Shown in pieces: positions 1 through 64,000 of a stretch of 64,000 bases of DNA (position 1 is the first letter of the stretch; every line of letters begins with the position of its first letter). The position numbers and the translations under genes were made by a program. Origin of the DNA: Octopus sinensis (taxonomy: Eukaryota); NCBI RefSeq assembly GCF_006345805.1, contig NC_043001.1:18476001-18540000 (forward strand), in the 5' to 3' direction. Under the pieces are notes generated by a model. It was given only the letters and a program-made list of their open reading frames with translations, made no database searches and was not told where the DNA came from.

Positions 1-410
1 CTGACTTTTTCCAACATAATACAGAATATTTGAGTCTAATATTGCTTGCAAAGACCTGTTGAATATTTCCGTCTACCAAATCTACTCACAAGGCTTTGGT
101 CGGCCCAAGGCTACAATAGAAGATACTTACCCAAGGTGCCACACAATGGGACTGAACCCAGAACCGTATAGTTGGGAAGCAAAATTCTTACCACACAGTC
201 ATACCTGCACCTATATTGTATGTTTTTAAATGGCTAATAGTATTTTATGATTATTTTTAATAATGTATTCTAGTTTTGGAGAGACCAGTGTCATTGGTAA
301 AATGGAATTAAAAGATATTCTTAATATTTATTTGTTAGTTGTTTTTTATGCATATTTGCACTGGTGTGATTGTGGTAAGAAGCTTGCTTCCCAACCATAT
401 GGTTTCAGTC

Positions 411-423
411 TTATTATTATTAC

Positions 424-462
<39 letters not shown>

Positions 463-483
463 TATTATTATTATTATTATTAC

Positions 484-519
<36 letters not shown>

Positions 520-622
520 TATTATTATTATTATATTATTATTATTATTTTTATTATTATTATTTTTATTATTATTATTATTATTATTATTGTTTTTATT
601 ATTATTATTATTGTTATTATTA

Positions 623-655
<33 letters not shown>
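411..655. repeat. (ATT)n microsatellite just upstream of a splice acceptor
   Basis: Near-pure TTA/ATT run. It produces the poly-I/L front half of ORF 263-1144. Confidence 0.95.
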
Positions 656-657
<2 letters not shown>

Positions 658-673
658 TTTTTGCCTATTTCAG

Positions 674-1144
674 GTTTCTGAAAATTTAGAAAGCTTCTCC
701 AGTAAACTGGATTGTTCCGAGTCCCAGTTATTGCAGCTGTGTGATTATCTATGCACAAGTTTGGAACAAGCTGTTTCCCCATCTTCTCAGCAGGGCAAGA
801 AATGTTTCACCCATCCTTCAGCTGGTCATCTTTGGATACAGGATGACCATGAAGTTAACGCAGAAAAAACTTGTTCATGTGGTGTGCTTTGTTGTAGTTT
901 GTCAGATTTGAAACTTCAACCTTTAGAACATTCTCCTTCATTTGACAGATTTTCTAAGAAAGAGCTTTATGGCTCTTATAAACCTCTTGATACAATATCC
1001 AGTTCTGAACCTCCTAAGAAACCTCTTCTAATGGACTGCTTTATTCCATGGCAAACTGCTGTAGAAATATCGGTACTTCTAGCCAATATGGCTCTTAGTA
1101 CCAATCAGTTTATCTTTGACACCAACTGTAAACCATCAACATAG
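674..1144 (+). CDS. Terminal coding exon of an unidentified gene (upstream exons not found in this window)
   Basis: Acceptor ttgcctatttcag|GTT at 673/674, phase 0. 156 codons of complex sequence (VSENLESFSSKLDCSESQLLQLCDYLC...PWQTAVEISVLLANMAL...KPST) ending in TAG at 1142-1144. Family not recognised. Confidence 0.7.
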   Translation, partial: VSENLESFSSKLDCSESQLLQLCDYLCTSLEQAVSPSSQQGKKCFTHPSAGHLWIQDDHEVNAEKTCSCGVLCCSLSDLKLQPLEHSPSFDRFSKKELYGSYKPLDTISSSEPPKKPLLMDCFIPWQTAVEISVLLANMALSTNQFIFDTNCKPST

Positions 1145-2652
1145 TATTTCATTTCAGTGGTGTACTTGCAAGGCAGGTGATTTAATCTGAAGCCATGTGT
1201 CGAGACTAAAACAATTACAGCATGGAAGGCACATATTTAGCTATCGAAAACCATACAAAAACTGTTAGTTTCATTTAAACATTCATCGTTTAATGTCAAA
1301 ATTTTCATCACATCAGTTGTGATGAAATCACTGCCACAGTTTCATTGCATCTCTGCGCAGTGGAACAGTATCAACGACCAGATCACAGATGTTGCAACAA
1401 AAATTTTGACCACAAATGGTAAATGTTTAAGTGAAGTCAAGTCTTTGTGTGTTTTTAAATGGCTAATAGTATTTTATGATTATATTTAATATTGTATTTT
1501 AGTTTTGGAGAGACCAGTGTTGTTTTCATCTTCATAAATCTAAAATTGTTTACATCAGGGTTGGCAGATTCTACTCCAAGAGTAATGTTTTATTTCACAA
1601 ATATTGATGAGAGTTGGTAAATATTGAGTCTGAATTTATAAATTTATGTAATTTATATTCTTTGGATATAAAGTGAAATAAATTTAAACTTGTTAATATT
1701 TGGATATGGTAAAATGGAATTAAAAGATATTCTTAATATTTATTTTTAGTTGTTTATTTTTTGCTTATTTGTACAGGTGTAATTGTGGTAAGAGACTTAC
1801 TTCCCAACCACATGGTTTCAGGTTCAGTCTTACTGCATGACACTTTGGGTCAGTGTCTTTTACTGTAGTCCAAGGTCAGCCAAAGCCTTGTGTATAGATT
1901 TGGTAGTTAGAAATTGAAAGAAGCCTATTTTGTATATATATATATATATATATATCATCATCATCATCATCATCATTTAACGTCCGCTTTCCATGCTAGC
2001 ATGGGTTGGACGGTTCAACTGGGGTCTGGGAAGCCAGAAGGCTGCACCAGGCCCAGTCTGATCTGGCAGTGTTTCTACGGCTGGATGCCCTTCCTAACGC
2101 CAACCACTCCGTGAGTGTAGTGGGTGCTTTTTACGTGCCAGTTAATCCAAACATGAAAGCACAAAAAAACACAACAACGCGAGGACGTGGAACAAATATA
2201 GTATTATTGGACACTCAGGAAAGAAGGAGGGTTTAATGTTTTGAGTGGAGCTCTTTGTCAGAAACATAGGAAAAGGAAAGATCCAGAGAAGGGAAGATGG
2301 AGGAAAAAAAATCGCCAACGGTACACACGCTGTCACACACATATATATATGTGTGTGTTATTGTCTCTTTGTCTTGACAACATTGCATAGTTGTTGATTC
2401 ACCATCATACAAGCAGTGTCCTTTATAATCATCTGGTCATGGGGAAGTATTACCTTATTTGGAAATAGGTGAGGATTGGCAACAAGAAGAGCATCCAACT
2501 AAAAAATTTACTTCAACAAATTCTGTCCAACCCATGCAAGTATGGAAAAGTGGGCATTGAAATGGTAATGATGATGGTTTGCATGTGTTTGCAGCCATTC
2601 AGTATGTTTTTATCTCACTCTCTGGTCCAAATATGGATTTGGTAAAGATCTC

Positions 2653-3060
2653 TTCTCTTTTGTCTTTTACTTGTTTCAGTCATCTTGACTGCGGCCATGC
2701 TGGAGCACTGCCTTTAGTTGAGCAAATCGACCCCAGGACTTATTCTTTGTAAGCCTAGTACTTATTCTATCGGTCTCTTTTGCCAAACCACTGAGTTACA
2801 GGGACGTAAACACACCACCATCAGTTATCAAGTGATGTTACGGGGGACTCACACACACAAACATATACACATACACACATATATATATACATATATATGA
2901 TGGGCTTCTTTCAGTTTCCATCTACAAAATCCACTTACAAGGCTTTGGTCGGCCGGAGGCTATAGTAGAAGACACTTGCCCAAGGTGCCACGCAGTGGGA
3001 CTAAACCCGGGACCATGTGGCTGGTAAGCAAGCTACTTACCACACAGCCACTCCTGCGCC
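2653..3060 (-). mobile_element. Full-length tRNA-derived SINE, family A (head GGCGCAGGAGTGGCTGTGTGGTAAG, tail GAAACAAGTAAAAG)
   Basis: Reverse complement of the copies at 13131 and 26628, with an internal TA/TG microsatellite. Confidence 0.85.
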
Positions 3061-3062
3061 TT

Positions 3063-3145
3063 AAAAATATGGAACACTTCACGAATTTGCGTGTCATCCT
3101 TGCGTGTATCGTTCTAATTTTAGAATACGTGCTCCCGTGTGGTAC
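3063..3145 (-). pseudogene. U6: U6 snRNA pseudogene with a 22-nt internal deletion
   Basis: Minus strand reads ...AAAATTAGAACGATACA|CGCAAGGATGACACGCAAATTCGTGAAGTGTTCCATATTTTT. This matches canonical U6 except that GAGAAGATTAGCATGGCCCCTG is missing and the 5' end is diverged. Confidence 0.9.
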
Positions 3146-4159
3146 TTTTTGCTTAAATACATTTAGTTTTTGTCCTTACTGGGCGTTTTTGACCTTACTG
3201 TGGCTTTTCCAAGTCTCGCTGGCCTAGGTTGCAATGATGGAGTTATACTGACAAAATTTCATGTCAGTGATGTTGACCTTTTACACTTTTCTAAATGAAT
3301 AACGGTTTCTGACATTAACTATAAACGGATACATTTGTGAAGGACTGATATTCTCAAATAACCTTAGAATATTATTGGTACTAGCAAATCTACCCATCTA
3401 CGCTGGAGGCATAAAATGAGGGAGGGAAGTCACAGCAGCAGTATGTATTGAGAAATGTATAAACGGACTTGGATAGATTACTGGGTGATGTCTTAGAGGA
3501 ATCACATTATTGTTGGTGATACAGCATTCTGTTGTAGCTATATGACATGTGTTTGCGACTAAGTGACATGTGATGACGATTCACTCCCAAACTGATATAG
3601 GTTCCCAGCCTCTCTAACATGAATGGTTATGTGGACCGCTCCTAATGAAAGCCAGAGCTTCCTTCGGCCACTACATAAGAAGTATTAGGAAAACAATGTT
3701 ATTTAGATATACTTTTATTTTAGTTGTTTATATTATTTTACGCTTGTTTATACTCTTATACATTCAAAGTTCACAAATTTCCTTATTTAAATCATGAATC
3801 GTATTCCTTTCGATAACATCAATATGATTACAAAACTTCTTTGTAGACAATATTTTCTGTTTGGTCGACACTAATTTTCAAATTACTGAAGTCCGTTGCG
3901 CCACTCACAGCGACGTATAGCTGACCGTGTGTAAACATCGGAGTGGGTAAAAATACACCTTGTTTGCTGTAAATGCGCGAGCTGAATATTTAGGGTTGCA
4001 AAATAGCAAACTAAGACTTATCTCTCACTGTTCTATGCGAATAATGTCTGAATATTCTGGTACCATGGATTATTTTGATTGACAAAACTGAGATGTAAAC
4101 AGCAGCCGCTTCGACTGGCCGTTTCGAATCCTGCTCGAGACCGACACACTTCAATAACC

Positions 4160-4630
4160 ACTAAATAGCACTAATAATAATGTTCGTCCTTCGGGTTCGA
4201 AGATGACCATTGACATCATTTGGTGGAATTGCTGCTATGAGACCGGAGGTGGCTGGTGAGGCCAATCCGGGCAAGGAAGCCCCTCCCACAGGTGGGGGCA
4301 GAAGTGGGTGATGTCATGACATGCGCGTGACTTGGATTATAGTGAGGGTGACTTGCGCAGGATCAGCCTCACTCTCTCGTCCTGGTGCGCCGGATCCAGT
4401 GGCAAGACAAAGTCAAGACGGCTGGGGGTAGACCAGGATGCAGGAGCTGCCGGAAGGTGGCACGCATGGCGCAATCCAACCGCCTTAGGGGCTCCACTCC
4501 GGATTTTGGATGGCCATTGACTCATGAGAGAGTTCCTCTGCCCTTTGACAGGTTTTGTTTTTAGTCCTGCTGGGTGTCCAAATCACCCTCCTCACCAAGA
4601 AATCTTGGTGGGTTGCCAGTTTAGTCGCCA
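4160..4630 (-). mobile_element. GC-rich segment, possibly the 5' UTR/ORF start of an RTE-type LINE
   Basis: Abrupt GC-rich island in AT-rich DNA with no credible ORF. Assignment is by resemblance only. Confidence 0.3.
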
Positions 4631-4789
4631 ACGACCCGACCATGTAACAGGTTGTACCGGGTTACATGTTACCAGTAACTCCAAGCGGAGAGCACTATAT
4701 ACACGTTAATAACACTATATACTGGCACACGCTTTTTCCATTTTATTTTCGCTATTAACCGTCCTCGCGACCCCTTTCGTATCTACGAT

Positions 4790-5402
4790 GGGACCACGAA
4801 CTGTGCGATGAAAATCCAGAGTTACTCGCGATCGATGAATTTTTAATAAAAATGCGAAGGTGGTTTATCAATTCAAAAATCGATATTCACGAAATTATCA
4901 TACTTTCTGATTTTTTAATGCTAAAAACTTTCCTGACGACCGTCTTTGTAATCCCGAAAAATATCGTAACCATTGGTCCAGCCGTCTGGCGTGAAGCGGG
5001 AACAGACAAAGAGACGGACAGTCGGACAAAATTATAGTAAGAAGATAGCAAATCTGCCCATCTACGATGGGAGATAAAGGGATAGTATCGCAAATCTAAA
5101 ACCTTTAAATTCACAAACTATACGGATGGTGGGGGTGAGAGAAAATCTAGACTTAATCCTCGTCGCCGGAATTTTAACATAAAAATCAAAGGTGATTTAT
5201 TAATACAAAACTCAATATCCACGAAATAATCATACTTTTTCGCATATTTTTTCGTTAAAAACCTCCCTGATTTCTTCCTTCATAATCCCGAAAAAACATC
5301 GGGACCATTGGTTCAGCCGTTTGATCGTGAAGAGGGAAAAGACAGACAGGCGGAAAGACGGGCAGACGGACGGACGGACTTAACGCCAATTATAGTAAGA
5401 TT
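4790..5402 (+). mobile_element. Two tandem Helentron/HINE-like non-autonomous units
   Basis: Two related units, each starting near ATCTACGATGGG, containing GACA/GACG repeats and ending in TTATAGTAAGA. Confidence 0.45.
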
Positions 5403-5890
5403 GTTAACTCTATGGATATAAAAGGCAAGACTTGCCTTCCAGCAGAATTGTAGATCATCGTCTGCACGATCATTTTAACGTCTGCTTTTTCATGCTCGTA
5501 TGGATGAGACAGAAATTGTTGAGGCGGATTTTCTTAAAGATGGCCGTCCTTCCTGTCGTCAGTCCTCACCTATTTCTAAGTAAGGAAATATTGCCTCATG
5601 ACCAGATATCTCTCAGAAGATTGGAAATAAAGGATACCGCTTCTATGATGATGATGGCACCTACTTAGAACTATGATGCACGGCACTTAACGAAATAGTG
5701 ATATTTTGAAACCATTCAATAGATACGTTTCAGGTTCGCGTAGTATATAACAGGAAATGCATCCATTATGTTTGTGGCTGGTGGAGTTTCTTCTGTCCTT
5801 TGTCTTCTTTCTATTATAATCTTCATAGACTCAGCGCTCTCTCATTCTCTCTTTCTACACGCACGCAAACATACATAGATGTATATGTAT

Positions 5891-5936
<46 letters not shown>

Positions 5937-5979
5937 ATGTGTATATATATGTATATATATATGTATATATAATATATAT

Positions 5980-6038
<59 letters not shown>

Positions 6039-6039
6039 A

Positions 6040-6275
6040 TTTTAATCCAAACGGGAAAAAAGAAAAAACAACAACACGTGGAACAATTACAGTATTATTA
6101 TTAATAGGCGCTCAGGAAGATGGAAGCAGGAAGGTATGACGTTTCGAGCGGAGCTCTTCGTCGGAACATAAAGAAGGAAGAGAGAGGAAAGAAAGATCCC
6201 AAGGTGGGCAACAAGAGGGAGAAAAAAAACGACTGGTGTTTACGAAGTACACATGGTGATATATATATATATATA

Positions 6276-6317
<42 letters not shown>

Positions 6318-6520
6318 TAAGGCGGTAAGATAACGAAAGAAAGAAAGAGACCTCAATATTATGTAAATAGAGGAAATTTATCTATAAAATAATATGTTAC
6401 AATTACTCAATAGTCAAGATACAACTCTGAGTTTTAATCTTAATTTATATAAGTAGCAGAATTATAACACAGTAATTTCCCTTTATATAACGGTATTTTT
6501 TCATAGCGTTTTTCAGATGG
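6040..6520 (-). mobile_element. Penelope-like terminal repeat fragment (related piece at 2143-2340)
   Basis: Shared CGTTTCGAGCGGAGCTCTTCGTCGGAA-type motif and flanks at two loci. Confidence 0.4.
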
Positions 6521-6609
6521 CCAGATAACCGAAGAGATGGTGTTGTGGATTTCCACTTCGGCATCTGAAACTCAGAGTTTTATCTTGACTATTGAGTAAT
6601 TGTAACATA

Positions 6610-7406
6610 TCTATATATATAAAAGTGAAGTTGTGTGAGTGTCTGTCTGCTACGATTTAGATTCCTAACTACTCCCACATTTTGCGGTGCAGTTTAACCA
6701 AATTCGGGTATCTTATAGTCGTGATTCATATCGAGCCCGTCTGAGTATTAGCGCGCGTCTACGATGAGTCTACGATTTTAAAAATAATTTAACATCATTT
6801 TTTTCCATTTTAACGCATATTTTTTCGTGTGTCGATGGCGGCGGAGTTGGCGTCCATGCTCACACCTGCACCTGTTTGCTTCTCCCCCTTCTTCCCTCCC
6901 TCGTGAAGCTGTGGGGAAGGGAGTGTAAAGAAATCAACGTCGTAAAGCGTTGTCAAGGAGACCAGCGTTCTTTTAGAACAACGACTTCATGGTTTGAAGA
7001 CACCAAAACAGAAATGGCTAAGAAAGCCCGAAAGCAAATTCTACAAAATCGGGAAACACGCCACACAGGGAAGGTTTCCCGTGCAAATAATTTGCACAAC
7101 CGAATGTTATAGTTGTTGCACAACTTTTACTTAAAAAATATTATCCAAACACAAACTTTTGAAGGCAATATTGTATGGCGATGATACTTGTGAAATATGG
7201 TAATGGATTTAGTAGCCAAAAGGAGAGAGCAGAGGCATAGTATGGTGGTGGTGGAGGCGGTGGTAGTGGCAGCGGTGGTGGCGGTGGTGCTGGTAGTGGT
7301 GGTGGTGGTGTTGTTGTTGTTGTTGGTAATGATGGTGGTCGTGGTGATGATGGTGGTGGTCGTGGTGGTCGTCGTGTTTGTGTGGTGGTGGTGGTGGTGG
7401 TGGTGG

Positions 7407-7437
<31 letters not shown>

Positions 7438-8297
7438 GGGGGTGGTGATGATGGTGGTGGTGGTGGTGGTGATGATGGTGGTGGTGGTGGTGGTCTTCGT
7501 GGTGGTGGTGGTGATGGTCATGGGCGTAGTGGTGGTGGTGGTCATGGTGGTAGTGATGGTGGTGGTGGTGGTGGCTGAAGCTGTCGTCTGGGTTCTTCCA
7601 ATTTTTCGTGTGTCGGTGGCGGCGTTGGCGTTCATGCTCGCACCTGCACCTGTGTAGCTCCTCCCCTTCTTCCCTCCCTCGTGAAGCTGTGGATAAGGCA
7701 GGGTAGGGAAAATCAACGTCGTAAAGCGTTGTCAAGGAGACCAGCGTTCTTTTAGAACAACGACTTCATGGCTTGAAGTCGCCAAAACAGAAATCGCTAA
7801 AAAAGCTGAAACAGATCCACAAAAACGGCAAAAACCGCCACACAGGGCAGGTTTCCTGTGCAAACAATTTGCACAACCGAATGTTTTAGTTGTTGCACAA
7901 ATCTTTATATATAAAAGTGAAGTTGTGTGTCTGTCTCCTACGATTTAGATTCCTAACTACTCCCACATTTTGCGGTGCAGTTTAACCAAAACCGGGTATC
8001 TTATAGTCGTGATTCATATCGAGCCCTTCTGGGTATTAGCGCGCGTCTACGATGAGTCTACGATTTAAAAAAAAATTACCATCATTTTTTTCCATTTTAA
8101 TGCATTTTTTCGCTATTATATAAGGGAAGTAACTCTCTAAAAATGTCTACGATGAGTCAACGATTAAAAAAAAAATTACCATCAATTTTTATTCCATTTT
8201 TAATGCATTTTTTGCTAATTTTTTGCTATAACTCTCTAAAAATGCTTATATAGTTATTTCCCTTACAAACCCGAGCAACGCCGGGCGATACTGGTAG
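6610..8297 (+). mobile_element. Tandem/compound non-autonomous Helitrons
   Basis: 5' A|TCTATATATATAAAAG at 6610 and again at 7902. Internal block 6830-7125 is repeated at about 7600-7900. 3' CCCGAGCAACGCCGGG hairpin, then CTGGTAG|T. Confidence 0.8.
7240..7575. repeat. (GGT/GAT/GTT)n trinucleotide tract inside the Helitron array
   Basis: Direct reading. It gives the poly-V/H/T/G ORFs. Confidence 0.9.
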
Positions 8298-8329
8298 TTA
8301 TTTTATATATTATATATATATATATATAT

Positions 8330-8362
<33 letters not shown>

Positions 8363-8645
8363 ATATATATAGATGTATATATATATGTAAATATATATAT
8401 GTATATATATATGTAAATATATATATGTATATATATATATGTATACCTATATATGTATACATACACATATATATATATATAAACATACATGTATATATAT
8501 ATATACACATAGTATATATAAATATACTATATATATATTTATGGTATATATAAATATACGTACGTACTTACCCAAACATACACACTCACACGCATATGAA
8601 CATTATATACATACATACATATGTATATAATCTTTTTATTATCTA

Positions 8646-8739
8646 CTGACAACGTTTAGAAAGTGCTCCACCTAATAAATTTCTTTCTACATTAATGTAT
8701 TTCACATAACTGTGTGTGTGTGTGTATATGTATGTGTAT

Positions 8740-8772
<33 letters not shown>

Positions 8773-8781
8773 TATTATATA

Positions 8782-8843
<62 letters not shown>

Positions 8844-8922
8844 CATACATACATACAGTTATGTGTAACTCATTAATGTAGTAAGAGATTTATAAGGTGG
8901 AGCACTTTCTAAACGTTGTCAG
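8646..8922. mobile_element. Tc1/mariner-type MITE with a TA-microsatellite core
   Basis: About 70-bp TIRs, CTGACAACGTTTAGAAAGTGCTCCACC...GGTGGAGCACTTTCTAAACGTTGTCAG, with TA on both sides. Confidence 0.8.
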
Positions 8923-9329
8923 TAGACAAGAAAAAAGATTAGATCAACGCCAAAATCACCGAATCCACTTTCCATGAAGAACAGCCACGTTTCTTGATAC
9001 AAATACGCTTTATATTTTATTTAAAGTATTGAACTCTTTTCAGTCAATGTTTGATTGTTCTTGTGTAAGGTTATGCGTAAAACACACACATATACACACA
9101 CACGCTTCCCTGTGAGATGATCGAACTTCGCGAAAATAGTGGATAGAAGGCAAGATGCTTTCTTCTGGAGCGAATTCGTGGAACTAGGATACACTCGGTG
9201 CTCAGGAGTCTTGGACAAGCAGCGATGGAAAGAAATAAATGTCGCCAGGAAAATGTCGGAAGACGCCGAGAAAGCGAGCCATTACATTTGGCTCAAGGGT
9301 GAGCACGAGTGGTGAAGCATGAATGACCA

Positions 9330-9798
9330 GTGAGGATGATCGAAACATCTGTCCAGAAGCTGGCTACCCGCATGGTTCTTGGTCTCAAACATTTGTCTTT
9401 TGAAGAAAGGCTGAAGACGCTCGACCTTAATTCTCTAGAAAAACGACGACGCCGTGGTGATCTCATTCTTGCTCACAACATCATAAGCGGAAGGTGTAAC
9501 CTCTCGAAAGAGCTGTTCTTCACTTCTGCTCCAGAGCGTCGGCGGCGGGGTCACTCCGAAAAGCTCTATCTGCGACGATAGAGAAGGAGAGGGGCTTTCT
9601 CCGTCCGGGTTGCGGATCCGTGGAATAAGCTGCCGGACGAGATAGTGAAGATGCCGACGACCGCTCGGTTCAAAGTCTCTCTTGACCAGAAATGGCCTGA
9701 ACTCTTTGCATGAACACCCTCCCTGTACATAACTCCATGTCCCCCTACATGGCCTTGCGTTTTGCTTTTTGAGCCAAAAAATTAACTTAACTTAACTT
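9330..9798 (+). mobile_element. 5'-truncated CR1/L2-clade LINE 3' end
   Basis: ORF VQKLATRMVLGLKHLSFEERLKTLDLNSLEKRRRRGDLI is the CR1 ORF2 C-terminal motif. (TTAAC)n tail at about 9782-9798. Confidence 0.85.
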
Positions 9799-10810
9799 AT
9801 CTGGCCCGGAGTCGCGACAAAAACCTCGTGCTGTCGTGCGAGAGTTGTGTCTCTACATCGGTGGGTAACACCCGAGGGCCCTGGTTTGGCAGTAGGAAGC
9901 ACCAAAATATCTATAGAACTGCTTCAGTGCCTGATAAGACATCGACTCCTGCATTCAAAAACTGAATGCTGCAGCACCTACAGCGCACAAGTCTTTAGCC
10001 TAGAAACAGAAGCTGTTGTGTCATTTATCACAAATTCTAGTATTCCTAAGGTGCTGAAATAATAATGACTTTTCACAATTATTCTTTTGTCTGCTAACAT
10101 AACAACTTCCTTCCTTTTCTCTATCATAGGATTGCTTCATATGTTGAAATTACAGACACTCCTAAATAACCCAATAATACTAAAATGTGTTGATGAGTTA
10201 CAATTTCGATACGACTCCCAATGGTCAATCAGTTACAATCCACGTAATATTAACATATCCGCTTTTCACAATGATCTACAGGGAATTGAGAGGAAAAATA
10301 ATAATGCGTGAAATATCATTAAAGTATCATTATTGTTGTAACGTCAATTAAATAGATTAAATTAATATCGGATTGTAGAAATAGTAGAATATCTCAGTCC
10401 ATTCTATGTTGTTTTGATATAATGGAGACAAGACCAAAGTAGATATTTGGGAATAATTAAAAGTCAAATGAATCTTTCAAGTGTACACCAGCAGACATTA
10501 CTAAAAAGTGAGGTTTATTTGTAGAACACTTATTCGTGTATCCTACAGTAATGTTTCGTGAAAGCAATTAATATACTCTTTTACTTGTTTCAGTCATTTG
10601 ACTGTGGCCATGCTGGAGCATCGCATTTAGTCGAGTAAATCGACCCCAGGACTTATTCTTTGCAAGCCTAGTACTTATTCTATCGGTCTCTTTTGCCGAA
10701 CCGCTGGATTACGGGGACGTAAACACACCAGCATCAGTTGTCAAGCGATGTTGGGGGGACAAACACAGACACTCAAACACATACACACACATACACACAC
10801 ACACACACAC

Positions 10811-10863
<53 letters not shown>

Positions 10864-11425
10864 CACACACACAAACATTTACATATATATACGACGGGCT
10901 TCTTTCAGTTTCCGTCTACCAAATCCACTCACAACGCTTTGGTCGACCCGAGGCTATAGAATAAGACGCTTGCCCAAGGTGCCACGCAGTGGGAGCGAAC
11001 CCAGTCTTTTCTTGTTCTGAATAATTTCAGAATCCAGCCGGCTAATCGCCCGTACATTGTTACCATCGTAATAACTCTTTCTAAATTTGGCACAAGACTT
11101 GAACGGATGAAAAAAAGCAAAGTCAGCCTCGGCGGAATTTGAACTCAGAACGTAAAAAGCTGGAAAAAATGCCGCTAAGCATTTTGTTCGACGTGCTAAC
11201 GATTCCACCAATTTTCGCCTTATGTTGCCATCTTAATAATATGCACACAAAATGATGCATCATTATCCATGTGGATTCCCAGGTCATGCACTGATTGTAA
11301 CACCAGGATTGCATTATCCACTGGTCCTGTGCATTCTGATTGCATTCTATTCGTGGGCCCATAGCAGAGTGCTTGGAATTTTTCAGCATTGACCTGCATG
11401 TTATTTTCTTTAGCTTATTTATAAA

Positions 11426-11803
11426 CTAGCAGTATCGCCCGGGGTTGCTCGGGTTTGTTTCGACCCTTTAGAATTGGAATTTTTGAAAAGTAACAATTTT
11501 GCATTATGTAGCTGGTTATTCTCTTTAAGTGAACATTTTTTCTGGTTGAAATACACCGAAAAATGTCGACACAGCAGTCAAAAGATCGTAAAAAATAGGG
11601 ATTTTCATAGAAAATTGATGTAAATAATTTTTGGTGTTAACATGGTCTGATTTGAATTTTTTCTTCTACGGAGTGAAGAGCAAGCCTTCTTCTATGATAC
11701 TTTCAATCTTGGTCAACTTGCGCCGCAGGGTCTCGGAGGAGATTGTGTTAGTTGAAGGCTACCAAACCTGCCATACACAGACAACTTCAGCTTTATATAT
11801 AGA
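11426..11803 (-). mobile_element. Non-autonomous Helitron
   Basis: Minus strand has a TCTATATATAAAG start and a CCCGAGCAACCCCGGG hairpin + CTAG end. Internal sequence is related to 18219-18656. Confidence 0.8.
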
Positions 11804-12074
11804 GAGATAGCATTCAGGGTGTTTCGGTTGTCTTGCATTATCATCAGAGTTCCTACCTGCCTATAATACTGGAAGCTGGCGTGAGTGGCTGACTCTATGG
11901 CAAAGAGCAAGTCTGAAAGACCCACCATGAACATACGTGTACCTTAAAGACTCCATTACGAAATGAAATCACTGCAATAAATCTACTATGATCGGTTGCA
12001 AGAAATTTCGTGCAGGGGCTTGCGAAGAATCCCCTTATACGTGGACGCATGCACACACATACACATGCTTACGT

Positions 12075-12400
12075 TTATGTATGTATGTATGTATGTATGT
12101 ATGTATGTATGTATGTATGTATGTATGTATGTATGTATGTATGCATTTATGTATGTACACATGCGTGTGTGTATGTATGTATGTATGTATGTATGTATGT
12201 ATGTATGTATGTGTGTTTGTATTTGCGTGTGTATGTGTGTGTATGTATGTATATATATATGCATGTATGTATACATTCATATATGTATGTATGTACGCAT
12301 GCGTGTGTGTATGTATGTATGTATGTATGTATGTATGTATGTATGTATGTATGTATGTATGTATGTATGCATGCATGCATGCATATAAGTATGTATATAT
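12075..12400. repeat. (TATG)n microsatellite
   Basis: Direct reading. Source of the MYVC/HTYI ORFs. Confidence 0.95.
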
Positions 12401-12555
12401 GTCTAGTTACTGACGGCCCGACCCAGGGACAGGTTGTAATTGCTTACTCGTAACCAGTTGCAATCCTACCAAGCCTGTTTGGTAAGGAGAGCAGTTCTCT
12501 TTGGACAAAAATCAAAGCCTGTCTGTGTTTTTCCCCACACCTAACATCAGTTGTC

Positions 12556-12663
12556 AATCTTCTTTTAGCGAGTCATACAGAGCTCACAGGAACCAACCAA
12601 GGTTGGTTCCTGCTGACGAAAATCAGACCTTGTGAGCTCTGTATGACTCGCTAAAAGAAGATT
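12556..12663. repeat. Perfect ~33-bp inverted repeat with a hairpin in the loop
   Basis: AATCTTCTTTTAGCGAGTCATACAGAGCTCACA ... TGTGAGCTCTGTATGACTCGCTAAAAGAAGATT. The loop contains AACCAACC-AA-GGTTGGTT. Confidence 0.9.
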
Positions 12664-12938
12664 AGAAACCAATTGGTCCAGGAATCTAGACGGTAAATGT
12701 TTTTAATGTCCAAATTTATTCCTGTCGAATCTGATCCCCAATTTTTTGTGGTTATAGAACTTAACTGTTCTTTCTAGCGCGTTGGATTCTCTATGTATTT
12801 TAATATACACTATATCGTATGACTAATATGTAGTCTTTTTGACTAAAATTTTTTTACGCGTTGGACCACTGGAAATGTAAATTTTGATTGAATGTTTTTA
12901 ACTTTACTTAATTCCATTTCCCTTTGATATGATTATAT

Positions 12939-12970
<32 letters not shown>

Positions 12971-12984
12971 ATATATATATATAT

Positions 12985-13060
<76 letters not shown>

Positions 13061-13080
13061 ATATATATCTATATATATAT

Positions 13081-13130
<50 letters not shown>

Positions 13131-13132
<2 letters not shown>

Positions 13133-13528
13133 CGCAGGAGTGGCTGTGTGGTAAGTAGCTTGCTAACCAACCACATGGTTTCGGGTTCAGTCCCACTGCG
13201 TGGCATCTTGGGCAAGTGTCTTCTGCTATAGCCCCGGGCCGACCAATGCTTGTGAGTGGATTTGGTAGACGGAAACTGAAAGAAGCCTGTCGTATATATG
13301 TATATATATATGTGTGTGTGTGTTTGTGTGTCTGTGTTTGTCCCTCTAGCATTGCTTGACAACCGATGCTGGTGTGTTTACGTCCCCGTAACTTAGCGGT
13401 TCGGCAAAAGAGACCGATAGAATAAGTACTGGGCTTACAAAGAATAAGTCCCGGGGTCGATTTGCTCGACTAAAAAAGGCGGTGCTCCAGCATGGTCGCA
13501 ATAAAATGACTGAAACAAGTAAAAGAGA
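13131..13528 (+). mobile_element. Full-length SINE, family A
   Basis: GGCGCAGGAGTGGCTGTGTGGTAAG head through GAAACAAGTAAAAGAG tail, following a (TA)n tract at about 12925-13130. Confidence 0.85.
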
Positions 13529-13566
<38 letters not shown>

Positions 13567-14037
13567 ACATATATGCATATAAGTATGTGTGAATGTGTGT
13601 GTTTATAAATGACATCGTCTCGTAAGTATGCTTCTCTCACCACGTAGTAAAACTCTCCTCTCCTTCTTCCTCTCCCGTCTGTATATTCTACTTCCATGCA
13701 TTTGTTTTTGTTTTACTCATATTTTTTCGTTTTTCTCTGTTTTTTTTTCTTTCACTTGCATTTCGCTCGAATGCCTTTACTTACGGGCGAATACAGATGT
13801 TAAACAAATTTTCAGGTATATATTATATTAAAAAAAAATAATTTCAAGCGTATATTCATATTTATTTGTATATATATATTTGTATACGTATACATGTAGT
13901 TTTAAACTACAGGCATATCTATAAATGGCTTGTCTGAATAGATCTGTATATTTCTACACGTTTTTATATACTTTTACTACAGGGGTCGGCAAACCGGACT
14001 AAATTACACAACTGGGACAAAAACGGAATTCTAATTT

Positions 14038-14640
14038 CTTATTTCTTTACTGCCCACAAGGGGCTAAACATAGAGGGGACAAACAAGGACAGACAAACGT
14101 ATTAAGTCGATTATATCGACCCAGTGCGTAACTGGTACTTATTTAATCGACCCCGAAAGGATGAGAGGCAAAGTCGACCTCGGCGGAATTTGAACTCAGA
14201 GCGTAGCGGCAGACGAAATACCTATTTCTTTACTACCCACAAGGGGCTAAACATAGAGGGGACAAACAAGGACAGACAAAGAGATTAAGTCGATTACATC
14301 GACCCCAGTGCGTAACTGGTACTTATTTTATCGACCTCGAAAGGATGAAGAGCAAAGTCGACCTCGGCGGAATTTGAACTCAGAGCGTAGCGGCAGACGA
14401 AATACCTATTTCTTTACTACCCACAAGGGGCTAAACACAGAGAGGGCAAACAAGGACAGACAAACGGATTAAGTCGATTATATCGACCCAGTGCGTAACT
14501 GGTACTTATTTAAACGACCCCAAAAGGATGAAAGGCAAAGTCGACCTCGGCGAAATTTGAACTCAGAACGTAACGGCAGACGAAATACCGCAAAGCATTT
14601 TCGCCCGGCGTGCTAACGTTTCTGCCAGTTCGCCGCCTTA
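14038..14640 (-). mobile_element. SINE family B with a triplicated ~183-bp 3' module
   Basis: Minus-strand head AAGGCGGCGAACTGGCAGAAACG at about 14640, then three head-to-tail copies joined at AAAGAAATAGG|TATTTCGTCTGCC. Confidence 0.85.
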
Positions 14641-15029
14641 TAGAATTCTTGGGGGTAATGAGGACTCATTAGATGCAAGTAAAATTAATTAAAAAATGTT
14701 TCTTCTGGTGACACTGCATCTGGTCAATGTAATGGACGTGTTTAGGAGACATCACGCCATACTCTTTTACTCTTTTACTCTTTTACTTGTTTCAGTCATT
14801 TGACTGCGGCCATGCTGGAGCACCGCCTTAAGTCGAGCAAATTGACCCCAGGACTTATTCTTTGTAAGCCCAGTACTTATTCTATCGGTCTCTTTTGCCG
14901 AACCGCAAAGTGACGGGGACGTAAACACACCAGCATCGGTTGTCAAGCGATTTTGGAGGGACAAACACAGACACACAAACATATACACACACATACATAT
15001 ATATATATTTATATATATACATATATGTA

Positions 15030-15720
15030 CTTTAGTGATCCCACTGAGCTTAACTTTGGTAGTATCAATGAATCCAACTCCCTACAGATTTTCAACATAT
15101 CTTTCAACATCACGGATGTATTCACAGCAATAAATGAAATTAAATATTACTCTTCAGTAGCCTTCCCAATAGATTCCCTGCTAGCACCCAGATGGAATAC
15201 CACCACTAACTTGCATCTCATCTAGCTAATCTCTGGAGAAAATTGTTAGATGCTGGCTGTGTATCCAAACGTTTCCTATCCTAATTTTTTATCTTATTTT
15301 TCAACAAGGAAATAATTTATACCGCCTGCTCTCATTTATCTCTCATTATCAAAATATTTGATAGGTTGGTAAGATCAAGAACAACTAACTTCCTGAGGGT
15401 AACAATCTCCTAAATTTCAATTGGCATGGTTTTCATTGTAGCAAAGACTGCTTAAAAAAGCTTTCTACGTTTGCTTTGATGACATTCCAAAAGTTTTAGG
15501 AGAATGATGAAATACAGATGTTTCAAATCTTGACTTCAGCAAAGCCTTTGACACACAGACACAACTTTTAACATTCTACTGTTAAAACTCTCTTACAGGT
15601 TATAACATTAGATTAAGTATTTGCAGGTAAGCAGAACTCAGCATGTTTTGGGTTTAACATGCTGAACCCACAAAACCCCAGCAACAGTCACCAGAGGTGT
15701 CCTCTTCATAGTGTACGTAA
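15030..15720 (+). mobile_element. Degenerate CR1-like reverse transcriptase remnant
   Basis: Broken frames give ITDVFTAINEIK, IKIFDRLVRSR, WHGF and LDFSKAFD, with stops and frameshifts. Confidence 0.7.
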
Positions 15721-15901
15721 ATGACATGACAAATATAATCAAAAACAACAAAATAAAAGATTCACAAGTTTCCAAGTTACCAATGGATAAAACTTTAGTC
15801 CGGTCTAAAACAAATTTGCTTACTGAGAGAAAATTTAAACTTATGAAGTTTTGGAAAAAACACGTGTTTAAGCACCTATTTTCTTTTCCCTTAGGAGAGT
15901 A

Positions 15902-16333
15902 ATTTGATATCTAACATCCTCCATCACCCAGGCTCCTGACTCACCCATCTCTCCACCTCTTATCACCCTTGTTGCATCCAACCCCATCCTGCTTGGCACT
16001 AACCACCATGTTTAGTTTTTCCTCCTCAGAGTATCAGTCCTCAAGGATCCCCTTTCTCATGTCTTTCTTCTGTAGCAATTTAATGAAACACTGACTGCAT
16101 GAAACTTGCAGGGCCTCTAATAATGGCAAGTTTCATGCAGTCAGTGTTTCATTAAATTGCTACAGAAGAAAGACATGAGAAAGGGGATCCTTGAGGACTG
16201 ATACTCTGAGGAGGAAAAACTAAACATGGTGGTTAGTGCCAAGCAGGATGGGGTTGGATGCAACAAGGGTGATAAGAGGTGGAGAGATGGGTGGGTCAGG
16301 AGCCTGGGTGATGGAGGATGTTAGATATCAAAT
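15902..16333. repeat. Near-perfect 432-bp palindrome (208-bp arms, 16-nt loop)
   Basis: 15902-16109 is the reverse complement of 16126-16333, with one mismatch seen (CCTGACTCACCC vs CCTGACCCACCC). Confidence 0.95.
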
Positions 16334-16576
16334 GACTCCGTCCAACCCATGCTAGCATGGAAAACGGATGTTAAACGATGATGATGATATTATTTGGGGG
16401 TGGGGAATGCCTCTTATTTGTCATGAAATGTAGTAAATAATTAATGCCTTTCATTTAAATGGTGTAAAATTGCACATGGTTAAATCCAGTTTTATATAAC
16501 TATATTTTTTTGTTTTTGTTTCAGAAAATTATTTGCTGGAAATATAAATCTTGATGGATATTCTCAAACAAAAGGA

Positions 16577-17861
16577 ATGATGGATGATGAAAGTCAACAA
16601 GAAGTGCAGAATCTCCCACCTGGAAGGTTTAATGACATTAGACTAAAGTTTGAACAAGCTAAACTCACTTCACAGGTGGAAAATGACAATAGTTCAAACG
16701 ACAGTGTCTTTCACAATACTGCCCCTATTCCTAAACCAGCACCAAGGTCATCAGCAGTGATCCCACCAAAACCTACAGTCAAAGTTAAAAAAGTTGATCT
16801 TGAAGAAAAGCCTACTCCTCCTGTTGTCATTCCACGTGTCAAGCGAGATTCACTTATAAAGAATGAAAGCAATGAGGTAGCACAAACGGAAATTGCTAAC
16901 TCAGAGAGTAATAACGGTAACTGTCAACTTCGACCGTTTGTACCAAATCACAAGAGAGGGTTCTCTGATTGTATTACCAGTCAACGTAGTAACTCGTATG
17001 AAAAAGAAAGAAAATCTGACGGTTTTGCAAATTATGGATGTGAGGACATAGATCGTTCTAACGAAGTTTTGAACAAATCTAAAAGTTTCCAAACACCTAA
17101 AAAACCTGAAATTGCAGCTAGGCCTAACACCGCTTTATACGGTCGGGACGGTCTTCAACATAAAAAAGTGACTAGGCACTCATCAGTAAGAGATTGCAAT
17201 AGAAAAGATACTACAGCAAACACCTCACCATTATGCAGTGATACCAAATCTCAGGTTGACATGATGGATAAAGAAAATACAGAAAGCAAAATTCCTAAAA
17301 TTCCGCCAAAACCATTTAATCTTCCAACTGGTACACCACCTAAAAAACCACCTCGGACTTATAAACATGATTTATTAAAAAAAAAATAGGGAATCTGTTG
17401 TCTTTAAAGAAAATGAGATATATGAGATGACAACTCCTAATAAAATATCTAAACCAAAAACTGAAAATGCTCACAAAAGGCCGCCCCGTCCACCCCCAAC
17501 TCGGCCACCTGCCCCTAAATCTCCATTATCAGATAAAGAAAAAGATAAGGGATTGAGGAATTCTTTAAAAACTGTCAACAGTAACTCAAAGCCCTCAGTT
17601 GTTAAAAATTCTGTGATATCAGATGAAAACAATTCAAAATCTAGTTTTAACCTGAGGAGATGTTTAAGTGTGGAAAGTATACATCCTGACAATAAGTCTA
17701 ATTGTAATAATGCAATCTATTTAGAAACATCGAAGTTTGGCAGATCTCGTGATGAATTAGATGCACTGAACAATGTAGAGGTGTATGTAGATGAACAAGG
17801 TTATGCCGTTCCTTACAAATTTTATATCAAAGACGCACCAAACTCAACTAATAGCAAAGAT
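16577..17861 (+). CDS. Large Pro/Lys/Ser-rich disordered exon, tentatively DENND2/ST5-like N-terminus, with a +1 frameshift at A10 (17377-17386)
   Basis: Acceptor ttttgtttcag| at 16524/16525 and donor GAT|gtaagt at 17861/17862. ORFs 16577-17389 and 17427 onward join as KHDLLKK-NRESVVFKENEIYEMTTP if one A is removed. Motifs PPKKPPRTY, ENEIYE, RRCLSVESI and EQGYAVP resemble DENND2-type N-termini. No DENN domain seen. Confidence 0.75.
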
Positions 17862-18218
17862 GTAAGTAAATTCAGATTTATTGTATTTAAATTTTTAACC
17901 TTTTTTTCCGTGTATTATATTTTTGTGTCCCTCACTTCCACTATTTTATTATGTATGTATGTTCTCAAATGTTTATTTCACCTTTCTGCGTGACACATCT
18001 TGTATTATATTGTAGGTTTAGAGGCCAATGAAGAAACCATTTTTCTAGTTATCTCAGGCATGGTTGCATGGTTAAGAAGCTTGGTTTGCAACCATGTGGT
18101 TTCAGGTTCAGTCTCACAGCACTGTGGGCAAGTGTCTTTCACTATATATAGCCCAAGGCTAACCAATACCTTGTGAGTGAATTTGGTTGACAGAAACTGT
18201 AGAAGTCCATTATATATA

Positions 18219-18656
18219 TCTATACATATAAAGCTGAAGTGTGTGTGTCTGTGTGTGTGTGGGTGTGTGGCAGATTTGGTAGCCTTCAACTAACACTATC
18301 TCCTCCAAGGCCCTGTGGCGCAAGTTGACCAAAATTGAGAGTATGATAGAAGGCTTGCTCTTCATTCCGAAGAAGAAAAAATTCAAATCGAACCGTGTTA
18401 AGACCAAAAATTATTTACATAAAAAAATTGCTTTTTTTCTATGAAAACCTCTATTTTTTACTGCTCTGTCGCCATTTTTCGGTGTATTTCAACCAGAAAA
18501 ATGTTCATTTAAAGAGAATAACAAGCTACCCAATGCAAAATTTTTACTTTTCAAAAAAGATTGAAACTATGTCAAAACTTTGTTAACGCAACATCAAAGT
18601 CTGCCGTTAAGCGCAACTAAAAAACAAACCCGAGCAACGCCGGACTATACTGCTAG
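18219..18656 (+). mobile_element. Non-autonomous Helitron
   Basis: A|TC start, CCCGAGCAACGCCGG hairpin, CTAG|T end, inserted between A and T. Confidence 0.85.
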
Positions 18657-19205
18657 TATATATATATATATATTATATATATATATATATATATACAAAA
18701 TCAGAAAATGGAGAAATACATCTAAATCATTAATCAACTACCAGATAATACCCAATCACATACTTTATTGAACCACTACATAAGAACATTAAGGTTAAAC
18801 AAAACAGCGTACATGAATGAGTAATACAATACTATAGGTACAATCATTATAAGAGGATATAAATAAATAAATATAAATAGATATAAATATAAATATACAC
18901 TATATCTTACAGCTGTTTCGGCCATGCAGATAAATATGCCTCATTTTACCTATATTAGCCATGTATAGTATGCCAATATGGAGTTAAAAATGAGACATTT
19001 ACAAATATATCTTAAGGCCTCTTCGGAGATTCTAAAGTATAAACCAAATTACATATATACTCATATAAGTGTGGGTACATACCCATGAATTAATTGCATC
19101 GCAATTATTAGCATTTATGTATTAACTTTGTTGGGTACTTCACTAGCAGTATATTGGATATATGTTATCCCATGGACGGTTGAATTTGCAACCCCAATCT
19201 CAATT

Positions 19206-19247
<42 letters not shown>

Positions 19248-19429
19248 ATATATTTATCATCATCATCATCATATATTTCTTGTCTTGCAAGTTATTTGGT
19301 GATCCTGCCAGTGATGGTGGCATGTAACAAGCACCCAGTACATACTGTGAAATGGTTGGTATTTGGAAGGACATCAAGCTGTAAAAACCATGCCAAAACT
19401 GATCTCACCTGTGCTGGTGCCATGTAAAA

Positions 19430-22400
19430 AAAGAGTGTGCCGACAGATATCAAAGAGTGTGCCGGCAGAGATCAAAGAGTGTGCCGACAGAGATCAAAGA
19501 GTGTGCCGACAAAGATCAAAGACGGTGTCGACAGAGATCAAAGACGGTGCCGATAGAGATCAAAGACGGTGCCGACAGAGATCAAAGAGTGTGCCGACAA
19601 AGAGCAAAGACGGTGCCAACAAACCGGTTCAAACCGGATCAAACCGGTTCAATCCGGATCAAACCGGTTTATTCCGGATAAAACCGGTTCAAACCCGATC
19701 AAACCGGTTCAAACCGGATCAAACCGGATCAGACCGGTACAAACTGGATCAAGCCTGATCAAACCGGATCAAAGACGGTGCCGACAGAGATCAAAGACAG
19801 TGCCGAAAGAGATCAAAGAGTGTGCCGACAAAGATCAAAGACGGTGCCGACAAAGATCAAAGAGTGTGCACATAGAGATCAAAGTGTGTGCCGACAGAGA
19901 TCAAAGACGGTGCCGACAGAGATCAAAGACGGTGCCGTCAGAGATCAAAGACGGTACCGACAGAGATCAAAGAGTGTGCCGACAGAGATCAAATACGGTG
20001 CCGACAGAGATCAAAGAGTGTGTCGACAGAGATCAAAGGCGGTGCCGACAAACCGGTTCAAACCGTATCAAACCGGTTCAAACCGGATCAATCGCGATCA
20101 AACCAGACCAAACCGGATCAAACCGGTTCAAACCAGTTCAATCCGAATCAAACCGGTTCAAACCGCTTCAAACCGGTTGAAACTGGTTGAAACCGGATCA
20201 AACCGGATCAGACCGGTGCAAACTGGATCAAGCCTGATCAAACTGGATCAAAGACGGTGCCGACAAAGATCAAAGACGGTGCCGACAGAGATCAAAGACG
20301 GTGCCGACAAAGATCAAAGAGTGTGCCGACAAAGATCAAAGAGTGTGCCGACAAATATCAAAGGCGGTGCCGACAGAGATCAAAGACGGTGCCGACAGAG
20401 ATCAAAGACGGTGCCGACAGAGATCAAAGACGGTGCCGACAGAGATCAAAGACGGTGCCGACAGAGATCAAAGACGGTGCCGACAGAGATCAAAGACGGT
20501 GCCGACAAAGATCAAAGAGTGTGCCGACAAAGATCAAAGACGGTGTCGACAGAGATCAAAGAGTGTGCCGACAGAGATCAAAGACGGTGCCGACAGAGAT
20601 CAACGACGGGTGCCGACAAAGATGAAAGACGGTGCTGACAGAGATCAAGGAGTGTGCCGACAAAGATCAAAGACGGTGCCGACAAAGATCAAAGACGGTG
20701 TCGACAGAGATCAAAGACGGTCCCGACAGAGATCAAAGAGTGTGCCGACAAAGATTAAAGATGGTGACGACAAACCGGTTCAAACCGGTTCAAACGGATT
20801 CAAACCGGTTCCATCTTGATCAAACCGGTTTAAACCTGATCAAACCGGTTCAAACCGGATCAAACCGGATCAAACCGGATCAAACCGGATCAGACCGGTG
20901 CAAACTGGATCAAGCCTGATCAAACCGGATCAAAGACGGTGCCGACAAAGATCAAAGACGGTGCGACAAAGTTCAAAGACGGTGCCGACAGAGATCAAAG
21001 ACGGTGCCGACAGAGATCAAAGAGTGTGCCGACAAAGATCAAAAACGGTGTCGATAGAGATCAAAGACGGTGCCGAAAGAGATCAAATAATGTGCCGACA
21101 AAGATCAAAGAGTGTGCCGACAGAGATCAAAGACGGTGCCGACAGAGATCAAAGAGTGTACCGACAAAGATCAAAGATGGTGCCGACAAACCGGTTCAAA
21201 CCGGATCAAATCGGTCCAAACCGGTTCAAACCAGTTCAATCCGTATCAAACCGGTTTAAAGCTTTTCAAACCGGTTCAAACCGGATCAAACCGGATCAGA
21301 ACAATGCAAACTGGATCAAGCCTGATCAAACTGGATCAAAGACGGTGCCGACAAAGATCAAAGACGGTGCCGACAAAGATCAAAGATGGTGCAGACAGAG
21401 ATCAAAGACGGTGCCGACATAGATTAAAGAGTGTGCCGACAAAGATCAAAGAGTGTGCCGACAAATATCAAAGACGGTGCCGACAAAGATCAAAGACGGT
21501 GCCGACATAGATCAAAGAGTGTGCCGACAAAGATCAAAGAGTGTGCCGACATAGATCAAAGGCGGTGCCGACAGAGATCAAAGACCGTGCCGACAGAGAT
21601 CAAAGAGTGTGCCGACAAAGATCAAAGAGTGTGCCGACAAAGATAAAAGACGGTGCCGACATAGATCAAAGAGTGTGCCGACAGAGATCAAAGACGGTGC
21701 CGACAGAGATCAAAGACGGGTGTCAACAAAGTTCAAAGACGGTGCCGACAGAGATCAAAGACGGTGCCGACAGAGATTAAAGACGGTGCCGACAGAGATC
21801 AAGGAATGTGCCGACAAAGATCAAAGACGGTGCCGACAAAGATCAAAGACGGTGCCGACAAAGATCAAATAGGGTGCCGACAGAGATCAAAGATGGTGCC
21901 GACAAACCGGTTCAAACCGGTTCAATCCGGATCAAACCGATTAAAACCAGTTCAAACCAGTTCAAACCGGTTCAAACCGGATCAAACCGGTTCAAACCGG
22001 ATCAAACCGGATCAGACAAATATCAAAGGCGGTGCCGATAGAGATCAAAGACGGTGCCGACAGAGATCAAAGACGGTGCCGACAGAGATCAAAGACGGGT
22101 GCCGACAGAGATCAAAGACGGCGCCGACAGAGATCAAGGAGTGTGCCGACAAAGATCAAAGACGTTGCCGACAAAGATCAAAGGCGGTGGCGACAGAAAT
22201 CAAAGACGGTCCCGACATAGATCAAAGTGTGTGCCGACAAAGATCAAAGATGGTGCCGATAAACCGGTTCAAACCGAATCAAACCGGTTCATACCGGTTT
22301 ATTCCGGATCAAACCGGATCAAACGGGTTCAAACCGGATCAAACCGGATCAAACCGGATCAAGCTGTGCAAACTGGATTAAGCCTGATCAAACCGGATCA

Positions 22401-25395
22401 AAGACGGTGCCGACAGAGATCAAAGAGTGTGCCGACAGAGATCAAAGACGGTGCCGACAAAGATCAAAGACGGTGTCGACAGAGATCAAAGACGGTGTCG
22501 ACAGAGATCAAAGAGTGTGCTGACAAAGATTAAAGATGGTGCCGACAAACCGGTTCAAACCGGTTCAAACCGGTTCAAACCGATTCAAACCGGTTCAATC
22601 CAGATCAAACCGGTTTAAACCTGATCAAACCGGTTCAAACCGGTTCAAACCGGATCAGACCGGATCAGACCGGTGCAAACTGGATCAAGCCTGATCAAAC
22701 CGGATCAAAGACGGTGCCGACAAAGATCAAAGACAGTGCGACAAAGATCAAAGACGATGCCGACAGATATCAAAGACCGTGCCGACATAGATCAAAGAGT
22801 GTGCCGAAAGATTTCAAAGACTGTGCCGACAAATATCAAAGGCGGTGCCGACAGAGATCAAAGATGGTGCCGACAGAGATCAAAGACGGGTGCCGACAAA
22901 GATCAAAGACGGTGCCGACATATATCAAAGACGGTGCCGACATATATCAAAGACGGTGCCGACAGAGATCAAGGGGTGTGCCGACAAAGATCAAAGAAGG
23001 TGCCGTCAAACCGGTTCAAACCGGATCAAAACTGTTCAAACCGGTTCAAACCGGTTCATTCCTGATCAAACCGGTTTAAACCTAATGAAACCGGTTCAAA
23101 CCAGATCAAACCGGTCCAAACCGGTTCAATCTTGATCAAACTGGTTAAAAACCTGATCAAACCGGTTCAAACCGGCTCAAACCGGTTCAAACCGGATCAA
23201 ACTGGTTCAAACCGGATGAAACCGGATCAGACCAGATCAGACCGGTGCAAAGTGGATCAAGCCTGATCAAACCGGATCAAAGACGGTGCCGACAAAGATC
23301 AAAGACGGTGCCGACATAGATCAAATACGGTGCCGACAGAGATCAAAGACGGTGCCGACAGAGATCAAAGACGGTGCCGACAGAGATCAAAGAGTGTGCC
23401 GACAAAGATCAAAGACGGTGCCGACAAAGATCAAAGACGGTGCCGACAGAGATCAAAGACAGTGCCGACAGAGATCAAAGAGTGTGCCGACAGAGATCAA
23501 AGACGGTGCCGACAGAGATCAAAGAGTGTGTTGACAAAGATCAAAGGCGGTGCCGACAAACCGGTTCAAACCGTATCAAACCGATTCAAACCGGTTCAAT
23601 CGAGTTCAAACCGGTTCAAACCGGTTCAAACCACTTCAATCCGGATCAAACCGGTTTAAACCTGATCAAACCGGTTCAAACCGGTTCAAACCGCATCAAA
23701 CCGGTTCAAACAAGATCAAACCGGTTCAGACCGGTGCAAACAGGATCAAGCCTGATGAAACTGATCAAAGACGGTGCCGACAAAGATCAAAGACGGTGCC
23801 GACAAAGATCAAAGACGGTGCCGACATAGATCAAAGACGGTGCCGACAGAGATCAAAGACAGTGCCGACAGAGAACAATGACGGTGCCGACAGAGATCAA
23901 AGACGGGTGCCGACAAAGATCAAAGACTGTGCCGACAGAGACCAAAGACGGTGCCGACATAGATCAAGGAGTGTGCCGACAAAGATCAAAGACGGTGCCG
24001 ACAGAGATCAAAGACGGTCCCGACAGAGATCAAGGAGTGTGCCAACAAAGATCAAAGAATGTGCCGACAGCGATCAAAGACGGTGCCGACATCGATCAAA
24101 GACGGGTGCCGACAAAGATCAAAGACGGTGCCGACAGAGATCAAAGAGTGTGCTGACAAAGATCAAAGAAGGTGCCGACAAAGATCAAAGACGGTGCCGA
24201 CAGAGATCAAAGACGGTGCCGACAGAGATCAAAGAGTGTGCTGACAAAGATCAAAGACGGTGCTGACAGAGATCAAAGAGTGTGTCGACAATGATCAAAG
24301 GCGTTGTCGACAAACCGGTTCAAACCGTATCATACCGGTTCAAACCGGTTCAATCAGGATCAAACTGGATCAGACCGGATCAAACAGGTTCAAACCAGTT
24401 CAATCCGGATCAAACCGGTTTAAACCTGATCAAACCGGTTCAAACCGGTTCAAACCGCATCAAACCGGTTCAAACCGGCTCAAACCGGATCAAACCGGGT
24501 CAGACCGGTGCAAACTGGATCAAGCCTGATCAAACTGGATCAAAGACGGTGCCGAAAAAGATCATAGACGGTGCCGACATAGATCAAACACGGTGCCGAC
24601 AGAGATCAAAGACGGTGCCGACATAGATCAAAGACTGTGCCGACAAAGATCAAAGAGTGTGCCGACAAAGATCAACGACGGTGCCGACATAGATCAAAGA
24701 GTGTGCCGACAGAGATCAAAGACGGTGCCGACAGAGATCAAAGACGGGTGCCGACAAAGATCAAAAACGGTGCCGACAGAGATCAAAGACGGTGCCGACA
24801 GAGATCAAGGAGTGTGCCGGCAAAGATCAAAGTCGGTGCCGACAAAGATCAAAGACGGTGCTGACAGAGATCAAAGACGGTCCCGACAGAGATCAAAGTG
24901 TGTGCCGACAAAGATCAAAGATGGTGCCGACAAACCGGTTGAAACCGGATCAAACCGGTTCAAACCGGTTCAAACCGGATCAAACCGGTTCAAACCGGAT
25001 CAAACCGGATGAGACCGGTGCAAACTGGATCAAGCCTGATCAAACCGGATCAAAGACGGTGCTGACAAAGATCAATAACGGTGCCGACAAAGATCAAAGA
25101 CGGTGCCGACAGAGATCAAAGACGGTGCCGACAGAGATCAAAGACGGTGCCGACAGAGATCAAAGAGTGTGCCGACAAAGATCAAAGACGGTGCCGACAG
25201 AGATCAAAGACGGTGCCGACAGAGATCAAAGAATGTGCCGACAAAGATCAAAGACGGTGCCGACAGAGATCAAAGAGTGTGCTGACAAAGATCAAAGAAG
25301 GTGCCGACAAAGATCAAAGACGGTGCCGACAGAGATCAAAGACGGTGCCGACAGAGATCAAAGAGTGTGCCAACAAAGATCAAAGACGGTGCTAC
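19430..25395 (+). repeat. ~6-kb compound higher-order satellite (22-bp unit blocks alternating with 10-bp unit blocks)
   Basis: Unit A is AGATCAAAGACGGTGCCGACAG (variant AGATCAAAGAGTGTGCCGACAA). Unit B is AAACCGGTTC/AAACCGGATC. About 11 B blocks, most closed by AGACCGGTGCAAACTGGATCAAGCCTGATC. Confidence 0.97.
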
Positions 25396-25591
25396 GTTAC
25401 GGCAACGTAAGCACACCAACATCGGTTGTCAAGCGATGGTGAAGGGGACAAACAGACAAATAACAAATACATGCACACACATACACACACACAAACACAC
25501 ACACACACACACACATAGGTGCTCCAGCATGGCCACTGCTCATGAGCTGAAACTAGATCAAATCATATCAATATATATATATATATATATG

Positions 25592-26100
25592 CTAGCAGTA
25601 TCGCCCGGCGTTGCTCGGGTTTGTAAGGGAAATAACTATATAAGCATTTTTAGAGAGTTACTTCCCTTATAGATGCCAATTCGGGCTTTCTTAACCATTT
25701 ATGTTTTGGTGTCTTCAAGCCATGAAGTCGTTGTTCTAAAAGAACGCTGGTCACCTTGACAACGCATTACGACGTTGATTTCCTTAAACTCCCTTCCCCA
25801 CAAATTCACGAGGGAGGGAAGAAGGGGGAGAAGCAAACAGGTGCAGCTGTGAGCGTGGACGCCAACTCCGCCGCCATCGACACACGAAAAATTATGCATT
25901 AAAATGGAATAAAAAATGATGTTAAATTATTTTTAAAATCGTAGACTCATCGTAGACGCGCGCTAATAGCCAGACGGGCTTGATATTAATCACGACTATA
26001 AGATACCCGAATTTGATTAAACTGCACCGCAAAATGTGGGAGGAGTTAGGAATCTAAATCGTAGGAGACAGACACTCACACAACTACAGTTTTATATATA
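25592..26100 (-). mobile_element. Non-autonomous Helitron
   Basis: Reverse complement of the 6610-family sequence, with the CCCGAGCAACGCCGGG hairpin and CTAG at 25592. Confidence 0.8.
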
Positions 26101-26102
26101 TA

Positions 26103-26166
<64 letters not shown>

Positions 26167-26627
26167 ATATAAACACATACGACGGGCTTCTTTCAGTTTC
26201 TGTCAACCAAATCCACTCACAAGGCTTTGGTCAGCCCGAGGCTATAGTAGAAGACACTTGCCCAAGGTGCCACGCACTGGTGACTGAACCCGGAACCATG
26301 TGGTTGGGAAGCAAGCTTCTTACTACACAGCCACTGGAAATTTATTGAATAAATTTCATCTCTTTTCAGGAGTGCCAAGTAGAAATAAAACGAACGAATT
26401 TATCTGACAGCCAGATAGTAGTAACCTACGAGTTACTTATCATTAAAATTCAGTATTCATTACTGTCACGATCTTCTCAAAAAGAATAAAAGCACTTATC
26501 TGGATTCCTTCAAAGAAGACAGAAGATTTGTAAATTTATATCAAGCTTGTACTAGAGTCAAAATAATTTGGGGGATTATAGTCTTAACATAAAAGAATGA
26601 ATAATTTCTATGAATAGTCACTATATA

Positions 26628-27030
26628 GGCGCAGGAGTGGCTGTGTGGTAAGTGGCTTGCTTACCGACCACATGGTTCCGGGTTCAGTCCCACTGCATGG
26701 CACCTTGGGCAAGTGTCTTCTACTATAGCCTCCGGCCGACCAAAGCCTTGTGAGTGGATTTGGTAGACGGAAACTGAAAGAAGCCCGGCGTATATATGTA
26801 TGTAAGTGTGTGTGTATATGTTTGTGTGTCTGTGTTTGTCCCCACCCCCAACGTCTCTTGACAACCGATGCTGGTGTGTTTACGTCCCCGTAACTTAGCA
26901 GTTCGGCAAAAGAGATCGATAGAATAAGTACTAGGCTTATAGAGAATAAGTCCTGGGTCGATTTGCTCGACTAAAGGCGGTGCTCCAGCATGGCCGCAGT
27001 CAAAATGACTGAAACAAGTAAAAGAGTAAA
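26628..27030 (+). mobile_element. Full-length SINE, family A
   Basis: Same head and tail as the 13131 copy. Confidence 0.85.
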
Positions 27031-27689
27031 AAAGATAAATTAAAGACTAGAACTCATAAAATATTAGTTTATCCTAACATCATTATCATAAACTTCTGAT
27101 GGAGGAATATGAAGGGCGACAAAGTTGCTGTAGCATCAGACAAGACATTTTTTTGCGGCATTTTGTTTCTGTCCTTTTTGGTTTGGGTGTTGTTTAATCT
27201 CACCAGTCGACTTAGCCACGCGACCTTCTGCAGTCGATAAAATAAGTATCCTTCAAATCTTAGAATCAATTTAATCAAATATACCCACTCGCAAATTTAT
27301 GACGTTGTGTCTACTGAGAAATATTTGAAAATATGTTTTCCCTTGATAAATAGAGGAGACATATTTAATCTTTTTTAGAAGGCTTCTAAAACAAAGCATA
27401 GCTTCTTCATAACTTGCCAAAGTATTAAAGAGTAAAATGTTTGCAATATTAAACCGTAAATTTGTCGGCATGGAAAAATAAATAAATGCTATAAGATTAA
27501 ATTTGTTTGAATACTATTTACATAATAATTATTAAACACTGACAGTTTAATATGAAAGTATATTTGGTGATTAAAATATTCAGCTAAAGTGTAAACACAT
27601 ACAGTAAAAGAAATGCAAACATAATCTACGACTGATATTTTTTCATTAATAATAGGGTGAATGTTTTGCGTCGCCAGCATCTATAATAT

Positions 27690-28022
27690 ATCCTGAAGAT
27701 CACCTGACGTGACCAAAATCACAATCAATGAAATCATGAAAAGAGCTGGCCTAAGTAGTCTGCAACCAAACGAAGAAAGCTGCTGGGCCATGTATCGCAC
27801 TTATCGTTGGCGAGACCGGCAAGGATAGCTGTCGAGTGGACAGTTGGAGGAGGAAGGAAAAGAGAGGGAGGCTAGTGAAGACGTGGCACAGGACTGTGTG
27901 GGAAGATTTGACCGAGATGAGTGTCACCTGGGAAAAAAGGGTACAGTTTGGTTCAGAACGGTATCTCTTGGAGAATTTCTTATCGCCTGATGACCTTTAA
28001 GCGAACGAAGATAACATCATCA
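27690..28022 (+). mobile_element. RTE LINE 3' fragment
   Basis: Frameshifted RRKLLGHV...GGRKRGRLVKTWHRTVWEDL, ending in a (CAT)n tail. Confidence 0.65.
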
Positions 28023-28042
28023 TCCTCAGCAGCAGCAACTAA

Positions 28043-28385
28043 TGGAGGCGCAATGGCCCAGTGGTTAGGGCAGCGGACTCGCGGTCGGAGGATCGCGGTT
28101 TATTGAGCGAAAACACCTAAAGCTCCACGAGGCTCCGGCAGGGGGTAGTGGTGGCGACTCCTGTTGTACTCTTTCGCTCCAACTTTCTGTCACTCTTTCT
28201 TCCCGTTTCTTGTCTCCGACTTCCTACGCAACCGCTGAACCTGGATGCGCATTCATCTATCCGTCGATGCTCTTGGTGTCGGGGTTTGACCTGCTTTCTC
28301 TTCTGCGGGTCTTACGAATAGCAAAGGACCATGTTTCGGACTTCTCCTACTGGGACGAAGACCGCTTCGCTCAACAAACAAACAA
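28043..28385 (+). mobile_element. tRNA-derived SINE family C (inverted copy at 29597-29987)
   Basis: GGAGGCGCAATGGCCCAGTGGTTAGGGCAGCG A-box-like head. The second copy is on the minus strand. Confidence 0.75.
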
Positions 28386-28541
28386 GCAGCAGTAACAATT
28401 AAGGCAGATATCTTCAGATTCATTTTGCCTTTCATTGAACACTCCTCAGCGTGGTATAGGTGCTAGGTAGCTCGTCGAAATTTCGTTTTTGTATCTAGCT
28501 TGCAAGATTCTTTATGCGAATTTGTGTGTTGACACAAATGT

Positions 28542-28728
28542 TGTGTCTCAGGAGAGTCATTATGCCAATATAATTAACACGTACACTGGTTCAATTCCAC
28601 TTCGTTATTATTAGTCAATTGGTTAAATATCCAACTAACTAATCGATTGGTTTTTAAGTTTTCAAAAGGAGTGGAATTAAACCAGTGCGTGTGTTAATAA
28701 CATTGGCATAATGACCTCCCTAGACACA
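28542..28728. repeat. Imperfect inverted repeat (~60-bp arms), MITE-like
   Basis: TGTGTCT...GTCATTATGCCAAT...CACTGGTTCAATTCCACT pairs with AGTGGAATTAAACCAGTG...ATTGGCATAATGAC...AGACACA. Confidence 0.7.
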
Positions 28729-28746
28729 GCATAGCTTGTCGAAGTA

Positions 28747-29138
28747 TCTTTATATATAAAAGAGAGGTTGTGTGCTGTCTGTCTCCTACGATTTAGATTC
28801 CTAACTACTCCCACATTTTGCGGTGCAGTTTAACCAAAACCGGGTATCTTATAGTCGTGATTCATATCGAGCCCTTCTGGGTATTAGCGCGCGTCTACGA
28901 TGAGTCTACGATTAAAAAAAAATTACCATCAATTTTTCCCATTTTTAATGCATTTTTGGCATACATAAGGGAAGTAACTCTCTAAAAATTTATTATTAAA
29001 TCTCAGAACGTAAAAAGCTACAGTAACACCCCCCCTTTGTGGTTACCATATTGAGATGGCTGTTATACTTTACATCTCTAAAAATGCTTATATAGTTATT
29101 CCCTTACAAACCCGAGCAACGCCGGGCAATACTGCTAG
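28747..29138 (+). mobile_element. Non-autonomous Helitron
   Basis: A|TCTTTATATATAAAAG start, CCCGAGCAACGCCGGG hairpin, CTAG|T end. Confidence 0.85.
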
Positions 29139-30016
29139 TTAACAATAAAATAGCAACGTATACTACACGTTACACTTGTTGACGTGGAGTAAACGAAATA
29201 TCGAAAAATTTTATTTGTAATATCAGTTGTTCAATGTATTCATTTCGTGAGTTGGTGAGAGTAACACAAAAGTAATAACAGTTCTTGGAGTGAGTAGCAA
29301 GAATCTAAGTAGAGTTCTTTAGAATATAAAGAATTTATCACGTGTGAATAAAGAAAAATTTTGCTTTCAAATTCAGTTAGGAAGATGGAACGCAAATAAG
29401 AAGAAATGAAGGAAAAAGGAAAATAAAGAAATTGGCTCTGATATTCTTGTAAATTATTACAGTGATCAAAGAACCTATTGTTTGATTGAGATCTTAGATG
29501 TTGGCATACGCTTCTTCGAAATATATTTGCCTCTGGTTATAATACCGTTGGTTCTAATGATATCACATCTTGTCCAATGATATTGTAGGTTATCATAATT
29601 ATTCAGCATTCTTTATACATGGGAAGCACTCCGTCGGTTACGACGATGAGGGTTCCGGTTGATCCGAATAAACGGAACAGCCTGCTCGTGAAATTAACGT
29701 GTAAGTGGCTGAGCACTCCACAGACACGTGCACCCTTAACGATATTCAGCGTGACACAGAGAGTGACAAGGCCGGCCCCTTGAAGGTACAACAGAAACAG
29801 GAAGTAAGAGTGAGAGAAAGTTGTGGTGAAAGAGTACAGCAGGGATCACCACCATCCCCTGCCGGAGCCTCGTGGAGCTTTTAGGTGTTTTCGCTCAATA
29901 AACACTCATAACACCCGGTCTGGGAATCGAAACCGCGATCCTATGACCGCGAGTTCGCTGCCCTAACCACTGGGCCATTGCGCCTCCACATTTTTATACA
30001 TGATATTGTATATGTA

Positions 30017-30365
30017 TACACACTCAGACCTCGGTACTACGGATCTCCCTTTAACGGATTTCGGAAGCAGCGGACAAAATCACGGCTTTTCACCATCGAT
30101 GGTAAATCTGATCTTAAATTTAAAATGTTGAATTTACTGTATTATAGTGTATATTTACAGTATACAAGTTTTTTAACACTGTCAGATTGGATAGCGTACT
30201 TGATTAAAAGTACAGTACTGTATTTATTCCTCTGTCTTTCGTAATGTAATTGTTGATATTAGCCACTCCTAACGTAACTTAACCTTAATGTTGGTACCTA
30301 CGGACTATCGGCTTCATCAGATCGATGTTCCCCGCTTTTAGTCCGTAGTACCGAGATATGAGTAG
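30017..30365. mobile_element. MITE with ~25-bp TIRs
   Basis: CTCGGTACTACGGA ... TCCGTAGTACCGAG inverted termini. Confidence 0.55.
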
Positions 30366-31433
30366 ACCTTTATTTTCCTTTGCTATGTCATTGTACCTAA
30401 AAGGACCCTTTAAGGGAATATCATTTGTCAACCCAGACAATGAACTTCATCACCAAAACAAGGTTTGCTTCTTGACCCTACATCTGAATTCATTGAGGAA
30501 GTGCCTGCTGTGACTAAGGTCAAACCAATGAACTATACTACCCATCCCTATGCCCTCACAAATATCAGAACAAGTTTAGCCTCACTACGCACTCCTTTAT
30601 CATTACCATTTCTTTCTCTCTCTCCACCACCTTCTATTCTTCCTTCCCAAATACACACAGCACTGCCCGTATACTCAAATGAACCTTTTGATTGGTGAAA
30701 ATTGATAAACATCCTTCAGTTATACATTCGTTACTTCCAACTTTAATGCCATATCGCCTGATGAAATGAACGCTTAAACTAAAATTCACCTGATGTCCAT
30801 GGATATTACGGATTGTACTGTAATCATCCCAGGAATACGAACTATGATCACAAGAAACAAGTTATTTGTGGAAACGCACGTAGCAATGCATTAAAATATT
30901 TATAAATTCCATTTATGGAGTATTATTATTATTACTATATTTATCCTACATTAAAACGGCACAACTCGGTACAACTCCATAAAACTCCTATTGCAAGTTG
31001 GTACCATTAGGCAGCAGCCGAAATAAGATAGGAGCTTTTATATGTGTACTCGAAAACGATTCCTGAGAACGAACTTAAAGAATGTATGTGTATGTATGTA
31101 CTGGCTCGTCAGTGGATCATATATCCGAAAAAGAAGTACACTCTATACTTTAGAGCAGTAATGTATTTATAGAAAGTTATATGGTCTGTTATGGAGTGAC
31201 CAATAGTTTCGCACCTATAAAGCGCTTTACCTTTACATACGCATCGTCAGATTCCAATGGCCTTGGATATAGTAAAACATTACGGTCAGTTAATTTTGTA
31301 AAAAAAAATATAAATTCTCTGAGCTTTAGGTGGGACGGGTTATCACCCTTAAATCTGTTGCGCTCAATAAAGTTTTACGGCCCTAATCAACGAACGGGTA
31401 ATCTCCGCCCTTAGCTTGGTTCCAGTTAGTAAA

Positions 31434-33830
31434 TCTAAAAAATAAATCACGTTCTGTCTGTGTGTGTATGTGTGTAAAAGATTATAACGGCCGTATTTTT
31501 CAACTGTGTTTTCAGTTTCCTTTTCCAGACACTATTGTTTTCAGTTTCCTTTTCCAGACACTATTGTTTTCACTTTCAGTTCAATCGCTATTGTTTTCAC
31601 TGTGAGTTTTCAATCACTATTTACAAACAACAGCAACAAATTACTGACAGAAAGAAGTTCACAATTACTGATGAAATTAATTTCATTCATAATTTACTGA
31701 CAGAAGTAACTTCATAATTTTCACTTCAATCCGTACACTTCATTAAATTTGCCTACAAGTTTCTTACTTACATTTGCAACGTTTTGTGTCTTTTGTTGTT
31801 GACGGAATTACTGATAAAAGTAAGTTCATAATTTACTGAGAGAAGTAACTTAAAAAATTTCACTTAAATCCGTACATTTAGTTAATTATCCTAAAAATTT
31901 CTTATTTACATTTGCAACGGTTTTGTGTTTTCTGTTGTTACGGTCTTTTTTATGTTTCCTTCGATACTGGCTCTTTGGTTCACCAAGTGACAAATTTCGC
32001 TTCAACCCGCACAATTCTTTATTGTCTGTAAACATTTCTTATTTACTTTCTACCCGTCGTATTAAGCCATATAATTTCCGTTACCCAGTTATTTTCATTG
32101 TTTACTATCTTCTGCACCCGTGTATTTCTGTATATTTATATAACCATACCTAGAAGGAAAGTGTCAAATTTATCTACAATGTCAAGGTCAGCCAAAAGAA
32201 TGTCTCTATCCAGGGAAAGAGAGAGCTGCAGAAAGGGAAGACGAACAGACTGCGCGCTACAAAAGCCAGAGCATCTCAAATTGATGACCAACGGCATGCA
32301 CGGCTGACAAGGAATAGGATCTCCACTGCAAAACGAAAAGCAGTTGCAACAGCTCAGAGAAACAAGGTGTCTGTGCGTCAAGAAGTTTGCTTGCCAACCA
32401 CATGGTTCCGGGTTCAGTCAGATTGTGTGGCACCATGGTCAAGTGTCTTCTTCTATAGCCCCGGGCCGACTAAAGCCTTGTGAGTGGATTTGGTAGACGG
32501 AAACAAAAAGAAGCCCGTCGTGTATATATATGTGTGTGTCTGTGTGTTGTGTGTTTGTGTTTGGTTCCCACCACTGCTTGACAACCGGTGTTGGTGTGTT
32601 TACGGCCACGTAATCTTAGCGATTCGGCAAAAGTGACCGATAGAATAAGCAGCAGGCTTAAAAATAAGTCCTGATATCGTTTTGTTCGACTGAACCCTTC
32701 AAGACGGTGCTCCAGCATGGCTGCAGTCTAATGACTGAAGTAAATATGTGAGGAGTGACTGTGTGGTTACCAACCACATGGTTCCGGGTTCAGTCCCACT
32801 GCGTGATACCTTGGGCAAATGTCTTCGATATAGCATGTATTTGTGTGTCTGTGTTTGTCCCCACACACCATCGCTTGACAACCGATGCTGGTGTGTTTAT
32901 GTCCCCGTAACATAGTGGTTCGGCAAAAGAAAATGACAGAATGAGTACTAGGGTTACAAAGAATAAGTCCTGGGGTCGGTTTGTTCGACTAAAGACGGTG
33001 CTCCAGCATGATTGAAACAGGTAGGCGTAGGAGTGGCTGTGTGGTAAGTAGCTTGCTTACTTGTCTCGTGGATAGACGTGTTTTTTTGGCGGTGAGTCAA
33101 ACGTTTTGTTGAACGTTGGATAATTTTTCTGTTGAAATTGTTGACTGTTTATTGTTGAACATTTTCAAACTGTTGAACGTTGTTGAACTTTGAAACTTTG
33201 AAAATTTTTGCGCTTTTTCCCGGTGACGGGAGAAAGTAATTGTTTGTGTAAAACCACTTTTGCTGTTGCGAATTGTTGAAATATTGAACTTATTAAAGCC
33301 GTTGTAGGCTTTATTGTCGTGCCCCCTCCCCCAGCGAGGGTGGGATTTGAACTGTTATCCGTATTAAGAGGAAAATATATTACAGGTTTCCTGTTTTTTG
33401 GGATAATCAATTTATTATTGTGTGAAAAATTAAATTGTAGCCGTTGTAGGTTCTATTGTGGCACCCACCACTAGCGGCAGTGAGATTTGAACTGTTGTCC
33501 TCGTTGTGAGGAAAAAATATTATAGGTTTCCCGTTTTTTGGGATACTGTATTTTTATCATTGTATGAAAAATTTAATTTCGAATGTTGTAGGCTTTGTTG
33601 ATACGTCTCGCCCCCAGCGGAGTTGGGATTCGAATTGTTGTCCTCGTTGAGAGGGAAAAAAAAGTAAAAAATTATAGGTTTCCCATTTTCTGGGATTAAA
33701 TTGTGTAAATTTATTTCGAACGAATATGTCGGTCGAAATAATTCAAGAAGCAAACCAGCTGCATGATCCAGCCAAAAAGTTCGCGGCAGTAGCCTCTGTA
33801 CCGCGTGAAAATGTGGTAATACACACGGAG
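31434..33830 (+). mobile_element. Internally deleted Helitron with a remnant of the Rep/helicase N-terminus, interrupted by SINE pieces (32385-33060)
   Basis: A|TC start plus (CTGT/GT)n. 32144-32370 reads PRRKVSNLSTMSRSAKRMSLSRERE, then after a frameshift NRLRATKARASQIDDQRHARL, resembling Helitron N-termini. Three ~143-bp tandem units at 33290-33720. 3' end not clear. Confidence 0.5.
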
Positions 33831-33859
33831 AAGTTTGAAAGTTTACTTAACTCTCGAAA

Positions 33860-35076
33860 AATGTGTCATTAACTAAAATTTCAAATAATATTTTCCGTTT
33901 TGAAATTTTAGTTAATGACACGTTTTTCGAGAGTTAAGTAAACTTTTTTTTATTTAAGAAATTATATTGTATTCTATATAACAATTGATTATTAAATTTG
34001 AATTTATAATTATTTGAGTTGTTAATGATAATTTAGATATGGACATTTATTTAATTATTATTAGTTTATAATTATTATATCTGAACGCAAATTTTAAGAT
34101 ATTAGTTAGTCACTGTGGTATATAAATCGTAAAAATGTTTTTGATAACGATGATAATAGTGATGATAATAGTAATAATAATTTTTTTAAAAACAGGTTGT
34201 ACGTTTTTAATTTGATTTTTCAAATTTTAAATTGTATTTCATAAATATATTCTATAGATATTTATAATATTTATGTAAGTAATAATGGACTAATCTATTT
34301 TGGTTATATGTTTGTATATTAATTGATAGAGAAAATTTTAGATTTTTAATTACTATATTTGTGATTATAATTTAGATACTTATTTTTATGTATTTATTAT
34401 TTTATAATTATTAGATGTGAACTTAAATCTAAAAATATGGATCTTTTCGGTTTGGACGGCAGTTTTTTCTAGCGGTGTCATATGAAATGTCACCCATAAT
34501 TATGACCCTAGAATCGATCTATTGCATTTCAATCTCTTTTAGGGTTAGGGTTAGTTAGGGTTAGTGTTAGGGATGGGGGTAGGGTATCTTTTTTCTCAGA
34601 AATGTAAATAAACCCAATCTGTTTCTTAAACGAGGGACATATTCATACGGCACAGAATGATTTCACCTCAATAGACGTCATTGATTTATTTTGAAAATAA
34701 ATATTGTTTAACTTTATTTGCTCATTTATTTAACTATTATCATTAACCTGAAGATTGACTATAATTTTAAATCTAATTTATTTCAATTGAATTTAAACTT
34801 AATTGTAATTCGAATTTAATTGTAGCCATGAAACGTACGTAGTTTTTTTTTACTTATTATATATTGATAGTTCATTTTTATACTTTTTGAGATCGAGTTA
34901 TATGTTTTATAAAAATATATTTTATTTGTTATTTATGTTTTGGTTTATGTCTATAACTGTTTGAGTGCATGATAGTGGTTTTATCTCTAATTTATATTGT
35001 GAAATTGGATTTAATGCTAACTTGAATTGTTCTCTGTAAGTTTGGAGTTATAATCCCTATATTATTGTTATATACA

Positions 35077-35116
<40 letters not shown>

Positions 35117-35208
35117 ACATATATATGTATTACATATATATATATACATGATATATATGTATATATGTATATACATACATATATAGATATATAGATAGAT
35201 ATATATAC

Positions 35209-35252
<44 letters not shown>

Positions 35253-35680
35253 CATATATATATATACATATAGATATATAATATACATATATATATTAAC
35301 ATATATATATATACTATATATATATATACATATATATTATATATACATATATATATTATATACATATATTATATATACATATATATATATATGTATATAT
35401 ATTTATATGTATATATATATATTATAATTTATATGTAAAATATATTATAAATATATATATATGTATATATATATATATATGTATATATTATATATATATA
35501 TATATATATTATGTATATATATATATGATATATATATATATGTATATATATATATATTATATATTATATAGTATATATATGTATATATTTATATATTATA
35601 TATATATATATGTATATATATGTATATATATTATATAATATATATATGTATGTATAATATTATGTATATATATATATATG

Positions 35681-35748
<68 letters not shown>

Positions 35749-36963
35749 ACAATAACATTAGGGATTATAACTCCAAACTTACAGAGAACAATTCAAGTTA
35801 GCATTAAATCCAATTTCACAATATAAATTAGAGATAAAACCACTATCATGCAACTCAAACAGTTATAGACATAAACCAAAACATAAATAACAAATAAAAT
35901 ATATTTTTATAAAACATATAACTCGATCTCAAAAAGTATAAAAATGAACTATCAATATATAATAAGTAAAAAAAAACTACGTACGTTTCATGGCTACAAT
36001 TAAATTCGAATTACAATTAAGTTTAAATTCAATTGAAATAAATTAGATTTAAAATTATAGTCAATCTTCAGGTTAATGATAATAGTTAAATAAATGAGCA
36101 AATAAAGTTAAAACAATATTTATTTTCAAAATAAATCAATGACGTCTATTGAGGTGAAATCATTCTGTGCCGTATGAATATGTCCCTCGTTTAAGAAACA
36201 GATTGGGTTTATTTACATTTCTGAAGAAAAAAAGATACCCTACCCCCATCCCTAACACTAACCCTAACTAACCCTAACCCTAAAAGAGATTGAAATGCAA
36301 TAGATCGATTCTAGGGTCATAATTATGGGTGACATTTCATATGACACCGCTAGAAAAAACTGCCGTCCAAACCGAAAAGATCCATATTTTTAGATTTAAG
36401 TTCACATCTAATAATTATAAAATAATAAATACATAAAAATAAGTATCTAAATTATAATCAACAAATATAGTAATTAAAAATCTAAAATTTTCTCTATCAA
36501 TTAATATACAAACATATAACCAAAAATAGATTAGTCCATTATTACTTACATAAATATTATAAATATCTATAGAATATATTTATGAAATACAATTTAAAAT
36601 TTGAAAAATCAAATTAAAAACGTACAACCTGTTTTAAAAAAAAATTATTATTACTATTATCATCACTATTATCATCGTTATCAAAAACATTTTTACGATC
36701 TATATACCACAGTGACTAACTAATATCTTAAAATTTGCGTTCAGATATAATAATTATAAACTAATAATAATTAAATAAATGTCCATATCTAAATTATCAT
36801 TAACAACTCAAATAATTATAAATTCAAATTTAATAATCAATAGTTATATAGAATACAATATAATTTCTTAAATAAAAAAGTTTACTTAACTCTCGAAAAG
36901 CGTGTCATTAACTAAAATTTCAAAACGGAAAATATTATTTGAAATTTTAGTTAATGACACATT
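33860..36963. repeat. 3.1-kb palindrome: ~1.2-kb arms around a ~0.7-kb TA-rich spacer
   Basis: 33860-~35075 is the reverse complement of ~35740-36963 with only scattered differences. Confidence 0.95.
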
Positions 36964-37570
36964 AATATATATATACATACATATATATATATATATACAT
37001 ATATTATACATATATATATGTACATATATATACATATATATATGTACATATATATACATATATATATATACATATATATACATATATATATAATATATAT
37101 ATATACATATATATATACATATATATATATACATATATACATATATATATACATATATATATACATATATATTACATATATATATATATATATGCATATA
37201 TATATACATATATATATACGCATTATATATATACATATATATATACGCATATATATATATATACATTATATATATATATACATATATATATACATATTAT
37301 ATATACATATATATATATACATATTATATATAACATATATATATATATATGCATATATATACATATATATATATATGCATATATATATATATACATATAT
37401 ACATATATATACGTATGGCCTGCTCGCTTAGCCAGCGGGGTGGCGTCATCTGAAGGCTAAAACAATACGAAGCCGATTGTGACCAACGATGTGTAGCAAC
37501 ATCTGATAGCCTGGTCGGTCACGTGATCACGTGATATATACATACATATATATATATACTATATATATAC

Positions 37571-37617
<47 letters not shown>

Positions 37618-37819
37618 CATATAATATACATATAATATACATATATATATACATATATATATACATATATACATATGTATATACATATATACATACATAC
37701 ATATATACATATGTACACTTATAAATATAGATACATATATATACATATATATATAGATACATATATATACATATATATATATACATATATATACATATAC
37801 ATATATATATACATGTATA

Positions 37820-37879
<60 letters not shown>

Positions 37880-37940
37880 TATAGACATATATATATATAT
37901 CACACCGTACACACACACACATGTATATATGTATATACGT
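36963..37940. repeat. (TA/TACA)n microsatellite field with a short repeat insertion at 37405-37535
   Basis: Direct reading. Confidence 0.9.
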
Positions 37941-38814
37941 ATATACATATACGCGTGCGTGATTTTCAAAAAGAGGATAGATATGCTTAGAAAAAGAAAG
38001 CAAAAAAGCAAGATATTATGCAAAGCATATTTTTTTTAGCATTTTAAAAAGTATTTGAAAAACAATTTGAAATGGAAATGTATAATTCTTTTTAATGTAT
38101 ACAGAGCAATATAACGATGTAAGTTTTGTACATAAATTTAATGGTGTAGAAGGATATTAAAAATAACAGCCAGTGGTTTAACAATATTAACAAGAGGAAA
38201 TCAGTGGAAAAGAAGAAATTTAGCCTTTTGTGAGTAGACTTATAGCTTTGGCTGTCACAGCCGTCAGTATTTACAGCAGATTAAAGCAGAAAGATAATAG
38301 AATATATAATTTCAAAATATAAAGAAAAATTAGATGCATGTTTAACCAGAAATAGAATTCTCAGTACTCTTAGATGAACGTGTATGGAATTCTGTGGAAG
38401 CCATCATTTTTTGTTATCCTTTATTTTAAATTCGGAATATAATCCAGTTTTCTTTTTATTTCTCATTAATATATTCCCTAATATTTAAACGATAAAAGTG
38501 AAAACGAAGTGACTGTTTCTGAAATATTCTTTTGTTGTCCGGAGGCCCATTGTAGAATTTTAGTAGCCATTAAACTCAATTGATGTATGAATATATTAAA
38601 AGCCATCACTTAATGCCATCAAATTTTATCACCAAAGTTGTGGTAATATTACAAGAAAAGCCAAGTAAGAAACGCCTGGAATCAAACATTTCTATGAATC
38701 AGACAGTGGGATTCTTATGTTTGGAATGTTTTTACGATAAAATGACATGTCAAGTTACATACACTTATACACATACATTCATATATAGATATACATGTAT
38801 GAATATACACACAT

Positions 38815-38873
<59 letters not shown>

Positions 38874-38979
38874 AGCATATACATACATACATACATATAT
38901 ATATATATACATACAAGCATATATATATATATATATACACACACATATATATACATATAGATACATATATATGTTTATG

Positions 38980-39011
<32 letters not shown>

Positions 39012-39089
39012 GTATGTGTATGTATATATGTATGTTTATGTATATATGTATGTTTATGTATATATATATATTTATATATGTATGTGTAT

Positions 39090-39129
<40 letters not shown>

Positions 39130-39130
39130 G

Positions 39131-39199
<69 letters not shown>

Positions 39200-39309
39200 C
39201 GGCAGAAATTACAAAGTAACTCAAAAGCCGAATTCGCATATTGCTATGCACGAAACCCTCAGCCTCTGAGTCACTTTGTATCTTGAACCTATTGAAAAAT
39301 TAAAATAAA

Positions 39310-39526
39310 ATTATAATAATCACTTCTACTATAGGCACAAGGCATGGAATTTGTGGGAAAGGGGACAGTCGATTAAATTGACTCCAGTGCTCAACTGGTA
39401 CTTATTTTATCGACTTCGGTTGTAGAAAGGCAAGTCTACCTCAGTGGAATTTGAACTCAGAACGTAGTGACGGACGAAATGCAGCTATACATTTGGTCGG
39501 GCTTGCTAACGATTCTGCCATCTTGC

Positions 39527-39586
<60 letters not shown>

Positions 39587-41142
39587 TCTGTCTACTGGAA
39601 GCGCAAGGCCTCAAATTTGGGGAAAGGGATTAAGTTGATTTCATCGACCCCAGTGTGTAACTGGTACTTATTTCATCGATCCCCGAAAGGATGAATGGCA
39701 AAGTTGACCTCGGCGGAATTTAAACTCAGAATGTAGCGACAGACGAAATGCAGCTAAGCATCTGGTCTGGTGTGCTAACGATTCTGCCAGCTCTCCGCCT
39801 TAATAATGATGATAATAATAATAATAATAACAACAACATAGTTATACCTACAGAAACCGGTGAGGCATACAAGTGTCTCACCGACTTTGTTTCTGTATAA
39901 CCTCAGAAAAAAGGAACAATTTTAATGAGATTTTCTACAAATACCTTTCTTATGGTGTAGATTCGATTATGGACTTTTCAGAACTTTATTGAAACTCTAT
40001 AATCGAAGGATAAGATAACAAGTTGAATCTCTTAATCAGTTATGTATCGTAGATTATATTCGTAAAACCAATATAATCGGAATCTACACTTATCATAAAA
40101 GTATTTGAAGAAAGTTTCATTAAAAAATATCCGTGTTTCTGAAAATTATGAAGAAAGAAATTCGAGTCGGGTGGGGGCACACTTGTGTAGCTATACTAAT
40201 TATACATACATAGTTACATACACATATTTATATATATATAAATCCATCTTTATGTCTTTATATACATCCACGGAGTATAAATTTATAAGAACCATACTTT
40301 CATGTATACACAGAAAGGAAACAGAAACGTAGATGACGGAGATAGACGTTAAAGTTTGAATCAAGTTTGATAAACAAATAGAAATTTGTAAGGACATGCA
40401 AATGTTACGAAGATTTAACATTATGTAAAAACATTAAGGTAACATTATAAATTATTCATTTTCTTGGTACTTTTGTGTCTTTAAATTTCATCATTTTTAT
40501 TAACGAGAACATGATAATAATAGTGAAAAGAAATTTGATAATCCAGTTAAGAAATTCCATTTAAATATGGATTCAAATGATATACTGTTTATCTTTAATT
40601 AAAAATAAAAGCATCGCGGATAGTAATACTGATTTTTAATATATTTATACATCACTGTTTTTAAATATACATTGCACACGCAGTATGGACACACGCTGAT
40701 ATATTCTTACATATGTTGATATGTATTATACTTACAATAATGTTTACACCAAAATATTTGACCTCACTAATATTCCTATCCATACATAAACACATCCTCC
40801 ACCACCGAGTGAATAAATCATTTGCTACACCGGGAAGGCATACTCGAACTGCGTGCGACGCCTTTCTACTCTTTTCCACACACACACATGCACATACACA
40901 CACATGAATACAGCTGTAATATTAGTTTCAAATTTTGACACAAGACCAGCAATTTCTGGATAAGTCGATTACATCGACCCCAGTGCTCAACTGGTATTTA
41001 TTTTATCGACCCCTGAAAGCATGAATAGGCAAAGTCGACCACGGAGGAATTTGAACTTAGAACGTAAGGACGAACGAAATACTGCTAAGCATTTCGTCCA
41101 GCTCCCTAACGATTCTGCCAGCTCGCTGCCTTAGTATCCTAT

Positions 41143-41194
<52 letters not shown>

Positions 41195-44100
41195 TAATAA
41201 CAACAACAAAGATGGAAAGTCGACCTCGGCGGAATTTGAACTCAGAACGTAAAGACGGACGAAATGCTGCTAAGCATTTCGACCGGCGTCTAACAATTTT
41301 GCCAGTCTGCTGCCATGACAAACAGCTGCAGTATTGGAATAAATATACGCGAATCCTCTTGGAACATTCACATCCATCTATAAATCATGTCACTTTTATT
41401 ACAGAATTGGAATTTCGAACAAATTGCTTCCCGCTTATCTTCAGACATTCTGTTTAAAATTTCAGAGTCATAAAACCGAGGAATAATCATAAAAGTTGAA
41501 ATCAGGAGAAAAGAGGGGCAACCGAATTAAAAAAAAAATTAAAATATAGGTCAGAATCAATAAAAATGCATGCATGCATCCATCCATCCAGCTTTTCAAC
41601 CAATTATTCTAAGGAGGGGCATTGGGGTTGAGTTCTCAGGCTCCTCGTCCTTAAAGCTCTGTCAGAAGCAACCATCATTACACGTTCCGGTTGGATTCTC
41701 AAGCGTGATCATCTTAGACTATGGATATTACTCAACCACGTCGCTCATGATCTACTCCTAGATCTGCCGCTTGGTTTGGCTCAAGGAATTTGTCTTGAGA
41801 TTCTTCCCTGTGACATTCTAATCACTTGTCCATATTACTGGAGCCGTGGCCTCTCAATACAGAGAACATGTTCTCAATACAGAGAACAATACAGTGACTC
41901 GACCATGAAAGGTTCCCTAAACTCCTATTTTTAATATATTAATACATCAATGATTTTAAATATGCATTGCACACGCAATACGGACTCCTTTTCAGTAACA
42001 TTACTCTTGAGAACCTTCGCAGAATTGGCCGCTTGAATTTGCGATCATACTCTCAGTTGTTACCTGACATTCATGGCCATATGTGAGGACAGACTCGAAA
42101 ACCGAATAGAAGATAACAAGTTTGGCCTTCTTACCGATCTCTCCTCTTCAGAAGATCGAATACAGGAGCTACCGCATTACTGTACCAGCACATGCAATTC
42201 TAGCCTCCAATTCAATCCCCTGCTTCCTCTCTCTCTCGAGAATACGGCCCCGAACTACTTTAAACTTCTCCGCTTGTCTTAGTGATGTTCGACTAACACG
42301 CAGAGTGCACCGAGAAAACTTCCAATACACATTTCCATTTTGTTTTTGTCAAATTTTGATTCAAATTTGAACTTCATTTTTCACTGTTTGGACAACCTTG
42401 ACTAAGGTCTTGAATATACTGATGAAACTTCAACGGATTATGCAACGTTTCAGGACTTATACTACTAATACTTATCTGAATGATACCCAATGCTCCAAGA
42501 TGTTATAGCAAAAAGATGGAGAGTCAAAGACAAACTGATAGCAGAGTGTGTTTGTCAGAAAGAGAGAGAGATAGAGAGAGATAGAGAAGCATGTGACTGG
42601 TCAAATATCAAAAGATCACAGAGAACGGAATGTAGTGAAGATTTTTCATACTTCACGTTTCAAGACGTGGATAGAATTGAATTTGAATCTGAGTGCCTCA
42701 CCTATTTATGGTCTATGGAAGGATATCAGGGGCATGATAAAAGGCATAATTTTAAGCTATAATTATGCTTTATGAAATCATATTATAGTCATGAAAAAAC
42801 GTAACTATGAAAACAATTTGAAACAATAATATTAATAATAATAATAATATTTTCAAATTTTGCCACAAGGGCAGCTGTTTTGGGGGAGGGGATGAGTCGT
42901 TTATTCCGACCCCAGTGTTCAACTGGTACTTAATTTATCGATCCCCGAAAAGATGAACGGTATAGTCGACCTCGGCGGAATTTGAACTCAGAATGTAGCG
43001 ACGGGCGAAATACCGTTAAGGAACAATTTTAATGAGATTTTCTACAAATACGCTAAGCATTTCGTCCAACGTGCCAACGATACAGCTAGCTCGCCGCCTT
43101 AGTAATAATGATAATAATAATAATAATAATAATAAATGCCCTTATGCAGTACCAGGCAGTGGCTTCTGATCTTGACTGATTGGAAGTGTCATCATGTGCA
43201 TTGGTATAAAAGGTGGGCTACAGCAAATATTCTGCTCAATACCACAGTTGTTTGACCTTAACCAGTTGAGCATGTCCCTTAGTGACTGACGATATGTGCA
43301 TCTCTGATCACGAGCAGAAATAGTGGGGGAGCATCATACCCTTGTGTTGAGAGGGATTCTTTGGAGTTTGAATAATTCTCCTCCGGAAACATGGGTGTTT
43401 CGTTCAATATCCTTAAACAACCCTTATTCAGGGACCTTTTGAGCGGGATGGGCTACTCGACCAGAAGAAAATTCTATCTGGGCCCCACCTGCAATATCAT
43501 GTGCTGTTTATCTTGATATGAGATCACCATGTCGCGCACATATGGTTGTGATGCATGTGCCTAGTGTATCCTTATCTGACGGGTAGTCATGATGGGTATA
43601 CTGGGTTTCGTATATTTTACCCCAGTGCCACTTTGATGGCATGCACTGCTTTCTCACTCAATAATAATAATAATAATAATAATAATAATTCTGATTATTA
43701 TGATATTATTAGGAAAGGTTATAATTATTAAAATAGGCTACAGCATGAAAGCAATTTTAAATTATACATCTAATTCTCATTTTAAATGTGAAAATTTTTA
43801 TTTATATGGTAATTATAAGAACATCATAATTATAAAACAAGTTGTAATTATGAAATTATATAACCTTAAATCATATTTCCATTTAGAATTATAATTATTA
43901 AAGCGTTATAATTATGTAAGTATCTTAACATATAATGAAAAAAAAACCCAACATTTTTATAAAACAATTTTAAATTGCATTTATATATTAAATCTTATTT
44001 ACAATAATTATGGAAACAAGTTCGTTTTTCTAATTATTATGAAAGCAATATAATTTAAAACTGTAAGTATACCTTTGAAATTATGTTAATAATTTTGAAA

Positions 44101-44340
44101 ATATTGTTAAATTAAAGTATCCTATAATAATAACAGTTTCAAATTTTGCCACAAGAGCAGCAATATTGAGGGACGGGATTAGTCGATTACATCAACCCCA
44201 GTCTTCAACTGGTACTCATTTTATCGACCCCCGAAAGAATGAAAGACAAAGTCGACCTCGGCAGAATTTGAACTCAGAACGTAACGTTAAGCATTTCGTC
44301 CAGCTCCCCAACCATTCTGCCAGCTCGCCGCCTTAGTATC
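39310..44340 (-). mobile_element. Cluster of SINE family B copies, all on the minus strand, separated by (AAT)n
   Basis: Copies near 39320, 39590, 40925, 41215, 42850 and 44135 share GTCGACCTCGGCGGAATTTGAACTCAGAA-type cores. Confidence 0.75.
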
Positions 44341-44341
44341 C

Positions 44342-44376
<35 letters not shown>

Positions 44377-44712
44377 CAACAACAAAGATGGAAAATTTTA
44401 AATCTAAATTCTTATCCATCCATCCATCATCCATCCATCCATCCATCATACATACATACATACGTACATGCACAAATCAACTAGCATTCACTTATTTACA
44501 ATTCACGGAACTCTCTTGAATCAAACTAAGTAGCCTTATGAATTTATTTATGAAACGCCCAGTTTGAAGAATTTAAATAACTCTGAAAAAAAACAAACAT
44601 ACATGCATAATTATATGCGTACAAAAATACATACATACATATATAGATATACATACACATACACACACATAGAGAGAGATTCGAAAAAAATTTTGGTATT
44701 ATTTATCTACCA

Positions 44713-44915
44713 TTACACATGTTTCATTTGCTAATAGGAGTTACAAAATTGTACATGTAGGAGAAACATGTAAGATATCTCCTATTAGGAATTCTTCAGA
44801 CAGAGAATCAAATCATAAAAATGTATTGTTTGATTCTCTGTCTGAAGAAGTTTCCAATGTGAGATGCCTATATGTACAATTTTGTAACTCCTAATAGTAA
44901 ACGGAACACGTGTAA
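44713..44915. repeat. Imperfect ~200-bp hairpin downstream of the NCX stop codon
   Basis: TAATAGGAGTTACAAAATTGTACAT pairs with ATGTACAATTTTGTAACTCCTAATA. The inner TTCTTCAGACAGAGAATCAAA pairs perfectly with TTTGATTCTCTGTCTGAAGAA. Confidence 0.85.
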
Positions 44916-45284
44916 ATTTTTCCCAATATTTTTCAACTCTTACGCATATCTCACACAAATATAACTTCTACATACAATTTTGGAGTACAGGAATTAGCAA
45001 ATGTATTTCAAGAGGACACAACTTAGATTTTAAACCTACATACATACATACATACATACATACATACATACATACATACATACATAACATACATAACATA
45101 CATACATACATACATACATACATAGTTTCGTATGTATGTACATTAATAAATAAACACATATATGCTTACATACAGCCCTACGTTATGCATACAAAAGTGC
45201 ATTTTGAACATATTATGTCCCTTTAAGTGGAAAGTTACTTGGAAGAATATGGTCAACTGAGTAGATGAGAATATTTCTGAGAGT

Positions 45285-45533
45285 TTATATGCTGACAGTA
45301 ATGACTCCGGAGATTTGCAAGATGGAGAACAAGAGATAAAGAATCCACATAAGGAATGTACAACATGCTGTGATATATTTTGTTAAATTTGGGCCGCCGA
45401 GTTCTGCTTTGCCAAATACCGGATGCAGACGGCGCAAAACGAGTAGAGACATCGTCAATGCGGAGAAGACGGTATACAGTACAACGGTGAATGCCAGACT
45501 TTCAGTTTTGCCTTGGAAATTGAATTTGGTACC
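45285..45533 (-). CDS. SLC8A: Na+/Ca2+ exchanger, last exon (final TM helices)
   Basis: Acceptor tttttcag|GGT, phase 0. GTKFNFQGKTESLAFTVVLYTVF...LRRLHPVFGKAELGGPNLTKY...MWILYLLFSILQ...TVSI* with TAA at 45287-45285. Matches the NCX RR...GELGGP...LW motif. Absent from the ORF track. Confidence 0.93.
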   Translation of the reverse strand, partial: GTKFNFQGKTESLAFTVVLYTVFSALTMSLLVLRRLHPVFGKAELGGPNLTKYITACCTFLMWILYLLFSILQISGVITVSI

Positions 45534-45631
45534 CTGAAAAACAAAATGGGAAAATTAGAACTAAAACTTGATCTTTATTGGAGATGTACTTGCATAGCGA
45601 GTGACTTGATCTGAGATCGTGTGCTGGAACG

Positions 45632-45913
45632 AAAACAATTGCAGCGTGGAAGGTGTTTATAAGCCATTTAAGAAACACACAAAAACCGTTAGATTCACTT
45701 CAACATTTAAATTTAATTTTCAAAATATTTTCGTCGCTTTGAGACCACGACCTGTTCACTGAGATGCAGCACGGAATTTTGTCAGTGAACAGGTCGTAGT
45801 CTCAAAGCGACGAAAATATTTTGAAAAATTAAATTTAAATGTTGAAGTGAATCTAACGGTTTTTGTGTGTTTCTTAAATGGCTTATAAACACCTTCTACG
45901 CTGCAATTGTTTT
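45632..45913. repeat. Near-perfect 282-bp palindrome in the last NCX intron
   Basis: ~131-bp arms AAAACAATTGCAGCGT...CCTGTTCACTGA / TCAGTGAACAGG...ACGCTGCAATTGTTTT, 19-nt loop. Confidence 0.92.
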
Positions 45914-46266
45914 GTTGATCTTTATTTTCTCATTTATAATTAATATATTTCTTTACTACCCACAAGGGGCTAAACATAGAGGGGACAAACAAGGACAGAC
46001 AAAGGGATTAAGTCGATTAAATCGACCCCAGTTGGAAACTGGTACTTTATTTATCGACCCCGAAAGGATGAAAGGCAAAGTCGACCTCGGCGGAATTTGA
46101 ACTCAGAACGTAACGACAGACGAAATACGGCTACGCATTTCGCCCGACGTGCTAACGTTTCTGCCAGCTCGCCGCCTTTTATAATTAATCATTTATGTAT
46201 AAACAATGTGAATGATTCCTTCGCTGGTTGCGATAATAAGTTCCCAGTGGTTGGATCAACATAACT

Positions 46267-46480
46267 ACGAGGAGTTGCTGAAAAGTTCCTGGCTTTGGGT
46301 AAAAGAAAATACAGGACGATCAGTTAATTATGATTTTATTCAACACTTTCTCAGATTGACACAGCTATTGCAGCAGCCCTTCAGTTTTTCTAAGCTCTGT
46401 AAAACCTCGGAAGGTCGGGCCTCCAACCAAGCCTTTCGTGACACCCTTAAAGCCAGAAACTTTCAGAACCCCATCGTACT
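46267..46480 (+). mobile_element. Truncated mariner-type element end
   Basis: TA|CGAGGAGTTGCTGAAAAGTTCCTGGC resembles a mariner TIR. Partner TIR not found. Confidence 0.5.
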
Positions 46481-46999
46481 TTCCCATTGTATTATAGTGG
46501 CAGAGTCGTTTGCGCGTCGAACAAAATGCTTAGCAGTATTTCTTCCGGTTCTTTACATTCTAAGTTCAAATGTTGCTGAGGTCAGTTTTGCTTTTGGTCC
46601 TTTTGGAGTCGATAAAAGAAAGCATCAGAAAGAACTGAGGTTGATGTAATCAATTACCCCCACTCCTACAAACTATACTGAGCTTGTGCCAAAATTTGAA
46701 ACAGATATATAGTCTCAGTGGTTGAATATCCCACAGAAACTTGTCCTGGAGATATAGTAACCGGGCAGAATCTGTGAGAAAACTCGGGCTCGAATTACAG
46801 GCACAGGTATAGTCCGGCCTCACTCATAAGGTTTGAGTAGAGCTGAGGGTTTGGTAAAAATGCTCTTGCCTGAGGTGCTGTCTGGTGTATTTGGACCTGA
46901 GACCTCATTGATTGCGGACCGAACTTCATTATCATTCGCTAATATATGAAGGGGAAGGCTATTGTACATACACAAACATATAAACAAGTGAGACGGGGG

Positions 47000-47265
47000 T
47001 TAGTACGAAGAGGGAAGAATGCCGACGTAAAGGGCCATTGGAATGGCCCTTTGAGAGAGCACATCCGAAATAATGTAATTCGAGAACGGTGCGGAGTGAA
47101 CGATGTGGTCGCAGAACGTAGCGGCAGACGAAATACTGCTAAGCATTTCGCCCGGCGTGCTAACGTTTCTGCCAGCTTAAATATGGAAAGCACAAGTCCC
47201 ACTGGGCTGGACATATCGCAAAGTTCACAAACAAGAAATGAACCTGTGAAGTTGCTGAATGGTAT
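47000..47265 (+). mobile_element. RTE 3' fragment interrupted by a SINE piece
   Basis: LREHIRNNVIRERCGVNDVV, then a WAGHI-like segment after the SINE piece. Confidence 0.45.
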
Positions 47266-47509
47266 CCAAGTGATATCCAATGGTACACACAAACACGCGT
47301 GCGCGCACAATGATTTGACATTATTTGTACCCGTTTGAGACAGAAAAGAGGAGAAACAGACATAAATCACAAAGATTAATGTGTCTAATGTTATCATTGT
47401 CGCAAGGCCACAGAGTACTTGACTGGTGTTTTATTTTATCGATCCAAGTGGATGACTGTCAAAGTTAACCTTAATGGGATTTGAACTCGGAATGTAAAGA
47501 ACTGCAACT

Positions 47510-48312
47510 TATTTCTTTATTGTCCACAAGGAGCTAAACATAGCGGCGGACGAAATACCTATTTTTTTACTACCCACAAGGGGCTAAACATAGAGGGGAC
47601 AAACAAGGACACACAAACGGATTAAGTCGATTATATCGACCCCAGTGCGTAACAGGTACTTATTTAATCGACCCCGAAAGGATGAAAGGCAAAGTCGACC
47701 TCGGCAGAATTTGAACTCAGAACGTAACGGCAGACGAAATATCTATTTCTATTTCTTTACCACCCACAAGGGGCTAAACACAGAGGGGACAAACAAGGAC
47801 AGGCAAACGTAACTGGTACTTATTTAATCGACCCCGAAAGGATGAAAGGCTAAGTCGACCTCGGCGGAATTTGACCTCAGAATGTAAAGACAGACGAAAT
47901 AGCTATTTCTTTACTGCCCACAAGGGGCTAAACACAGAGAGGACAAACAAGGACAGACAAACGGATTAAGTCGATTATATCGACCCCAGTGCGTAACTGG
48001 TACTTATTTAATCGACCCCGAAAGGATGAAGGGCAAAGTCGACCTCGGGGGAATTTGAACTCAGAACGTAGCGGCGGACGAAATACCTATTTCTTTACTA
48101 CCCACAAGGGGCTAAACATAGAGGGGACAAACAATGTCAGACAAAGGGATTAAGTCGATTACATCGACCCCAGTGCGTAACTGGTACTTATTTAATCGAC
48201 CCCGAAAGGATGAAAGGCAAAGTCGACCTCGGGGGAATTTGAACTCAGAACGTAGCGGCAGACGAAATACCGCTAAGCATTTCGCCCGCCGTACTAACGA
48301 TTCTGCCAGCTT
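47510..48312 (-). mobile_element. SINE family B with about 4-5 tandem 3' modules
   Basis: Same junction and module as 14038-14640. Confidence 0.85.
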
Positions 48313-48410
48313 AAATGCTAAAAAGAGCATTCTGTCCGACGCTTTGCTAATCCACCACTTCTAAAAGTTAATGTACAGAAAAAAAGAATCTAGAAAAGAA
48401 TTCCACTCAC

Positions 48411-48740
48411 GTTGCTGTAGTGATACACGGAAGCAATAAACCAAGGAAGTCCAAGACCCAGAAACACATTAACTGCGTTGCTTCCATTTATGTTTCCAAT
48501 TGCATTATCCGCCCATTTCTCTTGCAGGGCTGCTTGTCTGCTGGCAAATGTATCTGGCATACTGGTCCCTAGAGCAACGAGTGTGATGGCCGTTATACTC
48601 TTGTTTAAGTCGATCAGACAACCGAAGATCGAGGCCAAGTCACTGATCAATGCTGTTATAACGCCGATCATAGCTAACGAGAAGACAAACGTTAACCAGC
48701 CTCCACACAGCGACGGCGGTGGCACAAAAGCAAATACGAT
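48411..48740 (-). CDS. SLC8A: Na+/Ca2+ exchanger exon with the alpha-2 repeat
   Basis: tttcag|ATC ... AAC|gtgagt, 330 bp, phase 0/0. IVFAFVPPPSLCGGW...VALGTSMPDTFAS...IGNINGSNAVNVFLGLGLPW. Confidence 0.97.
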
Positions 48741-49098
48741 CTGAAACGAGAACATTCATGGTTATAGCCAGGAGTTGACTTGAATAATTAAAAAAAGTAT
48801 CAAATTTACTATGGACTGCTATGCATATTCTTTAATCTGCAATTCTGTGAATCTATTATAAATGCTAAAATGTAGGAGCTGACGAAGGAGTATCTGAGGG
48901 GCCACAAGTATGAGGAACAGTGTCTTTATAATCACCACAAATAATTTAAGAGTGGGAAGATTGATACCGTTGATGTTCGGCTTTAATAACTGCAAGCCAA
49001 CTTTTGTAGGGAAAATGGGAACAAGAATAGAATTCCAGAAGGCTGATACTTATGGGAGTGAATTTTATAATTCAGTTCATTATTTTTCAGTTAAATAC

Positions 49099-49469
49099 CA
49101 GGCCTGGCTAACTCGAATTACATTACAGGCCACTTTAATCAAAGAAAGTTTTTTGAGGGTTGCTTGGTTACTTCGTGCACTAATAGTCAAATAATCACTG
49201 CTGATAGAATTGAAAGCATTTTGCTTTCTCCTGCTATTATTACTATAATGAATGAATGATCATTGATTCAACATGAAATATTGCTGTTGTGAAAACAGTA
49301 ATATCCTTCTTTTTTACTTTTCATTACAATCTTTAATTTTTGATAAAATTTTAAAAATCGACCCATTTCAAGAAAGTATCGAGCGAGCCGCAAGATAAAA
49401 GTCTACGGGCCGCAAGATAAAAGTTTGCGGACCGCATGCGGCCCGCGGGCCTCAGGTTGGCCAGCCCTG
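49099..49469. mobile_element. Non-autonomous hAT element
   Basis: TIRs CAGGCCTGGCTAAC / GTTGGCCAGCCCTG, subterminal GCGGCCCGCGGGCC, diverged 8-bp TSD TTAAATAC/TTATAGAC. Confidence 0.6.
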
Positions 49470-49968
49470 TTATAGACAATTTCCCAGAAGAAAGGCGAGA
49501 GACTTTTTTGATGGGGAAAGGGTAGTGGTTGGAATTCTTACTTATGTATATTACTTTTCGTTTGGCTTATGATAAATTTGGTATGGTATCTATTCGAATC
49601 TAAATTCAATGTTCCATTTGAAACATTAATAATGCTCATAAATGCCAATAGCGTCATTCTAAAATTAGGTTATCAGAAGTACTGGTTGATATCATCATAA
49701 ACGAAAGCGGATTCACTGATTCGATTAAATTCACTCCCAACCCTCTAAATCTATCAATAAGGAAGAAAGATGTAACATCATATTGTTTAACCAGCTTTTC
49801 TCTAAATTCAAAAATACATGAAGCAAAATATTTTAACCTTCATCGGAACACACTTTAAACCAATAAGGACCAATGTTATGCTAATGCAACAAATTCAAGG
49901 TTAGCTACAGCTGCACCTGCAAGGAATAGTCCTACTTCCGCAAACAGAACTATTGTATGTCTCTATTC

Positions 49969-51838
49969 AGTTTTATTTCAAGATTTCTTACCAATAGAGA
50001 ATGAGCCGGTTTCTAACCTAGATCCAAGACTCCTTCATTGGAATTTCAACATCAACAACAGGGTATGTATGTATGTATGTATGTATGTATGTATGTATGT
50101 ATGTATGTATGTATGTATGTATGTATGTATGTGTGTGCGTGTGTATGTATGTATGTATGTATGTGTGTGTGTGTATGTATGCTCAGGTTTGTATGTTTTA
50201 TGTATGTATTCTCATGCATATAGTTGCATGCTCATATATATTTAAATGGTAAACTTCTGGAAAGTTTTGCAGATTTTTACAGTTCCAGTGATGGATTGGA
50301 TCTGTAGTCTTCAAATCAGCTTTCTCCTTTCTGGTTTTGAGAAGCCCAATTTCTCAAGATTGGTATTTAGGTAGTGTGTTACATATCTACATATCCCAGT
50401 GAAGGCGCATGGCTCAGTGGTTAGAGCGACGAGTTTACGATCGTGAGGTTGTGAGTTCGATTCCCGGACCGGGCTGCATGTTGTGTTCTTGAGCAAGACA
50501 CTTTATTTCACGTTGCTTCAGTTCACTCAGCTGTAGAAATGAGTTGTGATGTCATTGGTGCCAAGCTGTATCGGCCCCTTTGCCTTTCCCTTGGATAACA
50601 TCGGTGGCATGGAAGGGGAGGTTGGTATGCATGGGCAACTGCTGGTCTTCCATAAACAACATTCCCAGATTTGTGCCTCGGAGGGTAACTTTGTAGGTGC
50701 AATCCCATGGTCATTCATGATACATATACCAGGACCCTAATAATTACCTGAACTTGTTTTCTGGATAGAATAAATGCAGATTTCTCAATAGTTCAGCGTA
50801 GGTGTTCTCTATTTCACTGATCTTTATGTTAACATCCGCTGTACACAGTTTTTCTTCCCAATCCCAAATCATTATGTCAGGTCTGTTGTGCTTACATTTT
50901 ATTGAGGTTTTCACTGGGACATTTCACCAGTATTCCTTTTTATTATGAGTGGCTATGGCTTCCACCATACTGTGGGTTCTTATTTTTTTGTGTTCGGGTT
51001 TATCTTTCCGACGGATTTCATTATAGAGTGTCCAAGCTACAACATCATGTCTCATCGGTAGATAATATCGTGATGACATTTTCAGACAACTGCTTATGAT
51101 GTGGGTGATATCTCCAATGTGCACTCCACAAAGTCTGCACCAGTTGTCACATTTTACTGCTTTTCCTGCATCTCTATCCCTTTTGTGCATCAGGTATTTG
51201 GTTGAAATTTCCTGTTCCTGAATTGCAAACGCATACCCTTCAAAGTGGGAGGTAGCAATTCGGTTATTGGTCCATAATAAACTGCTTTGATGATCAATGT
51301 TACCATCATCTCGGAGCTTTCTGCTAACATATCCATGCATAGCCTTCTGCTCATATAGTCTCATCCTTTCATCTGATGAAACAGTCGTGCGACTTCATTG
51401 GGAATGTATTCTAGTTTATCAGACAAAGGATGTTGTTCAAGGAGCTGCCTTCCAGGTCTTATGATGTTATTAGCCTCTTGTATGCAAACTTGATCAAGGG
51501 ATGCACTTCGACATTTGGTGGTTAAAAGATGTTGCCGAAGGGATATGATGCGACATTCAAAGTCATTTTGGATTGATGTTAAGCCTCTGCCGCCTTGTTT
51601 TCGTTTTAGGTAGAAGCGGGTGCTCTACGTCACTGTTTATGTGGAAATTATGTGTGCTTGTTAGTATCTATCGGGTTTTCACATCAATGGCTTGAATCTC
51701 ATCAAGCGTCCAATCAAGCAGCCCAAATGTTGGTATGAGTTCTGACACAGCAAACACATTGTGGGCCATTGTTTTATTGAATGCAGAGAGTTCTGAGGTC
51801 CAAATTTTCTTTATTCGACTGTAATATTCTTTAGTGCC
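49969..51838 (-). mobile_element. 5'-truncated R4/Dong-clade non-LTR retrotransposon (RLE endonuclease), interrupted by a SINE
   Basis: LYLKRKQGGRGL, CRLCG..ITHIISSC..RHDVV zinc knuckle, NRPDIMIWD endonuclease and GTVKICKTF C-terminus, with stops. The 3' UTR contains (CATA)n. Confidence 0.85.
50400..50730 (+). mobile_element. tRNA-derived SINE inserted into the R4/Dong element
   Basis: GGCTCAGTGGTTAG A box and GAGTTCGATTCCC B box. TSD-like ACATATCCCAG/ACATATACCAG. Confidence 0.8.
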
Positions 51839-51900
51839 ACGTCTGTCTGTCTGTCTGTATGTCTGTATGTATGTATGTATGTATGTATGTATGTATGTGT

Positions 51901-51966
<66 letters not shown>

Positions 51967-52190
51967 CGGTGTAAATCGTTGTGAATATCTCTTGGCCTTT
52001 AAATATGAAAAAAATTGGTAGATAATTCTTTAAAGGAACCTAATTCATATGAACGTAACCCTTCGATAAATAAAATCCAATAAATTGGTACCGAATCTTG
52101 AATGTTGTGCCCTAGCATGGTTTCTGATCAGTTACAAAACTCAGTAAGACATTTAAACGAGACATGTATTGTTCGTATACTTATTTGTAC

Positions 52191-52369
52191 CTTCCAGAAA
52201 AATGTCAGAAAGTGCATGCCATAATCCGTGTTTGATGCGTTTTCGATATCACCTCCATTGACGTTCATAGCCTGTTTGAATTGCTCTCCCCACGTCGCAC
52301 TTTCTAACTTTAAAGAATCCAAATTTTGTTTAGTCAAATTAGCAATTCGGCTGACCATGCTGTTGAACT
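52191..52369 (-). CDS. SLC8A: Na+/Ca2+ exchanger exon (post-CBD2 linker into the TM region)
   Basis: ttttcccag|AG TTC ... TGG AAG|gtacaa, phase 1/0. EFNSMVSRIANL...ATWGEQFKQAMNVNGGD...DYGMHFLTFFWK. Confidence 0.95.
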
Positions 52370-52628
52370 CTGGGAAAAGAGAAAGGCAAGAATAGTAAAT
52401 AAAGCGAAGTAGAAAATAAAAACAGAAAGCAAAAGGAAAATAATATATAGGAAAGAATGATACAGTTTGACAACGTTTATTGACGTAAACTTTAAAGAGA
52501 GTTTCTATTGTAAACAAAATTTATCTGTGTTGAAAATACATTCTACTCTATCATTAAACAGTGATATGAAACTCCATTCTTCTTTTCTTCTAAAAAATGA
52601 ACTTTATATCATAGAAATATTGTGTATA

Positions 52629-53148
52629 CCGTAAATCCACGAGTATAATCCGCATTTCCCCCCAAAATTTAAAGGTCAAAATCCCTGGTGCGTACTATAT
52701 ACGAGGTTAAAAATGAAAAACATTTTCTAAGCAATGTTCAAGTCTCTATTTGCTGTCTGGTAATGTTTATTCAGACGCATTTTATGATGACGAGCGCGAA
52801 AATACCTTAAGCTAAGCCTGAAAGCAATGAAGTCATAAAAGAATCATCCATAACTTACAGTAAGCAACATTTATTAAAATAAAAGTATTCAGAACACAGA
52901 ATAACATGTAACAAAAACAATTTGCAAATATAATTACATTCCCATATAACAATTAAGAACATCACCATTATTGTATTACGCATGTGCGAAAGTGTTTGTC
53001 CGATAGGTGCTGCTGGCTTAATTACGCACGACTCAAGTTAGAGAAATGGTGCGTATTATACATAAGGTTTAGGTTTTTCAGAGGTACAACCCCCTAAAAA
53101 TCCCCTGCGTATTATACTCAAGGGCGGACTATACTCGAGGATTTACGG
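52629..53148. mobile_element. pogo/Tigger-like MITE
   Basis: TA|CCGTAAATCCACGAGTATAATCCGC ... GCGGACTATACTCGAGGATTTACGG|TA. Confidence 0.85.
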
Positions 53149-53453
53149 TAAATCATAACGTTTGTCGTAGCGAGACTAAATATATGTACATTAATTATAC
53201 TCTATACGTATGTATTCATAACCTACATTCTCTTGGTACTATAGTTACAATTAATGTTGGGCGACAACCTAATTTCATTATGTCAGTCGAGTTGTGGCAT
53301 TTACAACTTACATCTTAATAAGAAGCTGTTTTTGGCACCTTCTAAGGGAGATGTAAACGAATATCTCTGAGTCGTAGATACGACGAAACTAGTCGGTTCC
53401 GTCCTAGTTTCACAGGGTCTAATTTCAGAGCGAGACTAATTATATATTAAATA

Positions 53454-54378
53454 TTGGGTCACCCCATAAATAATGCGGTATTTTTAATACTTCTTTTACT
53501 TTTCAAAATTAAGATAAACAAAGTTATTTTTAATCTAAAATACACTTTCCTTCATTTTCTACAATGCTCTTCCATCTATTTGGTAGACTTGCAAGGACCC
53601 TCTTCCAAAATTCACTTGTCCGTAACGAAAAATACTCCTGCGGTACCGTTCTGACCTCGTCTACAGAGTTCATATTGTTTCCATCTAAATGATTTTGAAG
53701 ACTGCGGAATAAGTGATAATCAGATGGGGCAATGTCCGGCGAATATGGTCGGTGGGGAATCGTTTCTCAAACAAACTGCTCTGGCCTTTGGAATGTCATC
53801 CTCGCTGTATGTGGCCGAGCATTATTCTGATGGAAGAACACCTCTTGTCATGAGACCAAAGAAGGTCGTTTTTCTTCTAGCGCTGACTTGAATGACTGGT
53901 TGAATGATCAAATCTAAGCTTCTCTGCTAGTTCCTCAACAGTTACGATGAGATTTTGTTCTACTAGGGTTTGCAAGATATCCTCGTCGAGCTCTACAGAT
54001 CTTCCAGGATGAGGCTCATCTTCTAGACTGTACTTTTCCGCTCCGAATTTCTGGAACCGCCATTGACACTGGCTTACGCTTATTGTCCAATCACCATATA
54101 CTGCATCAATATTCATCACACTTCCCATTGTAGTGTTGCCTTTATTGAACTCATAAAACAAGATATGCCAAATATGCTCCTTTGTCACTTCCATTATAAG
54201 CTTTGAAAAAATAACTGTTAAAATGGAACTGCACTCTTCAAAACTTACACTAAGAATAAGGACAAGGTAAAATTACTACCTGCTTTTATAGCAAGTTGAT
54301 GCAGGTAGTTTATCCCGTTCCCTTCCGACTTTTAGTTCATGCCATTGAAAAAACTGCATTATTTATGGGATGAACCAA
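53454..54378 (-). mobile_element. Internally deleted mariner with both TIRs and a transposase remnant
   Basis: TA-flanked TIRs TTGGGTCACCCCATAAATAATGC / GCATTATTTATGGGATGAACCAA. ORF MEVTKEHIWHILFYEF...LEDEPHPGRSVE from 54194. Confidence 0.9.
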
Positions 54379-55469
54379 TACATTGATATGGAAACACTCG
54401 GAATCAAGATTGACTTAGGCATTAGGTAGCATGCTTTTGATATTGTTTTAGATGCCTAGGTAGTCGTGAGCCGGCATTAGACGCCACCTCAGCCTTCTGG
54501 CCCAGCGGGATTTGCCAACTGGGAGAAGGTTGCACCAACACTGAGCTGGTACCCGTTAACAGCTGAGCAGACGGGAGCAACGTGAAATGAAGTGCCTTGA
54601 TCAAGGACACAACCCACTGCCTGAACCAAGAATAGAACACACGACTATGTGATCGTGAGGCTAAACCTTAACCACCAAGCCACATGCCTACAATACGTGT
54701 AATACATAGAGCAACGAGAAGATATCCTTTATATTGATTTCAAATTTTGGCACAAGGCCAGTAATTTTGGAGGATGAGGTAAGTCGATTAGAATTTTTTT
54801 ATTACCCACAAGGGGCCAACACAGAGGTAAGTAAATTATGTTGGCCCACCCCTCCAGTGCTCAGCTGGTTCTTATTTCATCGACCTTGAAGGGATGAAAG
54901 GTAAAGTCGACTTCGGTGGAATTTGAACTCAGAGCATAAACACGGACGAAATGCCACTAGGCATTTTATCCGGCATGCGAACGATTCTGCCAGTTAGCCG
55001 CCATATAAGTTCCCTTTATATTAGAATGGAATTTATTGTCTAAAATTCGTTGTTTCCTTCATTTCGAGGGACATTATTCAACTTGACAGGTCGATGATGT
55101 GTTTGGGAAATTTTGTAATTAAATTATAATCGATAAATATATATCTACTTTCAACGATTAAATTTCGAGTGACAGACTTAATCCGCTGCTCAGGTTAACT
55201 TCCTCCTTCTGACCTCTGGGTCTTCAGTGAAGTCCACATACTTGCAACCTTTCCAGCTTGGCCTACGTTCTCATATTAACTTCTCTCCCACCCTCAAACC
55301 TTGAAACACATCATAAGCGTTGCTCTTTTCCCTCTAACCAATCATTAATCTCCTCACAATTCTCTCTCTGTTTATCTATCTATCTAGTTAGCTAGCTAGC
55401 TAGCTATCTGTCTACCTCACACACACGCAAGCTCTCTCTCTCTCTCTCTCTCTCACTCACTGTTTGTGT

Positions 55470-56055
55470 TGAAGGCTAGCAAACCGAAACGTTCAAGGAG
55501 ATCCTGTGCAACTGAAATCCGAGTGTCAGCTGAAAACAGTTTTGTCATAAACTTGACAGACACGCATCTCATATCCAAATCTTCAGTGATAATGGACTGA
55601 ACTGAACCGTAACTAATATGCACATCCTCTGATAACTCACGGATGGTCATTCGACGATTTCCCCTCACATCTGAATGCATATCTGTGATGTTTTTTCTCA
55701 GTTCTGCTGGTTGTGGGTCTCCCAGAACGTTAATCAATATCGACATTTTTCAGCCAACTTGAAAAGGTCCGAACCACTCGTACACTTGTGTGCGGCTCAT
55801 ACACTCCTCTCCATACACTTTCTACAACTTTGCTTAGAGCTCTGAGCAAGTATCGTCATGACAACTTTCTCTGTCTTAGTCAATGTTACGATCACACGCT
55901 AGAAACCTTTCTTCCAAGCGCTGCTGTAAACAGAGGTGAGCTACAGCATTAAAACTTAGTGCACATGCACAGCAGAGTTCAAGGTCAATCTGTGCCAAGC
56001 GGTTTTACTCTGCATGTTTTAGCTTCGTTACTATGGCAACAGTCCGGAGATTTAT
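55470..56055 (-). mobile_element. Degenerate mariner transposase fragment
   Basis: RTQVYEWF...NRRMTIRELSEDVHISYGSVQSIITEDL helix-turn-helix region. Confidence 0.75.
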
Positions 56056-56060
56056 GGATC

Positions 56061-56206
56061 AGTTTATTTCAAGATTTCTTGCCAATAGAAAAAGAACCGG
56101 TTTCTAACCTAGATCCAAGGTTCTTTCATTGAAATTTCAACAGCAACAACAAGGTATTTTTGCTTATATATATGTATGTATTTATGTACGTATTTATGTA
56201 TGTATG

Positions 56207-56237
<31 letters not shown>

Positions 56238-56342
56238 GTATTTTTACAGTTCCAGTGATGGATTGGATCTGTACTTTTCGAATTAGCTTTCTCCTTTCTG
56301 GTTTTGAGAAGCCTAATTTCTCAAGATTGGTATTCAGGTAGT
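56061..56342 (-). mobile_element. R4/Dong 3' end, second copy, abutting (TATG)n at 56347-56622
   Basis: Aligns by eye to 49969-50395. Confidence 0.8.
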
Positions 56343-56455
56343 ACACGTATGTATGTATGTATGTATGTATGTATGTATGTATGTATGTATGTATGTATGT
56401 ATGTATGTATGTATGTATGTATGTATGTATCTATGCATGCATGTATGTGTGTGTG

Positions 56456-56489
<34 letters not shown>

Positions 56490-56547
56490 TGTATGTATGT
56501 ATGTATGTATGTATGTATTTATGCATGCATGTATGTATGCATGCATG

Positions 56548-56579
<32 letters not shown>

Positions 56580-56656
56580 CATGTATGTATGTATGTATGT
56601 ATGTATGTATGTATGTATGTATATAACAAAGAACTCTGTCAGAAGTCTCTACTTAC

Positions 56657-56762
56657 CTTCATCACTTACTATCGTAACAATTGTGCGATTTGCTCTTCCG
56701 AGTTCCGCACCACATGTTGGGTCGCTTAACTCCAATTGGAAATTCAAATCACTCTTCCCACT
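56657..56762 (-). CDS. SLC8A: Na+/Ca2+ exchanger exon (C-terminal strands of CBD2)
   Basis: ttcggcag|AGT ... GAA G|gtaagt, 106 bp, phase 0/1, matching both neighbours. SGKSDLNFQLELSDPTCGAELGRANRTIVTIVSDE. Absent from the ORF track. Confidence 0.9.
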
Positions 56763-56917
56763 CTGCCGAACGTACCATTATATAGTCGAAATATGAAAGT
56801 AGAAGTTAAGATCCATAAGCAACAACTAACAAAATAATCCCTGCGCTTAAGCATACAAGCACCCTTGAAAGGTGTATATATATATATATATATATATATA
56901 CGTACAACAAACACACA

Positions 56918-56954
<37 letters not shown>

Positions 56955-57039
56955 ATGCGTGACCAAATAAAACTAGAAGTAGTAAAGGCAAGAAGAATTT
57001 TAATAATTCTTCAGAAGTGGTTACAGCTGTTTCATAATC

Positions 57040-58200
57040 CACTTAGAATTATATCATCAACACCGATGTTGATGATATAATTCTGCTTCATATTTTGGAA
57101 CAGAAATACAGAAGACGTTACACGATTCCTTAAATTAATAAATAGTATTCAGCAACCGATCCACTTTACTATGGAAATGAATGAAAGGACCTTTTATTTT
57201 TGAACTTTCTGGTAATTAAGGAAAATGAGACGATTACAACGGATCTCTACTGAAAGGAGACGGACACATACTAATCTAAAATTTTAGATCTTTCGACCCA
57301 TCCCATATAAAAAAAAAGAAAATTCCATTTAATACAGCAAGACGTGTATGTTCAGTAGTTACGGACACAAATAGGCCACAGGGACGATTGGAAAATATTT
57401 CTTCAGAGCACAAATATCCTGAAACTTAGTAAATCTTGCTTTAATCAAAATAAAAGAGATGAGATCAGAACCTCCGTATTACGGAGAAGCCTTTACAATG
57501 AGACCGAAGGCAAAAATCACAAATAGAAATACTCCATTTGCAGTCACCTATAATCCTAGAAACCATAACGTCTTACATTCGACCAAGTAATATTTCCCAA
57601 TTATGTAACAGTCACTAAATTTTAAGAAAATAATAATTAGACAAGCACAAATTATAAATAGCCGATAACAACCACCAAAATCTCAAAAACTCTTAATAAA
57701 GGCAAAATTCATGGAGGTAAGAAACTGCAGACATCTCCGTTATGTAAAGTGTGGATCAGAGTAAGAATGGGAAAGAATTGAAAGTTAATGCAAATATGAA
57801 TTTCAAAATAAAACAAAAAAATCACATTTACTGGATCACTATGGGCATAGTGTCCATAGTGCACTAGTCCCCTTCTTCTCTCTGTTTACATTGACAAAAT
57901 CGGATCAAAATGAATAAATCGAGTTAGGGTACATAAGCAACAAATCAAAGATTCATCTCTAAGAAATGACCTATCAAGACATTTGTTATCTACTAAGAAG
58001 GCAAAAGAAGAATACTTTTTGCTAGTTCTAAATCCAAAATTAACCGAAAATAACCAACACTGTTACTAAAACTTCCACCTCAAGGATCACTTCAAAACAT
58101 GTGTGTTTGAAATGCTGTAAACAGTGAAAGCGGTTACACACAAAACAAATACTTCCTCCCAAAGAGTTCGTATCATTCCGTTTTTTAAGATTTTTTAAAC
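57040..58200 (+). mobile_element. Degenerate Penelope-like element (RT thumb to GIY-YIG region)
   Basis: Broken frames give FLNFLVIKENETITTDLY*KETD, KIPFNTARRVCSVV and VTYNPRN. Confidence 0.7.
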
Positions 58201-58750
58201 TCTATAATTGATAATTTCTAATGTACGATATTTCTTCAAATATAGTGACTGTTTTAAGAATACTTTGTAAAATCTTGATTTTTTAAACATATGTATGTAT
58301 ATATAAACACATATAATAGTGTTGTTAGTTATGTTGTAAGCGACATTTGTTAAATTTACAGGAAAAACATTTCTATAAATGGAGTCGAAGGATCTGAAAT
58401 GGTAGTCTCTACACTTCATTGAATCTTCAAATACATTAATAGTTGTCGATGTAGACTATCAGTAAACTTTTGCTGTTTTTTTACGTTTTCTATATTTTAC
58501 ATTTTATAAACACAGTTACCGTCGGCTGAGCCAATTGTCTGATTAAGATTGATTACATCAACGAGCGCAAATCAATATTAATGATATGAAGCAACACATT
58601 AAAATAATGCAGTTGTTGGTCACAGCAGTAATGAATTAATTGAATCTTCCCATCTGTAATCTTACTAATGTTATTTCATCAATAGCCAGTTTTTCCAATA
58701 CTTTATTTATTGTTATGCGACGACAAATCCAATACCAATTTAGTTAACGA

Positions 58751-59564
58751 TATGTATGACCCAAGATATTTGTAATCAGAAACCATATTTAAGAGCGTAT
58801 TGTTGAGAGTATGGATGATGAAATCACTGTTGGACAGGCACTTGTTTATATATTCAGTCTTGGACTCATTGAGGTAAAAACCTACACAATTTGAGGCTGG
58901 TTCAAGAGATTGTAAAAGAGACTGGGCAGTGGAGAGAGAATCACTGATAAGAGCGATGTCGTCTGCAAAGTCAGTGTCTGTTAAGTATTCAGCTGGGTGT
59001 CTGGAACTTCTAGGTTTCATTTCAAAGCCCTTACCAGAAATGGTATCAACTGATATACGTAGCACATTGTCAACGACAATGATGAAGAGAAATGGGGCGA
59101 GTGTGTCTCCCTGCAGTATTCAAACTTAAAATCTTCAAGCTACAGTCGAACCAATTCTACTATATGGCTCAGAAACCTGGACGTTATCAAAGAAGCTTGA
59201 GAGGCCGTTGGATGGAACTTACACTCGCCTCCTTATGAGAGCTCAAAATCTCTGGTGGAAGCGTCATCCAACCAAAGTACAAATATATGGGAAATTACCA
59301 CCTGTATCATCTCTTGTGAAAGGTAGAAGAGTCCAGTTTGCTGGACATTGTTGTAGAGCTGAAAACGAGGTAATTTCTACTCTTGTTCCCTGGAAGCCAT
59401 CTGCTCGCGATACCAGAGGGCGCACATTCTCCTACCCTGATGTAATCTCCAGGGATACAGGCATCCAACAATAGGACCTCCGTAATGCTATGATGGACCG
59501 TGAAGTCTGGCGTAACATAGTAAATTCCATTGTCTCGACCACGGTCGAACAATGAATGAATGAA
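58751..59564. mobile_element. RTE-clade LINE insertion with a 5' inversion (twin-priming geometry)
   Basis: 58751-59118 is antisense RT (LQGDTLAPFLF...FADDIAL...YLGSYI). 59119-59564 is the sense C-terminus (KLKIF...LLYGSETW...DREVWR) plus a (TGAA)n tail. TSD TTAGTTAACGA at 58740-58750 and 59565-59575. Confidence 0.9.
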
Positions 59565-59927
59565 TTAGTTAACGACGAAGGTTCTATGTAGTGGTTTGAT
59601 CTGCTAGAAATAGAAGCGAAATCTTTCTTCCCTCATTGTATACGGGGTATAAGACATTTTGGTACAGCTTAATAATTTCGCTGATCTGACACTGACATTT
59701 TTGGCATCAGACATTTTAATATTCTTGTTTTAATGTTTCTCTCGTTCTCGCTCTCACTCACCCCCTTCCTCCTTCTCTTCGTTTCTCTCTCTCTCTCTCC
59801 TCCTCTCTTTCCTTATGTGTGTGACCATATCTTTTTTATGCGTATGAGGAGGGAGAAAGTGCATGCGTCAGTCTTGTTCAATTGATAAATTGCAATCTCT
59901 CTCCCCCTCTCACAATATCTGTTTGCG

Positions 59928-59958
<31 letters not shown>

Positions 59959-60091
59959 AATACTGTACACTTCGAGAAACTTTTTCGAGTATGCATATAA
60001 TAACTATTTTATTATGCCGGCTACAGCCTAATGATGCCAACTGTCAATAACTGTTTTATGATCGTACCAGTCTGTGCGGACATAATGTAGG

Positions 60092-60139
<48 letters not shown>

Positions 60140-60300
60140 TTCTAATATAGGATGAAGTTTTTTTTACAGAAAAAAATTCCATCAAAAAATGTGACAGCAT
60201 ATTAAAATACCTTTATGGTTAAAATTATAAACAACTTAAGTTTATATTAGTTGTATATATATATATATATATTATATATATATATATGTATGTGTGTGTG

Positions 60301-60331
<31 letters not shown>

Positions 60332-60338
60332 ATATATG

Positions 60339-60374
<36 letters not shown>

Positions 60375-61862
60375 ATATATATATATATATAATATATATA
60401 TATAGGTGAGAAAGTTGGTGTGTGAAAGCACGTGGTTAGATATATAAAAAATAGAAAAGAGTAAAAAGACTACAGAAGGCTTGTTTTATAAGGTTAAATA
60501 ATATATTTAAGTCGTTATGTTAGAAAAATGTTATAAAATTTTGTGTATAGTAACATACTTTGTATATATATATATAATATATATATATATATTATATATA
60601 TATATATATATATACATACACATATATATGTGGGGTGGTGACAGTATATGTTTGTGTATATATGTATGTATGTATGTATATTCAGATTTTGTGGTAGCGC
60701 ATTATTAATTCATATTTTGCATTGTTATATGATATGAAACACACTCGTACGTCTCTTTGTTAGAATCAACTCCTTGTAGAGAATCTAAAACATCTGTTTA
60801 AACTTATTTTCATTATTATCAATCATTGATTCTCCACTGCGTTTAGAGAATAGTTTTATCAGTATAATTTATAGATGGGTGCTGCTTTAATAAGTGTTTC
60901 TAACTTAGGCACAGGGCCAATAATCTTGAAGAGAAGGGAGCTAGTCAATTCCATCATCCTCGGTGCTTTACTTCATCGATCCCGAAAGAACTAAAATCCG
61001 GTGGGATTTGATCTTAAAATGTAAAGAGCCGAAATAAATACCGCAAAGAATATTTTCCGATACTCTAACGGTTCTTCCAGCTCATTGCCAAGGCGTTGCT
61101 TCACTAATTCATATGAAACTGTCCGGCGAGATTTCTTATTTCAGCGTTTTATATATTCTGCACAGAACTACATCTTTTTCGTTAATACTATTCTGAAAAG
61201 CTGTGAATCAATATTAAAATATTTAATTCCTATGTATTCGCGTTTCCTTTTACTTTTGCTATTTTTACTTTTGAACGTCCGTGAAAAAAAGTCTTTCATT
61301 GAAATTCTGCTCAGAGTAAAACCAAGCCACTGGTTATTTCCAGTCTTGATTTCTTTAAGAGCATTTTAGAACGAAGCTATGCAAATATATTTACGATATT
61401 GGAGACTTGCGTCAAGCAACGCAGTAATATATTTTATAGATACTTTGAAATTAGAATTATTGAGAAAATGGCTAAACACGTGTGATAATCAATATTGCAA
61501 AGCCTGAATAAATACTATTTTATTTTGAAATAAACTTCCAATTGTATCAATCGGAAAGAATCTTAGATACAAATCCAAGATTGAGTATATCGATTATAGT
61601 CAGCATATTAAGATGGCCACGCTAGTCTACAGCAGTTACCAAGTTTCCAACTGAAAGTACTTAGTGTGTAGTTATTTAAGATGTATAATCTTTTCCTCTT
61701 TAATAATAGAAATTTTCTTCTATATTCTAATTCCATTCACAAGTACGATGCATTATACTTATGCAAATCAAACTCTATATTTGATCGGTACATTATTTCA
61801 TTGACTCCAGAAAGATGAAAGGCAAGGTTCAAATCATTACAAGGTCAGCTTAGTCTTTGATC

Positions 61863-62301
61863 CGGATCTTTTCGCTTTGAACGGCAGTTTTTTCTAGCGA
61901 TGTCATATGAAATTGTCAACCATAATTATGACCCTAGTATCGATCTATTGCATTTCAATCTGTTTTAAGGTTAGGGTTAGTTAGGGTTAGGGTTAGGGTT
62001 AGGGGTTGGGGAAAGGGTATCTTTTTTCTTCAGAAATGTAAATAAACCCAATCTGTTTCTTAAACGAGGGACATATTCATACGGCACAAAATGTTTTCAC
62101 CTCAATAGACGTCATTGATTGGTTGAAATTGCAGAAATTGAAGAAATAAAACAAAAAATATCTTACAAACTATAGAATTTTCTCAATAAAGCCAAGAGAA
62201 AAAGATGTTTTATAAACACATTCTACCAGTATACGAAGTTTAAAAGTGTTTAGTTACGTGGAAATTATTAAAAAAAACTGCCGTTCAAACCGAAAAGATC
62301 C
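61863..62301. mobile_element. MITE with ~30-bp TIRs and an internal (TTAGGG)n tract
   Basis: GGATCTTTTCGCTTTGAACGGCAGTTTTT ... AAAAAACTGCCGTTCAAACCGAAAAGATCC. Left-half copies sit in both palindrome arms (about 34438-34690 and 36140-36384). Confidence 0.85.
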
Positions 62302-63318
62302 TTTTATCCTTCCAGGGTCGATAAAATTAAATAGCAGCCAAGAACAGGGGTCAATTTGACCGAGTAACCCTACCCTATAAATTTCAGGCCTTACGTTTAT
62401 GTCAGAAACAATTCTTGAGGGCGTCGGACAGATGTAATCATTAGAATGTCGGACAAAATCCTTTACGGTATTTAATGCGTCTCTTTACGTTCTGAGTTCA
62501 AGTCCTGCTGGCATCTACATTACCTTTTATCCCGCCGAGGCTGATAAAATAAAGTACCAGTCATATATTGTGCCGATGTACTCAATTTAGCCTCATCCCC
62601 ATCCCTATGAATGCCAAAGCTTGAGCCTGCATTAGAAAGGCATTTCCAAAATTTAATATGCGCCATGTATTTATTACTAATTATAGACGTTTCCTGTATC
62701 ATAATGTCGTTCATAACTAAGACACATCATAGGAATATAAACCAACATCAGAATTTATTTGGCACTTAGTTTTATCGGTTATCTCTTTTATATTTTGCCT
62801 TTTACTCGTTTCAGTCAGTAGACCGAGGCCATGCTGGGGCATCGCCTTGAAAATTTTTTAGTTGAAAGAATTGACTCCGGTTTTATTTTTGATGCCTGCT
62901 ACTTATTGCTACTTATTCTATCGGTCCTTTTTGCCGAACCGCAACACGGGGACGTAAAGACACCAACACCGGTTGTCAAGCGGTGATGGGGGAACAAACA
63001 CTCCCTCCACACACACACATGTATGCATTTATACGACAGGTTTCTTTCAGTTTCCGTCGACCAAATCCCTTCACAAGGCTTTGATCGACTAAAACCTTTC
63101 AAGACGGTGACCCAGCATAGGGCACAATCCAATGACCGAAGCAAGTGAAAGATAAAAGATTAAAGAAATTCTAGATGCACAATATTTGGAAACAAATATA
63201 AGTGATAATCATAGCATAGCTACTGGGTGTTTTTGAGAAGTTCGTCTACTGGAGCAAGGTTGACCTGGGGCTAAACAGCCACAAAAAGATAAACACACAC
63301 GAACGCACACACATACGA

Positions 63319-63405
<87 letters not shown>

Positions 63406-63453
63406 ACACGAACGCACACACAAACAGACAAAATATTTAAAAATCAAATTTAC

Positions 63454-63683
63454 CTTGCCTAATATTGGGATATCGATATTTTTGCTTGTTTCGCCGTGGG
63501 CGAAAGTCAAAATACCGCTTCCACCAACAAAATCAGTTCCATCTGTCGCAGATATCGGACTCGTCTGCCACGAAACCATGATTTCGCCATCAGCGCCGTT
63601 TATACGGTTAACTGTAACGAGTGCGTTCGGCAGACTTTCTTTCACCACGTAGCTCGGTTTGCTAAATTCTAGTCGACCAGGCT
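63454..63683 (-). CDS. SLC8A: Na+/Ca2+ exchanger exon (Calx-beta domain CBD2); the gene continues beyond the window
   Basis: attacag|AG CCT ... GGC AAG|gtaaat, phase 1/0. EPGRLEFSKPSYVVKES...VNRINGADG...DFVGGSGILTFAHGETSKNIDIPILGK. Confidence 0.95.
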
Positions 63684-63751
63684 CTGTAATTATAAATACA
63701 TATAAACTGTACAAATCTCATTTAAATAAATACATTTCACAATTACTGCAA

Positions 63752-63785
<34 letters not shown>

Positions 63786-64000
63786 TCATATACTCTGTAA
63801 AAATAGAAAAAAAGATACTATAGATATACCTCTGTCTTTAAATACTTATGAGTGCCTGTGTTCGCGCGAGCGTTTGTGTGTTTCAATAATGTGTAGTGTA
63901 TATAAGTATGTATATATATATAGTGAGAATTTACAAAAAAAATGCAAAAAAGACGAAGACGGGTGTGTAAACAACAAACGGATGTATTAGTTTTACGCTC

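What the first reader, a model, noticed from the sequence alone, without database searches (positions are those of the whole stretch)
19430..25395. Intronic satellite that reads like a natural TOPflash: TCF/LEF site plus helper motif in every 22-mer
Seen: nearly every A unit contains AGATCAAAG followed within about 10 bp by GCCG and usually CGGT (ACCG on the other strand); some have GGCGGT. From array length that is roughly 150-190 copies (estimate). Known: AGATCAAAG is the optimal TCF/LEF HMG site used in TOPflash reporters, and C-clamp TCFs, typical of invertebrates, also bind adjacent RCCG/GCCGCC helper sites. Inference: a Wnt-responsive super-enhancer, TCF sink or condensate seed in an intron. 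Caveat: any short unit may match some motif by chance.
Basis: partly seen in the sequence, partly recalled or inferred. Interest (0 to 1): 0.75.

Follow-up and report, generated by a model that had tools for sequence, protein, structure and literature searches.

The report
Octopus tandem repeat with TCF-like sites
A 6-kb, recently evolved tandem repeat in an octopus genome carries about 160 good-looking binding sites for the Wnt-pathway factor TCF, but its evolution looks like that of ordinary fast-changing repeat DNA, not a selected regulatory element.

Summary
Window 19430-25392 is one tandem array with 157 ATCAAAG (135 AGATCAAAG), all on the + strand and none elsewhere in the window. 81% are followed within 10 bp by GCCG.

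AAGATCAAAGA-CGGT-GCCGACA has a perfect CTTTGWWS element. A 6/7 Helper (GCCGACA vs GCCGCCR) sits in the favourable "Akimbo" orientation at 4 bp.

The array is composite: 12 blocks of a 22-mer (A, 68%) alternate with 11 blocks of a 10-mer (B, CAAACCGGWT, 31%). B lacks CAAAG and instead carries 59 copies of the Grainyhead consensus AACCGGTT.

The orthologous O. vulgaris locus has the same junctions but a 9.2-kb array with a rearranged interior. Two more distant cephalopods have no such array at the orthologous exon. Variants do not consistently spare the TCF core, and a core-breaking variant (CAAGG) has spread.

Best reading: a lineage-specific minisatellite evolving by unequal exchange and conversion, whose TCF-like sites are a by-product of the amplified seed. 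Binding in vitro is likely; a selected Wnt function is unsupported and untested. "Intronic" is not established. A genome-wide census could not be run.

The parts
19430..25392 (+). Whole composite tandem array: 12 A blocks and 11 B blocks, all units in one orientation
   Evidence: TRF; block segmentation; motif counts
19430..19619 (+). First A block (22-mer AGATCAAAGACGGTGCCGACAG); colinear with the first A block of O. vulgaris. The other A blocks fill the intervals between the B blocks listed below
19620..19773 (+). B block 1 (10-mer CAAACCGGWT)
   Evidence: TRF
20049..20252 (+). B block 2
   Evidence: TRF
20771..20934 (+). B block 3
   Evidence: TRF
21187..21340 (+). B block 4
   Evidence: TRF
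21903..22014 (+). B block 5
   Evidence: TRF
22261..22402 (+). B block 6
   Evidence: TRF
22546..22709 (+). B block 7
   Evidence: TRF
23006..23281 (+). B block 8
   Evidence: TRF
23557..23749 (+). B block 9
   Evidence: TRF
24311..24544 (+). B block 10
   Evidence: TRF
24931..25054 (+). B block 11; it and the final A block (25055-25392) are colinear with O. vulgaris apart from one 22-bp unit
19300..19429 (+). Left flank: truncated SINE fragment (GGAAGGGCATCCAGCTGTAGAAAC family; a fuller copy lies at 2160-1960 on the minus strand). The junction is identical in O. vulgaris
25393..25470 (+). Right flank: 5'-truncated copy of a second, common SINE (other copies near 10709, 14910, 13397, 26900, 32915). 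The junction is identical in O. vulgaris
25580..26090 (.). Species-specific insertion of a dispersed element into the (TA)n next to the array; absent in O. vulgaris
16525..17861 (+). Large N-terminal coding exon of a DENN-domain (DENND2-like) gene. Acceptor at 16524, GTAAGT donor at 17862, apparent 1-nt frameshift in an A10 run at about 17375-17385. The array begins 1.57 kb downstream
45315..45521 (-). Last coding exon of a Na+/Ca2+ exchanger gene (other exons at 48390-48755 and 63271-63717). The array lies about 20 kb beyond its 3' end, outside its coding region

Best explanation
This is a young, lineage-restricted composite minisatellite. A 22-bp unit (A) and a 10-bp unit (B) were amplified together as A+B modules between two truncated SINE copies. 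B is plausibly a deletion derivative of A: GATCAAA + CCG. This happened after the lineage split from other octopods and before the split between the window's species and O. vulgaris. The array changes by unequal exchange and intra-array gene conversion: its edges stay orthologous while its interior is reshuffled and its length drifts. Because the seed unit happened to contain CTTTGATC next to GCCG, every amplification copied a competent-looking HMG + Helper site. The roughly 160 TCF-like sites are therefore a by-product of amplification, not a product of selection. Shown: the anatomy, the orthology, the turnover, and the lack of consistent motif sparing. Inferred: neutrality, and the mechanism of amplification.
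For: Modules: every B-to-A junction in both species carries the same tail, cagaccggtgcaaactggatcaagcctgatcaaaccg|GATCAAAG.
Orthology: L001 1-2611 matches window 17260-19863 at 95%, and L001 11557-15106 matches window 26093-29621 at 98%. Both array junctions are identical.
Turnover: the array is 5.96 kb with about 190 A units in the window, against 9.2 kb with about 325 A units in O. vulgaris. Interior alignments reach only 80-90% identity at many offsets.
Conversion: orthologous edge units repeatedly swap the two-base CG/GT variant and the position-22 G/A variant.
Lineage restriction: there is no A or B repeat in the 49.7-kb orthologous gene of GCA_054771915.1, nor within 10 kb of the exon in a more distant cephalopod.
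No consistent constraint: in the window, core ATCAAAG is 2.5% non-consensus against 3.4% elsewhere (p=0.28). The core-breaking variant CAAGG occurs 7 times in the window and 11 times in O. vulgaris. Between species, edge units show 5 differences in AGATCAAAG against 7 in the other 10 non-dimorphic positions.
31% of the array (B) lacks the core altogether.
Against: The bipartite match is a priori improbable for a single unit, about 0.04% or less. The orientation and spacing (AK4) fall in the range that works best for Drosophila TCF/Pan and human TCF1E. In O. vulgaris the core is about 2.7-fold less variable than the rest (p=0.012, one-sided, uncorrected). The B unit also matches a well-known site, Grainyhead AACCGGTT x59, so two consensus sites in one array may be more than coincidence. 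Homogeneity in young arrays hides selection, so the sparing tests have little power. No chromatin, methylation or expression data were available.
Confidence: 0.65

Rival explanations
1. The array is a working TCF/Pangolin platform: a Wnt-responsive enhancer for a nearby gene (the DENN-domain gene or the Na+/Ca2+ exchanger), or a local hub or sink that concentrates TCF and beta-catenin.
For: There is a perfect CTTTGWWS element in about 157 units. A short Helper (GCCG, and ACCG on the other strand) and a 6/7 extended Helper sit in AK4, and also KK0 relative to the next unit. Non-vertebrate TCFs carry a C-clamp (PMC4267635 abstract). Tandem decoy sites can reshape TF dose-response in yeast (PMC3322331). 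The core is less variable in O. vulgaris. The array has persisted since the two species split.
Against: No exact GCCGCCR is present, and all seven Helper positions matter in the nkd reporter. There is no sparing of the core in the window or in orthologous edge units. A core-breaking variant has spread. The array is absent in two other cephalopods. Unit number differs about 1.7-fold between sister species. As a sink, a few hundred sites per nucleus is small against typical TF copy numbers (inference from general knowledge). ATCAAAG also fits the general SOX/HMG consensus WWCAAWG (general knowledge), so it is not TCF-specific.
Confidence: 0.15
2. The array is one copy of a dispersed, transposon-borne satellite family, such as the internal tandem repeats of a mobile element. 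Its location here would then say nothing about local regulation.
For: Both flanks are transposon fragments and the window is dense in SINEs. Transposon-derived satellites are common in molluscs (general knowledge).
Against: No A or B units occur elsewhere in the 58 kb of window or in the flanks of L001. Neither unit resembles the flanking SINE consensuses beyond shuffled controls. Only one protein model derived from such an array exists among 5.8 billion proteins, and a 66-aa probe found none; this is weak evidence. The two flanks belong to different SINE families, so the array is not a simple insertion into one element.
Confidence: 0.15
3. The array encodes a repetitive protein, as the O. vulgaris annotation implies.
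For: Long open frames on the + strand, up to 318 aa. O. vulgaris has a 250-aa 'hypothetical protein' and an 840-aa model that ends inside the array.
Against: The unit has no stop codon in any + frame and its period (22) is not a multiple of 3, so open frames arise automatically. Single-base indels and whole-unit indels are tolerated. There are no homologues and no Pfam domains. B blocks are read through in the same way.
Confidence: 0.02

Closest known systems
Intronic/intergenic minisatellites (VNTRs) and higher-order satellite arrays evolving by unequal exchange and conversion
   Same: Head-to-tail units in one orientation. Two unit types are propagated together as modules. The edges are orthologous and the interior reshuffled. 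Length differs about 1.5-fold between sister species. The array is restricted to one lineage.
   Different: The interleaving of a 22-mer and a derived 10-mer in 12 alternations is somewhat unusual. Genome-wide copy number is unknown.
Bipartite HMG-Helper Wnt-response elements of C-clamp TCFs (Drosophila TCF/Pangolin, C. elegans POP-1, human TCF1E/TCF4E)
   Same: CTTTGATC matches CTTTGWWS 8/8. The 11-mer matches SCTTTGWWSWW at 9-10/11. A GC-rich element lies 4 bp away in the Akimbo orientation, the class with the best binding and activity, with a peak at AK6.
   Different: The Helper is GCCGACA, not GCCGCCR. Natural W-CRMs hold a few such pairs, not about 160. There is no evidence of binding, Wnt response or sequence constraint.
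TOPflash / SuperTOPflash synthetic reporters (3-16 tandem TCF sites)
   Same: The same core AGATCAAAG, repeated head to tail at short spacing (for the reporter principle; the reporter core sequence is from my own knowledge).
   Different: The base after the core is A, not G. No minimal promoter is known nearby. There are 10-20 times more sites. [quoted passage not shown]
Repeated decoy transcription-factor sites (Lee and Maheshri 2012, yeast synthetic arrays)
   Same: A tandem array of competent sites that could titrate a factor.
   Different: That system was engineered and measured; nothing has been measured here. The number of sites is modest.
Grainyhead/GRHL response element AACCGGTT
   Same: An exact 8-bp consensus occurs 59 times in the B blocks.
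   Different: The site is a by-product of the CAAACCGGTT/CAAACCGGAT alternation. There is no evidence of binding.

Membership tests
Tandem repeat array (minisatellite/satellite) | Head-to-tail copies of a unit, far more than chance | tested here: met
   TRF score 2773-3241, period 22/44/66; 190 A and 200 B units
Tandem repeat array (minisatellite/satellite) | Copy-number and arrangement turnover between related genomes, with conserved flanks | tested here: met
   5.96 kb vs 9.2 kb with identical junctions; interior only 80-90% alignable
Tandem repeat array (minisatellite/satellite) | Many arrays or high genomic abundance (satellite in the strict sense) | not testable with these tools
Indirect evidence only: no other array-derived proteins in the collections
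Bipartite TCF (HMG + C-clamp) Wnt-response element | HMG site CTTTGWWS / SCTTTGWWSWW | tested here: met
   CTTTGATC 8/8 in 148-157 units. The 11-mer TCTTTGATCT[C/T/A] matches 9-10/11; position 1 is T, not S
Bipartite TCF (HMG + C-clamp) Wnt-response element | Helper site GCCGCCR (RCCGCC); short form RCCG | tested here: inconclusive
   GCCGCCR 0 of 157. GCCGACA (6/7, first four bases intact) in 117. GCCG in 127. ACCG on the other strand in 89. All seven positions matter for full activity, the first four most
Bipartite TCF (HMG + C-clamp) Wnt-response element | Helper close to the HMG site in a productive orientation (AK, best at 6; FF0) | tested here: met
   The unit is AK4 by the published oligo definitions (AK0 = AAGATCAAAGG+GCCGCCA), and also KK0 with the preceding unit's Helper
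Bipartite TCF (HMG + C-clamp) Wnt-response element | Sites kept by selection: variants spare the motif, or it is conserved in orthologues | tested here: not met
   Window 2.5% vs 3.4%, p=0.28. O. vulgaris 1.5% vs 4.2%, p=0.012 but confounded. Orthologous edge units 5 vs 7 differences. No array in L004 or L002
Bipartite TCF (HMG + C-clamp) Wnt-response element | TCF occupancy and beta-catenin-dependent activation | not testable with these tools
   Needs EMSA, CUT&Tag and reporter assays
Bipartite TCF (HMG + C-clamp) Wnt-response element | The organism's TCF has a C-clamp | not tested
   Literature states that non-vertebrate TCFs carry it. The octopus gene was not examined
Intronic element | Lies between two exons of one transcript | tested here: inconclusive
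   The upstream exon with a GTAAGT donor ends at 17861. No downstream exon of the 969-aa homologue is found in 17.9-64 kb, whereas in L004 the next exon is 1.87 kb away. The exon carries a frameshift
Grainyhead response element (B blocks) | AACCGGTT consensus | tested here: met
   59 copies in the array, 1 outside it; consensus from PMC5829564. Binding not testable

The most novel reading that the evidence does not exclude
The array is a co-opted regulatory module made of alternating blocks of sites. Grainyhead (a pioneer factor; AACCGGTT in B blocks) would keep it open in epithelia. About 160-300 HMG+Helper sites (A blocks) would then recruit TCF/beta-catenin. The result would be a natural 'TOPflash': a lineage-specific, copy-number-tunable Wnt-responsive enhancer or TCF hub near a DENN-domain gene and a Na+/Ca2+ exchanger in the Octopus vulgaris group.
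Probability: 0.08. Interest if true: 0.75.

Novelty: new member of a known kind. Interest (0 to 1): 0.3.

Why it matters
If the array were bound by TCF in vivo, it would be a rare natural case of a tandem repeat acting as a multimerised Wnt-response element. Its strength could change simply by gaining or losing units, and it would serve as a ready-made, species-matched Wnt reporter for cephalopods. As the evidence stands, its main value is cautionary. A short repeat unit can match a famous bipartite site almost perfectly, and its sister unit can match a second famous site, while the array still evolves like neutral repeat DNA. It also matters for annotation: the O. vulgaris gene set contains protein models read out of this array.

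Tried and rejected
2. Origin of the units from the flanking SINEs: local alignment of A and B dimers to both SINE consensuses, on both strands, was no better than shuffled units (best 15/300 and 19/300). Rejected as unsupported.
3. The array lying inside the Na+/Ca2+ exchanger gene: its last coding exon is at 45521-45315, 20 kb away. Rejected.
4. Known RNA families in 16-28 kb: none.
5. The unit sequences in the literature: no paper contains them. A search for octopus satellite papers gave nothing relevant.
6. A 66-aa translation of pure A units against 5.8 billion proteins, to catch short contigs from other octopus data sets: no hits.
7. Conserved downstream exons via the distant locus L002: none found.
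8. A crisp higher-order period: none in the window. O. vulgaris shows only loose modules of about 1.3-1.4 kb at about 87% identity.
Full report
**1. What is there**

Tandem Repeats Finder reports one array at 19430-25392 with periods 22/44/66, and nested 10-bp arrays inside it. Reading the sequence and segmenting it shows a composite structure.
- 12 blocks of a 22-mer (A; consensus AGATCAAAGACGGTGCCGACAG) total 4,057 bp.
- 11 blocks of a 10-mer (B; CAAACCGGAT/CAAACCGGTT) total 1,854 bp and alternate with the A blocks.
- Wrap-around alignment gives 190 A units (166 complete, 35 identical to the consensus) and 200 B units.
- All units point the same way.
- B shares GATCAAA and CCG with A, so it looks like a deletion derivative of A (inference).
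- The + strand has no stop codon in any frame. This explains the long open frames, which are not evidence of coding.

**2.

- The array contains AGATCAAAG 135 times and ATCAAAG 157 times, all on the + strand. AGATCAAAG occurs nowhere else in the window.
- Of the 157 ATCAAAG, 127 are followed within 10 bp by GCCG, 89 by CGGT and 117 by GCCGACA.
- GGCGGT occurs 7 times. The canonical Helper GCCGCC(R) never occurs.

**3. How good the TCF match is**

Published consensuses:
- The HMG site is SCTTTGWWSWW, or CTTTGWWS.
- The Helper is GCCGCCR (fly), RCCGCC or RCCG (human).
- All seven Helper bases count for full activity, the first four most.
- The best configurations are AK6 and FF0, and AK is active at most spacings.
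- The supplementary oligos define AK as AAGATCAAAGG followed by GCCGCCA; AK3 is AAGATCAAAGG-ACG-GCCGCCA.

The A unit reads [G/A/T]AGATCAAAGA-CGGT-GCCGACA.
- CTTTGATC matches CTTTGWWS 8/8.
- The 11-mer matches 9-10/11.
- The Helper matches 6/7, with its first four bases intact.
- The configuration is AK4, and also KK0 with the Helper of the preceding unit.

ATCAAAG also fits the general SOX/HMG consensus (my own knowledge), so it is not unique to TCF.

For a random 22-bp unit I estimate these probabilities:
- 1.1-1.8% for WWCAAAG on either strand;
- 0.04-0.06% with GCCG in the AK position;
- about 0.004% for ATCAAAG plus a 6/7 Helper.

That is rare for one array. Given hundreds of TF specificities and thousands of repeat families per genome, such a match is expected somewhere (inference).

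The B blocks make the same point. They carry the exact Grainyhead consensus AACCGGTT 59 times, against once elsewhere in the window.

**4. Relatives**

A translated array ORF hit one "hypothetical protein" of Octopus vulgaris. Its locus is L001 (OX597818.1:51117656-51138408), and it is orthologous.
- L001 1-2611 matches window 17260-19863 at 95%. L001 11557-15106 matches window 26093-29621 at 98%, and colinearity continues beyond that.
- Both array junctions are identical in the two species.
- The O. vulgaris array is 9.2 kb, with about 325 A units and about 13 B blocks.
- The first ~430 bp and the last ~460 bp are colinear, down to unit-specific variants.
- The interior aligns only at 80-90% and at many offsets.
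- Every B-to-A junction in both species carries the same 37-bp tail, so A+B modules were duplicated as units.
- Orthologous edge units often differ by the two-base CG/GT variant or the position-22 variant. This points to conversion between units rather than point mutation.

**5. Age and distribution**

The exon upstream of the array has homologues in two other cephalopods.
- In GCA_054771915.1 (L004; 80% nucleotide identity in the exon) the following intron is 1.87 kb. The whole 49.7-kb locus has no A or B repeat.
- In a more distant species (L002; 43% protein identity) there is no such repeat within 10 kb.
- The array therefore arose within the lineage leading to the O. vulgaris group.

A 66-aa probe of pure A units found nothing among 5.8 billion proteins. 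This is weak evidence that the family is not abundant. The direct genome-wide search could not be run.

**6. Test for selection on the motif**

Per-position non-consensus frequencies, leaving out the dimorphic positions 11, 12 and 22:

| Array | Core ATCAAAG | Other positions | Test |
|---|---|---|---|
| Window | 2.5% | 3.4% | Mann-Whitney p=0.28 |
| O. vulgaris | 1.5% | 4.2% | one-sided p=0.012 |

The O. vulgaris difference is confounded. The core is AT-rich and the rest is GC- and CpG-rich, and copies are not independent.

- In orthologous edge units, between-species differences fall 5 times in AGATCAAAG (positions 2, 2, 5, 9, 9) and 7 times in the other ten positions.
- A core-breaking variant, GATCAAGG, has been propagated 7 times in the window and 11 times in O. 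vulgaris.
- There is thus no consistent sign that the TCF core is protected, but the power of these tests is low in a young, homogenised array.
- CpG observed/expected is 1.2 in the array and 0.86 in the rest of the window. The locus as a whole is not CpG-depleted, so the array's CpG richness says little.

**7. Context**

- The left flank is a truncated SINE; a fuller copy lies at 2160-1960 on the minus strand.
- The right flank is a 5'-truncated copy of a second, very common SINE.
- Neither repeat unit resembles these SINEs beyond shuffled controls.
- Upstream, 16525-17861 is the large N-terminal exon of a DENN-domain protein. The 969-aa homologue P0005 has uDENN, DENN and dDENN domains. The exon ends in a GTAAGT donor.
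- None of the 15 downstream exons seen in L004 occur in window 17.9-64 kb.
- The exon has a frameshift in an A10 run. The O. vulgaris copy has two frameshifts.
- So the array lies either in a very long intron or next to a decaying exon. "Intronic" is not established.
- A Na+/Ca2+ exchanger gene on the minus strand ends at 45315, 20 kb away.
- No Rfam family matches the region.

**8. Verdict**

The object is a lineage-specific composite minisatellite that evolves by unequal exchange and conversion. Its TCF-like sites are most simply explained as copies of a fortuitous seed (confidence about 0.65).

It would very probably bind TCF HMG domains in vitro (inference). Whether it is occupied, open or Wnt-responsive in vivo cannot be judged from sequence.

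The functional reading keeps about 0.15 probability. The more elaborate Grainyhead-plus-TCF reading keeps about 0.08. Interest is modest: it is a neat natural look-alike of a synthetic reporter, so far without any sign of function.

Noticed in passing
window B blocks, e.g. 19620-19773, 20049-20252, 23006-23281: The alternating CAAACCGGTT/CAAACCGGAT units create the exact Grainyhead/GRHL consensus AACCGGTT 59 times in the array, against once in the rest of the window; O. vulgaris has 55. A second textbook TF site therefore sits in the same array.
   Followed up: partly
window 16525-17861 (+), especially 17375-17385: This is the N-terminal exon of a DENN-domain (DENND2-like) gene. It has an apparent 1-nt frameshift in an A10 run, and the O. 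vulgaris copy shows two frameshifts. No downstream DENN exons occur in the next 46 kb, although a related octopod has the next exon 1.87 kb away. It may be a relic or partial gene copy, an assembly error in a homopolymer, or an exon followed by a very long intron.
   Followed up: partly
window 25580-26090: A ~510-bp dispersed element is inserted into the (TA)n beside the array. It is absent from the orthologous O. vulgaris site. Other copies lie at 6604-7032 (94%), 7906-8330 and 28745-29138, which suggests a recently active element that lands in TA microsatellites.
   Followed up: partly
L001 10001-10753 and L001 1-7468 (O. vulgaris OX597818.1): The public O. vulgaris annotation contains a 250-aa 'hypothetical protein' read entirely from the array, and an 840-aa model that ends inside it. 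These are probably annotation artefacts of a repeat with no stop codons on one strand.
   Followed up: partly
P0002 (Scotinomys teguina hypothetical protein): Its C-terminal half is SNRIKxxQTG repeats, the translation of the same 10-mer (TCAAACCGGA)n. A similar simple repeat therefore exists in a rodent assembly, by convergence or contamination.
   Followed up: no
window 34149-34824 vs 35995-36676, centre 35069-35748: Mirror-image tandem-repeat calls (GATGATAATAGT / ATTATCATCACT; TTAGGG / ACCCTA; 17-mers) flank a long (TA)n. An O. vulgaris segment matches both arms in opposite orientation. This is a large inverted repeat with short telomere-like TTAGGG runs; another TTAGGG run lies at 61965-62004.
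   Followed up: no
window 45315-45521, 48390-48755, 63271-63717 (-): These are exons of a Na+/Ca2+ exchanger (Na_Ca_ex and Calx-beta domains). The gene runs on the minus strand, tail-to-tail with the DENN-domain exon. If the DENN gene really continues beyond the window, the exchanger gene would be nested in its intron.
   Followed up: partly
window 14040-14589 and 47808-48271: A 184-bp unit is repeated 2.5-3 times in tandem at two separate places in the window. It looks like a tRNA-like SINE that forms short tandem clusters.
   Followed up: no
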